This document shows positions 1 to 64,000 of a stretch of DNA of 64,000 nucleotides, one piece after another. Below the pieces are notes generated by a model, which was not told the DNA's origin, did not search any database, and saw only the letters and a program-made list of their open reading frames with translations. Location: positions 69,423 to 133,422 of the forward strand of contig DASPHZ010000002.1 of NCBI GenBank assembly GCA_035629395.1. The letters run 5' to 3'. The position numbers were made by a program, and so were the translations under genes. Each line of letters starts with the position of its first letter. Position 1 is the stretch's first letter. This stretch comes from Thermoanaerobaculia bacterium (GTDB lineage: Bacteria > Acidobacteriota > Thermoanaerobaculia > Gp7-AA8).

Positions 1-2009
1 GAGTCGGCGATCGGACCGAGCAGGATGTTCGCCAGCGTGGTTGAAGGTGCGAGACGAAGCGCGGTCTTCGCATCGCGGAGGGCCGCTCGGAACTGATCAA
101 TCTCGCGCATCAGTCGGTCCTTCGCGATCATGACGCGTGCGTGGCGCGCGCCGCGAGAGCTCATCGCGAAGATCACGACGCGATCGGAAAGCGCCGTGTA
201 GTGCACGATCGTCGTGTCTTCTTCGAGCGCGTCGGCTATCGCTTGCATCGTGTGCGGCGAAGATTCGCCAGCTCCTTCGAAACGTTCGCGAAAGATGCGG
301 CCGCGCTGCCGCTCCGCCGTCTCGAAGGCGCGTTCGTAATCGCCTGCGGCTTCTGCCAGGTCGTACAACTCGTCATATGCGTCCAGCGAGCTTCCGAGAA
401 ACGTGTCGCGAAGCTCGTCCAGAGCGATCTGCAGCCGGCGAGCCTCGATGGCATCGATCGCGTCGGACAGATCTCGTGCAGCGTCGTCTCCGCGTCCCAG
501 CAGCCGGGCTGCGCGCGCTCTCTCGACCAGTAGGCGGGGAACGTGGATCGGCTTGTTCCGTCGCGCGAACTCGATGACATCGGAAAGCAGGGCGTGGGCG
601 GTGGCAGGATCGCGCTCCCGTTTCACCAACGCACGAACCGTCGCCACGTCGTGCAGCGCTGATTCGCGAAGAGGATCCGGAAGTGCAAGTGCCGTTGCCG
701 AAGCGCGCGCAAGTTCGGTCGCTGCACGTTCCATGTTCCCGGCACGTGTTTCGGAGAGCGCGCTTCCCAGCAGATTGAGGACGCGCCGCCTGCGATTCGG
801 TGGCGTGACGCGGCAATCGAGCGCGAGCCGGTAGTAAGAGCGGGCGAGATCGAACTGGCTCGTGTAGTAGGCGTCGGATGCCGCTTGGGTCAGCATCGAT
901 TCAATGGCGCCGAGATCTCCGTTTGCGCTCGCGCGCTGGAATGCGGCGTGCCGCAGCCGCGCAGCCTCGCCGTCACGTCCGAGCCGTACCAATACGTGCG
1001 CTGCGAGATCGGACAACGTCGCCGCGAGGCCGGACTCGCCGAGTCGTGCGAATGTGCGTTCCGCTTCACGGTAGGACACGAGTGCGGTGTACAGCGCGCC
1101 ACCGCTGCCGATGATCGTTCCATGGAGCCATGCCACTTCCGCGCGGCGCGCCGGATAGCGTTCCGGAACGAGCCGTTGCACTTGCTCTACGAGCTGACGT
1201 GCACGCGCGAGATCGTTCGTGTCATTGATCGCGACCGCATGGAACTGCGCCGCCGTGAGTGCCATCGGGCTCCCCACAGTCTCGAATCCGGCGCGGGCCT
1301 GCTCGAGGAGCGGAATGGCGGCCGCGGCGTCGCGTCGAGCGAGCAGACGGCGCCCCGCGTCGTACTGCTTCTGCGCTGCGGCGAGCCTGGTCTGCTGCGC
1401 GGGTGCGGCATGCTCGATCGCGGCGATCGCGTCACTCAGGAAATGGTCGTTCTGCAACTGCTGCAACGCGCCGGCGACCGTGCGCACGAGGCTGAGCGCC
1501 GTCGCTGCGTCAGCACGGGCGCGTCGGTCGTGGGCATCCGCCCATTCGGTCAGGAAAGGGCCTTCCGCGTATGTCCGCGCCTGTTGTGGATACCTGCCGA
1601 TGATCGCCGATACAGCGGCCGAATCGCCACCGGCTGCCGCGGAGCGCAGAGCCGGTATCACGCGCGACCATTGTTCGTCGAGCGAAACGCGATGCAGCGA
1701 GGCGCGGCGTTCTGCCATTTCTGCCAGCATCGTCTCGTCGCTTTCCAGTCGTGCCCATCGGTCGAACTCTTGTGCAGCCGCGTCGAGCAATCCCATTTTC
1801 TCGAGCGCGAGTGCGCGTGCGAGGTGTGGTGCCGGCGCCTCGGGCTGCTGGTCGATCGCGGCATCTGCCGCAATGAGCTCCTGCGCGAGCGTTTCGGGTT
1901 CCTGCGCTGCAGAGGCGGCTCTTCGCATGGAAGCAACCTTCGGAGACGCTTCGCGCCGCATCCACGTGCGCCATCCCGCCAGACCAGTTCCGACGATGAG
2001 TATCAGCAC
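1..2009 (-). CDS. TPR-repeat / CHAT-like domain protein, 5' partial in window (continues past position 1); N-terminal hydrophobic anchor
   Basis: Open minus-strand frame with no stop from ~2068 down to position 1, so it is absent from the ORF track. Translation verified codon-by-codon for 1-240 and 1980-2070 and read by eye through 240-1980, where several overlapping ORF-track entries lie in other frames. N-terminus ...ALATAVLILIVGTGLAGW is hydrophobic. Body is Ala/Leu/Arg-rich with helical TPR-like repeats. Low-coordinate end reads ...EEDTTIVHYTALSDRVVIFAMSS...TLANILLGPIAD, resembling the entry region of CHAT domains. GC3 is high. Start codon uncertain (GTG at 2009 is the first canonical start after an upstream TGA). 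Confidence 0.45.
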   Translation of the reverse strand, partial: MLILIVGTGLAGWRTWMRREASPKVASMRRAASAAQEPETLAQELIAADAAIDQQPEAPAPHLARALALEKMGLLDAAAQEFDRWARLESDETMLAEMAERRASLHRVSLDEQWSRVIPALRSAAAGGDSAAVSAIIGRYPQQARTYAEGPFLTEWADAHDRRARADAATALSLVRTVAGALQQLQNDHFLSDAIAAIEHAAPAQQTRLAAAQKQYDAGRRLLARRDAAAAIPLLEQARAGFETVGSPMALTAAQFHAVAINDTNDLARARQLVEQVQRLVPERYPARRAEVAWLHGTIIGSGGALYTALVSYREAERTFARLGESGLAATLSDLAAHVLVRLGRDGEAARLRHAAFQRASANGDLGAIESMLTQAASDAYYTSQFDLARSYYRLALDCRVTPPNRRRRVLNLLGSALSETRAGNMERAATELARASATALALPDPLRESALHDVATVRALVKRERDPATAHALLSDVIEFARRNKPIHVPRLLVERARAARLLGRGDDAARDLSDAIDAIEARRLQIALDELRDTFLGSSLDAYDELYDLAEAAGDYERAFETAERQRGRIFRERFEGAGESSPHTMQAIADALEEDTTIVHYTALSDRVVIFAMSSRGARHARVMIAKDRLMREIDQFRAALRDAKTALRLAPSTTLANILLGPIAD

Positions 2010-2200
2010 GGCCGTCGCGAGGGCGTGTCGTTGCAGTCGCATTGCGCGCAGGAAAGACTGATCCGCCTCCGTGGACTTCAAATTGCTGAGATGAGTCTGA
2101 ATTCTCGCGCATTGCGTGCGCGTTGAACAGGCTGCAGCCGCTTCTGGCCTCGGTGTACCTGTGCTAAAACCACCCGACCAAAGGAGCAAGGAACCACACC

Positions 2201-3337
2201 ATGACCGTCACCACCCCCCAGGCCCCCACCCTCCGTGAAGTCGCCGAGTCCGGCGGGAATCCGCTCCGGCTGAAGCGTGTGCATCATGTCGAGTTCTGGG
2301 TGGGGAACGCGAAGCAGGCGGCGTTTTACTACCGGAAGGCGTTCGGGTTTTCGCAGGTGGCGTATTCGGGGCTGGAGACGGGGAATCGGGAGTTTGCCTC
2401 GTACGTGCTCGGGCAGGGGAAGGTGCGGTTCGTCCTCTCGACGCCGTTCGATCCGAACCATCCGGCGAGCGAGCACATCCGGAAGCATGGGGATGGCGTT
2501 CGCGACATCGCGCTGCTGGTCGAGGACGCCGATTACGCGTACGCGGAAGCGGTGAAGCGGGGCGCGACGGGAATCGTCGAGCCGCATGATGTTGCGGGAG
2601 ACCACGGCACGATCCGCCGCGCGGCCATCCAGACCTACGGCGACACCATCCACTCCTTCATCAGCTACGCGAACTACGACGGCGCGTTCCTGCCGGGCTA
2701 CGTCGCCGCGCCCATCGAAGGGGAGCCCGTCGGCATCGCCGCGGTCGATCACATGGTCGGCAACGTCGAGCTCGGAAAGATGAACGAGTGGTGCGAGTTC
2801 TACAGCAAGGTGATGGGCTTCTCGCGCTACATCACCTTCGACGACAAGGACATCAACACCGAGTACTCGGCCCTCATGTCGATCGTCATGAGCGACGACA
2901 ACCGGGTCGTGAAGTTCCCGATCAACGAGCCGGCCGCGGGCAAGAGGAAATCGCAGATCCAGGAGTATCTGGAGGCGTACTACGGCCCCGGCGTGCAGCA
3001 CGTGGCGCTCCTCTGCGGCGACGTCATCAGCACGGTGACGAATCTCAAGAACAACGGCGTCGAGTTCCTCTCCGTGCCGGACAGCTACTACGCCGAGCTC
3101 CCGTCGCGCGTCGGCACGATCGACGAGCCGATGGAAGCGCTGCAGAAGCTCGGCATCCTCGTCGACCGCGACGAAGAGGGCTACCTCCTCCAGATCTTCA
3201 CCAAACCCGTGCAGGACCGCCCCACCGTCTTCTTCGAGATCCTCCAGCGCAAGGGCGCCCGCGGATTCGGAAAAGGGAACTTCAAGGCGCTGTTCGAGTC
3301 GATCGAGAGGGAGCAGGCGAGGAGGGGGAACCTGTAG
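2201..3337 (+). CDS. hppD: 4-hydroxyphenylpyruvate dioxygenase
   Basis: 378 aa. Tandem VOC domains. Conserved [16 protein letters not shown] and C-terminal FFEIIQRKG...[15 protein letters not shown] motifs. AAGGAG ribosome-binding site upstream. Confidence 0.92.
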
Positions 3338-3447
3338 CAGCGTTGCTGGCTGCTCGTTGGTGGTTGCTCGTGACGTGTCGCCCCGGCGATGGACTCCCGA
3401 GCACCAGCAACCAGCAACCAGCAAGCAGCAACCAGCAACCAGCCACA
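3338..3447. repeat. Inverted array of phased heptamer repeats (unit CAGCAAC / GTTGCTG), family B copy 1; exactly fills the hppD stop to hmgA start gap
   Basis: Left arm gttgctg-gctgctc-gttggtg-gttgctc. Unique core gacgtgtcgccccggcgatggactcc. Right arm cagcaac x5-6 running directly into the hmgA ATG. Confidence 0.8.
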
Positions 3448-4700
3448 TGTACCAATCCGGCTTCAACAACGAATTCGCCACCGAGGCCATCGCGGGCGTG
3501 CTTCCGGAGCGGGGCAACTCGCCGCAACGCGTGAAGTTCGGGTTGTACGCGGAGCAGTTCTCCGGCTCGCCGTTCACGGTGCCGCGTCCGATGCAGAAGC
3601 GCGCGTGGTTGTATCGGATCCGGCCGAGCGTGCTGCATGAGCCGTTCACGGCCGCGGACGCACGCCATCTGCGCGGGGCATTCGACGAAGTGCCGGTGCC
3701 GCCGAATCAACTGCGCTGGGATCCGCTGCCGATTCCCAGCGAGCCCACGGACTTCATCGAAGGCCTGACCACGATTGCCGGCAACGCCGGAGTGGGCATC
3801 CACCTCTACGCGTGCAATCGCCCGATGGAAGGGCGCTTTTTCTACGATGCCGACGGCGAGCTGCTGATCGTCCCCGAACAGGGCGCACTGAAGATCCTCA
3901 CGGAGCTCGGCATCCTCGACGTCAAACCGGGCGAGATCGCCGTGATCCCGCGCGGCACGAAGTTCCGCGTCGAAAACGAAAAAGCCCGCGGCTACATCTG
4001 CGAGAACTACGGCGCGAACTTCCGTCTCCCCGACCTCGGGCCGATCGGCTCGAACGGTCTCGCCAATCCGCGCGACTTTCTGACTCCCGCCGCCGCGTAC
4101 GAAGACGTCGAAGGCGACTTCGAGCTGCTCGCGAAATTCGACGGGCATCTCTGGTCCGCACGCATCGACCATTCGCCGCTCGACGTCGTGGCGTGGCACG
4201 GCAACTACGCGCCGTACAAATACGACCTGGCCAAGTTCAACGTCATCAACACGGTCTCGTTCGACCATCCCGATCCGTCGATCTTCACCGTCCTCACCTC
4301 GCCATCCGACACGCCCGGCACCGCGAACTGCGACTTCGTCATCTTCCCGCCGCGCTGGATGGTCGCCGAAGACACCTTCAGGCCACCTTATTTTCATCGC
4401 AATATCATGAATGAATATATGGGACTGATTTATGGTGTCTACGACGCGAAGGCGGAAGGCTTCGCGCCGGGCGGCGGGAGCCTGCACAACTGCATGTCCG
4501 GCCACGGTCCCGACGCCGCCACGTTCGACGCCGCGAGCAACGCGAAGCTCGAGCCGAAGTTCATCGGCGACACGCTCGCCTTCATGTTCGAGACGCGCCA
4601 CCTCATCCGTCCCACCCGCTTCGCCCTCGAGTCGCCGCTCCTGCAGCGCGACTACTGGCGCTGCTGGCAGGGCCTCCGCAAAAACTTCGAGCCTGCATGA
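3447..4700 (+). CDS. hmgA: homogentisate 1,2-dioxygenase
   Basis: N-terminal [14 protein letters not shown]...[22 protein letters not shown] is the typical HGD start. ~417 aa cupin protein. The listed ORF start at 3357 is a spurious extension through the repeat. Confidence 0.9.
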
Positions 4701-5431
4701 TCGCGAAGTCGCTGCGCGCGCTGCTCGAGGGGCTCGTCGACTACGCGGGCCTCTTTCCGCCCGCGGCGCTCTCGATGCAGGACGCCGTCCGCAACTACGC
4801 CCGCTACCGCGAAGGCGAGTACTCCTGGATGCTCGGGAAGTTCGTCGTCCCGCGGGAGCGCGCGGACGAGGTGCCGGGTGAGTATCCGACGAGCATCCTC
4901 GGCATCGACGAAGTGAAGGCGGCGAGCGAAGCGGAGCTGAGCGCATTCGCCGAAGGGACGTTCGTCGAGATCGCGAATCTCGACCTGCTGGACGCCATCG
5001 AGAGAAACCACCTCCGCGCGAAGATCCGCACCGGCGGCATCACCGCGGACGCGTTCCCCCCCATCGAAAACATCGCCGCCTTCCTCCGCGCGTGCAAGGA
5101 GAAAGGCATCGCCTTCAAGGCCACGGCGGGCCTCCATCATCCGCTGCGCTGCGTCAAGCCGCTCACGTACGACGCGGACGCGCCGACCGGCACGATGCAC
5201 GGGTTCCTCAACGTCTTCATGGCCGCGGCGATCGTCGATCGCGCCGAAGAAGTCCTGCGCGAAGACGATCCGCGTGCGTTCGCATTCGACGACGAAGTCG
5301 CGTCGTGGCGCGAAGTCCAGGTCAGCGTGAAATCGATCGCCGAGATGCGTGAGACTTTCGCGATTTCCTTCGGCAGTTGTTCGTTCGAGGAACCCATCAG
5401 CGACTTGCGCGCGCTCGGCCTTCTCCCCTGA
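4697..5431 (+). CDS. conserved hypothetical protein (244 aa) embedded in the tyrosine-catabolic cluster; function unknown
   Basis: ATGA stop/start overlap with hmgA, implying translational coupling. High GC3. No domain recognised by eye. Contains [12 protein letters not shown]. Confidence 0.6.
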
Positions 5432-5522
5432 CTCCGACTCGTAACAAATTCTGACGAGCTTGTGACGAACTCCCCACGCCGTGCGCCGTAGGATCTCTGC
5501 AGTTCAACAGAGAGGATCAGCA

Positions 5523-8197
<2,675 letters not shown>

Positions 8198-8201
<4 letters not shown>

Positions 8202-8494
8202 GTGCATCTTCCGTCGTCCTCCGCGGCATCGACGCGCGCACGTTTTCGGAGATGGAGAATTTCGTGAAGGATCTCGAGGCGCGGCCGACCGACCGTCTCC
8301 TCCGCGACCTCGGCGAGCTGTGCGAGCTGCCGCTGACGAAGGTCTCCCTGGTGTCTTACGTGATGTACACGAAGTTCCGCGCGGCGGACGCCGAGGAGAA
8401 GGCGCGCATGCGGGAGAGCGTGGCGGCCACGTTCGAGACGGTCGAAGGCGAAGCGAAGGAGCGCGTGGGCCAGATCCTCGATCGCATGCGATAG
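8198..8494 (+). CDS. small hypothetical protein (98 aa), translationally coupled to the kinase
   Basis: ATGA overlap with the kinase stop. High GC3. Acidic/helical sequence with no recognisable domain. Confidence 0.5.
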
Positions 8495-8498
8495 CGCC

Positions 8499-8591
8499 GT
8501 CATCCTGAGCGAAGCGAAGGATCTCGAACTTCGTCGCATGCGCGTTCTGCCTAGCCTGAGACCCTTCGCCCTCTGCGGGGCTCAGGGTGAC
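8499..8591. repeat. ~90-bp palindromic REP/MITE-like element, copy 1 (termini GTCATCCTGAGC...GCTCAGGGTGAC, inner GCGAAGGATCTC...GAGACCCTTCGC)
   Basis: Nested inverted repeats can form a long imperfect hairpin. A second copy lies at 9781-9867. Translates as ...SS*AKRRIS / ILRSAQDDG in spurious ORFs. Confidence 0.8.
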
Positions 8592-8608
8592 GGATAGAAT
8601 CGGCCTGC

Positions 8609-9790
8609 ATGACCGACTTTCCGATCGAAAACCTTCCCTTCGGCGTTTTCCGCGCGGCTGACGGCAACGCGCATGGATGCACGGCGTTCGAGGACCGCAT
8701 CCTCGACCTGCATGCATGCGCGCGCGCGGGCCTCATCGACGAGCCGGCGCTGCTCGCGCCGCTGCTCAACGAGTTGATGGCGAAGGGACGCGCCGCGTCG
8801 CGGGCCGTGCGTGCTCGCGTGCGCGAGCTCATCGAATCCGGCGCCGCGGACGCGCACTTTGTCCCAATGCAGGGAGCGGAGATGCTCCTGCCGATGCGCA
8901 TCGGCGACTACACCGATTTCTACGCGAGCATCCATCACGCGACGAACGTCGGCTCGATGTTCCGTCCCGACAATCCGCTGCTGCCGAATTACAAGTGGTT
9001 GCCGATCGGCTATCACGGGCGCGCGTCGTCGATCGTCGTCAGCGGCACGCCCGTGCGCCGTCCCGCGGGACAGACGAAGGACGATGCGAGTGCCTCGCCG
9101 AGCTTCGGTCCCTCCAAGAGGCTCGATTACGAAATGGAAATGGGCATCGTCATCGGCGCGGGCAATGCCCTCGGCGAACCGATTGCGGTCGGCGACGCGC
9201 TGGGGCACGTGTTCGGATTCTGTCTCGTCAACGACTGGTCCGCCCGCGACGTGCAGACGTGGGAGTACCAGCCGCTCGGGCCGTTCCTGGCGAAGAATTT
9301 CGCCACGTCGATCTCGCCGTGGATCGTGACGATGGACGCGCTGGAGCCGTTCCGCACGAAGGCATTCGTGCGTGCGGAAGGAGATCCGCCGCCGCTTCCT
9401 TACTTACAGGACGACGTCGGCTTCGACGTCAACGTGGAAGTGTGGCTGCGCACCGCGAAGATGACCGAGCCCGTGCGTCTCAGCCGCGGCAACTTCCGCG
9501 ACATGTACTGGACAGTCGCGCAGCTCGTGGCGCATCACACGTCGAACGGCTGCAACCTCGTGCCCGGCGACCTGCTCGCGAGCGGCACGATCTCGGGTGA
9601 AGCGAAGGACGCGCGCGGCTCGCTGCTCGAGCGGGCGTGGCGCGGCACCGAGCCGGTCGAATTGCCGGGCGGGGAAACGCGCAAGTTTCTCGAAGACGGT
9701 GACGAAGTGGTGTTGCGCGCGTACTGCGAGCGCGACGGCCTGCGCATCGGCTTCGGCGAATGCCGCGGCGTCGTGCTGCCGTCATCCTGA
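8609..9790 (+). CDS. fahA: fumarylacetoacetate hydrolase
   Basis: 393 aa. N-terminal FPIENLPFGVF and a FAH-fold C-terminal domain (GYHGRASS, DYEMEMG, VNDWSARD). Confidence 0.9.
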   Translation: MTDFPIENLPFGVFRAADGNAHGCTAFEDRILDLHACARAGLIDEPALLAPLLNELMAKGRAASRAVRARVRELIESGAADAHFVPMQGAEMLLPMRIGDYTDFYASIHHATNVGSMFRPDNPLLPNYKWLPIGYHGRASSIVVSGTPVRRPAGQTKDDASASPSFGPSKRLDYEMEMGIVIGAGNALGEPIAVGDALGHVFGFCLVNDWSARDVQTWEYQPLGPFLAKNFATSISPWIVTMDALEPFRTKAFVRAEGDPPPLPYLQDDVGFDVNVEVWLRTAKMTEPVRLSRGNFRDMYWTVAQLVAHHTSNGCNLVPGDLLASGTISGEAKDARGSLLERAWRGTEPVELPGGETRKFLEDGDEVVLRAYCERDGLRIGFGECRGVVLPSS

Positions 9791-9867
9791 GCGGAGCGAA
9801 GGATCTCAAAATGCGTAGGACGCGCGTGCTGCGTAGTCTGAGACCCTTCTTCGCGGCTTAGGGTGAC
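9781..9867. repeat. ~90-bp palindromic REP/MITE-like element, copy 2; supplies the fahA stop codon and sits between convergent genes
   Basis: Begins GTCATCCTGAGCGGAGCGAAGGATCTC and ends GCTTAGGGTGAC. The fahA C-terminal residues ...LPSS and its TGA lie inside the element. Confidence 0.8.
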
Positions 9868-9872
9868 GCGGC

Positions 9873-10118
9873 TCAATTCGCGATCGAGTTCGGGCCGCTG
9901 CTGCCGCGATGCTTGCGCGCGAATCCGCGCGCGACCGCGGTCTGCACCGCATCGCGCAATTCCGCGGCGAGTGAGCCGGCCCAGACGACTTCGCGGCCGT
10001 CGGTGAACCGGATCTCTGCCTGCAGGGTCTCGTGAAACGTGATCTGCGCAACGCGTGCGGTCGGGTCGGGAACGATCGGCATGGTGCAGTCATGGTAACT
10101 GAACGTGACGTGCGTCAT
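9873..10118 (-). CDS. small hypothetical protein (~81 aa)
   Basis: GC3 ~80% over the ORF. Begins MTHVTFSYHDC. No strong ribosome-binding site. The 5' part of the listed ORF overlaps the HYR gene start and is probably spurious. Confidence 0.35.
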   Translation of the reverse strand: MTHVTFSYHDCTMPIVPDPTARVAQITFHETLQAEIRFTDGREVVWAGSLAAELRDAVQTAVARGFARKHRGSSGPNSIAN

Positions 10119-10155
10119 TTGTTCTGAACGGCACCCCGGGTAGTTTTCCGCGGTC

Positions 10156-11472
10156 ATGAACATTCGCAGCATTGGTGCGCTCGCCGCCCTTCTGGTGGGC
10201 GTGCCCGCATTCGCCGGCACGCTCCACGTTCGCCTCACCAACTACATCAACCACCTCGGTGAACCGAACTCGCAGACGTTCACGCTCGCCACGCAGCCGT
10301 TCACCGGCTCGACGAATTGCTCGAGCGGCGGCGGCGCGACGACGCTCACGCACGGCGTCGACTCCGTCACCGGCACCACGGTCAACGTGACCCCCGGCAA
10401 TTCCGTGCTGCTCACGGTCGATCCCGGCTCGCCGCAGGCGATGTCGGATCAGAACGGCTACTTCGTCTCGTACGGCAGCGATCCCGCGGACATGCACACG
10501 TTCGACACGGCGACGTTCCTGCCGGGCGACGGACGCGCGATCTGCTTCGGCGGCTTCGAAGGGGCGCACGATCTGTACGCGCGCTTCTACGCGGGCATCC
10601 AGTTGCTCGACGAATGCGGCAACGAGCGCACGAACTGGGCGCCGGGCGAGACGGTGAACATCAAAGTCTCGGGTGGTCTCATCTTCAACCCCGAGCCGAT
10701 GCGCCTGATGGCCGCGGGCGGCAGCGTGAACGAATGCACGTTCCTGCCGGAAGCGCCGTTGTACGCGACGGTGCACGTCACGTCCGATCCGTTCGTCTAT
10801 CCATTCACGCTGCCCGATTCCGATGCCGACATCCCGAATCCCGGCTGTACGGGCAGCGGCACGCAGCACATCACCGGCAACTGGCGCGTGGTCGTGTACG
10901 ACTCGTCGTGCGGCTGCAATCGCAATCAGTTCAACTTCACGGTCGCCAACGACGCGCCGCCCGCGCCGCCGTGCACGCTCGATTGTCCGGGCGACATCAC
11001 GGTCGACAACGATCCGGGTGCGTGCGGTGCAAACGTGACGTTCGCCGCGCCCGCGGGTGCGACGTGCGACGCATTGCCGGGCGCGTTCTTCCCGGTCGGA
11101 ACGACGACCGTGACGTGCACCTCCGGCGCGCTGTCGTGTGATTTCGACGTGACGGTGAATGACGCCGAGCCGCCGAGTGTCGGCGCGGTGAGCGCGTCAC
11201 CGAATGTGTTGTGGCCGCCGAATCATCAGATGGTGGACGTGACGCTCAACTACAGCGGCTCGGACAATTGCGGCGCGGTGGCGTGTTCGATCGTGTCGAT
11301 TGCGTCGAACGAGCCGGGGCCGGAGGATTGGGAGATCGTCGATGCGCATCACGTGCGGTTACGCGCGGAGCGTCTCGGCACCGGCAAAGGTCGCGTATAC
11401 ACGATCACCGTCGATTGCGGCGGCGCCACGAACGTCGTGACGGTCAGCGTGCCGAAGAGTCAGAAGCACTGA
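10156..11472 (+). CDS. secreted HYR-domain protein with a C-terminal Ig-like domain
   Basis: Signal peptide MNIRSIGALAALLVGVPAFA. Cys-rich. HYR-like segment CPGDITVDNDPGACGANVTF...VTCTS. C-terminal LWPPNHQMVDV...NEPGPEDWEIVDAHHVRLRAERLGTGKGRVYTI module. Confidence 0.7.
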   Translation: MNIRSIGALAALLVGVPAFAGTLHVRLTNYINHLGEPNSQTFTLATQPFTGSTNCSSGGGATTLTHGVDSVTGTTVNVTPGNSVLLTVDPGSPQAMSDQNGYFVSYGSDPADMHTFDTATFLPGDGRAICFGGFEGAHDLYARFYAGIQLLDECGNERTNWAPGETVNIKVSGGLIFNPEPMRLMAAGGSVNECTFLPEAPLYATVHVTSDPFVYPFTLPDSDADIPNPGCTGSGTQHITGNWRVVVYDSSCGCNRNQFNFTVANDAPPAPPCTLDCPGDITVDNDPGACGANVTFAAPAGATCDALPGAFFPVGTTTVTCTSGALSCDFDVTVNDAEPPSVGAVSASPNVLWPPNHQMVDVTLNYSGSDNCGAVACSIVSIASNEPGPEDWEIVDAHHVRLRAERLGTGKGRVYTITVDCGGATNVVTVSVPKSQKH

Positions 11473-11965
11473 CCAGCAAATAGCACGGGTGCATCAGGCC
11501 CGTGGGCTCGTAGAACTCATCGCGCCAGTACTCGAAGCCGAGGGCTTCGAGTACTCGGCGCGATCGTGTGTTGTGCGGATTGTGGCCGGCGTAGAGCGTC
11601 GTCGCATGGAGCGATCCGAACGCGTGGGCGATGACCGCCTTTGCCGCCTCGGGCGCGAGGCCGCGGCCCCAGAGCTCCGGCAGCAGGTGGAAGCCGAGGG
11701 CCATGATGTCGTGCTGCGGTCGAAGGCCGCAGCAGCCGGCGAATGCATTCGTCTCGAGGAGAAACAGCGGCCAGTACTGAATGCCGAGCGTTTCCTGATT
11801 CGCGATCTCGCGTGCGAGCCGCGCGCGCACCTTTTCTTCCGTGTACGGCCCGCCGATGTGTTGCATCACGTCCGCGTCCATCCAGAGACGGGACGCCAGC
11901 TCGAAGTCATTCGAGGACCAGTGGCCGAAGCCGAGACGTTCCGAACGCAGCCAGTAATTTCTCAA
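11444..11965 (-). CDS. GNAT family N-acetyltransferase
   Basis: RimJ/RimL-like sequence ...[21 protein letters not shown]...[31 protein letters not shown]. Probable TTG start overlapping the purL stop. The ORF-track entry 11444..14119 is a spurious extension. Confidence 0.6.
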
Positions 11966-14238
11966 TGGGCCATCACGTCCAGTGCTTCTTCGCCGACGCC
12001 GCGCAGGACTTCGTCGATGGTGTCGCCGCCGAGGAGGAGGCCGAAGGCGGAGCGCCACATGCGGGCGAGCTCCTGTGCGGCGACGCGCACGAGCGGCACT
12101 CCATGGCGCTCGATGAGGAACATGCCGTGTGCCGTATGCCCGAGGCGCTGCGCTTTCACGCCGTGCTTCGCCGCCGCTTCGAGCACGCGCGCGGTCTCGG
12201 TCTTCGCGCACGCGACGACGGCGCGCGCCTGCGACTCGCTGAAGAGCAGGCCCGTCGCGTCGAGCTCGTCCGCGTGTCCGGCGAGATCGACGTGGCAGCC
12301 GATGCCGTCCATCGACATCTCCGCGAGCGCGACTCCGAGTCCGCCGTTGGCGATGTCGTGCGCCGCGCGCAGCGTGTGCGTGCCGTGCAGCTCGAGCAGC
12401 AGCTCGATGAGGGAGCGTTCGCGATCCAGATCGACGCGCGGCGGTACGGCGAGCGCGTTCGCGTCGTACATCTGCTGCCACTCGCTGCCGCCCATTTCGT
12501 CGCGCGTCTCGCCGAGGAGCACCACGTCGAGATCCGCGTCGGGGAAGGCCAGGCCGCAGCCGTCGCGATCGCTGTCGAGAATGCCGACCATGCCGACGGT
12601 CGGCGTCGGATAAATCGCGCGCCCTTCGGTCTCGTTGTAGAACGAGACGTTGCCGGAGACGACCGGCGTGTCGAGGGCGCGGCAGGCGTCGCTGATGCCG
12701 CGGATGCACTCCGCGAACTGCCACATGATGTCGGGGCGTTCGGGCGAGCCGAAATTGAGGCAGTCGGTGATCGCGACCGGGCGTCCACCCGATGCCGCGA
12801 CGTTGCGCGCCGCTTCCGCGACGGCCTGTTTGCCGCCCTCGTACGGATCGAGGTAGCAGTAGACGGGATTCACGTCCGAGGTCATGGCGAGGGCGCGGCC
12901 GGTCTCTTTGACGCGGACGACCGCGGCGTCGCGTTTCTCCGGCCCGGCGATCGTGTTCGTGCGCACGGTCGTGTCGTACTGGCCGAAGATCCAATGCTTC
13001 GAGCAGAGGTTCGGCGAGGCCAGGAGGCGCATCAACGTCTCGGTGCGATCGCCGTCCTGTTCCTGGTTGCGCGCGAGCACGGGCGCGAGCTGATCGGCGT
13101 AATCCGGACGCGCGAGGGGACGTTCGTACAGCGGCGCTTCGGTGGAGATGGGCTCGACGGGAATCGCGGCCACTTCCTCGCCGTGCCACATGAGGCGCAC
13201 GAAGCCGTCGTCCGTCACTTCGCCGACGACGGCGGCGTTGAGATCCCAGCGCTCGAACGTGCGCACGACGTCTTCTTCGCGGCCCTGTTTCGCGACGATG
13301 AGCATGCGCTCCTGCGATTCGCTGAGCATGATCTCGTACGGCGTCATGCCGCTCTCGCGCATCGGCACGCGGTCGAGGTGCATGCGCACGCCGGTGCCCG
13401 CGCGGCCGGCCATCTCGAACGAGGAGGACGTGAGTCCCGCCGCGCCCATGTCCTGGATGCCGACGACCGCATCCGAGTCCATGATCTCGAGACATGCTTC
13501 GAGCAGCAGTTTTTCGGTGAACGGGTCGCCGACCTGCACGGTCGGGCGTTTCTCCTCGGAGGCCTCGTCGAATTCCGCGGAGGCCATGGTCGCGCCGTGG
13601 ATGCCGTCGCGGCCCGTCTTCGAGCCGACGTAGATCACGGGATTGCCGACGCCGCTCGCGGTGCCTTTGAAGATCTTCTCGCGCTTCGTGACGCCGAGGG
13701 AGAAGACGTTGCAGAGAATGTTGCCGTTGTAAGAGGGGTGGAACGAGGTCTCGCCGCCGACGGTGGGGATGCCGATGCAGTTGCCGTAGCCGCTGATGCC
13801 GCGCACGACCCCGTCGACGAGGTACTTCATGCGCGGCGCGTCGAGCTCTCCGAAGCGCAGCGAATCGAGCGATGCGATCGGGCGCGCGCCCATGGTGAAG
13901 ATGTCGCGAAGGATGCCGCCGACGCCGGTCGCCGCGCCCTGGTACGGCTCGATGAACGACGGGTGGTTGTGCGACTCCATCTTGAACGCGGCCACCCACC
14001 CATCGCCGATGTCGATCACGCCCGCGTTCTCGCCGGGCCCCTGCACCACGCGCGGCCCCGACGTGGGGAACTTGCGCAGGTGCACGCGCGACGATTTGTA
14101 CGAACAATGCTCCGACCACATCACCGAAAAGATCCCCAGCTCCGTGTAGTTCGGCTCGCGCCCGAGGATCTGCAGGATGCGCTGGTATTCGTCTTCGGTG
14201 ATGCCGTGGGAGCGGACGAGGGCGGGGGTGATCTGCAT
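11962..14238 (-). CDS. purL: phosphoribosylformylglycinamidine synthase subunit PurL
   Basis: 758 aa. AIR-synthase-related tandem domains. Conserved SHNHPS, GGETSF and DMGAAGL motifs. Confidence 0.95.
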
Positions 14239-14257
14239 GGAGGGGATTCTAGCTGGG

Positions 14258-14365
14258 GGAGGAGCTATAGAGCTGTAGAGCGTTAGAGCCGTAGAGGGGT
14301 GCTCCCCTTCCCCTTTACCGCTCTACAGCTTTACCGCTCTACCGCTCTACCGCTCAACAGCTCCC
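14258..14365. repeat. Inverted array of phased octamer repeats (unit GAGCTGTA / TACAGCTC and variant TACCGCTC), family A copy 1, in the purL/oxidoreductase divergent region
   Basis: Reads gagctata-gagctgta-gagcgtta-gagccgta-gagg | gtgctcccc | ...taccgctc-tacagctt-taccgctc x3-aacagctc. Confidence 0.8.
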
Positions 14366-14416
14366 CCCTGTCACACTCCCCCTCCCTCGCTCGTCCTTAC
14401 TCGCCAGGAGGCACAC

Positions 14417-15442
14417 ATGCACGAATCCATCATCATTCTTGGGGGCGGTTACGGCGGGGTCATGGCGGCGGCGCGGTTGGCGCGGCGCGGGATTCCGGTG
14501 ACGCTCGTCGACGCGCGGCCGGCGTTCGTGGAGCGCATCCGGCTGCATCAGGTGGCGGCGGGCGACGACGTCGCGCCGGTGCCGTATGCGCGGATGTTTC
14601 GGAACCTGCCGGTCGCGTTCGTCCAGGCGCGCGTCGAGCGGATCGATCGCGTGAACAAGCGCGTGATCACGAGCGAAGGGGAGCTGCGGTACGACAAGCT
14701 GGTTTACGCTCTCGGCAGTGAGGAGACGGGATTGAACCCGATCGCGATCCGCGAGCGGCTGAAAACGGCGAAGAACATGATCGTCGTCGGCGGCGGGCTG
14801 ACCGGCATCGAGACCGCGAGCGAAGTCGCGGAGCGCCATCCGCACGTGCAGGTCACGCTCGTCGACAGCGGGACGCTCGGCAAGGGACTTTCGCCGCGCG
14901 CGCAGCGGCATCTGCGGACGTGGTTCGACGCACACAATGTCACGGTGATCGAAAACCATCGCATCGCCCAAGATGCGCATCTCGCAGCGGACATCGTCGT
15001 CTGGTGCACGTCGTTCACGCTCTCGCCGATCGCGCGCGACGCGGGACTGCACGTCAACGCGCGCGGACAGATCGTCGTCGACGATCGCCTGCGCTCGTCC
15101 GATCCGTCGATCTTCGCGGTCGGCGATGCGGCGGCGTGCCGCGACTACCGCATGTCGTGCGCGCTCGCGCTGCCGATGGGCGCGCACGTCGCGGACACGA
15201 TCGCGGGGATCGCGCGCGAGCCGTTCCGTTTCGGTTTCGCCATCCAGTGCATCTCCCTCGGACGCCACGACGGCATCATTCAGCTCGTGAACGCCGACGA
15301 TTCGCCGAAAGAGATGGCCATCACCGGACGCCCCGGCGCGTGGATCAAGGAGCTGGTCTGCCGTTACGCGGCCGGATCGCTCAAGCTCGAAGCGCGCGGC
15401 TTCCGCTATCACTGGCCGCAGCCGGAGCAGGAGGCGGCGTGA
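14417..15442 (+). CDS. NAD(P)/FAD-dependent oxidoreductase (pyridine nucleotide-disulfide / NDH-2-like)
   Basis: N-terminal IIILGGGYGGVMAAARL Rossmann motif. Second dinucleotide motif MIVVGGGLTGIE. FAVGDAA near the C-terminus. Confidence 0.8.
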   Translation: MHESIIILGGGYGGVMAAARLARRGIPVTLVDARPAFVERIRLHQVAAGDDVAPVPYARMFRNLPVAFVQARVERIDRVNKRVITSEGELRYDKLVYALGSEETGLNPIAIRERLKTAKNMIVVGGGLTGIETASEVAERHPHVQVTLVDSGTLGKGLSPRAQRHLRTWFDAHNVTVIENHRIAQDAHLAADIVVWCTSFTLSPIARDAGLHVNARGQIVVDDRLRSSDPSIFAVGDAAACRDYRMSCALALPMGAHVADTIAGIAREPFRFGFAIQCISLGRHDGIIQLVNADDSPKEMAITGRPGAWIKELVCRYAAGSLKLEARGFRYHWPQPEQEAA

Positions 15443-16311
15443 ACGAGTTCGAGGCGTATCGCGCGCTGCTGTTTTCGATCGCATACCGGATGACCGGCAG
15501 CGCGGCCGATGCGGAGGATCTCGTGCAGGACGCGTACGTGCGATACGCGTCCACCGACACCGAGGTCGTGCGGGACGTGAAGGCGTTCCTCGTCACCGTC
15601 CTCACGCGCCTCGCGCTCGACCGGTTGAAGTCCGCGCAGAAGCAGCGCGAGGAGTACATCGGTCCGTGGCTGCCGGAGCCCGTCTTCACCGGCATCGACG
15701 GCGATCCCTACGCGCGCGCCACACGCGACGAGAAGGTGGAGATGGCGCTGCTGCGCGCACTGGAACGACTATCGCCGACCGAACGCGCGGTGCTGCTGTT
15801 GTACGAGGTGCTCGAGCATGACCACAACGAGATCGCGGAACTGCTCGAGATCACACCCGCGGCATCGCGGCAGACCCTGCATCGGGCGAAGGAGCGCGTG
15901 GCGGCGGAGAAGCGCCGCTTCACGCCTCCCGTCGAAGAACAGCGCCGCTTGATCGAAGGATTCATCGGTGCGGTGGCGAAAGGCGACGTCGACGGGTTGC
16001 GCAGCATGCTCGCCGCGGACGTCGTGTCGATTGCCGACGGCGGCGCGAAGTCGTTCGCGGCCAAGCGGCCGATTCACGGCGCGGATGCGGTGGCGAAGAT
16101 GTGGGTCGGCATCGCCCAGAAGTTCGGCACCGGGTTCTCCGTCTCGATCGAAGAAGTCAACGGCGCGCTCGCGCTCGTCGGACGCCGCGATGGTGCCATC
16201 GGCAGCATTCTGTCGTTCGCGTTCGAGGGCGACCGCATCGCGGAGCTGGTGAGCTTCGTCAATCCCGACAAGCTGGCGTTCGCGCAGCGGCAGACTACTG
16301 CGCCGCGTTGA
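15439..16311 (+). CDS. RNA polymerase ECF sigma factor, SigJ type (sigma2/sigma4 plus a C-terminal SnoaL-like domain)
   Basis: Starts VNEFEAYRALLFSIAYRMTGSAADAEDLVQDAYVRY. GTG start overlaps the upstream stop (GTGA) and is preceded by AGGAGG. Confidence 0.8.
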   Translation: MNEFEAYRALLFSIAYRMTGSAADAEDLVQDAYVRYASTDTEVVRDVKAFLVTVLTRLALDRLKSAQKQREEYIGPWLPEPVFTGIDGDPYARATRDEKVEMALLRALERLSPTERAVLLLYEVLEHDHNEIAELLEITPAASRQTLHRAKERVAAEKRRFTPPVEEQRRLIEGFIGAVAKGDVDGLRSMLAADVVSIADGGAKSFAAKRPIHGADAVAKMWVGIAQKFGTGFSVSIEEVNGALALVGRRDGAIGSILSFAFEGDRIAELVSFVNPDKLAFAQRQTTAPR

Positions 16312-17020
16312 GGCGCTGCAGAAAAGCCTGGATGCCGCCGAGGTCCGCATCCGCCTCGGCCGCAACGCCCGCCGTCGCTTCGCGCACGAGATTGGCGAAG
16401 ATCTCCTCGCGCGTCATCACCGTCTCGTTCCACCAGAGCGGATGGATGAGGAGCTGGCTGCGCGGATGGGTACGGAAGAACGCGTCGACGTCGGGGGCGC
16501 CGAAGCGCATGCGGCTGTCGCTGAGGTACGCGATGTCTTCGAAGAACGCGGCGCTGTACGCGTCGCGATATTCGGCGAGCCGCGGCCGGATCTTGCTCGT
16601 CGACGGTTTGTGTTGCGCGATGGAGGTGAACGGCGCGCCGACGTACAGCTCGAGGAGCTGGATCGACACGCGCACGCGCTCCTGCATCTGCGCTTCCGAC
16701 AGCCCTTCGAAATACGAGCAGTCGTAGTGCAGGCCGAGCTCGTGCCCCATGGCCGCCATCTCCTGCAGCGCGCGGATGTTCTCCGGCGTCAGCGGGTTGT
16801 AGTACGGCGCGGTGAGGAGGACGAAGAACGTCGCGCGCGTACCGCCCTCGACGTCGAGCTTCGCCATCTCCAGCGCCTTCTGCACCGAGAAGTCGATGTC
16901 GTGGCGCAGGATCACCGCCGGGCCGGATTCGGGGAAATCGCGGAGCGGACCGACTTTGTAGCCGAGGTCCTGAATGCTGCGGAGCAGGCGGAGATACCCG
17001 GCGTGTGTGAAGTCGGTCAT
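16295..17020 (-). CDS. polysaccharide deacetylase family protein
   Basis: HDIDF motif and NodB-like histidine pattern. 241 aa. Confidence 0.7.
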   Translation of the reverse strand: MTDFTHAGYLRLLRSIQDLGYKVGPLRDFPESGPAVILRHDIDFSVQKALEMAKLDVEGGTRATFFVLLTAPYYNPLTPENIRALQEMAAMGHELGLHYDCSYFEGLSEAQMQERVRVSIQLLELYVGAPFTSIAQHKPSTSKIRPRLAEYRDAYSAAFFEDIAYLSDSRMRFGAPDVDAFFRTHPRSQLLIHPLWWNETVMTREEIFANLVREATAGVAAEADADLGGIQAFLQRLNAAQ

Positions 17021-18093
17021 CGCGCGCGCATTCTCTGCAGGCGCTCGAGGTTTTTCAAGGGCAGCGTGCGGAACGGCTTGTCGGTGAAGATGCGGATCGC
17101 ACGGCGCCGCAGGTAGTCGCGGAAATCTTCGGCGAACGGCGACAGAGAGCCTTCCACCGTCGCGGCGTCGAGGTTGAAGTAGACGTCGCCGAACGCGATC
17201 CCGAGCTCGTCTCTTTTCACGATGTCGATGGCGACGTCGGAGTCATTCCAGCGCGCCACGTAACGCCCTTCCTTCGACACGACCTCGAGGCCTTTCGACG
17301 GCAGCGTGGTGAGGTAGTCCTCGATGATGTCGACGGCGAGGCGCTCTTTCTTGTCGCGCGTCATCGGGCGCGGATAGCTGCCCGGCTCTCCCTTGATCTC
17401 CGCGGGCACGCCGGCGGCGAGGGTGTGCGGCGGGATGTCGCGCGTGACGAGCGAGCACGCGCCGACGGTGCTGTAGTCGTGGATCGTCACGCCCGGCATG
17501 ACCGACGATTTCAGGTAGACGACGACGTAATCGCCGATCGTGATCGGTGCGAATTTCGTCGGATAGCCCATCATCGACGGCTGCCACGCGGCGTGGGTGA
17601 GGAGGCAGACGTCGGTGCTGAGCGCGCTGCCGTTGCCGAGCGTCACGGTCTCGGAGAGGTTGATGTAGCAGCCGTCGAACACCGACGTGTGATCGCCGAT
17701 GAGGAGGTACGAGCGCGGTCCTCGCGCGCCGCCGCCGCCGACGACGACGTTGTCTTTCAGCCAGAGAAACTCGCCGGCGCGCATGCCCTGCCCCGCGATG
17801 GCGACGTTGTTGCCGACGACGGAGAAGCGTCCGATGCGGAAGTACTCGTTCATCTCGGCGGACGTGTTGGAGCCGATGCTGCTGCCTTCGCCGAGCTCGA
17901 TCTCCGGTGCGAGCATCGTCGTGTTCGCGCCGATCTTCGCGTTCGCGCCGAGGATGAGGCGGTCGCAGGTGATCTGCACGTTGGGGCCGATGCGGACGCC
18001 GCCGGCGATGGAGACTTCGTCCGCTGTGATGACGCTGCCGGGGCCGAGCTCGACGCCGGCAGCGACGTTGGAGACACGCGCGTGAATCTGCAT
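17017..18093 (-). CDS. hexapeptide-repeat (LbH) acyl/acetyltransferase
   Basis: Many [LIV]G-x4 hexapeptide repeats. Real start is MQIHARVSNV at 18093, immediately after the tsaE stop; the 5' extension to 18252 is spurious. Confidence 0.75.
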   Translation of the reverse strand: MQIHARVSNVAAGVELGPGSVITADEVSIAGGVRIGPNVQITCDRLILGANAKIGANTTMLAPEIELGEGSSIGSNTSAEMNEYFRIGRFSVVGNNVAIAGQGMRAGEFLWLKDNVVVGGGGARGPRSYLLIGDHTSVFDGCYINLSETVTLGNGSALSTDVCLLTHAAWQPSMMGYPTKFAPITIGDYVVVYLKSSVMPGVTIHDYSTVGACSLVTRDIPPHTLAAGVPAEIKGEPGSYPRPMTRDKKERLAVDIIEDYLTTLPSKGLEVVSKEGRYVARWNDSDVAIDIVKRDELGIAFGDVYFNLDAATVEGSLSPFAEDFRDYLRRRAIRIFTDKPFRTLPLKNLERLQRMRAR

Positions 18094-18098
18094 GGGCG

Positions 18099-18518
18099 TC
18101 ACTTTACGTGAATCTCGCGAGCGCCGTCCTCGCGGACCGAGATCGTGATGTCGACGTGCGACTCCTCGAATTCGCGGAACGCTTCCTTCGGCCATTCGAT
18201 GAGCTTCACGCCGGGGCCGGAGAGGAGTTCGGGGATGCCGATCTCCAGCCATTCGCGGCGGTTTTCGGAGAGGCGGTAGCCGTCGATGTGAATGACCGGC
18301 GCGCCGTCCGCGCGCGGGTATTCGTGCACGATGGCGAACGAGGGCGAGGCGACGTCGCTCGGATTCGCGCCGAGCTCGGAGGCCATGGCGCGCGCGAGGA
18401 ATGTCTTGCCCGCGCCGAGGTCGCCGATGAGGTGGACGACGGCATCGGGGACGAGGGAGCGTGCGATCTCACGACCCGCGCGCTCGGTGTCGGCTTCGGT
18501 GAGGCAGAGGAAGTTCAT
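18099..18518 (-). CDS. tsaE: tRNA threonylcarbamoyladenosine biosynthesis ATPase TsaE
   Basis: Walker A HLIGDLGAGKTFLARAM in the family context. ~139 aa. Confidence 0.8.
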   Translation of the reverse strand: MNFLCLTEADTERAGREIARSLVPDAVVHLIGDLGAGKTFLARAMASELGANPSDVASPSFAIVHEYPRADGAPVIHIDGYRLSENRREWLEIGIPELLSGPGVKLIEWPKEAFREFEESHVDITISVREDGAREIHVK

Positions 18519-19255
18519 AGGCGGCGACGCATTGTAGCGGCGAGAATTCAAGGACTGAGCGTCGCGTTGGCGTACACGGCCGTGCCTTGCGTCATCTGAA
18601 AGGTGACGGTACAGTTTCTGCGACTGTTTTCATCATGATCGAGCCCGATCGCTGCCGGCCTGAAGAAAGCTGCCAAGAGCGTAAAAAGAAAAACCGCGCG
18701 CGTGGTGACGGTCGTGTCGAAGCGCTTCAATAAAAGCGCGCAGGTCACGGTCGGAAAGAGCGTGAGCGGGAATCTGCGGCAGACGGCCGGCACTGCCGAA
18801 GAAAAGCTCGTTCAGATCGCGGAGAACAGTCTCGGTCTGGTACAGGCGTCGACGAAGCTTTCGATGCCGCCGTCGGAGATTACACGCCGAGTGCGAAGGC
18901 GGCAGTTGTACGGGTTCCGTGCAACCGCCTCCTGCTGCTCCCGAATTTTCAGTTCAGCGGCAGCCGGGTCGTACGCGGCATCGAGCAGGTCGTTCCGCAG
19001 CTCGATCCGCGGCTGCATCCCATCGAGGTCGTGAACTGGTTCACGAATCGTCATACGGACCTCGTACTGGACGGCGACCTGGTCTCGCCTTTGGCCTGGT
19101 TGAAAGCCGGCCACGACGTGCAGAAGGTGGCGGAACTGGCGAAAGAAGTGGGAGGCGCTCCAATCAGAGACCGCTCCCCACGCTGCACGCGCCGCTGACT
19201 GACCCGCGCATCGCATCACTGCTCGCCGGCGTCGCAACTGACATCGGTTACGACC

Positions 19256-20755
19256 TCATTTGACGCGCACCCGCTGAATGGCGTGAGGGATTTTCTCGGC
19301 GACGTCCATGGCCGCGAGGCCGGTGTCGCCGAGTTCGTCGCGCACGAGATCGCCCGCGAGGCCGTGCAGGTAGACCGCGGCGCAGGCGGCGTCGAGCGGG
19401 TCGGTGCCGCGGGCGAGCAGCGCGGCGATGATGCCGGAGAGGACGTCGCCCATGCCGCCGCTGGCCATGCCGGGGTTGCCGGTGGGGTTCACGTACACGT
19501 GCTCGTCCGGTTCGGCGACGAGCGACTGGTGTCCCTTGAGCACGACCACGCAATTCGACACGCGCGCCGCTTCACGCGCGGCGGCGATGCGGTCCTGGTT
19601 GATCGCGCGCGCTTCGGTACCGAGCAATCGCGCGAGCTCGCCGGGATGCGGGGTGATCACGCGAGGGAGTCCGCGAGGATTGAGGTCCGCCATTCGTCCC
19701 GCGAAGGCGTTGAGCGCGGACGCGTCGATGATCGCGGGGAGGCCGATCGCGGCGACGACGGCGCGCGTGTTCTCGTATGCGCGCTCGTCGTCCGGCAGAC
19801 CCGGTCCGATCAGCACCGCGGATTTGCTGGCGAGGAATTCGTGAACGTCGTCCCCGGAGTACGTCATCGATTCGATCGACGCCGCGTGCACGAGCTTCGC
19901 GGTGTCGGCATCGGTCATCACCGAAACGAGCCCGGCACCCGTGCGAAGCGCGCCGCGTGCGGCCATCACGGCCGCACCGCTGCGTCCCGGCGAGCCGGCG
20001 ATGATGGCCACGTGTCCGTACGTCCCTTTGTGCGTGGCCGCGAGTCGTGGCGCGACGTGCGGCGCCACGTCCTTCGGCGTGATCATCGCCAGCGTCACCA
20101 GCTCTTCGTCGATGGCGATCTCCGGGATGGAGATGTCGGCGACGATCACTTCGCCGCAGTACAGCGCCCCCGGCTCGAACACATGGCAGACCTTCGGCGC
20201 CGCAAACGTCACCGTCACCTCGGCCTGCACGCACGGGTCGAACGGCACAGGCCACGACGCGTTCGCGCCGCTCGGCAGGTCGACGGCAAGGACAGGGATG
20301 CGCAGCTCCGCCATTCCGCGAATCACGTCCGCATGAATGCCGGAAGGAGGGCGATTGAGGCCGGTGCCGAAGATGGCGTCGACGAGCAGGTCCGCATCGG
20401 CCGCATGCGCGAGCGCGGTGTCCGCGTCGTCACCGGAGTAGATGGGGATGCCGAGGCGCTCGCAGATGTCGAGATTCGTCCGGGCGTCGCCGCGGACGGC
20501 GTTGCGGTCGCCGACGATCACGACGACGGGCACGACGCCGCGATTTTCGAGATGCCGCGCCACCGCGAAGCCGTCGCCGCCGTTCTGTCCCACACCGCAG
20601 AAGATGGCCACGCGCTCGCTTTCGGGGTAGCGCTCGAAGATCGCCTCGACCACGGCGATGGCGGCGTTCTCCATCAGCACGATCGACGGGACGCCGAAGC
20701 GTTCAGTGGTGCGGTGATCGATGCTGCGCATCTGCTCGGCGCTCAGGATCTTCAT
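19256..20755 (-). CDS. nnr: bifunctional NAD(P)H-hydrate epimerase / ADP-dependent dehydratase Nnr
   Basis: YjeF-N domain (GVGQNGGDGF) plus YjeF-C carbohydrate-kinase domain (GPGLP...GNPGMASGGMGDVLSG). Start MKILSAEQ overlaps the upstream stop (ATGA). Confidence 0.9.
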   Translation of the reverse strand: MKILSAEQMRSIDHRTTERFGVPSIVLMENAAIAVVEAIFERYPESERVAIFCGVGQNGGDGFAVARHLENRGVVPVVVIVGDRNAVRGDARTNLDICERLGIPIYSGDDADTALAHAADADLLVDAIFGTGLNRPPSGIHADVIRGMAELRIPVLAVDLPSGANASWPVPFDPCVQAEVTVTFAAPKVCHVFEPGALYCGEVIVADISIPEIAIDEELVTLAMITPKDVAPHVAPRLAATHKGTYGHVAIIAGSPGRSGAAVMAARGALRTGAGLVSVMTDADTAKLVHAASIESMTYSGDDVHEFLASKSAVLIGPGLPDDERAYENTRAVVAAIGLPAIIDASALNAFAGRMADLNPRGLPRVITPHPGELARLLGTEARAINQDRIAAAREAARVSNCVVVLKGHQSLVAEPDEHVYVNPTGNPGMASGGMGDVLSGIIAALLARGTDPLDAACAAVYLHGLAGDLVRDELGDTGLAAMDVAEKIPHAIQRVRVK

Positions 20756-21402
20756 GGCCTCCACCCCGTCGCCCGAGCATATCGCTCCAGATCCTCGGCC
20801 GTATCGACGTCCATTCTCTCCGGCAGCAGCGCGACCGTGCGGTTCATCGCGGCGATCTTCGCGAGCGTCGCGGGGAGCACGGAAGACGTGCCCCACTCGA
20901 TGTCCGCGAAGATGCTCGGATCGAAGGAGAGCGCGCGACAGCCGATGAGGTAGTAGCCGCCGTCGGCTGCCGGACCGAGGACGTATTCACACGAGTCGAG
21001 CAACGCGAACGCGTGATCGACGAGCTCGCGCGGCAGCGTCGGATCGTCGACGCCGATGGCGATGATCTTCTGCGTGCGATGGAAGAAGAAGCGCTCGGAG
21101 AAGGCCATCGCCAGACGGTCGCCGAGCGTCTCGCCCGTCTGCATGGCCACGCTGTGGTGGGCAAAGGCGCGCTGCAGCAGCTCGCCGTTCGCGTTCGGCG
21201 TGGGAGGCCAGAGGAACTCGATCTCGAGGCCAGGCGAGGACTCGCCGATGCCGCGCACGACGTCGCGCAGCATGGCCTCGTAGATGGTGAGCGCGCGCTC
21301 GTCGCCGAGGTCCGCGGCGAGCCGCGTCTTCACGCGTCCGAGCTCCGGCAGGCGTGCGAACACGAGCAGCCGTTGCGGGGGTGGTGGAACGGTGGCGAAC
21401 AC
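20752..21402 (-). CDS. DUF2064 / TIGR04282-like glycosyltransferase-fold (nucleotidyltransferase-like) protein
   Basis: Begins VFATVPPPPQRLLVFARLPELGRVKTRLA... and contains DGGYYLIG. GTG start. The ORF-track extension to 22176 overlaps the + strand DUF62 gene and is spurious. Confidence 0.6.
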   Translation of the reverse strand: MFATVPPPPQRLLVFARLPELGRVKTRLAADLGDERALTIYEAMLRDVVRGIGESSPGLEIEFLWPPTPNANGELLQRAFAHHSVAMQTGETLGDRLAMAFSERFFFHRTQKIIAIGVDDPTLPRELVDHAFALLDSCEYVLGPAADGGYYLIGCRALSFDPSIFADIEWGTSSVLPATLAKIAAMNRTVALLPERMDVDTAEDLERYARATGWRP

Positions 21403-21465
21403 GGGTCGCAGTTTATCCCCGTGGGCTCCGCGATCCCCCGTCCGCGTGCGGGATAAACTGAACGC

Positions 21466-22215
21466 GTGATCGCGCTCCTCACCGACTTCGGCACGCGCGA
21501 CCCGTACGTCGCGGCGATGAAGGGCGTGCTCGCGTCGCGCACGGACGTCGCCGTGCACGACCTCACGCACGACCTCCCTCCCTTCGACATCGTCGGCGCT
21601 GCCTGGTTCCTCGGCACCGCCGCGAAGTGGTGGCCGGCCGGCACGATCTTCGTGTGTGTCGTCGATCCGGGCGTCGGCACGTCGCGGCGCATCGTCGCGC
21701 TTGAAGAACACGGCCGCATCTACCTCGCTCCCGACAACGGCCTGCTCACGTTCGTGTGGAAAGAAGGGCGTGCGTATTCGGTGGAAAACGAAGCGTTGTT
21801 CCTTCCCGGCGGCAGCAACACGTTTCACGGACGCGATCGGTTCGCACCCGTCGCCGCGGCGATCGCGAACGGACTCGCATTGTGCGAAGTCGGCCCGCCG
21901 CTCGAACCTCTGACCACGCTCCGGTACGAGCCGCCGTCGTACGCCGACGTCGTGCGCGGCACCGTCGTGGCCATCGATCGCTTCGGCAACGCGATCACCG
22001 ACGTGGAAACGGCGAAGATCCCATTCGCACCGTTCGCGCTGCAGATTCGCGAGCTCACCATCGACCGCGTCGAACAGAACTACGGCGACGCGGCGCCGGG
22101 ACCGTTTCTCATCACCGGCTCGACCGGCTGCGTCGAAATTTCGCTGGCGCATGCGAGTGCAGCGGAACGGTTGCATCTGCGCCGGCTCGAACGCGTCACG
22201 TTGCGACCGCTATAA
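21466..22215 (+). CDS. SAM hydroxide adenosyltransferase family protein (DUF62, fluorinase/chlorinase-like SAM hydrolase)
   Basis: MIALLTDFGTRDPYVAAMKGV...VVDPGVGT...LAPDNGLL are hallmark DUF62 motifs. Confidence 0.8.
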   Translation: MIALLTDFGTRDPYVAAMKGVLASRTDVAVHDLTHDLPPFDIVGAAWFLGTAAKWWPAGTIFVCVVDPGVGTSRRIVALEEHGRIYLAPDNGLLTFVWKEGRAYSVENEALFLPGGSNTFHGRDRFAPVAAAIANGLALCEVGPPLEPLTTLRYEPPSYADVVRGTVVAIDRFGNAITDVETAKIPFAPFALQIRELTIDRVEQNYGDAAPGPFLITGSTGCVEISLAHASAAERLHLRRLERVTLRPL

Positions 22216-22227
22216 TCCGAGCGGTTC

Positions 22228-22608
22228 ATGGCCTCACCGAAAGACCGCCGCCGCTCCGAGCGCTACGCCACCGCGTCCATCCCGGTGCAGCTCTCCGACG
22301 TCAACGGCGAACTGATCGACCTCAGTCTCACCGGTGCCGCGGTCGTGCATCGCTCGCCCGTGAAAGCCGGTGCCGCGGCGACGCTCATCTTTCCCAGCTT
22401 CGGCGGGATCTACATTCCGTGCGAGGTCCTGCGCTCGATCGTGCAGGTGCGGCGCGGCGACAACGGCCCGGAGTACGTCTTCCGCTCCGCGATCTCGTTC
22501 TCGCCGCTGGCCCCGGAGCAGGAGCAGCCACTGCGCGAGTTCCTGACCATCCAGATCGAGCGGCTGGAAGAGGTCAGGCGCGGGGCCGAGTCGCCGAGTA
22601 CTCGCTGA
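22228..22608 (+). CDS. PilZ domain protein
   Basis: RRSERY...DLSLTGAAV pattern (RxxxR and DxSxxG). Confidence 0.65.
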   Translation: MASPKDRRRSERYATASIPVQLSDVNGELIDLSLTGAAVVHRSPVKAGAAATLIFPSFGGIYIPCEVLRSIVQVRRGDNGPEYVFRSAISFSPLAPEQEQPLREFLTIQIERLEEVRRGAESPSTR

Positions 22609-23307
22609 AGATCCCCATCTCCCGCCGCCGCTCCACGTCCACGAATCCCGACTCGCGCATCGCGTCCATGATCGCTTCCGGGCGCACGCAGTCGCGCGTG
22701 GTTTCCCAGTAGTAGCGGAAGAGTTGCGCGGTTCGGGCGCTGCGGGTACGGACGCGGATCACGGCCGGCGCGAGGACGCCCATGTAGGCGCCGAGGAACG
22801 TGCGGGCGATCCGCGATTCGGGGGCGGTGATCTCGAGGATGAGCAGCTTGCCGCCCGGCTTGAGCACGCGATGGCATTCGGCGAACACGACGGAGAGGTC
22901 GGCGAAGTGACGCAGGGCGAAACCGATCGAGATGCGGTCGAACGACTGCGACGCGAACGGCAATGCCTCCGCGGGCGCCTGCACTTTCGGCGATTGCGTG
23001 CGGCCGGAGCGCAGCATGCCGATGCTCGGGTCCATGCCGACGATCGCGTGCGGCTCGTTCGTCACTTCCATGGCCGCGCGTGCGACGACGCCCGTGCCGC
23101 TCGCGAGGTCGAGCAGTCTCATGCCGCGTGTGAGGCCCGCGCGTTTCAAAGCTTCGCGGCGATACCAGTCGCCCGAGCCGAACGACAGGAAACGCGTGGC
23201 CCAGTCGTACCACGGTGCGGTCTCGTCGAAGATGTCGCGTACGAACGTCTCGCGGCGTTCCGGTACGCCGTAGTAGTCGGTGAGTGGGGGATGGGGAGGG
23301 AGTGTGT

Positions 23308-23311
<4 letters not shown>
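22574..23311 (-). CDS. ubiE: class I SAM-dependent methyltransferase, UbiE/MenG-like
   Basis: LDLASGTG SAM motif. ~245 aa, the UbiE/COQ5 family size. Start MNTLPP overlaps the nadE stop (ATGA). Confidence 0.65.
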
Positions 23312-24963
<1,652 letters not shown>

Positions 24964-25003
24964 GAGCTGTAGAGCTGTAGAGCTTTAAAGCTTTAGAGCT
25001 TCA
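24964..25003. repeat. Five phased octamers agctgtag-agctgtag-agctttaa-agctttag-agcttcag, family A copy 2, around the palindrome GCTTTAAAGC
   Basis: Directly abuts the nadE TTG start in the divergent region upstream of the 25125 gene. Confidence 0.75.
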
Positions 25004-25124
25004 GGCTCCCCCGCCGTTCCCCCCGTTCACATCTTTTTACGACTTCGAACAAACCTCGACGCGAACTGCGCGTCTACTGCTTTCGACAACGACAACCTAA
25101 CGCAACACGCGCGGGAGGAGAAGC

Positions 25125-27752
25125 ATGACGCTCGCATGGCGTACGCTCGCCATCTGTTTCACGATAGCCACGGCAGTAGCCACGCTTGCGCAGGACGCAA
25201 AGGCGAGGCCTGAATACACGGCCGTACGGGCGGCGAAGGCGCCGCTCGTCGACGGGGACCTCTCGGACGAAGCCTGGGCGAGCGCGCCGGAGATCACCGG
25301 CTTCACGCAGCGCGATCCCGACGAAGGGAAGCCGGCCACGCAGCAGACGCGCCTCAAGGTGGTCTACACCGACGAGGCCATCTACTTCGCCGCGGTGATG
25401 GAGGACGACGGCAAGGTCACGCCGCTCCTCGCGCGCCGCGACAGCGACCTCAATAACGGCGACTACATCCGCATCAGCATCGACTCGCAGCAGGACCGCC
25501 TCAACGGCGCGGCGTTCGTCGTGAACGCGTCGAACGTGCAGATGGACATGATCCTCTACAACGACATCTACGACGATCCGAGCTGGGACGCGGTGTGGGA
25601 GTCGGCGACGAAGATCGGCGCGAACGGTTGGACCGCGGAAGTGCGCGTGCCGTACTCGCAACTGCGCTTCCCCGAAAAAGAGGTGCACACGTGGGGCCTC
25701 AACGTGAGCCGCTGGACGGCGCGTCTGCGCGAGAGCTCGCGCCTCGTCTATTCGCCGAAGAGCGAGTCGGGGTTCGTCTCGCGCTTCGCGGATCTCACCG
25801 GCATCACCGGCGTCCGTCCGCGGCGTGCGTTCGAAGTGGTGCCGTACGCGGTCGCGCGCACGGATCTGCACAGCCGCGCCGACAATCCGTTCGTCTCACC
25901 CTCCGAGCACCGCATGGACGGCGGCGTCGACGTCAAATACGGCCTCACCTCGAGCCTCACGCTGACCGGCACGATCAATCCTGATTTCGGCCAGGTGGAA
26001 GTCGATCCGGCCGTGCTCAATCTCAGCCAGTTCGAGACGTTCTTCCCGGAGAAGCGGCCGTTCTTCACCGAAGGCGCGGACGTGTTCCGCTTCGGCAGCG
26101 GCCCCGCGAACAGCCGCTGGGGCTTCAACATGTGGTTCCCGACGTTCTTCTACTCGCGCCGCATCGGCCGCTCGCCGCAGGGCTCGGTCGACGCCGACTG
26201 GCAGGACGCACCGGGCGAGACGACGATCCTCGGCGCGGCGAAAGTGACGGGCAAAGTGGGCAACGGTTGGACGGTGGGCGTGCTCGACGCGGTGACCGAC
26301 CGCGAGGAAGCGTGGTTCCGCAACGACCTGGCCGGCGGTCCCGAAGTCGGCAAAGAGGTCGTCGAGCCGATGACGAATTACCTCGTCGCGCGTGCGACGA
26401 AGGAGTACGGCAAGAGCTCGCGCGCGGGCTTCATGTTCACGTCGGTGAATCGCAGCTCGACGGAGGCGCTCGACGGCTCCCTGCGCAAGAGCGCGTATTT
26501 CGGCGGCGTCGACGGCTACACGCTGTTCAAAGACAAGGCGTGGATCCTGGAGTGGCTGGGCGGGTCGACGCTCGTGCAGGGAACGGAGGAGGCGATCGAG
26601 TCGACGCAGAACAGCTCGGCGCGCTACTACGATCGTCCCGACGCGAGCCACATCGAGCTCGATCCCACGCGCACGTCGCTCAGCGGCTGGATGGGCCGCG
26701 TCCTGTTCGCGAAGCAGAAGGGGAAGTGGCGTCCGAACATCCAGGTGCAGGCGCTCTCGCCCGGCTTCGAGGTGAACGACGTCGGCTTCCTGCCGCACAC
26801 CGACGCGATCTCGACGCACGCCGTCCTGCATTACCTCAACACCGATCAGACCCGGTACACGCGCGAGATCAGCACGTGGGTCGGCAAGTTCCAGAACTGG
26901 AATTTCGATCGCGACCTGACCGCGGACGGCGTCGCCGGCAACGCGTTCGTGCTGTTCAAGAATTACTGGTCGGCGTGGAGCTGGGGCGGGATCAGTGCCG
27001 ATCACTTCGACGATCGCATCACGCGTGGCGGCCCGGCGATGATCTACCGCGGACACTGGTACGCCGGGGGTGGCTTCGGCAGCGACAGCCGGAAGAAGTT
27101 CTCGTTCTCGGTGGAAACCGAGCGCGTGCGCGACGGCTTCGACGGCACGAACGAAATGTACTGGCTTTCGCTCACGTATCGTCCGACGCCCGCCATTCGT
27201 CTGTCTCTCACGCCGCGCTACAACAATCTGCACGAGAACGCGCAGTACGTGACGACGATCGACGACACGGGCTACGCCCCGACGTACGGCAAGCGCTACG
27301 TGTTTGCGACGCTGAACCAGAAGACGCTCGACATCGGCATCCGCACGGAGTGGACGATGAGCTCGCGCCTGTCGCTGCAGCTCTTCGTGCAGCCGTTCGT
27401 CGCCAGCGGCGATTACCTCGGCTTCAAGTACCTCACGCGTGCGCGCACGGACGAGTTCACGCCGCTGCATTCGATGCAGTACGACGCGGAGGCGAATTCG
27501 TATCGCGGCGGCGCGGGCGCGAGCTCGCTGTCCTTCGGCAATCCGAACTTCAACTTCCGCAGCGTGCGCGGCAGCGCGGTGGTGCGCTACGAGTTCCGTC
27601 CGGGCTCGGCGATGTACGTGGTGTGGAACGAGAACCGCGCGGACGTCGCGCCGGTGGGCGATTTCAAGATGGGCCGCGACTTCAGCGCCCTGCCGCATGC
27701 ACCGTCGCAGGATGTGTTCCTGGTGAAGTTTTCCTATTGGCTGCCGATGTAG
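25125..27752 (+). CDS. DUF5916-family outer-membrane-associated protein with an N-terminal CBM9-like carbohydrate-binding domain
   Basis: Signal peptide present. DGDLSDEAW...FTQRDPDEGKP start is typical of the DUF5916/CBM9 family. 875 aa. Confidence 0.65.
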   Translation: MTLAWRTLAICFTIATAVATLAQDAKARPEYTAVRAAKAPLVDGDLSDEAWASAPEITGFTQRDPDEGKPATQQTRLKVVYTDEAIYFAAVMEDDGKVTPLLARRDSDLNNGDYIRISIDSQQDRLNGAAFVVNASNVQMDMILYNDIYDDPSWDAVWESATKIGANGWTAEVRVPYSQLRFPEKEVHTWGLNVSRWTARLRESSRLVYSPKSESGFVSRFADLTGITGVRPRRAFEVVPYAVARTDLHSRADNPFVSPSEHRMDGGVDVKYGLTSSLTLTGTINPDFGQVEVDPAVLNLSQFETFFPEKRPFFTEGADVFRFGSGPANSRWGFNMWFPTFFYSRRIGRSPQGSVDADWQDAPGETTILGAAKVTGKVGNGWTVGVLDAVTDREEAWFRNDLAGGPEVGKEVVEPMTNYLVARATKEYGKSSRAGFMFTSVNRSSTEALDGSLRKSAYFGGVDGYTLFKDKAWILEWLGGSTLVQGTEEAIESTQNSSARYYDRPDASHIELDPTRTSLSGWMGRVLFAKQKGKWRPNIQVQALSPGFEVNDVGFLPHTDAISTHAVLHYLNTDQTRYTREISTWVGKFQNWNFDRDLTADGVAGNAFVLFKNYWSAWSWGGISADHFDDRITRGGPAMIYRGHWYAGGGFGSDSRKKFSFSVETERVRDGFDGTNEMYWLSLTYRPTPAIRLSLTPRYNNLHENAQYVTTIDDTGYAPTYGKRYVFATLNQKTLDIGIRTEWTMSSRLSLQLFVQPFVASGDYLGFKYLTRARTDEFTPLHSMQYDAEANSYRGGAGASSLSFGNPNFNFRSVRGSAVVRYEFRPGSAMYVVWNENRADVAPVGDFKMGRDFSALPHAPSQDVFLVKFSYWLPM

Positions 27753-27843
27753 TTCCGTGGAGTCCGCGCATGACGGGACGTCGTCTCGGTGCGGCGGAGG
27801 CGACGGCGCGAAACCGTCGTTGCGTCACGGCGAGACGTCGTAA

Positions 27844-27885
27844 CGACAGTGGACGTGCGCGCGCGGTTGCGCACGTCCACTGTCG
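27844..27885. terminator. bidirectional hairpin terminator between convergent genes
   Basis: Perfect 17-bp stem CGACAGTGGACGTGCGC / GCGCACGTCCACTGTCG with an 8-nt loop, followed by a U-rich tail on the + strand. Confidence 0.6.
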
Positions 27886-27890
27886 TGTTC

Positions 27891-28688
27891 TCAAAAGAGC
27901 TGCTGCATCGCGCAGCCGACCATCACGGCGAGGCAGGCGCCCGCCGCACATTCCGGCCACGCCGGACCGGTGAAACGGCAGGCCAGTGCTCCCGACCAGC
28001 AGCCGGTTGCGGTGCACTCGGCCCAGCTCTGCAACCGCCGCCGCAGGGACTGCACGAGCAGAATGTCAGCGTTGGTCGCCGCCGCCACGTCAATGCCGCC
28101 GAGGGACGCGACGCGCACGCCGTCGCGCTGCAGCATCACATAAGGATCGCTCGCACCCGGCGACGTCCGCGGCCCTTTGTAGTAGATCTCCGACTCCCAG
28201 TTCACCGCCAGCGTCGAGCTGTCGGTCTGGAACTGCCCATCGAGCAGCAACTCGCCACCGTTCGCGTAGTTGTGAATGTAGATCTGGCCTTCCCACGTGG
28301 CGTTGTCGCCGTCATCCCACGACCAGAAGATGATCTCCGTGTCGCCGTCGCTGAACGTCTGCGCCGGCTGCACCGGTCCTTCAGCGCGCGCGGCGATTCT
28401 CCGCGCGACGACGATGTCCGTCGGCGTCCAGCCGCGGCTTTGGAGCACCGAGGCCGCTTTACGGAACGCCTCGGGCCGCTGCGCTTTGAGCTCCTGAAGG
28501 CGCGCTTGCGCGGCCTTGGCGTCGAGCGGACTGACGGCGAACGAGCCTTTCGCCGTGGAAACGTATTCGACCGCGGACTGCTCGTGCGGGTGCGGGTGCG
28601 TCCCCGCAGGGACGGAGGCCTGGGTGGTCAGAGTTCCGAAGAGCGTCGCGACCGTGAGAACCGCGTTTCGTACTGCTGTTACTTTCAT
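27891..28688 (-). CDS. secreted hypothetical protein with a Cys-rich C-terminus
   Basis: Signal peptide MKVTAVRNAVLTVATLFGTLTTQA. Six Cys in the last 40 aa. Confidence 0.55.
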   Translation of the reverse strand: MKVTAVRNAVLTVATLFGTLTTQASVPAGTHPHPHEQSAVEYVSTAKGSFAVSPLDAKAAQARLQELKAQRPEAFRKAASVLQSRGWTPTDIVVARRIAARAEGPVQPAQTFSDGDTEIIFWSWDDGDNATWEGQIYIHNYANGGELLLDGQFQTDSSTLAVNWESEIYYKGPRTSPGASDPYVMLQRDGVRVASLGGIDVAAATNADILLVQSLRRRLQSWAECTATGCWSGALACRFTGPAWPECAAGACLAVMVGCAMQQLF

Positions 28689-28945
28689 TCATTCCTCCCA
28701 TCAATGTCGACGTATCGTCGCCGGGAATAAATGCGCTTGTTCGGATTGGCGGGCAATTCGAAAGTCACAAAGCGCCTGAACCACGTGACGAATGCGCGCG
28801 ATCCGTACGTGAATGCAGTTGAGCCCGACTGCAGACAGCGGTGGCCGCAACGCAGCCGCTGGTTCCGAACCCGTGGCGCTCGGAACCCGCTCGACGTTTC
28901 CATGAAAATCCCGCGCGCCGCGCCGCGGGGTAAACTACAGAGCAC

Positions 28946-29779
28946 ATGTCCGACGACTTCGGCACGGTCCATGTCCGGCGCGGGGAGCGCGCGAGGGAGA
29001 TCGAGGTGCTGCGGCAGCATTACCGCCAGCATCGCGAGGCACTCGTGCGCATGACCGCGGATGCGCCGACGGAGCATCTCGCCACGGAGTACCAGCGCCT
29101 CATCGCCGAAATCGACCGTGCCCTCGGCAAGCTCGACGAGCTCGAAGGCGCAGGTGCTGCTCCGCCCCCCGCGGCCGCTGCCGCGCCACCACCCCCGCCG
29201 CCTCCCCGCATTCCGCCGCCCGCCGAGCGACCACTCGCTGCCGCCCCGCGTCACGATCTGCCGGAGGCCGACGAAGCGCCGCAATCGCGCATGACATTGA
29301 TGATCGCCGCGGCGGTGCTCGCACTCGCCGTGATCGCCGGCCTCGTATGGTGGGCGAGCCGCGATGGGCAGGACGCCGGCAATACCGTCGTCGTCGAAGA
29401 CACCGCCGGCACCGCGGCCGCGCCGGTGTCGACCACGCCCGACACCATCGAAGCGGCGGCGCCTGCAGCGAGCGGCCTCGCGGCGACGCCCGCGTCGCAC
29501 GACTACGGCGAGCTCCGCAAAGGCACGCGCGCGGTGCGCGAGTTCGAGATCGCGAACAACACCGACGAGCCGATTTCCGTGCAGGTCGCGCGCTCGGCGT
29601 GCCGCTGTCTGTACTACGCACACGCACCGGTCATTCCGCCGCGCGCGAAGGAATCCTTGTCCGTCACGATCGATGGCGCGCGCGCGAAAGCAGGTCCGTT
29701 GCGCGAGGCCATTCGCATCAGCGCGAAATCGGATCCGGGCGTTGCCACATCCGTCGACGTGATCGCCACAATCCGGTGA
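28946..29779 (+). CDS. DUF1573 domain protein with a Pro-rich linker and a TM anchor
   Basis: APPPAAAAAPPPPPPPRIPPP linker. TM helix LMIAAAVLALAVIAGLVWW. C-terminal ...SACRCLYY... DUF1573-like beta-sandwich module. Confidence 0.6.
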   Translation: MSDDFGTVHVRRGERAREIEVLRQHYRQHREALVRMTADAPTEHLATEYQRLIAEIDRALGKLDELEGAGAAPPPAAAAAPPPPPPPRIPPPAERPLAAAPRHDLPEADEAPQSRMTLMIAAAVLALAVIAGLVWWASRDGQDAGNTVVVEDTAGTAAAPVSTTPDTIEAAAPAASGLAATPASHDYGELRKGTRAVREFEIANNTDEPISVQVARSACRCLYYAHAPVIPPRAKESLSVTIDGARAKAGPLREAIRISAKSDPGVATSVDVIATIR

Positions 29780-29825
29780 CGTTCGCGTGAATTAGGAACC
29801 CGAACGCTCGTGTTCTAATGCGGCC

Positions 29826-31094
29826 GTGAAGCGTCCCCTTCTATTCATCGTCGCAGCCGTATTGTGTCCATTGCGTTCCTGGACGCAGGAAGCGCCGCTC
29901 ACGATCGAGCGCGCCGTCGAGCTGGCGATGACGAGGAATGAGCGCGCCGCGATTGCCGATACGGCAGTGGAGGCAGCCGAGGCGCGGGTGCGGGCGGCGC
30001 GGACCCTGTTTTTTCCTCGGGTCGACGTGGATGGCGGCTACGCGACCGATTGGGGCAACGGCACCGAGCGCACGCTGTCGGCCGCGGCCACGGTGACGCA
30101 GCCGGTGTTCAACGCGCGCGCGTTTCCGCTCTATCGACAGCAACGGTATCTGCGGGAGGCCGCGGGCTTCGCGGCACAGGAAACGCGGCGCCTCGTCGGC
30201 TACGACGCGGCCGCGGCATTTCTGGCCACGCTGGGATTCGAGCAGGTGCTGCTCGCTGCCGAACGCCGCCGCGAATTCGCGCAGACGAACCTCGCCGATG
30301 TGCGCGCGCGATTCGAGGCGGGCCTCGTCAGCTCGAATGACGTGACGCGTGCGGAGCTCGAGCTCGCGACGGCGGTGCGCGGCGTCGCGCAGGCTTCGGG
30401 TGACGTGCAGGCCGCGCGTGTCGATCTCGAGAATCTGTTGAACGCGGAAGTCGACGGACCGCTCGCACCGCCGACGGCCTTGCTGGCCGCTGCGGCCGAG
30501 GCGCCCGCGACGACCGGGAACGGGATCGCGGAGGCGCAGGCTCGCCGCAATGACATCGCCGCCGCGCGTGCGGAAGTCGAGGCGCAGCGCGAGTTCGCGG
30601 ACGAGCCGAACGCGCGCTTCTTCCCGTCCTTACAGGTGCAGGCGCAGACGCGCAACGTCAATGACGGTCCGGTGACCTCGCGCAACAACGACGGTTTCGT
30701 CGGACTCACGTTCGCGTGGCCGGTATTCGACGCCGGCATCCGCGGCGCGGAGCGCGCGCAACGCACCGCGGAGCTGCGCGGACGCGAGCTCGAATTGCAG
30801 GCGTCCTTGCGGCAGGTCGAGCGCGAGCTGCGCAGCGCGGGCGTGCAGCTCACGACGGAGCAAGCCGCGCTGCGCGAAGCGACGGCCGCGCTCGAAGCCG
30901 CCCGCCGCAACCTGCACGAAACGACCGTGCTCTATCGCGAAGGCCTCGCCAGCGCCCTGGAGCTCGCGGACGCGACCCAGCGCCTGTTCGAAGCCGAAGT
31001 CGCGCAGGTGACGGCGCGGTACCGGATGGCGGTGGCGTATCTGTCGTTGGAAGAGGCGCGCGGGGAAGCGCCGGTGGGGGAGATAAGAAGATGA
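29826..31094 (+). CDS. TolC-family outer membrane efflux protein
   Basis: Signal peptide and tandem OEP repeats. 422 aa. Confidence 0.85.
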   Translation: MKRPLLFIVAAVLCPLRSWTQEAPLTIERAVELAMTRNERAAIADTAVEAAEARVRAARTLFFPRVDVDGGYATDWGNGTERTLSAAATVTQPVFNARAFPLYRQQRYLREAAGFAAQETRRLVGYDAAAAFLATLGFEQVLLAAERRREFAQTNLADVRARFEAGLVSSNDVTRAELELATAVRGVAQASGDVQAARVDLENLLNAEVDGPLAPPTALLAAAAEAPATTGNGIAEAQARRNDIAAARAEVEAQREFADEPNARFFPSLQVQAQTRNVNDGPVTSRNNDGFVGLTFAWPVFDAGIRGAERAQRTAELRGRELELQASLRQVERELRSAGVQLTTEQAALREATAALEAARRNLHETTVLYREGLASALELADATQRLFEAEVAQVTARYRMAVAYLSLEEARGEAPVGEIRR

Positions 31095-31185
31095 ATGCAG
31101 AATGCAGAATGCAGAATGCAGAATTGCGAAAAGGGATGCGGCTGAAGGTTCTCCTTTCTTCTTTCTGCATTCTGCATTCTGCGTT
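31095..31185. repeat. Hairpin built from phased heptamers (GAATGCA x4 ... TGCATTC x3), family C; bridges the OMP stop and the MFP start
   Basis: ~20-bp perfect stem gcagaatgcagaatgcagaat / attctgcattctgcattctgc. The second arm encodes part of the MFP lipoprotein signal peptide (SSFCILHSAF). Confidence 0.8.
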
Positions 31186-32251
31186 CGTCTTTTCCTGCTC
31201 CAGGGGTGATGCCGCGGCCAACGCCTCCGCTGGCGGGTCGGGGGCAAGCCGCCGCGGGGCGATGGAGTTTCCGGTCGAGGTGAAGGCGGTTGAGTCGCGT
31301 CGCGTCGAGTATTCCGTCAATGCGGTCGGGTCGCTCGACGCGTTCGAGCGTGTGGCTGTGACGGCGCGTGTGGCGGGTGCGATCGAGAAGGTGAATTTTC
31401 GCGAGGGGCAGCTCGTGTCCACCGGGTCGACGCTCGCGGAGATCGAGCCGGAGCGGTATCGCATCGCGGTCCGCGCCGCGGAGGCGGCGGTGACGAAGGC
31501 GCTGGCGTCGAAGGCGGAAGCGGAGGCGGGGTATGCGCGGCGGCAGGCGGCGAGTGAGAAGAATCCGGGGCTGATCCGCGGCGAAGAGATCGAGACGTGG
31601 CGGACGAAGGTGCAGACCGCGGCCGCGGAAGTCGCGGCGGCGCAGGCCGCGCTCGCGCAGGCGCGGCTCAATCTGCGCGACGCGTTCGTGCGCGCGCCGG
31701 TCGCCGGCACCATCCAGACGCGCACCGTCGAGACGGGACAGTACGTGCCGGTCGGCACCGTGCTCGCCACGCTCATGCGCCGCGACCCGCTCCTGCTGCG
31801 CTTCCAGGTGCCGGAGCAGGAAGCGATGCCGCTGCGTCCGGGCATCGTCGCGCGGTTCAACGTGGCCGAGGATCAGGCGCAGCATCGGGCGACGATCACG
31901 CATGTAGCCGCGGCGGCGAATCGCTCCTCGCGCATGGTCGACATCACCGCGAACGTCATCGACGCGAACCGCCCCGAGCTTCGTCCCGGCGCCTTCGCGC
32001 GCGTGACGGTGCCGATCGGTTCCGAGCGCGACGCGCCCGTCATCCCGCAGACCGCCATCCGGCCAAGCGAAAAAGGCTTCCTCGCCTTCACCGTCAATAA
32101 CGGCGTCGCCACACAACGCGTCCTCACCCTCGGCATGCGCACCGCCGACGGCCAGGTCGAAGTGAAGGAAGGCCTCCAACCCGGCGAGCTGCTGGTGATC
32201 CGCGGCGCGGAAGCGTTGCGGGATGGGGCGAAGGTGAAGGTGACGAGGTGA
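31136..32251 (+). CDS. efflux RND periplasmic adaptor (HlyD/MFP family), lipoprotein
   Basis: Lipobox MRLKVLLSSFCILHSAFVFSC. Coiled-coil plus beta-barrel MFP pattern. The ORF-track start at 30716 is an antisense-region extension. Confidence 0.8.
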   Translation: MRLKVLLSSFCILHSAFVFSCSRGDAAANASAGGSGASRRGAMEFPVEVKAVESRRVEYSVNAVGSLDAFERVAVTARVAGAIEKVNFREGQLVSTGSTLAEIEPERYRIAVRAAEAAVTKALASKAEAEAGYARRQAASEKNPGLIRGEEIETWRTKVQTAAAEVAAAQAALAQARLNLRDAFVRAPVAGTIQTRTVETGQYVPVGTVLATLMRRDPLLLRFQVPEQEAMPLRPGIVARFNVAEDQAQHRATITHVAAAANRSSRMVDITANVIDANRPELRPGAFARVTVPIGSERDAPVIPQTAIRPSEKGFLAFTVNNGVATQRVLTLGMRTADGQVEVKEGLQPGELLVIRGAEALRDGAKVKVTR

Positions 32252-32287
32252 CGACGGGACGACGGGAGAGATGTTGCGCAAGCGGGG

Positions 32288-32504
32288 GAGCTGTTGAGCT
32301 GTTGAGCCGTTGAGCAAGGCGAGGCGCCGAGAGCTGTAAAGCTGTAAAGCTGTAAAGCGGTAGAGGGGTCAAGCCCCTTTATAGCTCTACAGCTCTACGG
32401 CTCTACAGCTCAATGCCTCAACAGCTCAACAGCTCAACGGCTCAACAGCTCAACAGCTCTATAGCTCTATAGCTCTACAGCTCAATGCCTCAACAGCTCA
32501 ACAG
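32288..32504. repeat. ~215-bp inverted array of ~27 perfectly phased octamers (GTTGAGCT/GTAAAGCT ... AGCTCTAC/AGCTCAAC), family A copy 3; fills the MFP-to-RND gap
   Basis: Dyad centre ggggtcaagcccc. Right arm is 15 consecutive RGCTCWAY octamers, including an internal 34-bp duplication. Confidence 0.85.
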
Positions 32505-32519
32505 GCGAGAACCAATGCC

Positions 32520-35500
32520 ATGAAAATCACCCAGGTCTGCATCGAAAAACCGGTCTTCGCGTGGATGATCATGCTTGCTACCGTCGTCTTCGGCGGGGTG
32601 GCGGCGACGCGGATCGGGATCTCGCAGTTTCCGGACGTCGACTTTCCCACCATCAACGTCAGTGCGGTGTGGGAAGGGGCGGCGCCGGAGGTCATCGAGC
32701 ACGACGTCGTCGAGCCGATCGAAGAGGCGGTCATGCAGGTCGAGGGGGTGCGCAGCGTCACCTCGTCCTCGCGCCAGGGCTCGGGCAGCGTCACGATCGA
32801 GCTCGACCTCGCGCGTAACGTCGACCTCGCGCTGCAGGACGTGCAGACGCGCGTCGCGCAGGTGCAGCGCCGTCTGCCGCGTGACCTCGAGCCGCCCGTG
32901 GTCTCGAAGACCAATCCCGAAGACCAGCCGATCATGTGGATCGGCCTCTCCGGTCCGTACTCGCCGCAGATGCTCGCCGATTACGCGCGCTATCGCGTCA
33001 AGGAAAAACTGCAGACCGTGCCGGGCGTCGGCGAGATCCAGGTCGGCTCGGTCGAGCGCAACATCCGCATCTGGCTCGACTCCGACAAGCTCGACGAGCG
33101 CCGCGTCACCGTGAGCGAAGTCCTCGGCGCGATCGGCCAGCAGCACGTCGAGCTTCCCGCGGGCCGTCTCGAAACCTCCGGCCGCGAAGTGAACGTCCGC
33201 GTCCTCGGCGAGGCGTTCAATCTCGAAGAGTTCCGCCGCCTCGTCGTGAAGAACGTCGAAGGCGCGCCGGTGTATCTCTCCGACGTCGCCATCGTCGAAG
33301 ACGGCTTCGAAGACATCCGCCGCATCTCGCGCGTCAACGGCGAACCGGCGCAGGGCATGGGCGTGCGCAAGCAGCGCGGCTCGAACGCGGTGGCCGTCGC
33401 ACGCGGCGTGAAGGAATCGATCGCCGAGATCCAGAAGACGCTGCCGCCGGGCATGCAGCTCGGCATCAACTTCGACTCGACGCAGTTCATCGAAGAGTCG
33501 GTGCACGAGATCCAGTTCGAGCTGATGCTCTCGGTCATCCTCACCGCCGTCATCTGCTGGCTTTTCCTCGGCTCGCTCGGCGCGACGCTCAACGTCATCC
33601 TCGCGATCCCGATGTCGCTCCTCGGCACGGTCGCGTGCATCTACTTCTTCGGTTTCACGCTCAATACGTTCACGCTCCTCGGACTCGCGCTCGCCGTCGG
33701 CATCGTCGTCGACGACGCGATCATGGTCCTCGAGAACATCTTCCGCCACGCCGAGATGGGCAAAGACCGAAGACGCGCGGCGAGTGAAGGCACGGACGAG
33801 ATCAGCTTCGCGGCACTGGCGGCGACGCTCGCGGTGTGCGCGATCTTCCTCCCCGTCGTCTTCATGAAGGGGATCATCGGCAAGTTCTTTCTGCAGTTCG
33901 GCGTGACGCTGTGCGTGGCCGTGCTGCTGTCGTACGTCGAAGCGATCACGCTCGCGCCCGCGCGCTCCGCGCAGATGCTCAACGCCGGAGCGGAACGCCA
34001 GTCGAAGCTCGGCCACTTCGTCGACAAAGCATTCGACAAGCTTGCCGCCGCGTACGGCCGCGTGCTGGCAATGGGCCTGAAGCGGCCGGTCGCGGTGCTG
34101 ATCGCCGCGTTGCTCGTGTTCGCGGCGTCGCTGTACGTGTTCAAGAAACTGCCGAGCGAGTTCGTGCCGTCGCAGGATCAGAGCCGTCTCATGATCCGCC
34201 TGCAGACCGCGGTCGGCTCCGACATCACCGAAACGGACCGCGTGTTCCAGCGCGCCGAGCAGTACCTCCTGCAGCAGAAGGAAGTCGTGCGCGTGTTCGG
34301 CAGCGTCGGCGGATTCGGCGGTGGTGGCGGCAGCGTGAACAGCGGCATCCTCTTCGTCACGATGATCCCGCCGGACGAGCGCGTGTCGCAGCAGGAGTTC
34401 GCGACCCGCATCCGCAAGGAGCTCAACTCCTATCCCGGCGTGCGCGCGGTCGTGCAGGACCTCTCGCAGCAGGGCTTCACCGCGCAGCGCGGGTTCCCGA
34501 TCGAGTTTTCCGTGCGCGGTCCGGAGTGGGAGAAGCTGACCGAGCTTTCGAACGACATGCGCGAGAAGCTCGCCGCGAGCGGCTTCGCGACGGACGTCGA
34601 CACGGATTACCAGGTCGGCATGCCCGAGCTGCGCATCGTTCCCGATCGCGACCGCGCCGCGGACCTCGGCGTCCCCGTCGAGCAGGTCGCGACGTCGATC
34701 AACGCGCTCGTCGGCGGCGTGCGCACCGGCAAGTACTCCTCGGGCGGACGCCGCATCGACGTCCGTACGCGCCTGCTGGCGAAGCAGCGCACGCGCCCCG
34801 AGGACTTGTCCCGGCTGCGGGTGCGGACGGCTTCGGGGGATCTCATTCCGATGTCCGCACTGGTGAAAGAAGAAGAGCGCCCCGCGTTGCAGTCGGTGAC
34901 GCGCCGCGACCGCGAGCGCGCGATCTCGATCTACGGCAACGTCGCGCCCGGCAAATCGCAGAACGAAGCGCTGGCCTTCGTCGAACAGATCAGCAAAGAC
35001 CTGCCGCCCGGCTACCGCGCGGTGCTCGGCGGCTCGTCGGTCGCGTTCCGTGAATCGATGGGCCAGCTCATGTTCGCGCTCGTCCTCGGCGTGATCGTCG
35101 CGTACATGGTCCTCGCGTCGCAGTTCAATTCGTTCCTGCATCCCGTGACCGTGCTCTCGATCCTGCCGCTCTCGATCGCGGGCGCGGCGTTCGCGCTGCT
35201 CGTGACGGGGAAGACGCTGAACATCTTCTCGATGATCGGCCTGCTGCTGCTGATGGGCATCGCCAAGAAAAACTCGATCATCCTCGTCGACTACGCGGTG
35301 CAGAAGCAGGGGGAAGGCGCGACCGCGCACGAAGCGATGCTGAAAGCGGGGCCGGTGCGCTTGCGTCCGATTCTCATGACTTCGCTCGCGACGATGATGG
35401 CCGCCATTCCGCCGGCACTCGCGCTCGGCCCCGGCGCGGAAACGCGCGGACCGATGGCGGTGGCGATCATCGGCGGTCTCGTGATCTCGACCGCGCTCTC

Positions 35501-35615
35501 GCTGCTCGTCGTGCCGGCGTTCTTCGTCGTCGCCGACCGCATCAAGACCAGGCTCGGCGAAGTGTTCGCGCGCCGCCACGAAGACGAGCCGGAAGAGGCG
35601 ACGGCCCACGGATGA
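32520..35615 (+). CDS. efflux RND transporter permease (AcrB/CzcA family)
   Basis: 1031 aa. 12-TM RND architecture and conserved motifs. Confidence 0.95.
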   Translation: MKITQVCIEKPVFAWMIMLATVVFGGVAATRIGISQFPDVDFPTINVSAVWEGAAPEVIEHDVVEPIEEAVMQVEGVRSVTSSSRQGSGSVTIELDLARNVDLALQDVQTRVAQVQRRLPRDLEPPVVSKTNPEDQPIMWIGLSGPYSPQMLADYARYRVKEKLQTVPGVGEIQVGSVERNIRIWLDSDKLDERRVTVSEVLGAIGQQHVELPAGRLETSGREVNVRVLGEAFNLEEFRRLVVKNVEGAPVYLSDVAIVEDGFEDIRRISRVNGEPAQGMGVRKQRGSNAVAVARGVKESIAEIQKTLPPGMQLGINFDSTQFIEESVHEIQFELMLSVILTAVICWLFLGSLGATLNVILAIPMSLLGTVACIYFFGFTLNTFTLLGLALAVGIVVDDAIMVLENIFRHAEMGKDRRRAASEGTDEISFAALAATLAVCAIFLPVVFMKGIIGKFFLQFGVTLCVAVLLSYVEAITLAPARSAQMLNAGAERQSKLGHFVDKAFDKLAAAYGRVLAMGLKRPVAVLIAALLVFAASLYVFKKLPSEFVPSQDQSRLMIRLQTAVGSDITETDRVFQRAEQYLLQQKEVVRVFGSVGGFGGGGGSVNSGILFVTMIPPDERVSQQEFATRIRKELNSYPGVRAVVQDLSQQGFTAQRGFPIEFSVRGPEWEKLTELSNDMREKLAASGFATDVDTDYQVGMPELRIVPDRDRAADLGVPVEQVATSINALVGGVRTGKYSSGGRRIDVRTRLLAKQRTRPEDLSRLRVRTASGDLIPMSALVKEEERPALQSVTRRDRERAISIYGNVAPGKSQNEALAFVEQISKDLPPGYRAVLGGSSVAFRESMGQLMFALVLGVIVAYMVLASQFNSFLHPVTVLSILPLSIAGAAFALLVTGKTLNIFSMIGLLLLMGIAKKNSIILVDYAVQKQGEGATAHEAMLKAGPVRLRPILMTSLATMMAAIPPALALGPGAETRGPMAVAIIGGLVISTALSLLVVPAFFVVADRIKTRLGEVFARRHEDEPEEATAHG

Positions 35616-36172
35616 CACGCATTCTGCTGCTTCTCCTTCTCGCGTTTCCTGTCGCCGCGCAGTCGCTCGGAAAAGTGGTGGAGGGGGCGAAGCGGCAGGT
35701 CGGCGTCACGCGCTCGTACGATCCCGCGTACCGCCGGCTCGCCTATCCCAACGGCGATGTGCCGCTGCACACGGGCGTCTGCACGGACGTGGTCATTCGC
35801 GCGTACCGGCACGCGGGCGTCGACCTGCAGGTGCTCGTGCACGAGGACATGAAGCGCAACTTCTCCGCGTACCCGAAGAACTGGGGACTGCGCACGACGG
35901 ACCGCAATATCGATCACCGCCGCGTGCCGAATCTCGCCACGTTCTTCAAACGCAAAGGCGCCTCGCTGCGCGTGACGAAGAACGCACGCGACTACCGCGC
36001 GGGCGACGTCGTGACGTGGCGACTGGCCTCCGGCGTGCCGCACATCGGCATCGTGTCCGACGTCGTGCGCCGCGGCCGGCCGCTGGTCGTCCACAACATC
36101 GGCTCGGGCGCGCAGCACGAGGACGTGCTCTTCGCGTACGAGGTGACGGGCCACTACCGCTTCGGACGGTAG
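35612..36172 (+). CDS. DUF1287 domain protein (secreted)
   Basis: Signal peptide MTRILLLLLLAFPVAAQ. YDPAYRRLAYPNGDVP...CTDVV motif region. ATGA overlap with the RND stop. Confidence 0.65.
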   Translation: MTRILLLLLLAFPVAAQSLGKVVEGAKRQVGVTRSYDPAYRRLAYPNGDVPLHTGVCTDVVIRAYRHAGVDLQVLVHEDMKRNFSAYPKNWGLRTTDRNIDHRRVPNLATFFKRKGASLRVTKNARDYRAGDVVTWRLASGVPHIGIVSDVVRRGRPLVVHNIGSGAQHEDVLFAYEVTGHYRFGR

Positions 36173-36199
36173 GTACGCCGGCGCTCCGCGGCGCGGGCA

Positions 36200-36961
36200 C
36201 TACCGTTTCGGCCGGTACCCGGTGACGAACGCGCCGATGGCGCGGTTCACTTCCTCCGCCTTTTCCACGTTCGCGAGGTGCGCCGCTCCCGGAATGCGCA
36301 CCACGCGCGCCTGCGGCATCGCCTGCGCCATGCGCTCGGCGTCGCTCGGCGGGGTGATCGTGTCTTCCTCTCCGACGACGATCAGCGTCGGCACGTCGAT
36401 CGCCGGCAGCACGGCCGATGAATCGGCGCGCTCCGCCATCGCCTTCAGTGCGGCGATCATTCCTTCCGCCGAAGACGAAGTCATGATCTCGCGAACGCGA
36501 TCCTTCAGCTCCCGCGGCGCGGCGGCCGTCAGCATCTTCGGCAGCATCGCATCCGCGATCGGCTGCACGCCCTCGCGCTGCACTTTCTCGATCGACTCGT
36601 AGCGGCCTTTGCGCGCTTCCGGCGTGTCGGGCGTTTCGCGCGTGTCGAGGAGGATCAGGCCGCGCAGGCGATGCGGTGCGAGCCGGGCCGCGGCGAGACA
36701 GATGTAGCCGCCCATCGAAAGTCCGGCGAAGATCGCCTGATCGAGTCCGCGCTGATCGAGCACTTCGAGGAGGATGCGCGCGTAGTCGTCGATCGTGACG
36801 TCGCCCACGTTCGCACGCGACTGCCCGAAGCCCGGCAGGTCCGGCATGATGTGCCGGATCCCGCGAATCGCGAGCTGCTGCTCGAACACGCTCGACGCGA
36901 GCGGATAGCCGTGGACCCACAGAACCGGAATGCCTTCGCCGAGGTCGGTGACGTTGAGCAT
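36200..36961 (-). CDS. alpha/beta hydrolase
   Basis: GLSMGG nucleophile elbow and HG oxyanion motif (VHGYP). Confidence 0.8.
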   Translation of the reverse strand: MLNVTDLGEGIPVLWVHGYPLASSVFEQQLAIRGIRHIMPDLPGFGQSRANVGDVTIDDYARILLEVLDQRGLDQAIFAGLSMGGYICLAAARLAPHRLRGLILLDTRETPDTPEARKGRYESIEKVQREGVQPIADAMLPKMLTAAAPRELKDRVREIMTSSSAEGMIAALKAMAERADSSAVLPAIDVPTLIVVGEEDTITPPSDAERMAQAMPQARVVRIPGAAHLANVEKAEEVNRAIGAFVTGYRPKR

Positions 36962-37020
36962 GCGGGAAGCATAGCGAAGGAATGAAGGTCTACGCGCGCG
37001 GAGTGTGAGACCCTGCGCGC

Positions 37021-38448
37021 GTGACGCTCGACCTCGTCATCATCGTCGCGTACATCGCCGCCGTCCTCGCCGCGGGCGTCTGGTTCGGGCGGCGGCAGAA
37101 AACGACGCGGCAGTACTTTTTAGCGGGGCAGGACGTGCCGTGGTGGGCGATCGCGGCGTCGATCGTAGCCACCGAGACGTCGACCATCAGCTTCATCTCC
37201 GTGCCCGGCATCGCCTGGGCCGCCGGCGGGGATTTTCGTTTCCTGCAAGTGGTCCTCGGCTACGTCGTCGCGCGCCTGATCATCGGCACGATCTTCATGC
37301 CGTGGTATTTCCGCGGCGAGCTCGTGACGGTGTACGAGCTGCTGCAGACGCGCTTCGGCCCCTCCGTGAAGGCGCTCGCGGCGTCGCTGTTCGTGGGGAT
37401 GCGCACCATCGCCGACGGCGTGCGCCTGCTGCTCACCGCGTACGTGATCGTGGCGCTGTTGCCCGCACTCGACGTGACGACGTCCATCCTCGCCCTCGGC
37501 GTGATCATGATCGTCTTCTCGCTCATCGGCGGCATCGAAGCCATCGTCTGGATCGAGGTCGTGCAGCTCGCGATCTACGTCGGCGGCGCGGTCGCGGCGA
37601 TGCTCGTGCTGCTCGACGTCACCGGATTCGAGCCCGCCATCGCGGCAGGTGTGGCGGCGCAGAAGTTCCGCGTCTTCGATTTCGGCTTCGACCTGACGAA
37701 GGTCTACACGTTCTGGTCGGGACTCATCGGCGGCACGTTCCTCACGCTGTCGACGCACGGAACCGACCAGTACATGGTGCAGCGCTACCTCTGCACCGAC
37801 CGTCCCGCCAGTGCATCGAAAGCGGTGATCGTCTCCGGCGTGGTGGTGTTCGTGCAGTTCGTGATGTTCCTGTTCATCGGCGTGCTGCTGTTCGTGTTCT
37901 ACGGTGCGAACGCGCCCGTGACCGCGTCCGATCAGATCTTCCCGCACTTCATCGCCAACCATCTGCCGGCGGGACTGTCGGGACTCGTGGTGGCGGCGAT
38001 TCTCGCGGCGGCCATGTCGTCGTCGCTCAATGCGATCGCGGCGACGATCGTCGCGGACCTGATGCGCACACGCGACGACGCGCACGCCATGCGCCTCTCG
38101 CGCGTGCTCACCGTGATCGCGGGGGTCGCGCAGGTGGCGGTCGGCGTCGCGATGCAGCACACGCAGCGCTCGGCCCTCGGCGTCGCGCTGTCGATTGCCT
38201 CGCTCATCAACGGTCCGATCCTCGGCGTCTTCTTCCTCGGCGCGACGAAACGCGCCCGCACACCCGCGGCGCTGGCGGGGATGGTGGCGGGATTGCTCGC
38301 GGTGGCGCTCGTCGCGTTCACGACGAAAGTGGCGTGGCCGTGGTTCGCGGTGGTGGGGTCGGTGACGACGTTCTGCGTCGGTATGATCGCGTCGTGGATG
38401 ACATCGGACAGCTCTTCGTCGTCGACGCCCGCGGCGGATGCAACGTAG
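37021..38448 (+). CDS. sodium:solute symporter (SSS family)
   Basis: 13-TM pattern. N-terminal ...YFLAGQDVPWW family signature. Confidence 0.85.
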   Translation: MTLDLVIIVAYIAAVLAAGVWFGRRQKTTRQYFLAGQDVPWWAIAASIVATETSTISFISVPGIAWAAGGDFRFLQVVLGYVVARLIIGTIFMPWYFRGELVTVYELLQTRFGPSVKALAASLFVGMRTIADGVRLLLTAYVIVALLPALDVTTSILALGVIMIVFSLIGGIEAIVWIEVVQLAIYVGGAVAAMLVLLDVTGFEPAIAAGVAAQKFRVFDFGFDLTKVYTFWSGLIGGTFLTLSTHGTDQYMVQRYLCTDRPASASKAVIVSGVVVFVQFVMFLFIGVLLFVFYGANAPVTASDQIFPHFIANHLPAGLSGLVVAAILAAAMSSSLNAIAATIVADLMRTRDDAHAMRLSRVLTVIAGVAQVAVGVAMQHTQRSALGVALSIASLINGPILGVFFLGATKRARTPAALAGMVAGLLAVALVAFTTKVAWPWFAVVGSVTTFCVGMIASWMTSDSSSSSTPAADAT

Positions 38449-39803
38449 CGGAGCTCGAGCGGCACGTTCGCGAGAATCACATCGGCGGCATCATCTGGTT
38501 CGCGGCGGACTCGCGTGAAGTCGCGACGATCAACGCGCACCTGCAGTCGATCGCGCAGACGCCGCTGCTGATCAGCGCCGATCTCGAGGCGGGGGCGGGC
38601 ATGCGCTTTCCCGATCTCGACTGGTGGCCTCCGGCGATGGCGATCGCCGCGACGGGCGATCCGTCGCTCGCGGAGGAGATGGGTCGCGAGACCGCACGCG
38701 CCGCGCTGGCGATCGGCGTCGATCACGTGCTCGCGCCGGTCGCCGACGTGAACGTCGATCCGCGCAACCCGGTGATCAACACGCGCAGCTTCGGCGAGGA
38801 TCCGCATGAGGTGGCGCGCTATGTCGCGGCATTCGTACGCGGCGTGCAGAGCGAAGGCGCGCTCGCGTGTGCGAAGCATTTCCCCGGACACGGCGACACG
38901 CACATCGACTCGCACCGTGCGTTGCCGGTGCTCGAGGTCACGCGCGAGCGGCTCGAGCAGATCGAGCTCGTGCCGTTTCGTGCGGCCATCGAGGCAGGCG
39001 TGGCCTCGGTGATGGTGGGACATCTCGCGGTGCCTGCGATCGACGACACGCCGGTGCCGGTGCGCGCGTCGTTCGAGAACGCGTATGCCATCGAGCACGA
39101 AGAGGTGACGCGCGGCGGGACGATGCCGGCGACGTTGTCGCGCCGCGTGATCGATCTGTTGCGGCGCGATCTCGCGTATGACGGGCTGGTCGTCACCGAT
39201 GCGATGGACATGGGCGGGCTGGCCGCGCATTTCGATCCGGGCGAGGCGGCGGTGCGAGCGCTCGAGGCGGGGTGCGATCAGGTGTTGTTTTCGCCCGATC
39301 CGGATGCGGCGATTGCGGCGGTGCGGCTCGCGGTGCAGACGGGTCGCATCGAGATCGAGGATGCGTTGAGAAGGGTCCGCGCGGCGAAGGAGCGGCGGCG
39401 GGACGCCAGCGCTCCGCGTCGTGCGGCGGAGCGGGCGGTGCGCGTCGTGCGCGATACGAACCACCTGCTGCCGCTGCGCAGCAGCGTGTGCGTGATCGCG
39501 GTGAGTCCGCACGACGATCCGCTCGACGACGCGCTCCACGCGCTGCCGCCGAGTCGCGACGATGGTGAGGTGATCGTGTTGTTGCTGGCGCTGCGGCCGA
39601 AATCAGGAGCGGGGCCGATCGTGGTGCCGGAGGAGATCAAGCGCATCGCGCGCGAGCATCCGCAGCGCACCATCGCCATCTCCTTCGGCAGCCCCTACAT
39701 CCTCGCCGAGCTCGGCGAGGTCAGCACGTTCGTTTGTGCGTGGGGCGTGCAGCCGGTGCTGCAGCGCGCGGCGATCGCGCGCGTGAAGGAGGGCAGGCCG
39801 TAG
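38394..39803 (+). CDS. nagZ: beta-N-acetylhexosaminidase, glycoside hydrolase family 3 (NagZ-like)
   Basis: IGQLFVV start region and the KHFPGHGDT...DSH catalytic motif. GTG start ~55 nt inside the end of the symporter gene. Confidence 0.8.
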   Translation: MDDIGQLFVVDARGGCNVAELERHVRENHIGGIIWFAADSREVATINAHLQSIAQTPLLISADLEAGAGMRFPDLDWWPPAMAIAATGDPSLAEEMGRETARAALAIGVDHVLAPVADVNVDPRNPVINTRSFGEDPHEVARYVAAFVRGVQSEGALACAKHFPGHGDTHIDSHRALPVLEVTRERLEQIELVPFRAAIEAGVASVMVGHLAVPAIDDTPVPVRASFENAYAIEHEEVTRGGTMPATLSRRVIDLLRRDLAYDGLVVTDAMDMGGLAAHFDPGEAAVRALEAGCDQVLFSPDPDAAIAAVRLAVQTGRIEIEDALRRVRAAKERRRDASAPRRAAERAVRVVRDTNHLLPLRSSVCVIAVSPHDDPLDDALHALPPSRDDGEVIVLLLALRPKSGAGPIVVPEEIKRIAREHPQRTIAISFGSPYILAELGEVSTFVCAWGVQPVLQRAAIARVKEGRP

Positions 39804-39825
39804 CGGCCTGCCCCCGGAACGTCAC

Positions 39826-41667
39826 TTAGTTCTTCGCGGCGCAGGACTGGATCGCGCCGTGCTCGGCGCCCGAGATCAGTCCGAGCTTCTTCGCTTCGTT
39901 CGTGATCGCGGAGACCTGCGACACGAAGTCGCCGTGGTTCTTCGCCACGATCGCGCCGATGCGGTCCATCAGCGTCGCGCCGTTCGGCATCACGGCGTTC
40001 GACGCATTCGAGTTGCACGTGCCGATCGTCACCGTCGCCTGCATGTTCGAGTGCGGGTACGCGTCGTTGGCGTCGGCCACGCCGTCGTTGTCGTCGTCGG
40101 CGTCGCACGCATCGCCCTGCGCGTCGCCGTCGTAGTTCGCCTGGTCGGCGTTCGCGGCGGCCGGGCAATTGTCGTCACCGTCTTCGACGAGATCGACGTC
40201 CGCATCCGGGTACCAGCCCACGTCACGGAGCTGCGCGAGCGTGAGGTCTTCCGGAGCCTTGACGCTGTGCGTCAGGTTGCCGGTGATGTTCGGCTCCATG
40301 AGCACGTTGCGGAACGACGACACGTCGAAGTGCGACGTCGACGAGCCGCCGATGAACGGATTCGGCGCATACAGCAGCACGCGGCCCGCGCTGTCCATGC
40401 CGCGGCGGACCGAGTTCGGATCGCCGCCGATGGTCACGTTGACCGTGCCGGCGAGGAGAGCGTTGCGGACGACGTCGCCCGTGGCCAGCGTCACGCGTCC
40501 CGCGGGGATCGTGATCGCGAGGTCGAACGGACGGTTGCCGGAGCCGGCCATGTCGATCGCCGGACCGGCCGCGTTGTCGGCGATGACGACGCCGATCGCG
40601 CCCGCGACCTGCGCGTTCATCACCTTGATCGCGAAGCCGCACGTGCCGCGGTTCATGAACGCGATCTTGCCCTGGACGTCGTTGAGGATCGCGGTGCAGC
40701 CGTCGGTGGTCAACGGTCCGGCCGCGTTGGCCGCGTCGATCGCGGCGACGAGCTCTCCGGCGAGGCCGGGGAAGTCGAGACGCGCGCCGAATTCGGCGCC
40801 GCCCATCGCGTAGTTGCCGGTGCCCGGCGCCGAGGTGATCGAGAACTGCGGCACGAGATCGAGCACGCCCGGCGCCTCGGCCATCACGGTCGCGCCGGCC
40901 CACGAGAGGTTGCCCGTGTTCACGCGCGAAGCGAGTCGCTGCGCGGCGCTCATCTGATCCCAGTACATGTTCAGCGTGCGGTCGAAGATGCGCTTCTGGT
41001 AGACGTCCGGCCACGGGAAGGTGGGGAAGCCGAGGTTCTGGCCGTTCGTGCGGTTGACGAAGGTCGAGAAGCCGAGGCCGTGCGCGAACTCGTGCAGGAG
41101 CACGGCGACGAGGTTGATGCGCGAGCCGCCGTTCGGCGCGGGCGTCTGGTTCGTGTCGAAGCCGTAGTACCAGCCGCCCGAGCTCTGCAGGCAGCCCGGC
41201 GTGCCGATGTTGGCGTTGAAGCTCGCGGCGAGGTCGACCTCGTCCGCACCGTCCGGATTGCCGACCGGCGCGATGTCGTAGCCGGCCTGCTTACTCGCGA
41301 TCGCCACGTGATACCAGGTGTCGATCTCGCGGATGTTGTCCGTGTTCGCCCAGATGCTGCGCGCGCCGGCGGAGCCGAGCGTCGCGGACGTCGCGGTGCA
41401 ACTGAGGGGGCCGAAGTTCGCGCGGACGCGAATGGGAACGGCGCTGTCGATCGTGGCGCCCCAGATGCTCGCGGCGTAGTAGAAGGCGTTGATGCGCTGC
41501 TGGCCGAGGGTGGTGCCGGGGTTGCCGCCGACCGGCGCGGCGGGCGTCGGGTCATTGAAGCCGATGCCGGGAGGATCGTTGTTGACGATGACGATGTTCG
41601 CGTTCGCGAACGCGGTTACCGGCACGAGCAGGGCGGCGAAAAGAGCGAGCGCTTTGAACGTTTTCAT
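39826..41667 (-). CDS. secreted zinc metalloprotease with a PA domain and thrombospondin type-3 (Ca-binding) repeats
   Basis: Signal peptide. HEFAHGLGF zincin motif. PA-like GKIAFMNRGTCGFAIKVMNAQ. Asp-rich DxDxDGxxD TSP3 repeats. Confidence 0.75.
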   Translation of the reverse strand: MKTFKALALFAALLVPVTAFANANIVIVNNDPPGIGFNDPTPAAPVGGNPGTTLGQQRINAFYYAASIWGATIDSAVPIRVRANFGPLSCTATSATLGSAGARSIWANTDNIREIDTWYHVAIASKQAGYDIAPVGNPDGADEVDLAASFNANIGTPGCLQSSGGWYYGFDTNQTPAPNGGSRINLVAVLLHEFAHGLGFSTFVNRTNGQNLGFPTFPWPDVYQKRIFDRTLNMYWDQMSAAQRLASRVNTGNLSWAGATVMAEAPGVLDLVPQFSITSAPGTGNYAMGGAEFGARLDFPGLAGELVAAIDAANAAGPLTTDGCTAILNDVQGKIAFMNRGTCGFAIKVMNAQVAGAIGVVIADNAAGPAIDMAGSGNRPFDLAITIPAGRVTLATGDVVRNALLAGTVNVTIGGDPNSVRRGMDSAGRVLLYAPNPFIGGSSTSHFDVSSFRNVLMEPNITGNLTHSVKAPEDLTLAQLRDVGWYPDADVDLVEDGDDNCPAAANADQANYDGDAQGDACDADDDNDGVADANDAYPHSNMQATVTIGTCNSNASNAVMPNGATLMDRIGAIVAKNHGDFVSQVSAITNEAKKLGLISGAEHGAIQSCAAKN

Positions 41668-41673
41668 CTGCGC

Positions 41674-42069
41674 TTACTCCCTCTCCGCGATGCGGACGCG
41701 CTGCGTCTGCGGCTTGATGCGGAGGACGGTGTCGACCGCCGCGGTCTTCGCCGCGAACGCCGCCGCTTCCGAATGATCGTCCGTGCAGGTGAAGACGAAG
41801 TTGCCTTCGTCATCGGTGCGCACGACGTACATGTGGTCGAAAGACTCGTCGAGTGCGAGTCCGACCGCTTTGCCGCTCGTCAGCACGCGCATGACGCTCG
41901 GACGCGCTTTCGGCGCGAGCGCCTGCATCTCGGCCGCGGTCGGCTGCCGGAGCTGGCCGTTTTCGTCGACCGACACCTGCATGCCGTCGGGCTGTTTGTC
42001 CCGAACTTGTCCGAGAAGCGGTAAGGAGAGAAGACACAACGCGAGAACCAATGGACTCCGCCTGATCAT
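41674..42069 (-). CDS. small secreted hypothetical protein (131 aa) immediately upstream of the metalloprotease
   Basis: Signal peptide MIRRSPLVLALCLLSLPLLG. 6-bp gap to the protease start. Confidence 0.5.
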   Translation of the reverse strand: MIRRSPLVLALCLLSLPLLGQVRDKQPDGMQVSVDENGQLRQPTAAEMQALAPKARPSVMRVLTSGKAVGLALDESFDHMYVVRTDDEGNFVFTCTDDHSEAAAFAAKTAAVDTVLRIKPQTQRVRIAERE

Positions 42070-42284
42070 GAGGGCCCCCTGAGAGAGAGGTAAGGGACCG
42101 AATTTCGGCAGCCGGACCGTCGCTGCGCCGACGCGACGCAGGATTCCTGGCTTTGCGCCACCGTCTCGCGACGGTTTTGCCTTTTCGATTCGGTGGTTCA
42201 GTTGTACGGGACGGGGCAGATTTTAGAGACGGCCGGAAGGAAGTCAACTCAAATTGTCTGTCAGCGCTGGCGTAGCATGCCCGC

Positions 42285-44438
42285 GTGCGCCGCGCAGCCG
42301 CTTCAGCCGCCATCTTCTTCTTCCTCGCCGCCGCCGCGTTTCACGACTACAAGCTCGAGGAGCTCGACGTCACCATCCGCGATGCCGTCGCGGAGCAACG
42401 CCTTCCGGGTGGAGTGCTGCTCGTCGAGCATGACGGCGAGCGGTATCTGCGCGCGTACGGCAAACGTGCGCTCGTGCCGCGCGTCGAGCGGATGACGACG
42501 GACACGATCTTCGACGCGGCCTCGATCACGAAGGTCGTGGCCACGGCGCCGTCGATCTGGTTGCTGATCGAGCGCGGGAAGCTGCAGCTCGATCAGCGCG
42601 TGCAGACGGTGCTGCCGGAGTTCGGCGATGCCGAGGTGACGGTGCGGCATCTGCTCACGCACACGTCGGGATTGCGGCCGGGCATCGACGGCGGCGGGTG
42701 GAGCGGGTACGACGAAGGCGTGCGCCGCGCGCTCGCGGAGACGCCGCGCAATCGTCCCGGCGCGATCTTCCGCTACTCCGACGTCAACTACATTCTCCTC
42801 GGCGAGATCGTCCGCCGCGTTTCCGGCGAGCCGCTCGACCTGTTCGCGAAGAAGAACGTGTTCGCGCCACTGGGGATGCGCGATACCCGTTTTCGTCCGG
42901 CGCAAAGCAGCCGCATCGCGCCGACCGAGGACGGGCTGCGCGGGGTCGTGCACGATCCCACCTCGCGCGCGATGGGTGGCGTGGCGGGACACGCCGGGAT
43001 GTTCACGACGGCCGAGGATCTGGCGAAGTTCGCGCGGGCCGTATTGCGAGGCAATGTGTTTCCGCGCGCGATGACGGAGGTGCAGTCGCCGGACGCGGTG
43101 GCCATCCAGCGCGCGGGCGGGTTCGACGTCGACTCCGCGTATGCGCGTCCGCGCGGCGATCTCTTTCCGCATGGCTCGTTCGGCCACACCGGCTGGACGG
43201 GAGGCTTTCTCTGGATCGATCCGTCGTCGAAGACGTTCTACGTCTTCCTCTCGAATCGCGTGCATCCGGACGGCAAAGGGAACGTCATCGCCCTGCAGCG
43301 CCGCCTCGGCACGCTCGTCGCGGAGTCCCTGCAAGGGCACTCGTTCGTGCCGCCGAAGCGCCGCGTCAGTCTCGTCACCGGCGGCGGCGACGCGCAGAAC
43401 GGCATCGACGTCCTCCACGCGAGCCGGTATGCGGCGCTGCAGGGGATGCGCATCGGCGTGATCACGAATCACAGCGGCATCGACCGCGTCGGCAATCCGA
43501 CCGTCGATCTGCTGCGCAGCGCGCCGGGTGTGACGCTCGCGGCGATCTTCTCGCCCGAGCACGGCCTGTTCGGCACGGAAGACCACGAGAACGTCACGAA
43601 CACGAGCTATCACGGCATACCGGTGTTCAGCCTCTACGACAAATCGCGCGCGCCGACGCGCGAAGAGCTCGCGAATCTCGACGCGCTCGTCTTCGACATC
43701 CAGGACATCGGCACGCGCTTCTACACGTACATCTCCACGATGGGCATGGCCATGGAAGCGGCCGCGGAGTCGAAGAAGAAGTTCATCGTGCTCGATCGCG
43801 TGAATCCCATCGGCGGCGACCTCGTCGAAGGCCCCGTTCTCGAAGGACCGCAGCACTTCACCGGCTGGCATCCGCTGCCGGTGCGTCACGGCAAAACGGT
43901 GGGCGAGCTCGCGCGGCTGTTCCGCGACGAGCGGAAGATCGACGTCGACGTGACGGTGATCGAGGTGAAGGGGTGGAAGCGCGAGCAGTGGCAGGACGAG
44001 GCGGGACTGCCGTGGGTCGACACGTCGCCGAACATGCGCTCGCTGCAGGCGGCTGGTTTGTATCCGGGACTGGGCCTGCTCGAGCGCGCCGTCTCCGTCG
44101 GCCGCGGCACCGGCACGCCGTTCGAGATCCTTGGTGCACCATACATCGACGGCGCCGTGCTCGCGCGCGAGCTGCACGGATTCCCCGGCGTTGCCTTCAC
44201 GCCCGTGCGCTTCACTCCGACCGCGAGCGTGCACAAAGGGGAAGAGTGTGGAGGCGTGCGCGTGACGATCACCGATCGGCGCGCGTTACGCTCCGTCACG
44301 CTCGGTCTCACCATCGCCTCCACGCTGCGGCGGTTGTACGGGGAGAAGTTTCCGGTCGACGAAATCCAGCCGCTGCTGCGGCATGCGGCGACGCTCGAGC
44401 AGATTCGTAACGGAACCTCATTCCCCATTCGTCCGTAG
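42285..44438 (+). CDS. fusion protein: serine-hydrolase/beta-lactamase-like (AmiE-like) N-domain plus DUF1343/NamZ-like C-domain
   Basis: N-half has SITK (SxxK) and beta-lactamase-fold motifs. C-half reads ...GIRIGVITNHSGID...DIQDIGTRFYTY..., typical of DUF1343 (exo-MurNAc-ase NamZ family). Confidence 0.75.
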   Translation: MRRAAASAAIFFFLAAAAFHDYKLEELDVTIRDAVAEQRLPGGVLLVEHDGERYLRAYGKRALVPRVERMTTDTIFDAASITKVVATAPSIWLLIERGKLQLDQRVQTVLPEFGDAEVTVRHLLTHTSGLRPGIDGGGWSGYDEGVRRALAETPRNRPGAIFRYSDVNYILLGEIVRRVSGEPLDLFAKKNVFAPLGMRDTRFRPAQSSRIAPTEDGLRGVVHDPTSRAMGGVAGHAGMFTTAEDLAKFARAVLRGNVFPRAMTEVQSPDAVAIQRAGGFDVDSAYARPRGDLFPHGSFGHTGWTGGFLWIDPSSKTFYVFLSNRVHPDGKGNVIALQRRLGTLVAESLQGHSFVPPKRRVSLVTGGGDAQNGIDVLHASRYAALQGMRIGVITNHSGIDRVGNPTVDLLRSAPGVTLAAIFSPEHGLFGTEDHENVTNTSYHGIPVFSLYDKSRAPTREELANLDALVFDIQDIGTRFYTYISTMGMAMEAAAESKKKFIVLDRVNPIGGDLVEGPVLEGPQHFTGWHPLPVRHGKTVGELARLFRDERKIDVDVTVIEVKGWKREQWQDEAGLPWVDTSPNMRSLQAAGLYPGLGLLERAVSVGRGTGTPFEILGAPYIDGAVLARELHGFPGVAFTPVRFTPTASVHKGEECGGVRVTITDRRALRSVTLGLTIASTLRRLYGEKFPVDEIQPLLRHAATLEQIRNGTSFPIRP

Positions 44439-44448
44439 ATCCATCGAC

Positions 44449-47400
44449 ATGCCCAACGCACTCGCAGTGCTCGTCCTCGCCGCCACGCTTTCCTCCCCGA
44501 AGCTGCTGACGGGCCCCACGGTGCAACTGCAACTGCGCGACGGCGACGCGATCACCATGCCCGCGCCGCGCGCGCAGAAAGGGCCGCGTCCGCGCATCGT
44601 CGAGTTCCGCGAGGCACCGGGCATCGCGCGCGGGACGACGTTCGAGCGCTTCCGCAAGGACGCCGCCGCGGCATCGCGGCTCGCGACGCATGGCGGTGCC
44701 CGCATCTGGATCCCCGCGCCGAAGCACGAGTTTCATCGCACGTTCCGCGGCGTCGCCGTCACGCTCGACGACGCGTCCGCCGAAGCGGTGCGCAGCTTCG
44801 CGTACGTGAAGGCGGTGCACGAGGACACGGAGATGCGCACGTTCGCGGAAGACACGACCCGCATCACGCGCCTCGGCGTCGATCGCGTGTGGTCCGAACT
44901 GAAAACGCGCGGCGAAGGGATCACCGTGGCGGTGCTCGACACCGGCGTCGACTACAACCATCCCGCGCTCGCCGGCAAGGTGACGAAGGGCTTCGACTGG
45001 ATCACCCACGACGAGGATCCGATCGACGAGCACGGCCACGGCACACATGTCGCCGGCATCATCGCCGGCGACACCGAAGACGTGCGCGGCGTCGCGCCGG
45101 GCGCGCAGATCCTCGCGCATCGCGTGCTCGACCAGTACGGACGCGGCTCGTCGTCCGGCATCATCGCGGCGATCGAGGCGTCGTTCGATCCGAACTACGA
45201 CGGCGATTTCTCCGATCGCGCCGACATCATCAATCTCTCCCTCGGCGGCGACGGCGATGCCGACTCGCCGACGTCGATCGCGGTCGACAACGCGGTGCGC
45301 GCGGGTGTGGTGGTCATGCTCGCCGCGGGCAACACGCCCGGCGGTCAGTCGATCGGTTCGCCCGCCGCGTCGCGCCTCGGCATCACCGTCGGCAACGCGG
45401 GTCCGGACGACCGCATGCACTTCACGTCGTCGAGCGGTCCGTCGTTTCCGGAGCTGACGCTCAAGCCGGAGATCGCCGCGCCGGGAGAGTCGATCCGTTC
45501 GGCGAAGCTCGGCGGCGGCACGCTCGTCGCGAGCGGCACGTCGATGGCCGCACCGCACGCGGCCGGCGTGGCGGCGCTGCTCCTCGCGCTGCATCCCGAC
45601 TGGAAGCCGGAAGACGTGAAGGCCGCGCTCATCGCGAGCGCGAAGCAGAACGACGCCGACGAAGTGATGCGGCAGGGCGCGGGACGTATCGACGCGTACG
45701 CCGCCGCGCTCGCGTCGAGCGCGATCTCGCCCGCGGTGGTGACGTTCGGCCGCAGCGCGTCGGCCAGGGCCTGGTCGTCGACGAGCACGGTGCGGATCAC
45801 GAACCGCAGCAGCGAGGACCGCACGTTCCGCGTGAATGCGATCGTGCCGAAAGGTGTGCGCGTCGTCGCGGATCCGGTGGCGTTCGGACTCGAAGCGGGC
45901 GGCTCGCGCGACGTGGTGCTCAGCGCGAGCATCGACGGCGAGGCCGACGCGTCGTCGATGACGATGTCCCTCGGCGGCCGCATCGAGTTCGCCGCCGGCG
46001 ACGCGACCGTGCACGTGCCGTGGATCGCGATCCAGGGGGCGCTGGCCACGGTCACGAACGCACGACCTTCGACCGTCGTCTGGGGCTGCGATCAGACGTC
46101 GGCCATCGCGCGAGAGAACGTGAACGGCGATTACGTCGCGCTGCTCCCGTACCGCGATTGCGGCGTGGTGGTGATGGGCCACGCCGCGGCGATCAGGCTC
46201 CTCGTGCAGTCGCATCAGGTCGCGCACGATCTGCAGCTCGACGGCAATCTCGACCGCGGAGCACCCTTCGAGGTGAAACTGCGCGGCGCCGGTCCCGAAG
46301 GCACCTTGCTCGCCGACCGCGCCGACGAGACGGGCTCGTATCAGGCGTCGTACCGCTTCGATTTTCCGCGCCTGGCGTTCCGCACGATCGCCATGACGAC
46401 CGTGGACGCGGCGCCGATCTATCTGAGCGCGCTGCGGGAGGACGTCACGATCTCGACGGGCGAGGCGCTGTTGGATGTGGCGAACAGGCGCCTCGTGTCC
46501 CTGCAGCATCCGGCGTTGCACGGGCTCGACTCAGCGGAGACCCTGACCTCGCCGTCCGGCGATCTGCGGCACGCGCGCGTGCAGGTGCCGGCGATGCCGG
46601 GGATGACTCTGCAGGGCCTGGCCGTGCCGTTCGTCGCCGACTATGGCGCGTTCGCCTACGTGCCGGGCGGCTCCACGGTCCCTCTGGACCAGGGTTGGAC
46701 GGGCGACGTCTACGTCACCCGCGAGCGCGACACGCCCCCGACCATCGCCACGGCACTGTTCATCGGCCGCGAGGTCCCGGGCGCCCTGAGGGCGATGTCG
46801 CGGGCGTTCCGCGCCATCGACGGCCGCATCCTCACGTCCAGCGACGTGACGCCGGCGCCGCACGCGTACGGCGTGGACGAAGGAGGAACGCTCACCCTCT
46901 TCGGGCGTCCGCGCTTCGCGGGCACGTACGTCGACGCGCTCGCGACCAGTCTGTTCGCGTACGTTTCGTTCTACGGGAGCGCGGACGAGTTCGACTTCGC
47001 GTCGGGCGCCGGGCTTTCGTACAAGCTCATGGACGGCAGCGGGCGCGTGCTGACCGAAGGTGTCACGGATTACGTGGTGGGCGGCGACTTCGGGCATCGC
47101 GGTGCGTATCGCCTCGAGGTCACCAGTTCGCGCGCGCAGATCGCGACGACGTTCGACACGTCGCGCACCGACTACAACCCGCCGACGCTTTCCTCGATGC
47201 GGTTCGAGGGCGGCACCGTGCGCTTCTCGGTCGCGGACATGCAGCTCGGCGAAGACTGGATCGTGCGCGAGGGGGGCACGCTGCAGAGCGCGAAGCTTTC
47301 GTGGCGCAACGGCGCCGGCCCGTGGCAGGAAGTGCCGGTGACGCAGCTCTTCGTCGACCGCGGCACGTACGAGGACATCGGCCACAACCCGACCGGCGTG

Positions 47401-47538
47401 CATTTCGAGGGGGACGTGCCGGAGAGCGGCCACATCGACCTGCGGTACGAGATGGTGGATACGAGCGGGAACACGTCGGTCGTGACGCTGAACGACATTC
47501 ATGGTGCGGCAATGAAGGGGCGCGCCGTGCGGCACTGA
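44449..47538 (+). CDS. S8 family subtilisin-like serine peptidase, large secreted
   Basis: VAVLDTGVD / HGTHVAGI / GTSMAAPH catalytic triad motifs. Signal peptide MPNALAVLVLAATL. Confidence 0.85.
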   Translation: MPNALAVLVLAATLSSPKLLTGPTVQLQLRDGDAITMPAPRAQKGPRPRIVEFREAPGIARGTTFERFRKDAAAASRLATHGGARIWIPAPKHEFHRTFRGVAVTLDDASAEAVRSFAYVKAVHEDTEMRTFAEDTTRITRLGVDRVWSELKTRGEGITVAVLDTGVDYNHPALAGKVTKGFDWITHDEDPIDEHGHGTHVAGIIAGDTEDVRGVAPGAQILAHRVLDQYGRGSSSGIIAAIEASFDPNYDGDFSDRADIINLSLGGDGDADSPTSIAVDNAVRAGVVVMLAAGNTPGGQSIGSPAASRLGITVGNAGPDDRMHFTSSSGPSFPELTLKPEIAAPGESIRSAKLGGGTLVASGTSMAAPHAAGVAALLLALHPDWKPEDVKAALIASAKQNDADEVMRQGAGRIDAYAAALASSAISPAVVTFGRSASARAWSSTSTVRITNRSSEDRTFRVNAIVPKGVRVVADPVAFGLEAGGSRDVVLSASIDGEADASSMTMSLGGRIEFAAGDATVHVPWIAIQGALATVTNARPSTVVWGCDQTSAIARENVNGDYVALLPYRDCGVVVMGHAAAIRLLVQSHQVAHDLQLDGNLDRGAPFEVKLRGAGPEGTLLADRADETGSYQASYRFDFPRLAFRTIAMTTVDAAPIYLSALREDVTISTGEALLDVANRRLVSLQHPALHGLDSAETLTSPSGDLRHARVQVPAMPGMTLQGLAVPFVADYGAFAYVPGGSTVPLDQGWTGDVYVTRERDTPPTIATALFIGREVPGALRAMSRAFRAIDGRILTSSDVTPAPHAYGVDEGGTLTLFGRPRFAGTYVDALATSLFAYVSFYGSADEFDFASGAGLSYKLMDGSGRVLTEGVTDYVVGGDFGHRGAYRLEVTSSRAQIATTFDTSRTDYNPPTLSSMRFEGGTVRFSVADMQLGEDWIVREGGTLQSAKLSWRNGAGPWQEVPVTQLFVDRGTYEDIGHNPTGVHFEGDVPESGHIDLRYEMVDTSGNTSVVTLNDIHGAAMKGRAVRH

Positions 47539-47551
47539 CTCCGAGACGCCG

Positions 47552-50542
47552 TTACAGCGCTGCCTCGACCGCATCCACTACGTCGAACGGTGAAGTCCCC
47601 ACCTCGGCCAGATCGCGCTCGTGCTGCTGGCGCTCGACGGGCGGCACGGGCGTTCCGAGCCGCGTGCGCAGCGCCGCGGCGGCGCCGAGGAGGCGCGGGT
47701 CGCGGCGCAATCCGCCTAATGCTTCGAGCACAGACGCGCTGCGCCAGCGGTCGCCGAGCTCCCAGTGCAGGCGCAGCGAATCCTGCAGGATCGACTCCGC
47801 CCGCCACAGTTCATTACGCGCGCGCAGCACGTATCCGAGGAGATTGAGCGACCAGGCGATGCCTTCCTTGAACCCGCCGGCGCGCGACCAGGAGAGACAT
47901 TCGTCGAGCCGCTCCTCCGCGCGATCGAACCTCCCCGAATACAGCGACGCGGCCGCGAGATTCAGCAGCGACCACGCCACGCCTTCGGTATCGCGGCGCT
48001 CGCGGAACAGTTGCAGTGTCGCCTCGCACAACTCGAACGTGCGCGCGAAATCGCGATTGAGCCACGACGCGAACGCCACGTAGTTCAACGCGCGGCCCGC
48101 GTTCGCCCGGTCCTCGAGCTCGAGCCATAGCGTGCGCGAGAACTGGTGCAGGTCGATGGCGTACTCGTATTCGCCGCGCTCGCGCGCGATCGAGCCGCGG
48201 AACTGCGCGGCGCGCGCGAGACTCATCGGGTCGCCGTGTTTTTTCGCCAGCGCGATGGACGACTCGAGCAGCTCGATGGCCTTGTCGTAATCGCACTGCA
48301 GGAACGCGAGCGCGCCCGCGCCGGCCTGCGCCTTCGCGCGCACCGGCACCTGCTCGCCCCTCGGCATCGCCAGGATGGCGTCGAGCGCGTGGCGCCCTTC
48401 CGCGTACTGCCCGCGCACATACCACGTCCACCACAATGCGGCGCCGAGGCGCAGCGCGAGCTCGACATCCTGCGACTTCGTCGCGTACTCGATCGCGGTG
48501 CGGAAGTTGTCGCCATCACATGCGAGCCGCTCGACGTCCAGCTCGTTCTCTTCCGCGATCGACATCATCAGCGTCGCATGCGCCCGCCGCACCTCGGCAT
48601 CGCGACTCGATTCGCGCAGCAGCTCGAGCCCGTATTCGCGGATCGTTTCGAGCATCGTGAAGCGTGGCGCGTCGTCGGTCGACGCGGGATCGCGGCGCAG
48701 GAACGCTTTGTCCATGAGCGACGAAACGCCGTCCACGACGTCGTCGCTGCGCGGCGCCTGAAGCCTCTCCGCCTGTTCGAGCGTAAACCCGCCGCGAAAC
48801 ACGGAGAGTGCGGCGAACAACGCCTTCTCCGAATCGTCCAGCAGGTTGTATCCCCACGAGATCGCGGCGCGCATCGTCTGCTGCCGTTCGGGGAGATCGC
48901 GCGAGCCGCCGCTGAGCAGCTTCAAGCGATTGTCGACGCGCGCGAGCATCGCCTGCGGCGGGAGCACTTTCACGCGCGCGGCCGCGAGCTCGATCGCGAG
49001 CGGGAGTCCGTCGAGACGCACGCACAGTTCCGCGATCGCCTGCGCGTTGTCGACCGTGAGTTTGAAATCGCTCTTCACCGCGGACGCGCGGTCGACGAAC
49101 AGCGCCACCGACGCATACGCCTTGAGCGCCTCGGGTGCGAGCGGCAGATCGAGCGGGGGCGTGGTGAGCGGCGGCACCGCGTATTCGCGCTCGCCGCGGA
49201 TGCGCAGCGGCGCGCGGCTCGTGGCGATGGCTTTGACGCGCGGCGCGGCCGCGAGGATCTCGGCGATGAACGGCGCGGCGTCGAGCACCTGCTCGAAATT
49301 GTCGAGGATGAGCAGCAGCGATTTCTCGCGCAACGCGTTCTTCAGCACCTCGAGCTGCGACGCACCACCTTCGTGCACGTCGAACAGCGCCGCGATCTCG
49401 GAGACGACGAGACGCGCGTCGCGAATCGCGTCGAGCGAGACCCACCACACACCGTCGTCCATCGAGCGCAGCATCTCCGCGCCGGCCGCGAGGCCCAGTC
49501 GCGTTTTGCCCGTGCCGCCGGGACCGGTGAGCGTGACGACGCGCGTGTCGTCGCGGCGGAGGAGCGAGATCACGTCGTCGCGTTCCCCGTCGCGGCCGAC
49601 GAGCGGCGGCAATTTCAGTGGCAGGTTCGTCGGCACGGACGTCTCGATCGGCACCGACTCGGTCGTGGCAACGCGCGTCGCCATCGGATCGGTCGTGCTG
49701 TCGCGCCCGACCTCGCCTTCGAGCGCCTGCAGCTCTTCGAGCAGATCGCGCGCGCTCTGGTAGCGTTGCGCGCGATCCTTCTTCAGCAGACGCGTGACGA
49801 TCGCCGCGAGCTTCGCCGGCACCGGAGCGCCGTTCGCACGCACGAGCAGCGGCGGCTCGGTGCGCAGGATCGCGGCCGCGATATCCGAGGAGCTTTCGCC
49901 CTCGAACGGGAGGCTCCCGCTGACCAGCTCATACAGCAGCACGCCGACACTCCACAGATCGCTGCGCGTATCGAGCGGCCGTCCGCGCAACTGCTCCGGC
50001 GACATGTAGAACACCGTGCCGCGCACGACGTACGGATCGGTCTTTTTCACGTCCGGCGCGGATGCGGTGACGTTGCGCGCGAGACCGAAGTCGAGCAGCT
50101 TCACGTAGCCGTCGCGGCGCAGCATGATGTTGTCCGGCTTGATGTCGCGATGCACGAGCCCCGCGGCTTCCGCGGCAGCGAGCGCGGACGCGATCTGCAG
50201 CGCCAGGTCGACCACTTCGTGCAGAGAGGCGGATGCGCGCAGCATCCGCTGACGCAGCGTCACGCCGTCGACGTACTCCGTGGCGATGAAGTGCGCATCG
50301 TCGAGCCGGCCGATGTCGTAGACCGTGAGGATGTTCGGATGATTCAGGGCGGACGCCGCGCGTGCCTCGTATTCGAGTCTTTTCTGCAGCTCCTCGTCGT
50401 TGCGCGCCGCGGCGCCGAGGATCTTGAGGGCCACGGGACGCTGCAGTTGCTCGTCGTGCGCGAGATAAACCTCCCCCATCCCACCGGCGCCGATGAGCGA
50501 GCGAATCTCGTAACGTCCGAGGCGAGAGCCGGGCAGGAGCAT
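47552..50542 (-). CDS. STAND-type signalling protein: Ser/Thr kinase + NB-ARC/AAA ATPase + TPR repeats
   Basis: Kinase motifs GAGGMGEVY, HRDIKPDN, DFGLA. P-loop GPGGTGKT. C-terminal TPR array. 996 aa. Confidence 0.85.
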   Translation of the reverse strand: MLLPGSRLGRYEIRSLIGAGGMGEVYLAHDEQLQRPVALKILGAAARNDEELQKRLEYEARAASALNHPNILTVYDIGRLDDAHFIATEYVDGVTLRQRMLRASASLHEVVDLALQIASALAAAEAAGLVHRDIKPDNIMLRRDGYVKLLDFGLARNVTASAPDVKKTDPYVVRGTVFYMSPEQLRGRPLDTRSDLWSVGVLLYELVSGSLPFEGESSSDIAAAILRTEPPLLVRANGAPVPAKLAAIVTRLLKKDRAQRYQSARDLLEELQALEGEVGRDSTTDPMATRVATTESVPIETSVPTNLPLKLPPLVGRDGERDDVISLLRRDDTRVVTLTGPGGTGKTRLGLAAGAEMLRSMDDGVWWVSLDAIRDARLVVSEIAALFDVHEGGASQLEVLKNALREKSLLLILDNFEQVLDAAPFIAEILAAAPRVKAIATSRAPLRIRGEREYAVPPLTTPPLDLPLAPEALKAYASVALFVDRASAVKSDFKLTVDNAQAIAELCVRLDGLPLAIELAAARVKVLPPQAMLARVDNRLKLLSGGSRDLPERQQTMRAAISWGYNLLDDSEKALFAALSVFRGGFTLEQAERLQAPRSDDVVDGVSSLMDKAFLRRDPASTDDAPRFTMLETIREYGLELLRESSRDAEVRRAHATLMMSIAEENELDVERLACDGDNFRTAIEYATKSQDVELALRLGAALWWTWYVRGQYAEGRHALDAILAMPRGEQVPVRAKAQAGAGALAFLQCDYDKAIELLESSIALAKKHGDPMSLARAAQFRGSIARERGEYEYAIDLHQFSRTLWLELEDRANAGRALNYVAFASWLNRDFARTFELCEATLQLFRERRDTEGVAWSLLNLAAASLYSGRFDRAEERLDECLSWSRAGGFKEGIAWSLNLLGYVLRARNELWRAESILQDSLRLHWELGDRWRSASVLEALGGLRRDPRLLGAAAALRTRLGTPVPPVERQQHERDLAEVGTSPFDVVDAVEAAL

Positions 50543-50644
50543 GTGCGGGAGTCGAATTGTAATCGTTCGCCCACGTCACGTTCCCGCAACAGCTGACCGA
50601 TTGTTCTTGCCTGCTGACCCTTGTTCTGGTTCACTGACCAGCCG

Positions 50645-50658
50645 TTCAGCGTGCTGAA
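50645..50658. promoter_or_regulatory. perfect 14-bp palindrome TTCAGCGTGCTGAA in the TetR/STAND-kinase divergent region (candidate TetR operator)
   Basis: Lies ~15 bp upstream of the tetR start, flanked by a semi-palindromic CTGGTTCACTGACCAG. Confidence 0.4.
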
Positions 50659-50672
50659 CCAGTCCGGATCGC

Positions 50673-51314
50673 ATGGTCACCACAAAATCGAAAGAAGAAG
50701 TCGTTCAGGAGTATCGCATCCAGTCGATCCAGGAGGCGACCATGCGCGTGATCGCGCGCAAGGGAATGGCCGCCGCGACGATGCAGGAGATCGCCGAGGA
50801 GGCGGGCGTCGCCAAAGGGACGATCTACCTCTACTTCCGCGACCGCGACGAGCTCGTCGAGAAGACGTTCGAGAGCGCGATGTGCCAGTTGCGCGAACAG
50901 ATCGACGAGGTCCTCGACCGCGAGGCGCCGTTCGACGAGAAGATCCGCGCCGTCATGGCGGCGCAGCTCGCGTTCTTTGCGAACAACCGCGAGTTTTTCC
51001 GCCTCTATCTGTCATTGCGCATGCCGGACGGCACGGCCGTCCGCCAGCGGCGGCAGAAGCGGACCTGTCATCCGCAGTATCGCGATCGCGTGCAGAAGTT
51101 CGCGAACGTGCTGCAGCGCGCGATGGAACGCGGCGAGATCCGCGAAGTCGATCCTTACCGCATGGCGTTGTTCATCATCGAGGGAAGTACGGCAATCATC
51201 ATCGAACGCCTCACCGAAGACGCCTCGCCGTCGCCGGACGGGGAGGTGGAGTTCATCACCGGACTCATTCTCGACGGCGTTCGGAAACGGAGTGCAATTG
51301 AAACGAGCAAGTAG
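50673..51314 (+). CDS. TetR/AcrR family transcriptional regulator
   Basis: N-terminal HTH (ATMQEIAEEAGVAKGTIYLYF). 213 aa. Confidence 0.85.
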   Translation: MVTTKSKEEVVQEYRIQSIQEATMRVIARKGMAAATMQEIAEEAGVAKGTIYLYFRDRDELVEKTFESAMCQLREQIDEVLDREAPFDEKIRAVMAAQLAFFANNREFFRLYLSLRMPDGTAVRQRRQKRTCHPQYRDRVQKFANVLQRAMERGEIREVDPYRMALFIIEGSTAIIIERLTEDASPSPDGEVEFITGLILDGVRKRSAIETSK

Positions 51315-52617
51315 TGCAGTACTCATCGCGCTTCTCGCGTCGGCGGCGCCCGGCCATGCGCAGGCGCCGGCCGGGACGCCGGCGGCCCAGACGAAGCTGA
51401 CGTTCGACGGCGCGTTGCGCCGGGCGCTCGAGGTCAACACGACCATCGAGCGTGCGCGTGAAGAGATCGGCGTGGCGGAGGCGAATCGCAGTTTCCTGCT
51501 GTCCGCGGTCATGCCGCGCATCGGGCTGAACGGCGACCTCACGCGCAACAGCATCGAGCAGACGTTCGGCGAAGGTCCGGAAGCGATCGCGATCCTGCCG
51601 CAGAACGACTGGGCGTACCGCGTGACGCTGTCGCAGCCGATCTACGCCGGACGCCGCGAGCTGCGCGCGTACTCGCAGGCGAAGATCGGCATCGAGAACG
51701 CGCGCGAAGGCACGCGGGCGACCGAGGATCAGACGCTGCTGCGGGTCTCCTCGAATTACCTCGCGGTCGTCAATGCCGATCGCCGCGTCGAAGTCGAGCT
51801 CCGCAACATCGAGCTCGCCGAGCGCCGTCTCACGCAGGCCCGCGCGTTCTACGAAGCGGGCGAAGTGACGAAGGTCGACGTGTTTCGCGCGGAGACCGCG
51901 CAGAAGGCCGCGCAGCGCCTGCTCGCCGTGGCGGAGCAGCAGCGCGAACATGCGGTCGCCCAGTTGCGCACCGATCTCGACATCGACGGCGACATCACGG
52001 TCGAAGCGCCGGCGCGCGAGCTGCCGCCGCTGCCCGCGGAAGGAGAGCTGATCGCGCGCGCGACGACCTCGCGCGCCGACATCGACATCGCCGAGAACAA
52101 CGTCCGCATCGCCGAGCTCGAAGTGCAGAAGCAGCGCGGCTTCTGGTTCCCCACCATCCGCTTCAACGGCGGCTACATCCAGCAGCGCACGCCGTTCCCC
52201 GCGAACTCGTACGCGTACGGCGGCCTGAACTTCGACGTCCCCATCTTCCAGGCGGGCGAAGTGCAGGCGCGCGTCGCCGGTGCGAAGAGCCGCGAGCGGC
52301 AGGCCGAGTCGTCGCTCGAAGAAGCGAAACTGGTCGCGCGCGAAGACGTGCGCCGCGCGCTCGCGGACCTGCAGTCGGCCGAGCGTGGCCTGCAGCTCGC
52401 GAGCGAGCAGATCCAGGCCGCGCAGGCCGAATACGAGCAGGCCTTCGAGCTCTATCGCGCCCAGGAAGCGACGTCGCTCGACGTCGCCACGTCGGAGGCC
52501 TCGCTCGCGGATGCGCGCCGCGCGGTCGCCGAAGAAACTCTCAATCTCGATCTTGCCCGCCTGCGCGTGTGGTACGCCGCGGGCGCCATCAAAGAAGCTG
52601 TCGGAGTGACGAAATGA
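51292..52617 (+). CDS. TolC-family outer membrane efflux protein
   Basis: Signal peptide AVLIALLASAAPGHAQA. OEP repeats. GTG start overlapping the tetR end. Confidence 0.8.
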   Translation: MQLKRASSAVLIALLASAAPGHAQAPAGTPAAQTKLTFDGALRRALEVNTTIERAREEIGVAEANRSFLLSAVMPRIGLNGDLTRNSIEQTFGEGPEAIAILPQNDWAYRVTLSQPIYAGRRELRAYSQAKIGIENAREGTRATEDQTLLRVSSNYLAVVNADRRVEVELRNIELAERRLTQARAFYEAGEVTKVDVFRAETAQKAAQRLLAVAEQQREHAVAQLRTDLDIDGDITVEAPARELPPLPAEGELIARATTSRADIDIAENNVRIAELEVQKQRGFWFPTIRFNGGYIQQRTPFPANSYAYGGLNFDVPIFQAGEVQARVAGAKSRERQAESSLEEAKLVAREDVRRALADLQSAERGLQLASEQIQAAQAEYEQAFELYRAQEATSLDVATSEASLADARRAVAEETLNLDLARLRVWYAAGAIKEAVGVTK

Positions 52618-53540
52618 CGAAGCGCCACCTGATCCTCACCCTCGCCCTCTCCACGCTCCCGTTCGCGGTCATCGGCTGCGGCGGTGACGAGTCGAAGGCC
52701 GAAACCTCGACCGCGACCGCGACGGCCGCGTCGACGACTGCCGCCGCGCCGGATCTGCCGGCCGACGTGCAGGACATCGCCAACGCCACCGCCGCCGCGA
52801 CGGAGACGTCCGCCACGGCCGCGGCCGAGTCGAACACGTTCTCCGCGACCGGCGAGTTCGTCTCGCCGGTGCGCTCGGAGCTCTCCGCCCGCATCCCCGG
52901 ACGCGTGGCGAAGATGTACGTCGACGAAGGCTCGCGCGTCCGCCGCGGCCAGCCGGTGCTCGAGCTCGAGACGGAGTACTCGCGTCTCAACCTGCAGGCC
53001 GCGAACGCGGAAGTCGCGCGCGCGAAAGCCGCGCTCGACGAAGCGGGACGCGACCTCGAGCGCAAGCGCGGGCTGAGCGCGAAGGATTCGATCCCTCGCG
53101 CGACGCTCGACCGCTCGCAGGCGATGTTCGACCAGGCCAACGCCGCGCATCAGGCCGCGTCCGCGCAGGCTGCGTTGCTGCGCCAGCAGATCGCCGACGC
53201 TACGCTGCGCTCGCCGGTCGACGGCATCGTGGCCGAGAAGCGCGTCGACATCGGTGCACGCCTCGGCGACGGCGGCGTGGCCTTCGTCGTCGTGCAGACC
53301 TCCCCCCTCAAGCTCCGCTTCGCCGTCCCCGAGCGTTACCTCGGCCGCATCACCGCCGGCGACCAGGTCACCGCGCGCGTCGACCCGTACCCGAACGAAG
53401 CCTTCACGGGCGTCGTGAAGACCATGGGCGGCGTGATCGACCCGAAGACGCGAACGATGTTCGCCGAGGCGGAGTTCGCGAACCGCGACGGACGTTTGCG
53501 TCCGGGACTGTTCGCGAGAGTGGAAACGAAGCTCGATTGA
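52614..53540 (+). CDS. efflux RND periplasmic adaptor (MFP), lipoprotein
   Basis: Lipobox ...LPFAVIGC. ATGA overlap with the OMP stop. Thr/Ala-rich linker. Confidence 0.8.
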   Translation: MTKRHLILTLALSTLPFAVIGCGGDESKAETSTATATAASTTAAAPDLPADVQDIANATAAATETSATAAAESNTFSATGEFVSPVRSELSARIPGRVAKMYVDEGSRVRRGQPVLELETEYSRLNLQAANAEVARAKAALDEAGRDLERKRGLSAKDSIPRATLDRSQAMFDQANAAHQAASAQAALLRQQIADATLRSPVDGIVAEKRVDIGARLGDGGVAFVVVQTSPLKLRFAVPERYLGRITAGDQVTARVDPYPNEAFTGVVKTMGGVIDPKTRTMFAEAEFANRDGRLRPGLFARVETKLD

Positions 53541-53625
53541 TGTTGCTGGGGGCTGGTTGCTCGTTGCTTGCGATCCTCGCGAGACCTCACGAGCCACCAG
53601 CAACTAGCAACCAGGAACCTTAGCC
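53541..53625. repeat. Inverted phased-heptamer array (GTTGCTG ... CAGCAAC), family B copy 2; exactly fills the MFP stop to RND start gap
   Basis: Reads gttgctg-ggggctg-gttgctc-gttgctt | gcgatcctcgcgagacctcac | gagccac-cagcaac-tagcaac-cagg. Architecture matches the 3338-3447 element. Confidence 0.8.
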
Positions 53626-56892
<3,267 letters not shown>

Positions 56893-56911
56893 TCCGCTTT
56901 CTGGAAGGACG

Positions 56912-56945
56912 AAAAGGCCGGTGCTTGCACCGGCCTTTTTCGTTT
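56912..56945 (+). terminator. rho-independent terminator of efflux operon 2
   Basis: GGCCGGTG-cttg-CACCGGCC followed by TTTTTCGTTTT. Confidence 0.8.
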
Positions 56946-57001
56946 TCACGCGGGAGGTCTCACGCTCGATCGGCGATCTGCGAAGCCTATACTTTGAAGG
57001 G

Positions 57002-58045
57002 ATGGGCTCGTTTTTCGCGAACGTGCAGGTCCTCGCGCCGCGCGACCTCGTGCGCGAGCGGCTGATCGCGCATGCGCGCGCCGGCGTTTACGAGCCGGCG
57101 CACGATGAATCGGATCGCGGCTGCGCGATGGCGACCTCCGGAGAGGGCTGGACGGTCGTGTACGACCAAGACATGGACGGACACGACCTGAAGTCGATCG
57201 AGGAGCTCGCGGCCACACTGTCGTTCGCGCCTGCACAGCTCGCGGTGAGCATCCTCGTCAGCGACAGCGACGAACTGGTGCTGTCGCTCTTCGAGGAAGG
57301 GAAGCGTCTCAACCGCCTTCGCGTCGTTCCCGGCAAGGCGGTGAAGATCGGCCCGAAGTGGCGCGCGGCGTTTCCGAAGCTGCCGGCGATTCTCCCGCCG
57401 CCGGAAGCGTTCGCCGAGGAGGTACTGACGCCCATCGCGGATGCAATGGGCGTCAGCGTCGATTCCCTGTCCGGCTCGTACGAGCACCGCGACGAGTTGC
57501 AGACGCCGCTCGAGGAGCTCCGCTTCGTGCTCAAGCCGGAGTACCGATTCATCCGCTGGGCCGAGGGTCCGCCGCAGTTCTGGACGCCGCAGGGCTCACG
57601 GCGCGACACCGCGGCCATCGGGCGCGATCTCTTTCTCAGCGCCACACTCCACAATAGAGGCGGCCCGTGCCGCGGCCTTTCCGTCATCCTCCTGCCTGGC
57701 GAGTGGCTGGAGCTCGTCGACGTGCAGCGCGTGCATCTCAGCATCGGCGCAAACTGCACGACCTTCGAGGCGGAGCCGCAGCTCGTCGAGAAGAACGGCG
57801 GGCGCGCTTTCGTGGTGACGTTCGAAGAAGCGACGCTCGACGCCTGGCCGGAGGAAGCCGTTGCGGAGACGCCGTGGCAATTCCGCAAGGCGCAGCACGC
57901 GTACGACCAGACGCGCATCTGGAGCTCGATCGTCGTGACGCCGAGGAGAGCAGGCAGTGCGACGCTCCGCGCCTTCTTCGTGCCGCGCGAGCATCCCCGC
58001 GGCGGCATGATCATCGACTACCAGCTCACGGTGACGGATGCGTGA
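57002..58045 (+). CDS. hypothetical protein (347 aa), no recognisable domain
   Basis: High GC3. Start placed after the terminator with a GAAGGG ribosome-binding site. The ORF-track start at 56921 lies inside the terminator stem. Confidence 0.55.
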   Translation: MGSFFANVQVLAPRDLVRERLIAHARAGVYEPAHDESDRGCAMATSGEGWTVVYDQDMDGHDLKSIEELAATLSFAPAQLAVSILVSDSDELVLSLFEEGKRLNRLRVVPGKAVKIGPKWRAAFPKLPAILPPPEAFAEEVLTPIADAMGVSVDSLSGSYEHRDELQTPLEELRFVLKPEYRFIRWAEGPPQFWTPQGSRRDTAAIGRDLFLSATLHNRGGPCRGLSVILLPGEWLELVDVQRVHLSIGANCTTFEAEPQLVEKNGGRAFVVTFEEATLDAWPEEAVAETPWQFRKAQHAYDQTRIWSSIVVTPRRAGSATLRAFFVPREHPRGGMIIDYQLTVTDA

Positions 58046-58295
58046 AGGCGAGAGGCTTTTGCCCGCGCCGTAGTGGCTGATATCGGTCCCCGCATCCCGC
58101 GCAGGGCGTCAGTCGCGTGAAGCCGTCCGCTTCCGCGGAAGCAGGACGTGCCCGGGTGATTGCAGTCGCGGATATACCCGCTCGAATGAACACGCGTGGA
58201 TTTCGTGCATCACGCCATTTGCGAATTGCACATCAGTCTCGCTGAGCCGCTGATCAATCTCGACGTGACGCCGATTTCCCCACAAAAGTCAGGGA

Positions 58296-58751
58296 TTGGT
58301 GTCTTTGTTATCGATGGCAGCTCACTGCGAGAGTGTGTTCCGGCTGCAGCGCAGCGTTTTGGGCCGGCAACTGAGCACCGTGAGGCAGACGATTTTGGCG
58401 GCCAGCTCCGCTCCGGCAGCCTTCGCACTGGTATTCATTATTTCGCAGCTAAGTGACGTGACCGGCGTACGCGTCGCGTTCTGCATTGTGAGAACGCTTA
58501 TCGGGATTCCATGTCCAGGCTGCGGGATCACGACCAGTATTGCGGCACTGACCCGCGGCAATGTAACGGCGGCTCTCGATGCGAATCCCGCTGGTCCCTT
58601 CGTCACTCTTTTCGTAATGGTGCAGGTGCTCCTGCTTCTCGCGGCCGTGACTCGCTTCCTGCCGGATGCTGCAACCGCTCGATACTCCCGGCTGAACGAT
58701 CGGGCTCTACTCACTTTCCTGCTACTTACCTGGCTGATACGTCTTTTCTAA
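58296..58751 (+). CDS. DUF2752 domain membrane protein
   Basis: GIPCPGCGITTSIAALTRG (CPGCGxTR) hallmark motif followed by TM helices. Lies in a lower-GC islet. Confidence 0.6.
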   Translation: MVSLLSMAAHCESVFRLQRSVLGRQLSTVRQTILAASSAPAAFALVFIISQLSDVTGVRVAFCIVRTLIGIPCPGCGITTSIAALTRGNVTAALDANPAGPFVTLFVMVQVLLLLAAVTRFLPDAATARYSRLNDRALLTFLLLTWLIRLF

Positions 58752-58761
58752 GGAGGCTTCG

Positions 58762-58929
58762 ATGGCACAAGTGACATGCCCCAAATGCAACACTCTCACG
58801 CAGCAGGGCGGATTTCCCTCGTGGACGATCATCGTGTCGATCTGCTTTTTCCCGGTAGGCCTGCTTGCGCTATTAGCGGGCCGGAACCCGGCGGTATGCC
58901 CGAATTGCGGCAATAGTTGGCAAAGCTGA
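58762..58929 (+). CDS. small zinc-ribbon membrane protein (55 aa), LITAF-like CxxC-TM-CxxC architecture; below the ORF-track size cut-off
   Basis: MAQVTCPKCNTLTQQGGFPSWTIIVSICFFPVGLLALLAGRNPAVCPNCGNSWQS. AAGGAGG ribosome-binding site 5 nt upstream. Immediately follows the DUF2752 stop. Confidence 0.5.
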   Translation: MAQVTCPKCNTLTQQGGFPSWTIIVSICFFPVGLLALLAGRNPAVCPNCGNSWQS

Positions 58930-59168
58930 CGACATAGAAGCTTCGCGGGTCATGTCCGTCGGCGGGTCCGAGCCGACATACACATCTCATGATGTGGCGG
59001 GCGCACGTCGGGTGTGGCGGCGGCGCTGCATCGCGTAGCATGAACGCTTAGTTCGGTTGCGCTGAAGCTGCGCGACTTGACGCACGCGTTCACCCTCGAT
59101 CGCGCGAGACTTCGACGCGAAAGTCTCGAGGTACATGAAGAATTGATGAAGGCTGCTTTGGATTCGAT

Positions 59169-59864
59169 TCAGTCAGCGCGCATGCCGAGGTCTGAATTGC
59201 TCGATAACGCCGTCGCCAGCGCCTCATTGAGAACCGGAATCCACGTCGCGTAACCGCGGTCGTTGGGATGGAACCGGTCGGCGGCGAAAAGGGAGGGGTC
59301 GTGGCGGAAGAGCGGCCCGGTCACGTCCGCGATCGGGGCGAAGATGAGTCCCTGGCTCGCCGCCTCGGCGCGGAACATCCGGTTCGCCTGCACCGTCCGC
59401 CATGCGGCGATGCCGCGGAGGATGCGGGGGATCCGCGGCGGCGACCCCATGTCAGGAGCGCCCGTGACGACGATGCGCACGTTCGGATTCGCGGCAGTCA
59501 GCGCCTGCACGATGGCGCGCAGATCCGCGCGCATGCGGGGCAGGGGCGTCAGGTGCGTGACGTCGTTCGCTCCCGCGGAGAGCAGGACGAGGTCGGGGCG
59601 GAGACTCGCGGCCACCGGAAGCTGACGCCGGCGTACATGACTCATGCGGGCCCCGGAGACGGCGAGGTTCGTCATCGTGACGGTGTGCCGCGCCGCGAGC
59701 GATCTCTCGGTGGCGATCGCGATCCCGAGCTCGTAAGTGCCGCCGACGCCGGCCGCCGTACTGTCCCCCAGCACGACGTAAGTGAGTGGCGGCCCCGCTG
59801 CCGTCGCGACGTCCACGCGCAGGAGAAACATCGCCAGTGCGCCGATGATGACCCTTCGTTTCAT
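59169..59864 (-). CDS. SGNH/GDSL hydrolase family protein (secreted)
   Basis: Signal peptide MKRRVIIGALAMFLL. GDS block (VLGDSTAAG). GANDV block. DRFHP near the C-terminus. Confidence 0.75.
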   Translation of the reverse strand: MKRRVIIGALAMFLLRVDVATAAGPPLTYVVLGDSTAAGVGGTYELGIAIATERSLAARHTVTMTNLAVSGARMSHVRRRQLPVAASLRPDLVLLSAGANDVTHLTPLPRMRADLRAIVQALTAANPNVRIVVTGAPDMGSPPRIPRILRGIAAWRTVQANRMFRAEAASQGLIFAPIADVTGPLFRHDPSLFAADRFHPNDRGYATWIPVLNEALATALSSNSDLGMRAD

Positions 59865-59945
59865 GGAGATGCGACCGAGGTGTGCAGGTTGAAAGCCACC
59901 CGCCGACCTCCCGGTGTATCCTTTTCTCCTTCGGTCCGTCACGAA

Positions 59946-61484
59946 ATGAGAAAAGCGATCCTACTGGTGCTGCTGTGCGCGATGCCTCTGGCCGCGCAGA
60001 ACAATTCCATCGACGTCCTCCACTACCGCATCGAGCTCGAGCTTCGGGAGAAAGACGTCGCCGCGGCGACGGAGCTCACCATCCGCCCGGTCGCTGCGCC
60101 GCTCGAGATGCTCCTCCTCGACTTCGGCGAGCTGACCATCGACAGCGTGACCGTGGACGGCGAGGCGGCCACGCACGAGCGGCGCGAGAAGCAGCTCGCC
60201 ATTCGCGTGAATCGCACGAACACCGAGCCCTTCCGCGTCGTGATCCGTTACCACGGCACCCCCACGGACGGCCTCCTCCTGCGCGAGAACAAGTACGGCG
60301 ACCCGAGCGTGTTCGCCGACAACTGGCCCGATCGCGCGCGTCTCTGGATCCCCTCCGTCGATCACCCCTCCGACAAAGCGACCGTCGACTTCATCGTCAC
60401 CGCGCCCGAGAACTTCGGTGTCATCGCCAACGGCGCGCTCGTCCAAAGCACGCCTCTCGAAGGCGGGAACAAGCGCACGCACTGGCGCGAGACGACACCC
60501 ATCCCCGTGTACACCATGGTCATCGGGGCGGCCGAGTTCGCGGTGGTCAACGCGGGCGCGGCCTACGGCACGAACGTCGAGTACTGGCTCTACCCGCGCG
60601 ACGCGGAGCTCGGCCGCCAGTTCGGCCGCGTGCCGCGCATGGTCGCGTTCTACTCCAGCCTCGTCGGGCAGTATCCGTACGAGAAGCTCGCGCTCGTCCA
60701 GTCGTCGACGCGCTTCGGCGGGATGGAGAACGCGAGCGCGATCTTCCTCGACGAAAAACGGATCAACGGCGAGGCGTCGCTCGAAGGGCTGGTCGCCCAC
60801 GAGATCGCGCATCAATGGTTCGGCGACTCCGTGACGCAGCGCGAGTGGCACGACATCTGGCTGAGCGAAGGCTTCGCCACGTACTTTGGCAATCTCTTCT
60901 TCGAGCACGCGGACGGCCGCGACGTCTTCCTGCGCCGCATGCGCACCGACCGCGACGAGTATTTCAAGTCGCAGCGCAGGAACGCGTACGCCATTCACGA
61001 GCCGAAGATCACCGAGCCGCGCGAGCTCCTCAGCTCCATCACGTACGACAAGGCCGCGTGGGTGCTGCACATGCTGCGCGGCGTCATGGGCGACCGCGCC
61101 TTCTTCGCCACGGTGCGCGACTACTACAACGCCTATCGCGACCGCAACGCGAGCACGGGCGAATTGCGCGTCATCGCCGAGCGCCATCACGGCCAGCCGC
61201 TGGACTGGTTCTTCCGCCAGTGGATCTACGAGCCGGGACATCCGCAGCTCGCCACCAAATGGACATGGCGGGACGGGAAAGTGACGTTCGGCGTCGAGCA
61301 GAAGCAGAGCGGGACGGTATATCGCATCCCCACCACGATCGAGGTGCGCAACGGCAACGTCGCACGCCGCGAGACCGTGCTCATCGACGAGCGCACCGAG
61401 AACTTCGAGATCGCCGCGGACCGCAAGCCCGACGCGGTGACGCTCGATCCGGAGGAATGGGTGCTGAGGGAAACCGCGCAGTAG
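59946..61484 (+). CDS. M1 family aminopeptidase (secreted)
   Basis: HEIAHQWFG zinc-binding motif and GMEN exopeptidase motif. Signal peptide MRKAILLVLLCAMPLAA. Confidence 0.85.
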   Translation: MRKAILLVLLCAMPLAAQNNSIDVLHYRIELELREKDVAAATELTIRPVAAPLEMLLLDFGELTIDSVTVDGEAATHERREKQLAIRVNRTNTEPFRVVIRYHGTPTDGLLLRENKYGDPSVFADNWPDRARLWIPSVDHPSDKATVDFIVTAPENFGVIANGALVQSTPLEGGNKRTHWRETTPIPVYTMVIGAAEFAVVNAGAAYGTNVEYWLYPRDAELGRQFGRVPRMVAFYSSLVGQYPYEKLALVQSSTRFGGMENASAIFLDEKRINGEASLEGLVAHEIAHQWFGDSVTQREWHDIWLSEGFATYFGNLFFEHADGRDVFLRRMRTDRDEYFKSQRRNAYAIHEPKITEPRELLSSITYDKAAWVLHMLRGVMGDRAFFATVRDYYNAYRDRNASTGELRVIAERHHGQPLDWFFRQWIYEPGHPQLATKWTWRDGKVTFGVEQKQSGTVYRIPTTIEVRNGNVARRETVLIDERTENFEIAADRKPDAVTLDPEEWVLRETAQ

Positions 61485-61487
61485 TCC

Positions 61488-61540
61488 TTGACAGCTCTCC
61501 GTAACCGACTTACTGTATTAGTCGTCTAATACAGTAAGTC
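61488..61540 (+). promoter_or_regulatory. TTGACA -35 box plus a perfect 15-bp inverted repeat GACTTACTGTATTAG-tcgt-CTAATACAGTAAGTC (candidate GntR autoregulatory operator overlapping the -10 region)
   Basis: The palindrome lies 3-37 bp upstream of the gntR start. A TACTGT -10-like hexamer falls at a 17-bp spacing. Confidence 0.55.
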
Positions 61541-61549
61541 AGGATGAGC

Positions 61550-61945
61550 ATGTTCGATATCAACCCAGCCGATGCTTCCCCGATCTGGCGCCAGATCGAG
61601 GAGGGGATGCGGCGAATGATCTCCCTCGGTACGTTGCACCCCGGCGCGGCCGTGCCGTCGGTGCGCGACCTCGCGCAGCAGTTGCGCGTCAATCCCAACA
61701 CCGTTGCCCGCGCCTACCAGAGGCTCACCGACGCGGGCGTCTTCGCGGTGCGCCGCGGCGAAGGAACGTTCGTCGCCGACGCGCCCGCACAACTGAGGAA
61801 ATCCGAGCGCAACGAGACCCTGCGCGACGCCGCCACCCGCTACGCGGGCACGGCGCTGTCCGTAGGCGCCTCGCTCGAAGAAGCGAGCGCGGAGCTGGAG
61901 CACGGCTTCAGCCGACTCGTGCGCGAGCACAGGAGAAAAGCATGA
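61550..61945 (+). CDS. GntR family transcriptional regulator (YtrA-like, short)
   Basis: wHTH PSVRDLAQQLRVNPNTVARAYQRL. ~131 aa, with no large effector domain. Confidence 0.8.
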   Translation: MFDINPADASPIWRQIEEGMRRMISLGTLHPGAAVPSVRDLAQQLRVNPNTVARAYQRLTDAGVFAVRRGEGTFVADAPAQLRKSERNETLRDAATRYAGTALSVGASLEEASAELEHGFSRLVREHRRKA

Positions 61946-62832
61946 GCACTGCGATTCAGGCGGCGAACGTGAGCGTTCGCTACGGCAGAAAGACCGCGCT
62001 CGAAGACGTCTCGCTGTCGGTCGCACCCGGCAGCGTGTACGCCCTTCTCGGCCGCAACGGTTCCGGCAAATCCTCGCTGGTCCGCACGCTCCTCGGGCAG
62101 TTGCCTCCCGCGCAGGGACGCGCGACGCTGTTCGGCGAAGACGTGTGGCGCCATCGCACGCGGCTCATGGAGCGCGTCGGTGTCGTCCCGGAAGACGCGG
62201 ACGCACCGCCGGAGATGCGCGTGCGCGAGCTGGCGTGGTTCTCGTCGCGGCTGTACCCGCGCTGGAGCCAGGCCGCATTCGACGCGCGCATCGACCGCTT
62301 CGGCATCGACGCGAACGCACGCAGCGGCAATCTGTCGAAAGGGCAGAAGAAGCAGGTCTCGCTCGCGCTCGCGCTGGCCGCCTCGCCCGAGCTGCTGATC
62401 CTCGACGACCCGACCCTCGGCCTCGACGTCGTCGCACGCAAATCGCTCTTCGAGGAGGTCATCGCCGACATGGCCGATCGCGGCATCACCGTCTTCATTA
62501 CCACGCACGATCTCGCGCCCGTCGAGGCGATCGCCGATCGCGCGGCGATCCTGAAGAACGGCCGCATCGTCCTCGACGAAGAGCTGGAGACGATGAAGTC
62601 GCGCTTCCGCAGGATCCGCTTCGCCAGCCAGCCGCTCGCCCTCGCGCAGGCGAACCTCATCGCCACCGCCGTGCGGCAGTGGGGGACCGGCACCGAGGCG
62701 GTGGTGACGAATTACAACGACCTGGAGCTGGCGCGGTTGCAGGAGGCGGTTCCGACCGTCGACGTTGCCCCGCTGTCGCTCGAAGAGATCTTCATCGCCG
62801 TCGCCGGCGAAGAAAAAGGACAACAGTCATGA
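61942..62832 (+). CDS. ABC transporter ATP-binding protein
   Basis: Walker A GRNGSGKSS, LSKGQKKQ signature, Walker B LLILDDPT. ATGA overlap with gntR. Confidence 0.85.
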   Translation: MSTAIQAANVSVRYGRKTALEDVSLSVAPGSVYALLGRNGSGKSSLVRTLLGQLPPAQGRATLFGEDVWRHRTRLMERVGVVPEDADAPPEMRVRELAWFSSRLYPRWSQAAFDARIDRFGIDANARSGNLSKGQKKQVSLALALAASPELLILDDPTLGLDVVARKSLFEEVIADMADRGITVFITTHDLAPVEAIADRAAILKNGRIVLDEELETMKSRFRRIRFASQPLALAQANLIATAVRQWGTGTEAVVTNYNDLELARLQEAVPTVDVAPLSLEEIFIAVAGEEKGQQS

Positions 62833-64000
62833 GCACTGCCCTGGTCATCGCGTCGCGCGAGCTGCGCGACCGCACACGCGTTCTCATCGTCGGCGCCGCG
62901 CTGGCGATCCTGCCGTTCCTCGTCGCGCTGATGCCGAGCGCGGAGTCGAATCGCGCCACCGTCATCTCCGCGCTCGGCGGCGGTGCGGCCATGGCGTACG
63001 GACTCTGCCTCGCACTGATGTACGGCGTCAGCGCCCTCGGACGCGAGCTGTCGGAGAAGCGTCTCTCGTTCTATTTTTCCAAACCGATCGCGCCGGTGGC
63101 GCTCTGGCTCGGCAAGACGGGCGCCGCGCTCGTCACGGTCGCCGGCGTCGCATTGCTCGTCGCCATTCCGTCGTTCCTCGCCGCGCGCGAGGAGTGGCTG
63201 GTGTTCTGGGGACGCGAGGACTGGTTCGTCTGGAAGCTCATCGCCGTCGTGGCGCTGTTCCTCTATTTCGGCGGACACGCGCTGTCGACGATGGTGCGCT
63301 CGCGCTCCGCGCTCGTCGCGCTCGACCTGGTGTGCGCGGTGGCGACGGTGATGCTGGCGTTGATGCTCGTGCGGCCGCTGCTCGAGCGCGGCGCCGTGGA
63401 ACGCGTGTTCGCCGTGTGGGCCGTGCTCGCCGGAGCGGCACTGCTCGCGGCGGCGATCGTTCCGGTCGTCCAGCTCTCGCGCGGACGCACCGACGTCCGC
63501 CGCAGCCACGCGGCGTATTCGAGCGTGCTGTGGCCGGTCATCGGGGTGTCTCTGCTGATCGCGGCCGCGTACACGATGTGGGTGACGTCACCGTCGTTGA
63601 AGAGCATCGACAAGATCGAGAACCTCGATCAGTCGGCGTCGGGGCAATGGGTTTTCTTCACCGGGACGGACAGCGCGCGCGGCGACGTCGCCTCGTCATT
63701 CCTGCTGAACACCGCCACCGGTGCGAGCGAGCGCATCCAGCCGCTGCGCTGGTCGAGTGTGAAGTTCTCGCGCGACGGCAGGACGCTGGTGTGGGTCGAA
63801 TCCGATGAGCTCCTGCCGCGCTTCGGCGCTGCACGCGTGCACACGCGCACCCTCGACGGCAGCGGCGCGGATGGCGAAACGTCGATTGCCACCGGCATCA
63901 GCGACGCGTTCACGGTGTCGGACGACGGCACGCGCATCGCCATCCTCGGCCGCGGTCAGTTGCGCGTGCACGAACTGGCGAGCGGCAAACTGCTCGCCGC
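62829..64000 (+). CDS. ABC-2-type permease with a C-terminal beta-propeller-like extension, 3' partial (continues beyond window)
   Basis: Six hydrophobic helices, then ...SRDGRTLVWVESD...SDDGTRIAILGRGQ repeat-like segments. ATGA overlap with the ATPase gene. No stop in window. Confidence 0.65.
   Translation, partial: MSTALVIASRELRDRTRVLIVGAALAILPFLVALMPSAESNRATVISALGGGAAMAYGLCLALMYGVSALGRELSEKRLSFYFSKPIAPVALWLGKTGAALVTVAGVALLVAIPSFLAAREEWLVFWGREDWFVWKLIAVVALFLYFGGHALSTMVRSRSALVALDLVCAVATVMLALMLVRPLLERGAVERVFAVWAVLAGAALLAAAIVPVVQLSRGRTDVRRSHAAYSSVLWPVIGVSLLIAAAYTMWVTSPSLKSIDKIENLDQSASGQWVFFTGTDSARGDVASSFLLNTATGASERIQPLRWSSVKFSRDGRTLVWVESDELLPRFGAARVHTRTLDGSGADGETSIATGISDAFTVSDDGTRIAILGRGQLRVHELASGKLLA

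Follow-up and report, generated by a model that had tools for sequence, protein, structure and literature searches.

Within the window (the whole stretch of 64,000 nucleotides that was analysed), the spacers of the hppD-hmgA and MFP-RND junctions are, on a modest balance of probability, two copies of a GTTGCTG/CAGCAAC family belonging to a genome- and lineage-wide, REP/REPIN-like population of palindromic tandem arrays. In the best-supported reading, these elements are not devices built for the tyrosine catabolism or efflux operons. Similar arrays occur between tandem, convergent and divergent gene pairs and are not confined to operons. Each element begins with a G/T-rich tandem array, whose unit is 7 or 8 nt long, and continues through a short core free of repeats into a C/A-rich reverse-complement array; each Thermoanaerobaculia genome would hold a few unit families, with several copies of each at gene boundaries in all orientations. 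The elements occupy junctions that otherwise measure 0-5 nt and stay at the site while the unit turns over. Arm length would be altered by replication slippage, and DNA-level copying, for example by template switches inside one palindrome or from copy to copy, may keep the arms complementary.

Inverted repeat arrays in the window

The first element occupies positions 3338-3446 and, together with its flanking genes, is organised as follows.

2201-3337, + strand: hppD (4-hydroxyphenylpyruvate dioxygenase), open reading frame; Pfam Glyoxalase_5/Glyoxalase on the identical gene in L001
3335-3337, + strand: hppD stop codon TAG, followed by the linker CAGC
3342-3369, + strand: 5′ (G/T-rich) arm, starting 4 nt past the stop
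3370-3398, + strand: core of 29 nt, containing a small GC hairpin (GTCGCC CCGG CGAT)
3399-3446, + strand: 3′ (C/A-rich) arm, its last base directly preceding the hmgA ATG
3447-4700, + strand: hmgA (homogentisate 1,2-dioxygenase), start ATG 3447; Pfam HgmA; relatives keep the N terminus MYQSGF

The 5′ arm consists of four degenerate GTTGCTG units (GTTGCTG GCTGCTC GTTGGTG GTTGCTC) and the 3′ arm of GAGCAC followed by six CAGCAAC-type units (CAGCAAC x2, CAGCAAG, CAGCAAC x2 and CAGCCAC), such that the arms are unequal (4 versus 7 units) and the gap between the array and the hmgA ATG is 0 nt. No Shine-Dalgarno (SD) sequence was found in the last 20 nt before this ATG. The last codons of hppD (AGG AGG GGG) contain a perfect AGGAGG at 3317-3322, ending 11 nt before the stop; folding of the hairpin could bring this motif near the hmgA ATG and so create a possible split ribosome-binding site. 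By its HmgA homologues, the window belongs to a Thermoanaerobaculia (Acidobacteriota) genome. The spacer recurs in an independent assembly (L001) with only two SNPs, at window positions 3375 and 3425, and the array is therefore not an assembly artefact. One of these differences turns CAGCAAG into the consensus CAGCAAC. Given that 2 of the 19 differences between the window and L001 across 14.7 kb fall inside the 109-nt spacer, the array is slightly hypervariable. Translation of the array as an N-terminal extension of HmgA, initiated at TTG 3357, was considered and rejected on three grounds: conservation of the ATG/MYQSGF start, spacers whose lengths are not divisible by 3 and, in empty junctions, an ATG that directly follows the stop.

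The second element, at 53541-53625, lies in a TetR-OEP-MFP-RND operon for which Pfam assigned TetR, OEP, HlyD and ACR_tran domains.

52569-53540, + strand: RND periplasmic adaptor (MFP); Pfam HlyD; stop TGA 53538-53540
53542-53569, + strand: 5′ arm of four units, GTTGCTG GGGGCTG GTTGCTC GTTGCTT
53570-53590, + strand: core of 21 nt (GCGATCCTCGCGAGACCTCAC)
53591-53619, + strand: 3′ arm, GAGCCAC CAGCAAC TAGCAAC CAGGAAC C
53626-56892, + strand: RND pump gene (AcrB family); Pfam ACR_tran

Here, TTAGCC separates the 3′ arm from the RND ATG at 53626, leaving a gap of 6 nt, and the variant unit CAGGAAC supplies a weak AGGA. The database homologue of the MFP has 308 aa, which implies a start near 52614 rather than at 52569. 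With this start, the OEP and MFP genes of the operon overlap (OEP stop 52617); the array is absent from this overlap, which sits 1 kb upstream of the array-bearing MFP-RND junction.

A search for heptamer dimers with up to 2 mismatches returned 12 in the 64-kb window, all of them within these two loci, compared with 0.26 in shuffled sequences. Tandem Repeats Finder counted 5.9 copies of a 7-nt unit at hppD-hmgA and 4.0 at MFP-RND, and the predicted RNA folds of the two regions had energies of −52.3 kcal/mol (z −3.0 versus shuffles) and −46.7 kcal/mol (z −3.7 versus shuffles). By both dimer count and folding, the two arrays of one design that the initial annotation placed at these junctions are thus confirmed as lying above chance, and both fit the inverted heptamer-array class, with a tandem 7-nt unit, an intergenic position and a G-rich-first reverse-complement partner array. 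The mutual complementarity described for the arms was likewise borne out, the predicted secondary structure being one long stem-loop running from stop to start. Several particulars required amendment. The right arm, described as reaching to within 0-3 nt of the ATG, does so at hmgA but not at the RND gene; the left arm of GTTGCTG-type heptamers is present but degenerate, with one of four units exact at each locus; and the core of ∼25 nt was found to be 29 nt at hppD-hmgA and 21 nt at MFP-RND. Sequestration of the downstream start region, which had also been proposed, holds in part: the hmgA start codon is paired only in a fold that includes the coding flanks, and a fold of the spacer by itself leaves the 10 nt before this codon unpaired.

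No T-run terminator and no sigma-70-like promoter was found in either spacer, and the stems run directly up to the ATG. The lack of a T-run terminator at both loci speaks against attenuation as the reason for the presence of the elements. Neither locus gave an Rfam match at the gathering level. The sole match of this kind in the window was a c-di-GMP-I riboswitch aptamer (RF01051, 59.7 bits) at 42104-42191 on the − strand.

Four further arrays of the same build, composed of other units, were found in the window.

14262-14363, no strand assigned: 8-nt-unit array (GAGCTGTA ... TACCGCTC/TACAGCTC) between the divergent purL (−) and FAD oxidoreductase (+) genes
24963-25001, no strand assigned: single array without a partner arm (AGAGCTGT/AGAGCTTT), directly adjoining the nadE (−) start codon
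31088-31196, + strand: GAATGCA x5 ... TGCATTC hairpin at an OEP-MFP junction, its 5′ arm overlapping the OEP stop at 31092-31094
32288-32504, + strand: large 8-nt-unit hairpin (GAGCTGTT / AGCTGTAA ... TACAGCTC / AACAGCTC) that fills the first efflux operon's MFP-RND junction

The last of these is flanked by a stop codon at 32249-32251 and an ATG at 32520. In the 31088-31196 hairpin, the core contains the MFP ATG (31136), and the hydrophobic part of the lipoprotein signal peptide (MRLKVLLSSFCILHSAFVFSC) is encoded by the 3′ arm; this start is confirmed by comparison of the signal peptide with those of L244 and L245. The GAATGCA x5 5′ arm is a 41-nt insertion between stop and start, the stop directly adjoining the ATG in both relatives; the element hints at how such hairpins can arise. 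The corresponding database entry (P0241, 386 aa) starts at an ATG overlapping the OEP stop, in which case the whole hairpin would be translated. In the first efflux operon of L244, ATGA or TGA-ATG overlaps are present at both of the junctions that bear elements in the window.

Orthologous junctions and a census of tandem-armed hairpins

A metagenome scan with HmgA yielded 80 more loci. At an HmgA identity of at least ∼80%, 23 hppD-hmgA junctions were available (the window and L001 counted), among which 18 contained a tandem-armed hairpin, 2 contained other long palindromes (L133 and L141) and 3 had a spacer of 0-4 nt (L124, L132 and L148). Four more-distant relatives (72-73% HmgA identity) had spacers of 2-3 nt. 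The repeat unit differed by lineage and included GTTGCTG, GGTTGTC, GGGCGTC (with GAAGCCC), GGTGCCTC, GGTTACGC, GGGAGTC, GAGTCTCA and GGTGATC. Every element-bearing spacer folded as one hairpin when each was compared with its own shuffles (median z −5.1, range −2.8 to −13). The 5′ foot of these hairpins lay 0-7 nt from the stop and the 3′ arm usually ended 0-6 nt before the ATG, which was often preceded by 8-14 nt of unpaired C/A-rich sequence. No consensus structure was obtained from 11 orthologous spacers with MAFFT and RNAalifold because the arm copy numbers differ. On the HmgA tree, empty junctions are nested among filled ones (for example, L148 beside L147), which implies that gain and loss have been precise and repeated. 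The palindromes of L133 (8824-9021; 198 nt, z −13) and L141 (682-851; 170 nt, z −11.7) are near-perfect and without clear tandem units; thus, other kinds of hairpin also land exactly between the hppD stop and the hmgA start.

Comparable behaviour was observed at other sites. The purL/oxidoreductase element keeps its position and flanks in L001, L122 and L127, but its unit is GAGCTGTA in the window and L122 and GAGGTAC in L127. At the MFP-RND site, tandem arrays are present in the window, L240 and L241, and a hairpin without clear tandem units in L242; the site is a 5-nt junction in L239 and holds a plain 42-nt hairpin in L243. The hmgA and MFP-RND junctions share one family in each of three lineages: GTTGCTG in the window, GTTGTCG/GTTCTCG in L122/L240, and GGGCGTC with GAAGCCC/GAAGCCT in L121/L241 (from the same JGI sample). 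Given about three families per genome, the chance probability of this agreement is ∼0.05, and the comparison is suggestive of unit families that change in parallel at separate loci.

To place these elements in a wider setting, a detector combining Tandem Repeats Finder with local inverted alignment was run on 205 sequences and returned 125 tandem-armed hairpins: 91 with a 7-nt period, 24 with an 8-nt period and 10 with a 9-nt period. The median length was 95 nt and the median core 27 nt. Density in close relatives was ∼0.1 elements per kb, in a set that is enriched for the selected hppD-hmgA junction. Gene context was called from GC3 periodicity and local frames in the flanks, a heuristic that is noisy and not a gene finder; by this heuristic, 99 elements were resolved, of which 60 lay between tandem, 23 between convergent and 16 between divergent genes. 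Elements began a median of 4 nt after the stop, a distance that fell within −10 to +9 nt for 72 of 112 gene ends, and the median distance from element to the nearest in-frame start was 10 nt. Random positioning relative to genes, which the initial annotation had treated as evidence against its reading, was not observed: placement was strongly non-random with respect to both stop and start codons.

With one genome taken per species, at least 119 stretches of CAGCAAC x3 were found across many phyla, and, among the matches listed, the [GTTGCTG]n-core-[CAGCAAC]m design was seen again in Acidobacteriota, Gemmatimonadaceae, Planctomycetota, Bacteroidota, Myxococcales and others. The cores of CAGCAAC-family elements are 4 to 187 nt long and for the most part unrelated, and no general motif was shared across 103 cores. 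Orthologous cores do share short motifs (TCGCC..GG at hmgA and GCGAT..TCGC at the pump junction). Given that short GC-rich motifs (TCGCC..GG and CGCGAGA) recur in subsets of cores that include non-orthologous copies (e.g. L042 and L060), core similarity is weak evidence of orthology. The motif CGCGAGA is common to the window core at 53570-53590 and to CAGCAAC-family copies in different Thermoanaerobaculia genomes (L028, L080 and L081). Families also recur within single contigs, as in L129, L143 and L175. In a test for block inverted duplication that has low power, the order of unit variants was mirrored between arms at p<0.05 in 4 of 38 informative elements. A link to phage was rejected: of 34 viral contigs with CAGCAAC x3 (IMG/VR, L205-L238), 33 hold a single array without an inverted partner and 1 holds a hairpin.

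Arm polarity, RNA stability and competing explanations

The G-rich arm came first, whichever strand is read, in 113 of 123 hairpins (113 to 10) from several phyla. This polarity was observed in tandem (54 to 4), convergent (21 to 2) and divergent (15 to 1) contexts, and in the CAGCAAC family (28 to 0), other units (66 to 8) and the hmgA junction (19 to 2). Single arrays more often lay nearer the gene on the 5′ side of their G-rich strand (22 to 7). For ordinary, non-array hairpins after stop codons, the polarity was 29 to 22 and not significant. Since convergent pairs follow the G-first rule, nearness to start codons alone cannot explain the polarity; one escape from this argument may be that families spread across all contexts while selection acts only at start-adjacent sites.

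Selection on the mRNA stem, which would be expected to show as G-U pairs favouring the sense strand, was assessed by comparing sense with antisense transcripts. In tandem-context elements, the sense RNA was the more stable in 25 of 60 cases (25 versus 35, not significant), and at the hmgA junction it was the more stable in 9 of 31 spacers (9 versus 22; p 0.04, with samples that are not independent). For the hppD-hmgA spacer of the window, the values were −49.3 kcal/mol for sense and −59.3 kcal/mol for antisense. No sense-strand G-U signature was found in the tandem-context elements or the hmgA-junction spacers. The lack of a stability advantage for the sense RNA argues against selection on the mRNA stem.

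These data bear directly on the proposal of the initial annotation that the elements are dedicated devices for translational coupling or attenuation, with a stem selected to hide the hmgA and RND start regions, which we consider unlikely. An effect of this kind is mechanistically reasonable given the stem geometry, the exact filling of the spacer from stop to start, the lack of an SD sequence before hmgA and the coupled 0-4-nt junctions of element-free relatives. It also accords with the location of 4 of the 6 window arrays inside operons, with a C/A-rich side that is the longer next to the hmgA ATG in 21 of 29 spacers, and with the GAGGA or AGGA SD-like variants carried by several last units in hmgA-junction orthologues. 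As the reason for the presence of the element, however, coupling is opposed by convergent and divergent copies with the same polarity, by dozens of unrelated units, and by sense RNA that has no stability edge and is the less stable form at the hmgA junction. In addition, folds of the spacer by itself often leave the final 8-14 nt upstream of the ATG unpaired, and close relatives manage without any element. The longer C-rich side, the SD-like last units and the AGGAGG of hppD are weak signs that translation might be tuned at the hmgA junction. SD-like codons occurred at the hppD end in 10 of 19 filled and 0 of 3 empty junctions, numbers that are too few to judge.

Equally improbable, in our estimation, is a role at RNA 3′ ends in stability or processing, as for REP, through an exonuclease shield, U-tract-free termination or an RNase III cut. 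The tight association with stop codons (a median of 4 nt over 112 gene ends) and the convergent location of 23 of the 99 context-resolved elements would be expected of such a role, and stems of ∼30-40 bp are long enough for RNase III. Against it stand the 16 divergent copies and the copies that abut start codons, the absence of a sense-strand G-U signature and of a T-run, and the G-first polarity, which it does not predict.

Under the preferred reading, in which the spacers belong to a dispersed population, an effect on the transcript would nonetheless be expected at hppD-hmgA because of the stem geometry, with a stop codon and an SD-less start at its feet. In the operon transcript, an imperfect stem of ∼35-40 bp would form, its 5′ foot at the stop codon and its 3′ foot at the start. 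Ribosomes ending hppD would unwind the base of the stem and either release or re-initiate next to the ATG, so that hmgA translation would depend on completion of hppD, preserving the coupling that empty junctions reach with 0-4 nt. Inside operons, the downstream gene is probably translated in dependence on ribosomes that finish the upstream gene. The stem might also serve as a barrier to 3′ exonucleases or as a substrate for RNase III. Selection for a function, as opposed to mere tolerance of repeat DNA, could lie behind each of three features: the long persistence of the elements at a site, their exact stop-to-start placement and their strict G-first polarity.

A non-autonomous mobile element of the MITE/REPIN type, with a cognate transposase that targets stop/start junctions, is quite improbable, even though it would account for genome-specific unit families with several copies per contig, for precise presence and absence at orthologous junctions, and for one family at both the hmgA and MFP-RND junctions in three lineages. 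No target-site duplication was detected in filled compared with empty junctions, arm copy numbers vary freely, no conserved internal sequence was found for the elements, and no transposase was identified in the genome fragments covered. The missing transposase, target-site duplication and conserved interior also weigh against the REP/REPIN-like reading. Cores are not conserved within a family. Measured against MITEs, the elements thus lack a target-site duplication and have unrelated interiors (4 to 187 nt); measured against the many near-identical copies of REP/REPIN, families do recur within contigs, with sharing confined to the arms.

Strict polarity, taken with genome-specific unit families that would change in parallel at separate loci, could indicate an active polar DNA process instead of passive slippage, which we regard as very unlikely. 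Given that the G/T-rich arm precedes the C/A-rich arm on either strand, the 3′ ends exposed if the core broke would be G/T-rich, like those of telomeres or correctly oriented Chi sites, and two versions of such a process would fit: a templated enzyme that writes repeats on 3′ ends, or arms that act as recombination signals and rescue hairpin-induced breaks. The specific proposal of a polar repair product or signal at the 3′ ends of palindrome-centre breaks, whether by telomere-healing-like addition or as Chi-like, RecA-loading GT-rich tracts, would draw on the G-first rule in all contexts and several phyla (113 of 123), the proximity of single arrays to the 5′ neighbour (22 versus 7), the equal polarity reported in Xanthomonas, the sequence GCTGGTTG, which is one base off the E. 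coli Chi sequence GCTGGTGG, and parallel unit change at two loci per genome, which fits a trans-acting template; but it is highly improbable given units too diverse for one Chi sequence, cores that survive between the arms, the lack of a known enzyme candidate and a chance probability of only ∼0.05 for the two-locus family match in three lineages.

Relation to published repeat families

Catalogues of short tandem heptamer arrays in bacteria go back to about 1990, and the general kind considered here, intergenic heptamer arrays that sometimes form inverted pairs, is already published. The long simple sequence repeats (LSSR) of 5-11 nt reportedly described by Mrazek in 2007 and the cyanobacterial STRR heptamers reportedly described by Mazel in 1990 are said to be direct arrays. 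These repeats resemble the present elements in having short tandem units with a strong preference for 7 nt (here 91 of 125), a mostly intergenic location and a scattered taxonomic distribution; they are not known to have been described with self-complementary pairing or a polarity rule, both of which are features of the present elements. Intercistronic stem-loops that couple translation or create “split” ribosome-binding sites are known, for example, from phage MS2 and T4 gene 38. Like the hairpins described here, they span an upstream stop (or SD) and a downstream start, and initiation needs unwinding or a particular stem geometry. By contrast, stems of the MS2/T4 type are single and conserved in sequence, whereas the present elements form a dispersed repeat population in all gene orientations.

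REPINs are reportedly known from the work of Bertels and Rainey. Together with REP/BIME elements (Di Nocera 2013, PMC3733652), they served as a comparison class. The likeness extends to an intergenic location, hairpin formation, genome-specific families of many copies, a position often just after stop codons, longevity and a non-coding nature; the roles proposed for them are in mRNA stability and DNA structure. REP sequences, however, are imperfect palindromes of 20-40 nt with a GTAG or CGTC head and a cognate RAYT (an IS200-like Y1 transposase). The present elements have tandem-unit arms starting with GTTG, no head and unconserved cores, with no RAYT linked to them so far, and no GTAG- or CGTC-headed palindrome was found at either window locus.

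The closest published case is that of the inverted GGGAATC arrays of Xanthomonas, for which 70-75 inverted pairs per genome, “always convergent” and near the upstream ORF, were reported (Rehm et al. 2015, PMC4692102). These too are intergenic tandem heptamers with the G-rich array first and a capacity to form stem-loops, and their copy number varies between species while the repeat type at a site is preserved (PMC4692102). They differ in that one G4-prone unit dominates the genome, and a quadruplex role was proposed (PMC4692102). The Thermoanaerobaculia elements have many non-G4 units, several families per genome, 8-nt as well as 7-nt units, exact stop-to-start filling and turnover of the unit. 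TAACTGA direct repeats before start codons have been described in Beggiatoaceae, Cyanobacteria and Bacteroidetes (MacGregor 2015, PMC4679880). As here, heptamer arrays end a few nt from the start codon and a link to translation was suggested; unlike here, there are 169 direct sets compared with one “indirect” set, a single unit is used, and there is no partner arm after the upstream stop (PMC4679880).

Literature searches returned no description of these elements in Acidobacteriota, of their occurrence or density there, of the exact filling of otherwise overlapping junctions, of site persistence with unit turnover, of a cross-phylum polarity rule or of genome-specific unit families of such arrays. 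The elements show three regularities: exact stop-to-start placement, G-first polarity in every orientation, and families that are genome-specific yet shared between loci. The clade offers natural experiments, with one junction either empty or filled by hairpins of differing units across dozens of relatives. Should the polarity reflect a DNA process, it would represent an undescribed way of making and maintaining palindromes, and should the stems control coupling or mRNA fate, ∼1 in 10 gene junctions in these genomes would be affected, as estimated from the density of ∼0.1 elements per kb. The densest stretch seen was in L129, where five tandem-armed hairpins of three families (GTTGTTG, GCAGTTC-type and GGTTGGC) lie within 8.8 kb.

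What the first reader, a model, noticed from the sequence alone, without database searches (positions are those of the whole stretch)
4697..5431. Unassigned 244-aa ORF translationally coupled to hmgA in a tyrosine-catabolism cluster that lacks a recognisable maleylacetoacetate isomerase
The cluster encodes HPPD, HGD and FAH but no GST-zeta-type maleylacetoacetate isomerase. In the position where the isomerase is often found there is instead a conserved-looking protein of unknown fold ([12 protein letters not shown] and several Cys), joined to hmgA by an ATGA overlap. It is a candidate non-orthologous replacement for the isomerase step. Non-GST isomerases are known for the analogous gentisate pathway in Gram-positives. 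Alternatively it carries out an accessory step.
Basis: inference. Interest (0 to 1): 0.6.

Follow-up and report, generated by a model that had tools for sequence, protein, structure and literature searches.

The report
Candidate glutathione-free maleylacetoacetate isomerase family
The 244-aa gene fused by an ATGA overlap to homogentisate dioxygenase belongs to a very large, completely unannotated TIM-barrel protein family that sits next to (and is occasionally fused to) fumarylacetoacetase in at least eight bacterial phyla, making it the best candidate yet for the 'missing' isomerase of tyrosine breakdown in bacteria that lack the usual glutathione-dependent enzyme.

Summary
ORF 4697-5431 (+) encodes 244 aa, and its ATG overlaps the hmgA TGA. 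HPPD, HGD and FAH are confirmed. No GST-zeta gene lies in the 64-kb window.

The protein matches nothing in Pfam, NCBIfam or PDB sequences. It nevertheless has more than 5,000 homologue clusters (at 50% identity), and every homologue that carries a product name is called 'hypothetical protein', apart from one JGI 'nitroreductase' label.

AlphaFold models are confident (pLDDT 97). They show a (β/α)8 TIM barrel with no close solved relative.

- **Forward synteny:** FAH lies downstream on the same strand in 84 of 91 loci that carry the gene.
- **Reverse synteny:** the gene lies next to FAH in 49 of 55 loci that were fetched with FAH as the query.
- **Fusions:** two in-frame fusions to FAH exist.
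- **Same slot as maiA:** in Pseudoalteromonas the genuine maiA overlaps the end of hmgA in exactly this position. No MaiA homologue occurs in any locus that carries the gene.
- **Taxa:** the linkage holds in Acidobacteriota, Planctomycetota, Gemmatimonadota, Bacillota, Actinomycetota, Cyanobacteriota and others.
- **Conserved residues:** Cys, two Lys, two His, Arg, Glu and Asp at strand ends are 99-100% conserved.

My best reading (confidence about 0.65) is a thiol-cofactor-independent maleylacetoacetate cis-trans isomerase. No activity has been tested.

The parts
2201..3337 (+). hppD, 4-hydroxyphenylpyruvate dioxygenase (378 aa)
   Evidence: TIGR01263 equivalog, E=4e-135, above the curated cut-off. 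Pfam Glyoxalase and HPPD_N domains.
3338..3446 (+). Intergenic imperfect long hairpin built from CAGCAAC heptamer repeats, between hppD and hmgA
   Evidence: 10 pattern matches against 0.03 expected. A second copy lies at 53545-53615. RNA fold is -51.3 kcal/mol, z = -3.1. Function unknown.
3447..4700 (+). hmgA, homogentisate 1,2-dioxygenase (417 aa from the ATG at 3447; the mechanical ORF starts at 3357)
   Evidence: TIGR01015 equivalog, E=2e-200. Pfam HgmA_N and HgmA_C. The N-terminus [10 protein letters not shown] aligns from profile position 1.
4697..4700 (+). ATGA start/stop overlap between hmgA and the ORF (translational coupling)
   Evidence: Read directly from the sequence. Close homologues start at the same position (MIA[KR]SLRALL).
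4697..5431 (+). ORF-X, 244 aa. It is a compact member of an unannotated TIM-barrel family and the candidate thiol-cofactor-independent maleylacetoacetate isomerase.
   Evidence: No Pfam, NCBIfam or PDB sequence hit. At least 8000 homologues, and 5018 representatives of 50% clusters. AF2 pLDDT 96.8. Synteny and fusions.
4739..4762 (+). Motif D15-Y-A-G-L-F-P-P22, at the end of barrel strand 1
   Evidence: D15, A17, P21 and P22 are 100% conserved in 280 diverse sequences. Strand E14-16 in the model.
5021..5038 (+). Motif K109-I-R111-T-G-G114
   Evidence: K109, R111 and G114 are 100% conserved. Strand E107-111.
5117..5140 (+). Motif K141-A-T-A-G-L-H147-H148
   Evidence: K141, T143, A144 and H147 are 100% conserved and H148 is 99% conserved. 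Strand E140-143.
5372..5395 (+). Motif G226-S-C228-S-F-E-E232-P233. C228 (codon 5378-5380) is the proposed catalytic nucleophile.
   Evidence: C228 is conserved in 278 of 280 sequences, and in 17 of 17 sequences from distant phyla down to 26% identity. It lies directly after the last barrel strand, E222-227.
5481..8201 (+). Ser/Thr protein kinase with PD40 beta-propeller repeats (906 aa). This gene lies between ORF-X and fahA and is not part of the pathway.
   Evidence: Pfam Pkinase 8e-52 and PD40 4e-53. It occupies the same position in L007, L010 and L013, lies after fahA in L002, L006 and L020, and is absent from most loci.
8609..9790 (+). fahA, fumarylacetoacetase (393 aa)
   Evidence: TIGR01266 equivalog, E=4e-162. 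Pfam FAA_hydrolase_N and FAA_hydrolase.

Best explanation
ORF-X is the enzyme for the middle step of the homogentisate pathway. It would convert the HGD product, 4-maleylacetoacetate (cis), into 4-fumarylacetoacetate (trans), the substrate of FAH. It would do this without glutathione and without any relationship to the GST-zeta isomerase MaiA.

**Shown:**
- It is a real, strongly conserved, translationally coupled gene.
- It is a TIM barrel.
- Its invariant residues (D15, E72, E91, K109, R111, K141, H147, H148, C228) sit at or just after the C-terminal ends of the barrel strands, which is where TIM-barrel active sites lie.
- It is linked to FAH and HGD across phyla and is sometimes fused to FAH.

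**Inferred mechanism:**
1. The two carboxylates of the substrate are held by the conserved Arg and Lys residues (R111, R151, R218, K109/K141).
2. The C4 carbonyl is polarised by Lys/His. This could be through a Lys iminium, as in class I aldolase barrels, or through a metal held by the Glu, Asp and His residues.
3. The invariant Cys228 thiolate adds to C2 of the enone, playing the role that the glutathione thiolate plays in MaiA.
4. The C2-C3 bond rotates.
5. The thiolate leaves, giving the trans isomer, which passes to FAH.
For: 1. **Forward synteny.** FAH lies downstream on the same strand in 84 of 91 ORF-X loci. In 62 of them the gap is 150 bp or less, and in 9 the genes overlap. Four of the 7 exceptions are cut off by a contig end. 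HGD lies upstream in 59 of 91.
2. **Reverse synteny.** In 80 metagenome loci fetched with FAH as the only query, 49 of the 55 with enough flanking sequence carry ORF-X next to FAH. In 20 of the 25 truncated loci a partial ORF-X is visible.
3. **Annotated records from other phyla show the same order.**
   - Priestia: hppD, X, fahA, hisC, HGD.
   - Rhodococcus, Pseudonocardia and Tsukamurella: HGD, X, fahA with overlapping genes.
   - Streptomyces: X, fahA.
   - Nonomuraea and Kovacikia.
4. **Rosetta-stone fusions.** P0384 (771 aa) is ORF-X, a Pro/Glu-rich linker and a full FAH. P0232 is a second fusion, 49% identical to P0384.
5. **An operon with one gap and one unassigned gene.** L096 encodes X, FAH, acetoacetyl-CoA synthetase, MarR, HPPD and HGD. 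Every step is present except the isomerase, and X is the only unassigned gene.
6. **Same slot as genuine maiA.** In Pseudoalteromonas hmgA ends at 6281 and maiA starts at 6281.
7. **Complementary distribution.** No MaiA homologue occurs in 1.96 Mb of loci, apart from the proteobacterial control. All 23 ORF-X plasmid records come from outside the Proteobacteria, so none of the proteobacterial FAH-bearing records has it. Outside the Proteobacteria, 24 of the 26 FAH-bearing records that were identified do have it.
8. **Active-site-like conservation.** This includes a single Cys conserved in 278 of 280 sequences, on a confident TIM-barrel model.
9. **The gap is acknowledged in print.** No isomerase gene can be identified in B. 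anthracis (PMC4457819).
10. **Established knowledge (not tested here).** Bacillota and Actinomycetota lack glutathione. Canonical FAH does not cleave the cis isomer, which is the basis of the classical coupled assay for the isomerase.
Against: - No biochemical or genetic test exists. The assignment rests on guilt by association.
- Genome-wide absence of maiA could not be checked for this organism or for any ORF-X genome.
- ORF-X is not universal where HGD and FAH are clustered. Nocardia farcinica has HGD and FAH adjacent without it. Chondrinema (Bacteroidota) has neither ORF-X nor maiA nearby. Six of 55 FAH-anchored loci lack it.
- Three ORF-X loci with ample flanking sequence have no FAH nearby: L001, L046 and L050.
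- Two Streptomyces plasmids carry an MDMPI_N-type gene ('maleylpyruvate isomerase N-terminal domain') about 4 kb away. That gene could be the isomerase in those organisms.
- The nearest fold matches are aldolase-type barrels, not isomerases, and they are weak (best E=5.6e-4, TM 0.55 or less).
Confidence: 0.65

Rival explanations
1. ORF-X is an accessory partner of fumarylacetoacetase rather than the isomerase. It could be a scaffold or channelling subunit, a keto-enol tautomerase that prepares the diketo-acid, or a chaperone. In that case isomerisation would be spontaneous, thiol-catalysed, or done by another protein.
For: The tightest linkage is to FAH, not to HGD: 84 of 91 against 59 of 91. 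The fusions are to FAH. ORF-X and FAH occur as a pair without a nearby HGD in Phycisphaerae and Streptomyces. From established knowledge, non-enzymatic glutathione-driven isomerisation keeps GSTZ1-deficient mammals alive.
Against: About 20 residues of catalytic type (Cys, Lys, His, Glu, Asp, Arg) at the barrel strand ends are 99-100% conserved. That pattern is typical of an enzyme active site, not a scaffold. No tautomerase step is known or required between HGD and FAH. Linkage to FAH is also exactly what is expected of the enzyme that makes FAH's substrate.
Confidence: 0.12
2. ORF-X belongs to the alternative Bacillus-type route. There, maleylacetoacetate is hydrolysed directly to maleate plus acetoacetate. 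ORF-X would be either that hydrolase or lyase, or the enzyme that disposes of maleate as an isomerase or hydratase.
For: PMC4457819 cites an older report of a maleylacetoacetate hydrolase in Bacillus and says no gene is known for it. The family is present in Priestia megaterium. The nearest fold matches are Schiff-base aldolase barrels that make or break C-C bonds, such as DERA (3ng3, TM to target 0.55). The K-on-strand-6 and K-on-strand-7 arrangement resembles DERA; the DERA residue positions are recalled from memory.
Against: Every ORF-X locus examined pairs it with a canonical TIGR01266-type fumarylacetoacetase. That enzyme would be redundant if the cis compound were cleaved directly. No maleate-handling genes recur in the neighbourhoods.
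Confidence: 0.08
3. ORF-X is the isomerase, but it uses a diffusible low-molecular-weight thiol (bacillithiol, mycothiol, cysteine or glutathione) as cofactor. This would parallel the MDMPI and BagL enzymes of the gentisate pathway. Cys228 would then be structural or would bind the thiol.
For: From established knowledge, every characterised maleyl-compound isomerase of aromatic catabolism uses a thiol cofactor. The family spans phyla that use different thiols.
Against: One conserved active site across organisms that use glutathione, bacillithiol and mycothiol argues against recognition of any particular thiol. The single near-invariant Cys (278 of 280) is the simplest source of the nucleophile. 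The cofactor-free maleate isomerase works this way (established knowledge).
Confidence: 0.1

Closest known systems
Maleylacetoacetate isomerase MaiA/HmgC/GSTZ1 (GST zeta class, EC 5.2.1.2)
   Same: It catalyses the reaction proposed here and belongs to the same pathway. It also occupies the same operon slot. In Pseudoalteromonas pTHAF3_a, maiA starts at the last base of hmgA, as ORF-X does here.
   Different: There is no sequence or fold relationship. MaiA is a thioredoxin-like GST that needs glutathione, whereas ORF-X is a TIM barrel with no GST_N or GST_C signal and no tblastn similarity. The two are also distributed in a complementary way.
Thiol-dependent maleylpyruvate isomerases of Gram-positive bacteria (mycothiol-dependent MDMPI of Corynebacterium, and L-cysteine-dependent BagL; DinB-like fold)
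   Same: They show the same evolutionary logic: a lineage-specific, non-GST replacement for a cis-trans isomerase of a maleyl intermediate in bacteria without glutathione.
   Different: They belong to a different pathway (gentisate), have a different fold (a DinB four-helix bundle with metal) and need a diffusible thiol. ORF-X shows no MDMPI_N or DinB signal. MDMPI_N genes were found only in two related Streptomyces plasmids, about 4 kb away from ORF-X.
Maleate cis-trans isomerase (Asp/Glu racemase superfamily)
   Same: It is a mechanistic analogue: a cofactor-free isomerase of a cis-enedioate that uses an enzyme cysteine as the Michael nucleophile (established knowledge). This is the chemistry proposed for Cys228.
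   Different: It has an unrelated fold, acts on a different substrate (maleate), and uses two catalytic cysteines rather than one invariant cysteine.
TIM-barrel class I aldolases (DERA, DHDPS/NAL, transaldolase, ThiG)
   Same: They are the best structural matches: DERA 3ng3 (E=7.6e-4, probability 1.00, TM to target 0.55, rmsd 4.6 Å), plus ThiG, DHDPS and transaldolase. Invariant lysines lie on consecutive late barrel strands, as in DERA (the DERA residue positions are recalled from memory).
   Different: Sequence identity is 10-16%. No profile hit to any PDB sequence was found. No aldolase Pfam family matched. The invariant Cys and the His-His pair are not aldolase features. The genomic context is not that of an aldolase.

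Membership tests
GST-zeta maleylacetoacetate isomerase (MaiA/GSTZ1) | GST_N (thioredoxin-like) plus GST_C domains | tested here: not met
   No Pfam or NCBIfam family at E<=1 for the protein. No GST family appeared among the reported matches (28 families, the 25 shown) for the 150 family members scanned at E<=10. The model is a β/α barrel.
GST-zeta maleylacetoacetate isomerase (MaiA/GSTZ1) | Sequence similarity to a genuine MaiA, or the N-terminal SSCxWRVRIAL-type motif | tested here: not met
   tblastn with Pseudoalteromonas MaiA (L083:6281-6907) found only itself in 1.96 Mb, including the window. Regex matches to the motif fall only in non-coding frames.
GST-zeta maleylacetoacetate isomerase (MaiA/GSTZ1) | Catalyses maleylacetoacetate to fumarylacetoacetate with glutathione | not testable with these tools
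   This needs an enzyme assay.
MDMPI / DinB-type thiol-dependent maleylpyruvate isomerases | MDMPI_N / DinB_2 domain (four-helix bundle with a metal site) | tested here: not met
   No such Pfam hit was found for the protein or for the family members. tblastn with two Streptomyces MDMPI_N proteins hit only those two loci, not ORF-X.
Maleate isomerase / Asp-Glu racemase superfamily | Asp/Glu racemase-type two-domain fold with paired catalytic cysteines | tested here: not met
   No Pfam hit. All Foldseek hits are TIM barrels. Only one cysteine is family-invariant.
TIM (β/α)8 barrel fold | Eight alternating β-α units that form a closed barrel, with structural similarity to known TIM barrels | tested here: met
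   In the 296-aa member (pLDDT 97.2), DSSP shows regularly alternating strands and helices. The top 50 Foldseek PDB hits are almost all TIM barrels, with probabilities up to 1.00. The 244-aa window protein is shorter by about one β/α unit.
Class I (Schiff-base) aldolase superfamily | Detectable homology to an aldolase family, and a Schiff-base lysine in the equivalent strand | tested here: inconclusive
   DERA is the best natural structural hit, but only at E=7.6e-4 and 14% identity. Sequence profiles find nothing. Invariant K109 and K141 lie on adjacent late strands, but structural equivalence could not be checked without coordinates.
Homogentisate-pathway operon component | Conserved adjacency to hmgA and fahA across unrelated lineages | tested here: met
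   FAH downstream in 84 of 91 loci and HGD upstream in 59 of 91. ORF-X adjacent in 49 of 55 FAH-anchored loci. Annotated plasmid loci in Bacillota, Actinomycetota and Cyanobacteriota agree. Fusions to FAH exist.

The most novel reading that the evidence does not exclude
This would be a new enzyme family: a TIM-barrel cis-trans isomerase that needs no cofactor and uses its own invariant cysteine, possibly with Lys-iminium or metal activation of the enone. It would be the long-sought maleylacetoacetate isomerase of bacteria that lack glutathione or do not use it here. It would be spread over at least eight phyla and more than 5,000 sequence clusters, yet absent from Pfam, NCBIfam and the PDB.
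Probability: 0.5. Interest if true: 0.8.

Novelty: new variant of a known kind. Interest (0 to 1): 0.75.

Why it matters
The homogentisate pathway for tyrosine and phenylalanine breakdown is textbook metabolism. Its isomerase step, however, has no known gene in Gram-positive bacteria and many other bacteria. A paper on B. anthracis says so explicitly (PMC4457819).

If this family is that enzyme, several things follow:
- It closes a decades-old gap.
- It corrects pathway reconstructions for a large share of soil bacteria, including Acidobacteriota, Actinomycetota, Bacillota, Planctomycetota and Gemmatimonadota.
- It gives thousands of 'hypothetical proteins' a name.
- It adds a new catalytic solution for cis-trans isomerisation on the TIM-barrel scaffold.

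It is also directly testable with simple coupled assays and with existing maiA/hmgC mutants.

Tried and rejected
- **Sequence annotation gave nothing.** I tried Pfam and NCBIfam on the protein, Pfam on 8 distant members and on all 150 members of alignment A2 at E<=10, and PDB sequences with the single protein and with a profile. One Amidohydro_2 hit (E=0.013) appeared in 1 of 150 members, and I rejected it as noise.
- **Model coordinates are not exposed.** I therefore could not measure 3-D clustering of the conserved residues.
- **Gene calling needed repair.** My first longest-ORF caller lost ORF-X in 33 high-GC loci. A GC3-weighted version still missed 22. The final counts use an HMM on six-frame translations plus tblastn.
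- **Literature searches found no description of the family.** I ran seven searches; one search was badly designed and uninformative. The supplement of the Rhodococcus P450 paper lists only HmgA and HmgB, so it adds nothing.
- **Ideas considered and dropped:**
  - A PLP-binding alanine-racemase-like site. K-A-T-A-G-L-H-H resembles K-A-N-A-Y-G-H-G, which I recalled from memory. However, it lies on a late barrel strand rather than strand 1, the substrate has no amine, and the ODC-type hits had TM of only about 0.33.
  - An enolase-superfamily barrel. ORF-X has no capping domain and the pattern of metal ligands is wrong.
Full report
**1. The observation**

The ORF at 4697-5431 (+) is real. It encodes 244 aa. 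Its ATG overlaps the TGA of the upstream gene within ATGA at 4697-4700. Its codon-position GC profile (GC3 0.87, GC2 0.44) matches coding sequence in this 66.7% GC window.

- HPPD at 2201-3337 (TIGR01263, 4e-135).
- HGD at about 3447-4700 (TIGR01015, 2e-200).
- FAH at 8609-9790 (TIGR01266, 4e-162).

One detail was underplayed. A 906-aa Ser/Thr kinase/PD40 gene (5481-8201) separates the ORF from FAH in this window.

No GST-zeta gene and no DinB/MDMPI-type gene lies in the window. Pfam scans of the 20 small and medium genes found none. tblastn with a genuine MaiA found nothing. Matches to the GST-zeta motif fall only in non-coding frames.

**2. What the protein is**

It matches nothing in Pfam, NCBIfam or PDB sequences, either as a single sequence or as a 150-member profile. 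It is nevertheless far from an orphan.
- The word-indexed search saturated at 8000 hits.
- The exhaustive search of 50%-identity representatives found 5018 clusters at E<=1e-3 and 1609 at E<=1e-30.
- Every hit that carries a product name is 'hypothetical protein', apart from one JGI 'nitroreductase' label.

The closest relatives are Thermoanaerobaculia (Acidobacteriota) MAGs. Most members are about 295-300 aa. The window protein is a compact form that lacks roughly 50 residues in the middle.

AlphaFold2 models are very confident for both forms: pLDDT 96.8 and pTM 0.92 for the window protein, and pLDDT 97.2 and pTM 0.93 for a 296-aa member. Both show alternating β-α units.

**3. Conservation**

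I examined 280 diverse sequences, including members from seven phyla down to 26% identity.
- 100% conserved: D15, A17, P21, P22, E91, K109, R111, G114, P121, K141, T143, A144, H147, G169, G226.
- 99% conserved: H148, N172, S229 and C228 (278 of 280).
- 97-98% conserved: E72, R218, E232.

In the models these residues sit on, or directly after, barrel strands. D15 is in strand 14-16, E91 in 89-91, K109 and R111 in 107-111, and K141 and T143 in 140-143. H147 and H148 come just after that last strand, and C228 comes just after strand 222-227. This is the usual catalytic face of a TIM barrel. Of the three cysteines, only C228 is family-invariant.

**4. Genomic context: the decisive evidence**

*Forward test.* I analysed 91 loci that carry the gene. 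They comprise the window, 80 GTDB-species loci, 8 plasmid/chromid loci and 2 metagenome-assembled loci.
- FAH lies downstream on the same strand in 84. In 62 of these the gap is 150 bp or less, and in 9 the genes overlap.
- Four of the 7 exceptions are cut off by a contig end.
- HGD lies upstream on the same strand in 59.

*Reverse test.* I fetched 80 metagenome loci using only the window's FAH as the query. Of the 55 with at least 900 bp upstream of FAH, 48 have the gene directly upstream (typical gap 26-88 bp). One more has it convergent, immediately downstream. Twenty of the 25 truncated loci show a partial copy.

*Annotated records outside the Acidobacteriota show the same order.*
- Priestia megaterium: hppD, X, fahA (4-bp overlap), hisC, HGD.
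- Rhodococcus rhodochrous, Pseudonocardia and Tsukamurella tyrosinosolvens: HGD, X, fahA with overlaps.
- Streptomyces: X, fahA.
- Nonomuraea and the cyanobacterium Kovacikia.

*Plasmid collection.* Every FAH-bearing record from Streptomyces (11 of 11), Priestia (6 of 6), Pseudonocardia (2 of 2), Rhodococcus (2 of 2), Nonomuraea, Tsukamurella and Kovacikia has the gene. All 23 ORF-X records come from outside the Proteobacteria, so none of the proteobacterial FAH-bearing records (most of the 252) has it.

*Other recurrent neighbours* are phenylalanine hydroxylase, an aminotransferase and an Lrp regulator, all part of aromatic amino-acid catabolism. I assigned these by reading the representative sequences; they were not scanned against a family library.

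*One especially clear operon.* L096 encodes X, FAH, acetoacetyl-CoA synthetase, MarR, HPPD and HGD. Every step is present except the isomerase, and X is the only unassigned gene.

*Fusions.* Two natural in-frame fusions join the domain to FAH through a Pro/Glu-rich linker. P0384 is 771 aa with a full FAH. P0232 is 49% identical to it.

**5. The maiA slot**

In Pseudoalteromonas pTHAF3_a the annotated maiA starts at the last base of hmgA. This is the same arrangement as ORF-X here. No MaiA homologue occurs in any of the ORF-X or FAH-anchored loci (1.96 Mb in total), apart from that control. MDMPI_N-type genes occur only in two related Streptomyces plasmids, about 4 kb away.

**6. Interpretation**

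Only one reaction lies between HGD and FAH: the cis-trans isomerisation of maleylacetoacetate. The gene behaves as that step's gene should.
- It sits between the two flanking enzymes.
- It is coupled or fused to the downstream enzyme.
- It replaces maiA in the same slot.
- It is found in lineages that either lack glutathione (Bacillota and Actinomycetota, from established knowledge) or show no nearby maiA.

A published analysis states that no isomerase gene can be found in B. anthracis and that the fate of maleylacetoacetate there is unclear (PMC4457819).

Chemically, isomerising an enone of this kind needs a nucleophile that adds to C2 and then leaves. Glutathione does this in MaiA, and an enzyme cysteine does it in the cofactor-free maleate isomerase (established knowledge). 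The single invariant cysteine on the catalytic face is therefore the natural candidate. The conserved Arg and Lys residues fit a dicarboxylate substrate. The Lys, His, Glu and Asp set could polarise the C4 carbonyl, either as an iminium (the nearest folds are Schiff-base aldolase barrels) or through a metal. These mechanistic steps are inference. Only the anatomy and the associations are shown.

**7. Caveats and rivals**

Nothing has been assayed, and genome-wide absence of maiA could not be tested.

Exceptions exist:
- Nocardia farcinica has HGD and FAH adjacent without the gene.
- Chondrinema has neither the gene nor maiA nearby.
- Six of 55 FAH-anchored loci lack it. In one (L144) a 252-aa ORF, which I read by eye as transposase-like, lies immediately downstream of FAH where L168 carries ORF-X.
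- Three loci with the gene have no FAH nearby, and their neighbours are uninformative.

Rival readings:
- An FAH accessory subunit or tautomerase (0.12).
- A role in the reported Bacillus maleylacetoacetate-hydrolase/maleate route (0.08).
- An isomerase that still needs a diffusible thiol (0.10).

**8. Novelty and verdict**

Seven literature searches found no description of the family. It is absent from Pfam (2025) and NCBIfam (June 2026), and RefSeq annotates it as hypothetical.

The pathway and the reaction are known. Lineage-specific non-GST isomerases have a precedent in the gentisate pathway. I therefore rate this as a new variant of a known kind. The likely enzyme family and its catalytic solution are nevertheless new.

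- Confidence that it is the maleylacetoacetate isomerase: about 0.65.
- Confidence in the Cys228-nucleophile mechanism specifically: about 0.4.
- Interest: 0.75. A large and ubiquitous unannotated family is tied to a long-standing gap, and the gap becomes directly testable.

Noticed in passing
window 3338-3446 and 53545-53615: Two intergenic elements are built from CAGCAAC heptamer repeats arranged as long imperfect inverted repeats. There are 10 pattern matches against 0.03 expected. The copy between hppD and hmgA folds at -51 kcal/mol (z = -3.1). This may be a REP-like element or an attenuator/terminator inside the operon.
   Followed up: partly
window 5481-8201; L007, L010, L013 compared with L002, L006, L020: A 906-aa Ser/Thr kinase with PD40 propeller repeats lies between ORF-X and fahA in this window and in three related Thermoanaerobaculia loci. 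In other relatives it lies after fahA. It is a lineage-specific companion of the tyrosine cluster, and its role is unknown.
   Followed up: partly
L094 8001-10316 (P0384); P0232; P0255: Natural fusion proteins exist. P0384 (771 aa) and P0232 (512 aa) join ORF-X to FAH through an acidic Pro/Ala/Glu linker. P0255 (545 aa) joins an Rce1-like CAAX protease domain to ORF-X. The P0384 fusion gene stands next to a type III polyketide synthase-like gene, not next to HGD.
   Followed up: partly
L021, L030, L033, L081, L082, L086, L087, L090, L091, L096: ORF-X pairs with two very different HGD types. One is the canonical protein of about 420-440 aa, as in the window. The other is a shorter cupin-type form of about 385-400 aa that is only 24-29% identical. 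Both sit upstream of ORF-X, so the linkage does not depend on the HGD lineage.
   Followed up: partly
window 4697-5431 compared with typical family members (A1, A3): The window protein (244 aa) and its Thermoanaerobaculia relatives lack about 50 residues that form roughly one β/α unit in the typical 295-300-aa members. They are still predicted with pLDDT of about 97. This would be a naturally minimised barrel.
   Followed up: partly
L096 8001-15128: A MAG labelled Deltaproteobacteria carries a compact operon: ORF-X, FAH, acetoacetyl-CoA synthetase, MarR, HPPD and a short HGD. It couples acetoacetate activation directly to the pathway.
   Followed up: no
L092 (Nocardia farcinica NZ_LN868939.1) 2784-5167: A short-type HGD is followed directly by FAH, with no ORF-X between them or within 4 kb. 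This counter-example shows that some Actinomycetota solve the step differently or encode the gene elsewhere.
   Followed up: partly
L088 1985-2641; L089 869-1525: Two related Streptomyces plasmids carry a gene annotated 'maleylpyruvate isomerase N-terminal domain-containing protein' about 4 kb from the ORF-X/fahA pair. It is a possible alternative isomerase in those organisms.
   Followed up: partly
window 10156-11472, 16295-17020, 27891-28688, 56921-58045: Four further window ORFs (438, 241, 265 and 374 aa) have coding-like GC3 but no Pfam match at E<=0.001. The 438-aa and 265-aa products start with signal-peptide-like sequences.
   Followed up: no

Follow-up and report, generated by a model that had tools for sequence, protein, structure and literature searches.

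An inverted octamer array between the divergent purL and ECF41 promoters of an uncultured Thermoanaerobaculia lineage as a putative structured spacer

Introduction

The region that separates purL from an oxidoreductase–sigma factor operon in an uncultured lineage of Thermoanaerobaculia (Acidobacteriota) carries two runs of tandem octamers in inverted orientation. The question raised by this locus is whether such an array is a set of binding sites that governs the two promoters, a signal carried in RNA, a mobile or switching element, or a self-pairing insert that the spacer accommodates. An initial annotation of the region favored the first of these, a DNA-level binding-site array or nucleoid-associated structure. 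Here, we draw on the fold and architecture of the array, the genes and promoter motifs that flank it, its relatives elsewhere in the 64-kb stretch of DNA that was analyzed (hereafter, the window, to which all unqualified positions refer) and the orthologous spacer of related contigs, which are given L numbers where they need to be told apart.

Architecture and fold of the element

The initial annotation described an octamer inverted array at 14258–14365, and the description is borne out: the sequence is exactly as noted, and tandem repeat detection (TRF), complementarity, predicted folds and shuffled controls all agree with it. The complete element is a hairpin in which two octamer arms enclose a tip and are closed by a G5 clamp (14255–59) and a C5 clamp (14364–68; Table 1). 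Its 5′ arm consists of GAGCTATA (14262–69), GAGCTGTA (14270–77), GAGCGTTA (14278–85) and GAGCCGTA (14286–93), and its 3′ arm of TACCGCTC (14316–23), TACAGCTT (14324–31), three further copies of TACCGCTC (14332–55) and AACAGCTC (14356–63). TRF delimits the two period-8 arrays as 14262–14296 (4.4 copies) and 14316–14363 (6.0 copies), and the arms form an inverted repeat (I1, 14257–14296/14329–14368) that is 83% complementary over 40 nt.

On either strand, and in RNA and DNA alike, the element is predicted to form one long imperfect stem with z-scores of -4 to -7. The RNA fold reaches -83.7 kcal/mol (z -6.5) on the plus strand and -90.5 kcal/mol (z -4.2) on the minus strand, and the single-stranded DNA folds reach -32.2 and -36.7 kcal/mol (z -5.5 and -6.9), values equaled by none of 200 shuffles. 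In a sliding-window scan of minimum free energy (MFE) the elements of the window do not stand out from the 67% GC background, whereas their shuffle z-scores do; the GC content of the whole window is 66.7%. The number of arrays also exceeds expectation. The window has nine strong arrays of period 6–12 and four inverted array pairs, whereas 100 versions of it shuffled by dinucleotide average 0.43 such arrays (maximum 3) and include no inverted pair at all. Only three contigs from a metagenome scan could be anchored on the purL start together with GGATTCTA. An independent metagenome contig (L088) has an array identical to that of the window, which is thus not an assembly artefact.

Table 1. Positions of the hairpin, its flanking features and related elements in the window
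Feature	Position	Strand	Basis or remark
purL (FGAM synthase II)	11962..14238	-	Pfam AIRS, AIRS_C, FGAR-AT_linker
TAGAAT, -10 box of predicted leaderless purL promoter	14246..14251	-	7 nt before ATG
Whole tandem-repeat hairpin (G5 clamp, 5′ arm, tip, 3′ arm, C5 clamp)	14255..14368	.	folds and inverted repeat
5′ arm, four G-skewed octamers	14262..14293	.	sequence; TRF period 8, 4.4 copies; GC skew +0.64
Tip GAGGGG-tgct-CCCC-tt-CCCC-tt	14294..14315	.	aligned with other family-A hairpin
3′ arm, six C-skewed octamers	14316..14363	.	sequence; TRF period 8, 6.0 copies; GC skew -0.62
ECF41-type promoter, TGTCACA (14369–75), n16, CGTC (14392–95)	14369..14395	+	exact motif match; kept in relatives
Operon of oxidoreductase (14417–15442) and ECF41 sigma factor (15439–16311)	14417..16311	+	Pfam Pyr_redox_2; NCBIfam SigX4/SigJ
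Heptamer hairpin GTTGCTG/ACCAGCA, unrelated to family A; fills HPPD stop–hgmA ATG spacer	3341..3446	.	
Family-A array, one arm only; abuts TTG start of nadE (23308–24963, -)	24962..25002	.	TRF
Heptamer hairpin GAATGCA/TGCATTC at OMP–MFP junction	31091..31190	.	
Family-A nested hairpin, ~7.5 vs 15 units; fills MFP–RND spacer	32285..32507	.	MFE -129 kcal/mol
Second GTTGCTG/CAGCAAC-family hairpin, upstream of gene at 53626	53543..53619	.	

Flanking genes and promoters

The PurL encoded in the window matches proteins from uncultured Thermoanaerobaculia at up to 93% identity. No Shine-Dalgarno sequence precedes its ATG, and among 11 relatives GGATTCTA or a one-base variant of it (GCATTCTA, GGATTTTA and GGATTGTA in L092–L094) is found in 10, at 7–9 nt from the purL ATG and likewise without a Shine-Dalgarno sequence, whereas the bases between the -10 box and the ATG are not conserved. 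Across the window, TANNNT stands 5–11 nt before the start codon of 9 of 36 genes, where 0.19 would be expected. Given this excess and the conservation of TAGAAT close to the ATG, the purL mRNA is most likely leaderless and transcribed from the TAGAAT box. Inside the array, no sigma-70 -35 box for purL is conserved among the relatives and no promoter-like site is called.

On the other side, TGTCACA-n16-CGTC is an exact match to the promoter signature defined for ECF41 sigma factors and the oxidoreductase-type genes that accompany them (Wecke et al., 2012; PMC3426412). The signature, for which a spacing of n16(±1) is allowed, is expected in front of a COE-type gene with a linked ECF41 sigma factor, and the operon here encodes an oxidoreductase and such a sigma factor. 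The oxidoreductase gene has its own Shine-Dalgarno sequence (AGGAGG, 14406–11), and the sigma factor exceeds the curated score cut-offs for TIGR02957 and for the SigJ subfamily. As placed by these motifs, the hairpin is the spacer of ~110 bases between two outward-firing core promoters. The earlier placement of the array in divergent-promoter DNA is therefore right in that it lies between both promoters, although it is more exactly described as upstream of both core promoters. Since both promoter motifs fire away from it, the hairpin is probably part of neither the purL nor the oxidoreductase mRNA at this locus.

Several other roles for the array were considered and rejected. The array does not read as an intrinsic terminator with a GC-rich stem and a following U/T tract, as no terminator-like site is called, no T-run is present and both adjoining genes start here. 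An intrastrand triplex (PIT/TMECO-like) at the GAGGGG/CCCC tip would have the wrong third-strand orientation, the similarity of sequences inside the arrays to ECF41 sigma decoy boxes is too weak, and cruciform extrusion that moved TGTGACA to a -35 position would give a spacing of ~3 nt where 17 are needed.

Related elements in the window

The window harbors at least six tandem-repeat hairpin elements belonging to at least three unrelated unit families, every one of them at a gene boundary (Table 1), and self-pairing repeats occupy roughly 40% of its longer intergenic spacers. REP/BIME/REPIN-type elements coexist with them at 8498–8592 and 9780–9868. The octamer family of the purL spacer (family A) recurs, as the initial annotation had stated, in GAGCTGTW arrays at 24962–25002, where only a single arm is present, and at 32285–32507. 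The number of units per arm at the three loci is 4.4/6, 5/0.5 and 7.5/15, and across all elements the center between the arms measures 4–30 nt. The initial annotation also suggested comparing the family-A loci with one another: the tip GTAGAGGGGT-loop-CCCCTTTA is common to the two full hairpins (14294–14315 and 32366–32382), while the third locus is one-armed. The common tip implies that a whole family-A hairpin, rather than the unit alone, was copied between these loci. Within the 1.6 Mb of sequence retrieved for comparison, family A is confined to the window, its twin contig L088 and the sister L001.

At orthologous sites of other boundaries the repeat units differ between relatives. A related octamer hairpin (GAGTCKTA) is found in L087 upstream of nadE. 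The HPPD–hgmA junction is a TGATG overlap in L086 and is occupied by hairpins of three unit types in the window, L085 and L093. The inverted-array architecture itself is also present in other phyla.

The purL spacer in related genomes

We compared the purL-upstream region in 11 relatives with PurL amino-acid identities of 88–93%; a scan of genome contigs for PurL, in which the relatives among the matches listed have ≤60% identity, serves as an out-group survey and not as a set of orthologues. In the spacer that runs from the -10 box to the ECF41 -35 box, family-A octamers are found in the sister L001, where they are organized in 47-nt higher-order repeats. L002 has GTTGTCS heptamers, L084 and L094 have GGTTGCG-type heptamers, and L003 and L087 share nonamers of the type ATGGGACCT/ATAGGACGN (9-mer ATAGGACNN). 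Non-tandem REP-like or long palindromes occupy the spacer of L085, L091 and L092, a RAYT-type Y1 transposase gene between inverted REPs that of L086, and L093 has only small hairpins. Tandem-repeat hairpins of four unit families thus account for 7 of the 12 orthologous spacers, non-tandem palindromes for 3 and the RAYT gene with its REPs for 1, and all purL spacers analyzed have one dominant hairpin, with z-scores of -2.5 to -14.7. The expectation that the array would be present at orthologous positions in close relatives is accordingly borne out for some hairpin element, but not for the octamer itself, which is absent beyond L001.

The unit family agrees with the purL nucleotide tree, in which the window pairs with L001, L084 with L094 and L003 with L087. 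This agreement indicates that the element at the purL site is vertically inherited and that it was replaced by other families at deeper nodes. Within a pair, copy number is fluid, with ~10 copies in L084 against 2.5 in L094 at 90% purL identity. On short time scales the arrays are not hypermutable, since they are identical in two pairs of independent samples (window/L088 and L003/L090). The 9-mer ATAGGAC family has outlasted the divergence of the flanks in L003 and L087, whose purL genes are 83.7% identical, and L003 retains its hairpin though the adjoining oxidoreductase–sigma operon has been replaced. Some hairpin element occupies the purL spacer in 11 of 12 cases, spanning ~6 independent lineages, vs. 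the ~40% noted above for the longer window spacers, and this high occupancy hints at either selection or an insertion hot spot.

Origin of the elements and the favored explanation

A decamer hairpin at 17595–17732 of L084 records how such an element may arise. The alignment has an empty site in the sister L094, and the 3′ arm of the hairpin, (CCGAGGAACY)n, runs directly into a ~25-nt sequence (CGAGGAACCGATCGGCGACTTGATC) that duplicates the 3′ end of the gene upstream. An automated flank test of this element returned a 22-nt match with one mismatch, which was matched by 1% of random controls. The alignment thereby shows a young element that was built in situ from adjacent coding sequence in a direct–inverted–direct (DUP-INV-DUP) arrangement, as would be expected if replication switched template twice. 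Quasi-palindrome template-switch mutations and DUP-INV-DUP events were reportedly described by Ripley in 1982, Dutra and Lovett in 2006 and Carvalho in 2011. The L084 element resembles them in comprising a host segment, an inverted copy and a second direct copy; unlike those single mutational events, the product here has been amplified into arrays and persists over speciation. A flanking duplication or target-site duplication is significant in this one of 24 elements and negative in the other 23, and the flank test finds no flanking direct repeat or target-site duplication at the window element, which therefore does not qualify as a MITE.

Two further cases resemble local seeding. The DUF2064/yjeF junction is an ATGA stop/start overlap in four relatives, and in L003 and L091 it consists of (NNNATGA)n, a loop, (TCATNNN)n and then a restored ATGA. 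At the purL site, the heptamers of L002, L084 and L094 share GTTG(T/C) with a conserved flank, GTTGTCACACT, that follows the 3′ arm. For the NNNATGA units of L003/L091 and for the purL-site heptamer units, these correspondences do no more than suggest an origin in situ, which is proven for the L084 element and suggested for three others.

The explanation that we favor, with a confidence slightly better than even, is that the element between purL and the ECF41 operon is a "palindromic minisatellite" from a dispersed, REP-like intergenic class whose arms are inverted arrays of a 7–10-nt unit, and that it serves as a structured spacer and not as a set of operators. Such an element would begin as an inverted duplication when replication switches template, with the copy taken either from local sequence or from an array already present at another locus; the latter would account for the occurrence of family A and its common tip at three loci. 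Its arms would then lengthen and shorten separately by slipped-strand mispairing; the CGGTA variant occurs four times in the 3′ arm of the window element and not at all in its 5′ arm, as expected if each arm slips alone. A self-pairing insert would be tolerated where the flanking signals stay intact, either between divergent promoters or from a stop codon to the next start, and by keeping stop and start codons close it may owe its tolerance at once-overlapping junctions to the fold. At this locus, it would act as a structured spacer and could at the most, being able to form a cruciform, insulate the purL and ECF41 promoters from each other or take up supercoils between them.

Alternative readings of the array

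If a nucleoid-associated protein or a global regulator recognized the units as phased, sequence-specific sites, it could coat both arms and set the activity of both promoters. The regular phasing and multi-copy nature of the units, their promoter-upstream position in DNA predicted to be untranscribed and the retention of a unit family within a clade while flanks diverge (L003, L087) are all in keeping with such an array. Units also look alike across phyla (TTCTGCA/ATTCTGA, GTTGCTG/GTTGCTYN and CTGTTGAG/TWGTTGAY), but a rough calculation puts the chance expectation of such matches at ~0.7. Both the units and their periods (7, 8, 9 and 10 nt) differ at the orthologous site and within one genome, none of the periods fits helical phasing, the arms are unequal and drift independently, the unit of the L084 element derives from coding sequence, and in other clades the purL site is filled by non-tandem REP-like palindromes. 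Nor does a conserved partner regulator, for which the initial annotation suggested looking, travel with the arrays: the linked ECF41 sigma factor has a separate promoter motif of its own, arrays occur at unrelated loci too, no regulator gene co-occurs with them, and L003 keeps its hairpin after replacement of the neighboring operon. We consider operator arrays unlikely. The annotation had further held that the element acts in DNA and not as an mRNA signal, and here one half survives, as sense RNA folds no better than antisense among the 12 operon-spacer members, while the binding-site half is undercut by units that are not conserved. An RNA hairpin, acting in a 5′ leader or on read-through as an mRNA stabilizer, a terminator or insulator without a U-tract, or a device that juxtaposes stop and start, would nonetheless suit the many members that exactly fill operon stop-to-start spacers and must be transcribed there. 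The predicted RNA stems are highly stable, convergent gene ends in this genome have hairpins without T-runs, which makes U-less termination plausible, and where elements replaced ATGA or TGATG overlaps a hairpin would hold stop and start together. At the purL locus, however, both promoter motifs point away from the element, and the array region has no T-run and no terminator-like site was called in it. Rfam 15 returns no family for the element at the gathering threshold, and at a permissive threshold only sub-threshold look-alikes of eukaryotic miRNA precursors, on both strands. Just 4 of the 12 operon-spacer elements have a sense RNA that folds more stably than its antisense, so the G-U asymmetry that selection for an RNA stem would leave is absent, and we hold a function in RNA to be quite unlikely.

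Movement in trans, by a RAYT-type Y1 transposase that reads the hairpin and a GTAG tag, would make the element a non-autonomous REPIN- or MITE-like unit. Family A with its conserved tip at three loci in 64 kb, the RAYT genes and classical REPs found at the purL site in relatives, and the GTAG contained in TA-type units speak for this possibility, GTAG being the tag of one REP superfamily (Di Nocera, 2013; PMC3733652). In the window element, GTAG lies inside every GAGCTGTA-GAGC junction and is not a single terminal tag, and other unit families have neither GTAG nor CGTC. The elements vary in length and copy number, lack fixed termini and, at the window locus, a target-site duplication; the REPs on either side of the RAYTs of L085 and L086 are of a different, conventional kind, tblastn finds no RAYT within the 64-kb window, and the L084 element arose from host sequence on the spot. 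Transposition of this kind is distinctly improbable as the origin of the arrays. Least credible is a phase-variable promoter element in which gain or loss of octamers switches purL or sigma-operon expression, a reading to which we give almost no weight. Tandem repeats do lie beside a -10 box and their copy number differs between sister species, but in two comparisons, involving two elements, independent metagenome samples have identical arrays, the housekeeping gene purL is an unlikely contingency locus, and the array lies upstream of the promoter elements and not between them.

Polarity of the arms

One fact runs contrary to a neutral history of slippage such as the palindromic minisatellite would have. 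Of 23 elements drawn from Thermoanaerobaculia, further Acidobacteriota, Nitrospirota and other groups, 22 have a G-skewed arm on the 5′ side of the dyad and a C-skewed arm on its 3′ side (binomial p 6e-6, with kinship ignored). By symmetry the rule holds on both strands, and stem thermodynamics do not account for it; neutral slippage does not predict it, and it implies selection or polar biogenesis. Geometrically, the polarity could correspond to two repeat-extended 3′ ends meeting head to head, or to Chi-active arrays facing a break at the tip. Taken together with locally seeded units and motifs that partly recur across phyla, it points to a possible dedicated pathway or structure-specific protein. 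Tandem-repeat hairpins might then be a cross-phylum class with its own polar biogenesis or reader, made by a dedicated break-healing or repeat-addition pathway or bound by a structure-specific protein, and forming functional spacers at compact, often leaderless promoters; we assign this broader proposal a low probability. A further point against the neutral account is that unit motifs partly recur in the window and in Geobacter, which could mean a conserved reader.

Comparison with known repeat classes

REP sequences and their BIME and REPIN derivatives are likewise dispersed, hairpin-forming and intergenic, with species-specific sequence at conserved positions, and they occupy the same purL spacer in L085, L086 and L091 as well as the two further window spacers mentioned above. 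Their effects are likely structural, namely mRNA stabilization, gyrase or IHF binding and attenuation. REPs are fixed palindromes of 20–40 nt, whereas the arms described here are octamer arrays of variable copy number, and the tandem-repeat hairpins differ further in having no cognate RAYT among those seen, a fluid copy number and one member generated in situ. A second point of comparison is provided by direct arrays: the short tandemly repeated repetitive (STRR) heptamers of cyanobacteria, and the long simple sequence repeats (SSRs) with units of 5–11 nt that Mrazek is said to have described in 2007. The TAACTGA heptamer arrays of Beggiatoaceae, with one inverted case among 170 sets (MacGregor, 2015; PMC4679880), belong beside them. 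All of these share with our elements tandem units of the 7-nt class, an intergenic location that often ends at a start codon and a patchy distribution, but they are direct arrays, whereas inverted pairing and polarity define the class considered here.

The closest counterpart is in Geobacter metallireducens, for which 24, 21 and 8 opposite-strand pairs of tandem GTTGCTYN, TCTCCGTS[Y] and MTYCTGA were listed (Gmet_I1xx–I3xx), between and within operons, as putative IHF/HU "global regulator" sites (Aklujkar et al., 2009; PMC2700814). These sites, like ours, have 3–5 tandem units of 7–9 nt per strand, inverted pairing and a variable center; they occur in dozens of intergenic copies per genome, including between operon genes such as proBA, and several unrelated unit families coexist in one genome. 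Some of their units are near-identical to those of the window, the class-3 unit being one base from the window unit TTCTGCA, and all eight class-3 pairs have a G-skewed arm followed by a C-skewed arm on the plus strand (PMC2700814). With at least three units per site, an inverted pair and multiple intergenic copies of several unit classes, the window element shares the architecture of the Geobacter type. It differs in that Geobacter belongs to another phylum and has shorter arms that lie ~70–115 nt apart; the Geobacter paper contains no comparative or evolutionary analysis, and the IHF/HU role it proposes is putative. In our search of the literature for a named class of inverted tandem arrays, that genome paper and the papers on direct heptamer repeats were the only ones found.

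Implications

The element at the purL locus adds a new family, and a new phylum, to an already known but barely studied kind of repeat. Self-pairing repeats of this kind would be wrongly annotated as operator arrays, sRNAs or terminators. The flanks of the element provide a clean ECF41 promoter, and the -10 motifs suggest leaderless transcripts for about one in four genes of this uncultured Thermoanaerobaculia lineage. A hairpin that persists while its unit is replaced, an element derived from coding sequence and a polarity like that of Geobacter offer handles on the turnover of bacterial intergenic DNA, and they revive a putative annotation from 2009 in the genetically tractable G. metallireducens.

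Inverted arrays and their neighbors

Arrays of heptamer units in inverted orientation exactly fill stop-to-start spacers in several of the compared contigs, a number of them 5′ of purL or purB (see table). They are found in distant Acidobacteriota and in several MAGs, among them one from the Nitrospiraceae, and the class thus extends across phyla. The window's heptamer hairpin at the OMP-MFP junction lies within the 5′ end of the MFP ORF, an in-frame ATG of which is overlapped by the OMP stop codon as ATGA; the signal-peptide core of that ORF, LLSSFCILHSAFVFSC, is translated from the 3′ arm of the hairpin, and a repeat arm therefore serves as coding sequence. In L093, the strand opposite the 3′ arm, (ACCAGCC)n, reads as overlapping copies of the Chi octamer GCTGGTGG, from which the window's version (GCTGGTTG) differs by one mismatch, the reference being E. 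coli Chi, which may not be the Chi of the host lineage.

The main tandem-repeat hairpin, between purL and the oxidoreductase operon, is bordered by a textbook ECF41 module that is kept across relatives and consists of a TGTCACA-n16-CGTC promoter, the oxidoreductase gene and a sigma factor of the SigJ/TIGR02957 type that is extended at its C-terminus. The ECF41 spacer/-10 region shows 85-92% complementarity to the opening codons of purL (GGACGAGGGCGGGGG on the + strand), so that the palindrome reaches into both flanks of the hairpin. This complementarity is probably coincidental, because the first codons of purL differ among relatives.

The fumarylacetoacetase gene has on each side a REPIN-like pair made of REPs in inverted orientation (GTCATCCTGAGCGAAGCGAAGGATCTC ... 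CTCAGGGTGAC); the first pair ends 3 nt upstream of the gene's TAGAAT -10 box, and the same REP occupies the purL-upstream spacer of L091. In L086, the purL ATG immediately adjoins a RAYT-type Y1 transposase gene, which replaces the usual -10 box and hairpin; this gene has inverted GTGTAGTGTGGGCCTCCGGCCTACCTCT on either side and is 70% identical to that of L085.

Table. Coordinates of the features discussed.
Feature	Sequence	Position	Strand	Score
Inverted heptamer array	L063	9925-9988		
Inverted heptamer array	L056	7455-7561		
Inverted heptamer array	L028	4965-5064		
Inverted heptamer arrays	L016	6213-6314, 8597-8708		
Inverted heptamer array	L043	11125-11208		
Heptamer hairpin	window	31091-31190		
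ATGA overlap	window	31091-94		
Chi-like array	L093	13045-13150		
Chi-like array	window	3401-3446		
ECF41 module	window	14369-16311		
purL first codons	window	14214-14228		
Complementary ECF41 region	window	14378-14396		
REPIN-like pairs	window	8498-8592, 9780-9868		
REP	L091	6027-6100		
RAYT gene	L086	9431-9979		
RAYT gene	L085	7162-7710		
Convergent-end hairpins	window	27838-27880, 39785-39812		
c-di-GMP-I riboswitch	window	42104-42191	-	59.7 bits (gathering score 35)
nadE start	window	24963		
Surveyed gene starts (examples)	window	8609, 14238, 21466, 28946, 36961, 42285		

Gene ends and gene starts

Plain GC-rich hairpins lacking a T-run are found at convergent gene ends, and terminators of this genome may be devoid of U-tracts. 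The gene at 41674-42069 is preceded by a c-di-GMP-I riboswitch. The start codon of nadE, TTG in the window and ATG at the aligned position in L086 and L087, immediately adjoins the one-armed array of family A, the octamer family of the main hairpin, and has no Shine-Dalgarno sequence.

A TANNNT hexamer precedes the start codon by 5-11 nt in 9 of the 36 genes surveyed in the window (0.19 expected), so that about one quarter of the genes in this Thermoanaerobaculia lineage look leaderless.

What the first reader, a model, noticed from the sequence alone, without database searches (positions are those of the whole stretch)
32288..32504. Large dyad-symmetric array of ~27 perfectly phased octamer repeats between an efflux MFP and its RND pump
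The 215-bp spacer between the MFP stop and the RND start is not random. It is a head-to-head array of 8-nt units (GTTGAGCT x3, GTAAAGCT x3 | core ggggtcaagcccc | AGCTCTAC, AGCTCAAC, AGCTCTAT x15) with exact 8-nt register and an internal 34-bp duplication. The same unit family (GAGCTGTA/TACAGCTC) recurs at 14258-14365 and 24964-25003, so this is a genome-wide repeat family rather than a local accident. An 8-nt period rules out coding. The perfect phasing suggests a repeated protein-binding array or replication-slippage-prone structured RNA, either of which could control pump versus adaptor stoichiometry.
Basis: seen in the sequence. Interest (0 to 1): 0.75.

Follow-up and report, generated by a model that had tools for sequence, protein, structure and literature searches.

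The report
Hairpin made of tandem octamer repeats
The spacer between two efflux-pump genes holds a real, very stable hairpin built from head-to-head runs of 8-base repeats. It belongs to a fast-changing class of paired inverted short-repeat arrays scattered through this soil bacterium and its relatives, and it is not a conserved regulatory site.

Summary
Window 32288-32504 is a dyad of 8-nt tandem units, about 25 in all and about 22 in one unbroken register. It folds into a nested hairpin (RNA -139 kcal/mol, z = -12). The same unit family recurs at 14262-14363 and 24963-25001.

The organism is a Thermoanaerobaculia (Acidobacteriota) MAG. Its relatives carry such paired inverted arrays about once per 9 kb. 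Units are mostly 7 or 8 nt, arms most often have 4 units, and many unit families exist.

At the orthologous adaptor-pump (MFP-RND) junction, 10 of 15 close lineages have a dyad array, but the units differ (GAGCTGTT, GAGAGAT, AGTCCTG, GTTGTCG, GAACGCA, a 9-mer and others). Three lineages have no spacer, and two of those show ATGA/GTGA gene overlap. More distant relatives have no array. A 99.9%-identical assembly differs here by one 72-nt (9-unit) indel.

There is no bias toward the sense RNA strand, no terminator and no matching Rfam family. The array is best read as a hypermutable hairpin-forming pair of simple-sequence repeat arrays that grew by slippage, with a second element nested in its loop. 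Any effect on pump versus adaptor expression is probably a by-product. A sequence-specific protein-binding array is not supported.

The closest published case is the paired GGGAATC heptamer arrays of Xanthomonas. I class this as a new variant of a known, poorly understood kind.

The parts
29928..31094 (+). Outer-membrane efflux protein gene (OEP). Its stop codon overlaps the MFP start (ATGA).
   Evidence: Pfam OEP, E = 3.9e-47. Gene calls on L001.
31091..32251 (+). Membrane-fusion (adaptor, MFP) gene, 386 aa.
   Evidence: Pfam HlyD_3 and HlyD_D23. Stop codon located.
32238..32267 (+). 8-nt periodic duplications of the MFP 3' end and stop region (GGTGACGA GGTGACGA CGGGACGA CGGGAGAG). The sister genome L114 lacks them.
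   Evidence: TRF rows 32238-32262 and 32242-32267. Comparison with L114.
32288..32315 (+). Outer left arm, GAGCTGTT x3.5.
   Evidence: TRF. It is 100% complementary to 32432-32459 (pair I6). It is orthologous to the left arm in L114 at 9895-9929.
32316..32330 (+). Remnant of the outer loop (AAGGCGAGGCGCCGA). It resembles the L114 loop GGGGGACGGCGCGGAG.
   Evidence: Read.
32331..32363 (+). Inner left arm, (A/G)AGCTGTA x4.
   Evidence: TRF 32332-32362. Inverted pair I2.
32364..32379 (.). Core and loop of the inner element (AGGGGTCAAGCCCCTT), in register as two 8-nt units.
   Evidence: The core GTAGAGGGGT..CCCCTTTA is shared with the copy at 14262-14363.
32380..32411 (+). Inner right arm, TAYRGCTC x4.
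   Evidence: It pairs with 32331-32368 in the predicted fold.
32412..32459 (+). Outer right arm (AATGCCTC, AACAGCTC, AACGGCTC units). The stretch 32432-32459 is the perfect complement of the outer left arm.
   Evidence: pairs I3-I6..
32433..32504 (+). 72-nt (9-unit) segment present in the window but absent from the 99.9%-identical ENA assembly L001. It holds the second copy of the TATAGCTC..AATGCCTCAACAGCTCAACAG block.
   Evidence: blastn and direct comparison. Direct repeat family D1.
32520..35615 (+). RND pump gene, 1031 aa. The hairpin foot ends 15 nt before its ATG.
14262..14363 (+). Second full copy of the GAGCTGTA octamer dyad. It lies in the divergent region between purL-like (-) and oxidoreductase (+) genes.
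   Evidence: It is 82% identical over its whole length to 32329-32411. Flanking genes.
24963..25001 (+). Solo arm of the same family (GAGCTGTA/GAGCTTTA x4.9). It abuts the start of the NAD synthase gene (-).
31093..31186 (+). Same class, different family: a heptamer dyad (GAATGCA x4.6 / TGCATTC x5.4) lying in frame inside the MFP signal-peptide coding region.
3341..3443 (+). Same class: a GTTGCTG / CAGCAAC heptamer dyad ending 3 nt before the hmgA ATG (3447).
53540..53620 (+). Same class: a GTTGCTG-family heptamer dyad ending 5 nt before the ATG (53626) of a second RND pump.

Best explanation
The feature is a composite member of a lineage-wide class of paired inverted arrays of simple-sequence repeats (SSRs) with long units. 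Two short tandem arrays of 7-9-nt units face each other across a short loop, so either DNA strand, or the RNA, can fold into a long hairpin.

**How it arose (inferred).**
- Such arrays grow, shrink and homogenise within each arm by slipped-strand mispairing in steps of one unit.
- Families with the same unit and the same core are dispersed to several loci by a mechanism not yet known.
- At this junction, an older GAGCTGTT array is shared with the sister genome L114.
- A GAGCTGTA-type element later landed in its loop.
- A 72-nt duplication then arose in its right arm.

**What it does to the operon (inferred).** The array replaced the ancestral tight or overlapping MFP-RND junction (ATGA/GTGA in relatives). 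The operon transcript therefore carries a hairpin of about -130 kcal/mol that ends 15 nt before the RND start codon. This must abolish translational coupling. It probably acts as a barrier to 3' exonucleases or as a processing site. I judge this effect to be a by-product rather than the reason the array exists.

**Shown:** anatomy, fold, family membership, turnover among relatives, and length polymorphism.
**Inferred:** slippage as the growth mechanism, dispersal, and the consequences for expression.
For: - **Anatomy and fold.** Searches give the anatomy. The fold has RNA minimum free energy -139.2 kcal/mol (z = -12.2) and DNA -73.9 kcal/mol (z = -10.4).
- **A class, not a one-off.** There are 40 inverted same-unit array pairs in 343 kb of close-clade DNA, against 3 for the direct-orientation control. 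There are 12 in 867 kb of more distant loci. Periods are 7 nt (29 cases), 8 nt (15) and 9 nt (1). Arms most often have 4 units and a median length of 31 nt.
- **Turnover at the orthologous MFP-RND junction.** Units are GAGCTRTT (L114), GAGAGAT (L115), AGTCCTG (L117), GTCGGTT (L119), a 9-mer (L120), CAGTTCT (L122), GTTGTCG (L124), GTTGCGA (L151) and GAACGCA (L125). L123 and L126 have only plain or MITE-type hairpins. L118, L121 and L130 have no spacer. All orthologues at 74% identity or less have no dyad array; L128 keeps a weak one-arm run.
- **Fast gain or loss.** The sister pair L125 and L130 differ by presence or absence of a 101-nt array.
- **Hypermutability.** The only indel in 23 kb between the window and a 99.9%-identical assembly is 72 nt, exactly 9 units, inside the array. 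The flank next to the 8-nt array shows 8-nt periodic duplications. In L119 the flank next to a 7-nt array shows 7-nt duplications.
- **Each arm homogenises on its own.** The left arm is AAGCTGTA x3 while the right arm is GAGCTGTA-type.
- **Dispersed families.** The window copies at 14262 and 32329 are 82% identical over the whole element, core included. Five copies in MAG SMAG_U3429 share the core TTGAGCGAGAAG..CTTCTCGCTCAA. Identical units recur in 14 array pairs against 0.47 expected by chance.
- **No sign of selection on the sense RNA.** Of 21 arrays between co-directional genes, the sense strand folds better in 9 and the antisense strand in 12.
- **No functional theme and no fixed genomic context**.
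- **Published parallel.** Xanthomonas GGGAATC arrays occur as 70-75 inverted pairs per genome, most often have 4 units, lie close to the upstream stop codon, vary in length between species and have no known function (PMC4692102).
Against: - **Hot spots.** Some junctions are occupied far more often than the average of about 13% of intergenic regions would predict. MFP-RND is occupied in 10 of 15 lineages, OEP-MFP in 7 of 15, and DUF5916-DUF1573 in 3 of 4. This could reflect selection for a hairpin there rather than neutral persistence.
- **Correlated arms.** Left and right copy numbers correlate (rho = 0.52, p = 2e-4), and arms cluster around 4 units. This suggests some constraint on hairpin geometry.
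- **No mobilising enzyme and no target-site duplication were found**, so the dispersal step is unexplained.
- **The 72-nt difference could be an assembly collapse** rather than true variation.
- **No expression data exist.**
Confidence: 0.5

Rival explanations
1. A structure-selected intercistronic RNA hairpin. Selection would maintain a long stem-loop between the MFP and RND genes, whatever its sequence, to set the adaptor:pump ratio. It could do this through protection from 3' exonucleases, RNase III processing, or damping of RND translation. Unit copy number would act as an evolvable dial.
For: - The junction is occupied by some dyad array in 10 of 15 close lineages despite different units, and by other hairpins in two more.
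- The two arms correlate in length.
- The hairpin ends 15 nt, and in L117 only 2 nt, before the RND start codon.
- No promoter or terminator is predicted in the spacer, so it is probably co-transcribed.
- Established precedent, from my own knowledge: repetitive extragenic palindromes in the malE-malF spacer stabilise the upstream mRNA.
Against: - Three close lineages and all distant ones do without any spacer; L121 and L130 have ATGA/GTGA overlap.
- The sisters L125 and L130 differ by presence or absence.
- There is no sense-strand advantage through G-U pairs.
- The same class occurs in promoter regions, between convergent genes and inside ORFs.
- The arms of the inner element have drifted to 82% complementarity.
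Confidence: 0.22
2. A genuine non-autonomous transposable element, resembling a MITE, a REPIN or a eukaryotic foldback element. The tandem units in its arms would be reiterated binding sites for a transposase encoded elsewhere in the genome. The array at this junction would then be two nested insertions.
For: - Copies at unlinked loci share both unit and core.
- Typical size is uniform at about 97 nt, with 4+4 units and a loop of about 32 nt.
- Relatives show presence/absence polymorphisms with fairly clean edges.
- Insertions are nested in hairpin loops: the window against L114, and L125 7377-7448 against L130.
- Unit families recur across genomes at non-orthologous sites.
Against: - No target-site duplication and no conserved termini were found.
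- At least nine unit families coexist in one clade, which a single transposase would not explain.
- OEP-MFP arrays form a chain of single-base unit changes (GCAAAAT, GCAGAAT, GCAGAAG, GCAGAGG). That pattern fits in-place concerted evolution better than repeated insertion.
- No transposase gene lies beside any copy in the gene calls seen.
Confidence: 0.15
3. An array of binding sites for a sequence-specific DNA- or RNA-binding protein that recognises the octamer.
For: The units are regularly phased, and the family is present at three loci in the window.
Against: - Orthologous sites carry unrelated units of 7, 8 or 9 nt.
- Several unrelated unit families coexist in the same genome.
- An 8-nt period is out of phase with the DNA helix.
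- The genes flanking the three octamer loci share no function.
Confidence: 0.03
4. An assembly artefact of short-read metagenomics.
For: Two assemblies of nearly the same genome disagree by 72 nt inside the array. Several short contigs of this population end before reaching the junction.
Against: The core architecture is identical in both assemblies. Equivalent arrays appear in independent JGI, ENA, NCBI and Logan assemblies of many relatives, and in isolate genomes of other phyla.
Confidence: 0.02

Closest known systems
Paired inverted heptamer SSR arrays of Xanthomonas (GGGAATC) and related GGGGAYT arrays of Nostoc (Rehm et al. 2015, PLoS One, PMC4692102)
   Same: - Both are tandem arrays of 7-nt-class units, often as two arrays in convergent orientation that can form a stem-loop.
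- Both are intergenic and lie closer to the upstream ORF's stop codon.
- Both most often have four units per array.
- Both vary in length and sequence between close relatives at the same junction.
- Neither shows a functional theme among flanking genes, and function is unknown for both.
   Different: - Here the unit is an octamer without G-tracts, so the G-quadruplex explanation offered for Xanthomonas cannot apply.
- Many unrelated unit families coexist in one genome.
- The unit is replaced wholesale between orthologous sites.
- Elements are nested.
- Some arrays lie in frame inside signal-peptide coding sequence.
- The phylum is different (Acidobacteriota).
REP / BIME / REPIN elements (repetitive extragenic palindromes mobilised by RAYT transposases; Di Nocera et al. 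2013, PMC3733652)
   Same: Both are abundant small intergenic palindromes. Both often sit inside operons, are dispersed in families, and can stabilise upstream mRNA. The inner element's units contain GTAG.
   Different: REPs are single 20-40-bp stem-loops with one terminal GTAG or CGTC tag, and their stems are not built of tandem units. Here the arms are 28-120 nt of 8-nt repeats, and GTAG, where present, recurs in every unit. No RAYT gene has been linked.
Eukaryotic Foldback (FB) transposons (from my own knowledge; no prokaryotic counterpart found)
   Same: Both have long inverted arms made of tandem sub-repeats. Arm length varies between copies by repeat number. The whole element snaps back into a hairpin.
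   Different: FB elements are kilobase-scale and eukaryotic. They are associated with a transposase and make target-site duplications. None of these features is shown here.
TAACTGA heptamer direct repeats of Beggiatoaceae and cyanobacteria (MacGregor 2015, PMC4679880)
   Same: Both are short-unit (7-nt) intergenic tandem repeats that often end a few nucleotides before a start codon. Both show indels in 7-nt steps between strains.
   Different: The TAACTGA repeats are direct only, with one inverted case among 170 sets. They use a single conserved unit and are oriented toward the start codon. [quoted passage not shown]
Rickettsia palindromic elements and similar MITEs that insert in frame into genes (from my own knowledge)
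   Same: The heptamer members of this class at the OEP-MFP junction are tolerated inside an ORF and add 15-33 residues to the protein.
   Different: RPEs are fixed-sequence elements, not tandem-unit dyads. The octamer array under study is strictly non-coding.

Membership tests
Paired inverted long-unit SSR arrays (Xanthomonas GGGAATC type, PMC4692102) | Tandem array of at least 2 units of a 6-9-nt motif | tested here: met
   Period 8, with 3.5, 3.9 and 15.2 copies.
Paired inverted long-unit SSR arrays (Xanthomonas GGGAATC type, PMC4692102) | Two arrays close together in convergent orientation on opposite strands, able to form a stem-loop | tested here: met
   Inverted pairs I2 and I6. Fold z = -12.2.
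Paired inverted long-unit SSR arrays (Xanthomonas GGGAATC type, PMC4692102) | Intergenic, nearer to the upstream ORF's stop codon | tested here: inconclusive
   In the class generally the left arm starts 0-13 nt after the upstream stop codon. This array fills the spacer: it starts 36 nt after the MFP stop and ends 15 nt before the RND start.
Paired inverted long-unit SSR arrays (Xanthomonas GGGAATC type, PMC4692102) | G-tract in each unit, giving G-quadruplex potential | tested here: not met
   The units GAGCTGTT, GAGCTGTA and their complement have no GGG run.
Paired inverted long-unit SSR arrays (Xanthomonas GGGAATC type, PMC4692102) | Length and sequence variation between close relatives at the same junction | tested here: met
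REP / REPIN | Single imperfect palindrome of 20-40 bp | tested here: not met
   The element is 217 nt, with arms of tandem octamers.
REP / REPIN | Conserved GTAG or CGTC tetranucleotide at one end | tested here: inconclusive
   GTAG occurs inside the GAGCTGTA units and at the core (GGTAGAGGGG), but not as a single terminal tag. The outer GAGCTGTT units lack it.
REP / REPIN | Associated RAYT (Y1 HUH transposase) gene in the genome | not tested
   Only 64 kb of this genome is available. No such gene appears in the neighbourhood gene calls.
MITE | Terminal inverted repeats flanked by a target-site duplication | tested here: not met
   Inverted arms are present, but comparison of filled and empty sites gave no consistent duplication. 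The sites were NamZ/S8, L125 against L130, and the nested insert.
MITE | Derivation from a full-length insertion sequence with matching ends | not testable with these tools
   This needs the whole genome.
Intrinsic (Rho-independent) terminator | GC-rich hairpin followed by a U-tract | tested here: not met
   No terminator-like site is predicted in 30900-32700. The sequence after the hairpin is GGCGAGAACCAATGCC.
Phase-variable SSR (contingency locus) | Unit-number change switches expression of the adjacent gene, through frame or promoter spacing | tested here: inconclusive
   A 9-unit length difference exists between near-identical assemblies. The array is intercistronic, and no expression read-out is available.
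Known structured RNA families (Rfam 15) | Match to a curated covariance model at its gathering score | tested here: not met
   Only sub-threshold matches to generic microRNA hairpins were found.

The most novel reading that the evidence does not exclude
Paired inverted arrays of 7-9-nt units may be a widespread, essentially unrecognised class of bacterial genetic element. They are seen here in Acidobacteriota, and they appear in scan loci from Verrucomicrobiota, Gammaproteobacteria, Desulfobacterota, Elusimicrobia and CPR phyla.

Two novel readings remain open:
- They could be a new kind of foldback-type mobile DNA that targets hairpin loops and gene junctions.
- They could be selected 'rheostat' stem-loops, whose stability, and hence operon stoichiometry or signal-peptide length, is tuned by unit copy number.

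Either way, the 'four-unit' preference attributed to G-quadruplexes in Xanthomonas would be a general property of the class.
Probability: 0.18. Interest if true: 0.8.

Novelty: new variant of a known kind. Interest (0 to 1): 0.55.

Why it matters
**A dynamic junction.** A tightly coupled efflux operon has had its gene junctions repeatedly opened by hairpin-forming repeat arrays that change unit sequence between close relatives. This mode of intergenic evolution has been described, to my knowledge, only once: as G-quadruplex repeats in Xanthomonas.

**The published explanation cannot be general.** The Thermoanaerobaculia arrays share the geometry of the Xanthomonas ones (paired, about 4 units per arm, next to the stop codon) but have no G-tracts. 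The common denominator is therefore the hairpin or the slippage process.

**Practical consequences:**
- Such arrays break short-read assemblies.
- They mislead gene callers, as shown by spurious or extended N-termini such as MNAECRMQNAE....
- They can create or lengthen signal peptides.

**If functional.** If any of them are selected, they would be simple, evolvable dials for expression within an operon.

Tried and rejected
- **Rfam.** Searches of the window and of the spacer gave only sub-threshold microRNA-like hairpin matches.
- **Promoter and terminator scan.** Nothing was found in 30900-32700.
- **Genome-collection scan.** I searched AGCTNTWN x3.5. It still delivered the Thermoanaerobaculia MAG SMAG_U3429 and examples from other phyla.
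- **G/T-rich 5' arm relative to transcription.** This was not consistent across unit families or gene orientations.
- **Sense-strand RNA advantage through G-U pairs.** Absent: 9 against 12.
- **Target-site duplications at filled versus empty sites.** None was convincing. The xTGA on both sides of the L125 insert is what any viable insertion into an ATGA overlap would require.
- **Units derived from the local flank.** There are suggestive cases: GAAGTAA/GAAGTAG in L119, GAATGAA against GAATGCA at the MFP start, and the 8-nt duplications at 32238-32267. These are not provable.
- **More assemblies of the same population.** Exact-protein look-ups gave only contigs that stop short of the junction, or no record.
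- **Telomerase-like repeat addition at both ends of a double-strand break.** This would give head-to-head arrays. I found no way to test it and no supporting evidence, so I kept it only as speculation.
- **Literature.** Searches for a prokaryotic foldback-like element, or for a description in Acidobacteria, found nothing. The Xanthomonas paper surfaced.
Full report

Yes. Tandem Repeats Finder (TRF) reports three period-8 arrays between the adaptor (MFP) stop codon at 32249-32251 and the RND start codon at 32520:
- 32288-32315: GAGCTGTT, 3.5 copies.
- 32332-32362: AGCTGTAA, 3.9 copies.
- 32383-32504: 15.2 copies with no indels.

The left arrays are the reverse complement of the right one. 32331-32368 pairs with 32374-32411 (38 nt, 82% complementary), and 32288-32315 pairs with 32432-32459 (28 nt, 100%).

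Reading the sequence, one unbroken 8-nt register runs from 32332 to 32504. That is 21.6 units, with the core AGGGGTCA AGCCCCTT counted as two. The outer left arm is 3 nt out of that register. The total is therefore about 25 units rather than 27 perfectly phased ones. The right arm is a mixture (TATAGCTC x3, TACAGCTC x3, TACGGCTC, AATGCCTC x2, AACAGCTC x5, AACGGCTC), not 'AGCTCTAT x15'.

Runs of at least 3 phased AGCNNTWN units occur nine times in the window and never in 100 shuffles. All nine lie at three loci: 14262-14363, 24963-25001 and this one.

The transcript of 32270-32530 folds into one long nested hairpin with minimum free energy -139.2 kcal/mol and z = -12.2. With DNA parameters the values are -73.9 kcal/mol and z = -10.4.

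**2. Context**

The RND protein is 100% identical to a protein that NCBI names from a Thermoanaerobaculia bacterium MAG, in the phylum Acidobacteriota.

The gene order is OEP (29928-31094), MFP (31091-32251), the array, RND (32520-35615), then DUF1287. No sigma-70-type promoter and no intrinsic terminator is predicted in 30900-32700. No Rfam family matches.

**3. It is one of a class**

The window also holds heptamer dyads:
- GAATGCA/TGCATTC at 31093-31186.
- GTTGCTG/CAGCAAC at 3341-3443, ending just before the hmgA start codon.
- The same family at 53540-53620, ending just before the start codon of a second RND pump.

I ran a TRF-based census of 343 kb from this clade. The sample comprised the window, four syntenic contigs, fifteen metagenome loci whose RND is at least 85% identical, and five contigs of MAG SMAG_U3429. 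It found 40 pairs of same-unit arrays in inverted orientation within 150 nt, against 3 for the direct-orientation control. In 867 kb from relatives at 74% identity or less there were 12, of which about 8 look real.

The class has these properties:
- Periods are 7 nt (29 cases), 8 nt (15) and 9 nt (1).
- Arms most often have 4 units and a median length of 31 nt.
- The median loop is 32 nt and the median element is 97 nt.
- Left and right copy numbers correlate (rho = 0.52).
- Arrays lie between co-directional genes (21), divergent genes (10) and convergent genes (5).
- The left arm typically starts 0-13 nt after the upstream stop codon.

The genes flanking arrays in the window are hmgA, a purL-like gene, an oxidoreductase, NAD synthase and two efflux operons. 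They share no function.

**4. The orthologous junction**

Synteny around the pump is conserved in relatives. At the MFP-RND junction the close lineages show:

| Lineage | State of the junction |
|---|---|
| L114 (sister, RND 94% identical) | 4+4 units of GAGCTRTT |
| L115 / L116 / L169 | GAGAGAT heptamers |
| L117 | AGTCCTG |
| L119 | GTCGGTT |
| L120 | a 9-mer, GGGACGAAT |
| L122 | CAGTTCT |
| L124 / L193 | GTTGTCG, with a decayed right arm |
| L151 | GTTGCGA |
| L125 | GAACGCA |
| L123 | a plain hairpin |
| L126 | a remnant of an unrelated MITE |
| L118 | a 21-nt spacer |
| L121, L130 | overlapping stop and start codons (GTGA / ATGA) |

None of the orthologues at 74% identity or less has a dyad array; L128 (74%) keeps only a weak one-arm CAACCAG run.

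On an RND tree, L125 (array) and L130 (overlap) are sisters. L117 (array), L121 (overlap) and L123 (hairpin) cluster together. So architecture and position recur, unit sequence does not, and gain or loss is fast.

Other junctions behave the same way:
- DUF5916-DUF1573 holds GGAGCTG in L114, GAGGTAT in L115 and GTTGCTG in L117.
- NamZ-S8 is empty in the window but holds a GTTGCTG dyad in L114.
- GH3-PA holds a plain hairpin in the window and L114, and a hairpin plus a TGAGGAT dyad in L115.

**5. Anatomy explained by comparison**

The L114 array matches the outer part of the window array. They share the unit, have a similar loop (GGGGGACGGCGCGGAG against AAGGCGAGGCGCCGAG) and share the right flank GGCGAG.

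The inner part (32329-32411; GAGCTGTA units, core GTAGAGGGGT..CCCCTTTA) is absent from L114. It is 82% identical over its whole length to the copy at 14262-14363. The window array is therefore an older GAGCTGTT dyad with a GAGCTGTA-type element nested in its loop.

A similar nested insert distinguishes L125 7377-7448 from L130.

The ENA assembly of almost the same genome (L001) has 22 mismatches and no other gap in 23 kb. It lacks exactly 72 nt, or 9 units, corresponding to window 32433-32504. This is either real population variation or a repeat collapse. Either way the array is the single unstable spot in the region.

Two further signs point to unit-length slippage. Next to the array, the MFP 3' end shows 8-nt periodic duplications that L114 lacks (32238-32267). 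In L119 the flank of a 7-nt array shows a 7-nt duplication of the stop-codon region. Within the inner element each arm is homogenised separately (AAGCTGTA x3 on the left, GAGCTGTA-type on the right). Slippage within an arm therefore outpaces any correction between arms.

**6. Dispersal**

Five copies in SMAG_U3429 share not only the unit but also the core TTGAGCGAGAAG..CTTCTCGCTCAA. Across 45 arrays, identical units recur in 14 pairs against 0.47 expected. Units within one mismatch recur in 47 pairs against 8.6 expected. Some of these pairs are orthologous, but many are not.

Families therefore spread or are copied. I found no target-site duplication and no linked transposase.

**7. Is RNA structure selected?**

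Of 21 dyads between co-directional genes, the sense strand folds better in 9 and the antisense strand in 12. There is thus no G-U signature of selection on the transcript.

Against pure neutrality, three junctions are occupied far more often than average:
- MFP-RND in 10 of 15 lineages.
- OEP-MFP in 7 of 15.
- DUF5916-DUF1573 in 3 of 4.

At OEP-MFP the units form a chain of single-base steps: GCAAAAT in L115, GCAGAAT in the window and L130, GCAGAAG in L125, and GCAGAGG in L126. This indicates long persistence with concerted evolution in place.

Those OEP-MFP arrays lie in frame inside the MFP ORF. The left arm encodes a polar, charged n-region. The right arm encodes the hydrophobic core just before the lipobox cysteine, for example MNAECRMQNAELRKGMRLKVLLSSFCILHSAFVFSC. 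The protein is 383-401 aa with an array and 367-368 aa without one.

**8. Most likely mechanism**

I commit to the following, at about 0.5 confidence. The feature is a hypermutable, hairpin-forming pair of long-unit simple-sequence repeat (SSR) arrays. It grows and homogenises by slipped-strand mispairing in unit steps. It belongs to families that are somehow copied between loci, and it received a nested second element.

Its consequence for the operon is inferred, not shown. The ancestral translational coupling is lost, and a hairpin of about -130 kcal/mol sits 15 nt upstream of the RND start codon. This could protect the MFP message or damp RND translation.

Rivals:
- A structure-selected, tunable intercistronic hairpin: 0.22.
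- A true foldback-type or MITE-like transposon: 0.15.
- A sequence-specific protein-binding array: 0.03.
- An assembly artefact: 0.02.

**9. Comparison with what is known**

The closest published description is Rehm et al. 2015 (PMC4692102). It covers GGGAATC heptamer SSRs in Xanthomonas. There are 70-75 inverted pairs per genome, arrays most often have four units, they lie about 28 nt from the upstream ORF, they vary between species at the same junction, and their function is unknown. The authors interpreted them as G-quadruplex formers.

The present arrays share that geometry, including the four-unit mode, but have no G-tracts. So G-quadruplexes cannot be the general explanation.

Other comparisons:
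- REP/REPIN elements (PMC3733652) resemble them in location, but are single short palindromes.
- MITEs lack the tandem-unit arms and have target-site duplications.
- The TAACTGA heptamer repeats (PMC4679880) are direct, not paired.
- Eukaryotic Foldback transposons have the same arm architecture on a larger scale (from my own knowledge). No prokaryotic counterpart turned up.

In the truncated genome scan, clear dyads of 7-8-nt units also appear in several other groups:
- Endozoicomonadaceae, with five in 8 kb using the unit AGCTGTAA.
- Peribacteria.
- Opitutae.
- Desulfobacteraceae.
- Parcubacteria.
- Saccharibacteria.
- Elusimicrobia.

The class seems widespread and under-described.

**10. 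Verdict**

- **Observation:** confirmed, with minor corrections.
partly supported. The array is a non-coding, slippage-prone, structured member of a genome-wide family. It is not a sequence-specific site or a dedicated stoichiometry controller.
- **Novelty:** a new variant of a known but poorly understood kind.
- **Interest:** moderate (0.55). It would be higher if the class proves to be mobile or functionally tuned.

Noticed in passing
window 31093-31186 (also L130 8851-8954, L115 8727-8824, L125 231-333, L126 4123-4242, L151 931-1022, L124 8773-8871): Heptamer or octamer dyad arrays lie in frame inside the MFP gene. The left arm encodes a polar n-region and the right arm encodes the hydrophobic core of the lipoprotein signal peptide. 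The protein is lengthened by 15-33 residues relative to relatives that lack the array.
   Followed up: yes
window 3341-3443 and 53540-53620: GTTGCTG/CAGCAAC heptamer dyads end 3-5 nt before the start codons of hmgA and of a second RND pump. The same unit family occurs at other junctions in L114 and L117.
   Followed up: partly
window 42104-42191 (-): A c-di-GMP-I riboswitch (Rfam RF01051, 59.7 bits) lies just upstream of a 131-aa minus-strand ORF, which is followed by a gene for a PA-domain protein.
   Followed up: no
window 8497-8593 and 9780-9869; L114 1042-1252, 13090-13220, 20534-20635; L125 8530-8647; L126 MFP-RND junction: A separate MITE-like hairpin element of about 95 nt (CGTCATCCTGAGCGAAGCGAAGGATCTC ... 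GCTCAGGGTGACGG) also fills gene junctions in this clade. In L114 it sits inside the NamZ ORF.
   Followed up: partly
window 32433-32504 versus L001 (around 9985): The only length difference in 23 kb between the window and a 99.9%-identical ENA assembly is a 72-nt (9-unit) indel inside the array.
   Followed up: yes
window 32238-32267: The MFP 3' end and stop-codon region show 8-nt periodic duplications next to the 8-nt array. The sister genome L114 lacks them.
   Followed up: partly
window 27843-27886: A perfect 18-bp hairpin sits right after the DUF5916 gene. Three relatives carry heptamer dyad arrays at this junction. The window also has an extra 265-aa minus-strand gene here.
   Followed up: no
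L070 (Endozoicomonadaceae) 510-6182; L016, L005, L012, L078, L110, L043: Dyad arrays of 7-8-nt units occur in unrelated phyla. The Endozoicomonadaceae locus has five in 8 kb with the unit AGCTGTAA, and some are followed by T-runs like terminators.
   Followed up: partly
L031 1900-2330 (Verrucomicrobia MAG): A 145-nt higher-order repeat is made of three different short tandem units (ATTTGAG, CTTTTCAG, CCCTCTGG). It is not arranged as a dyad.
   Followed up: no
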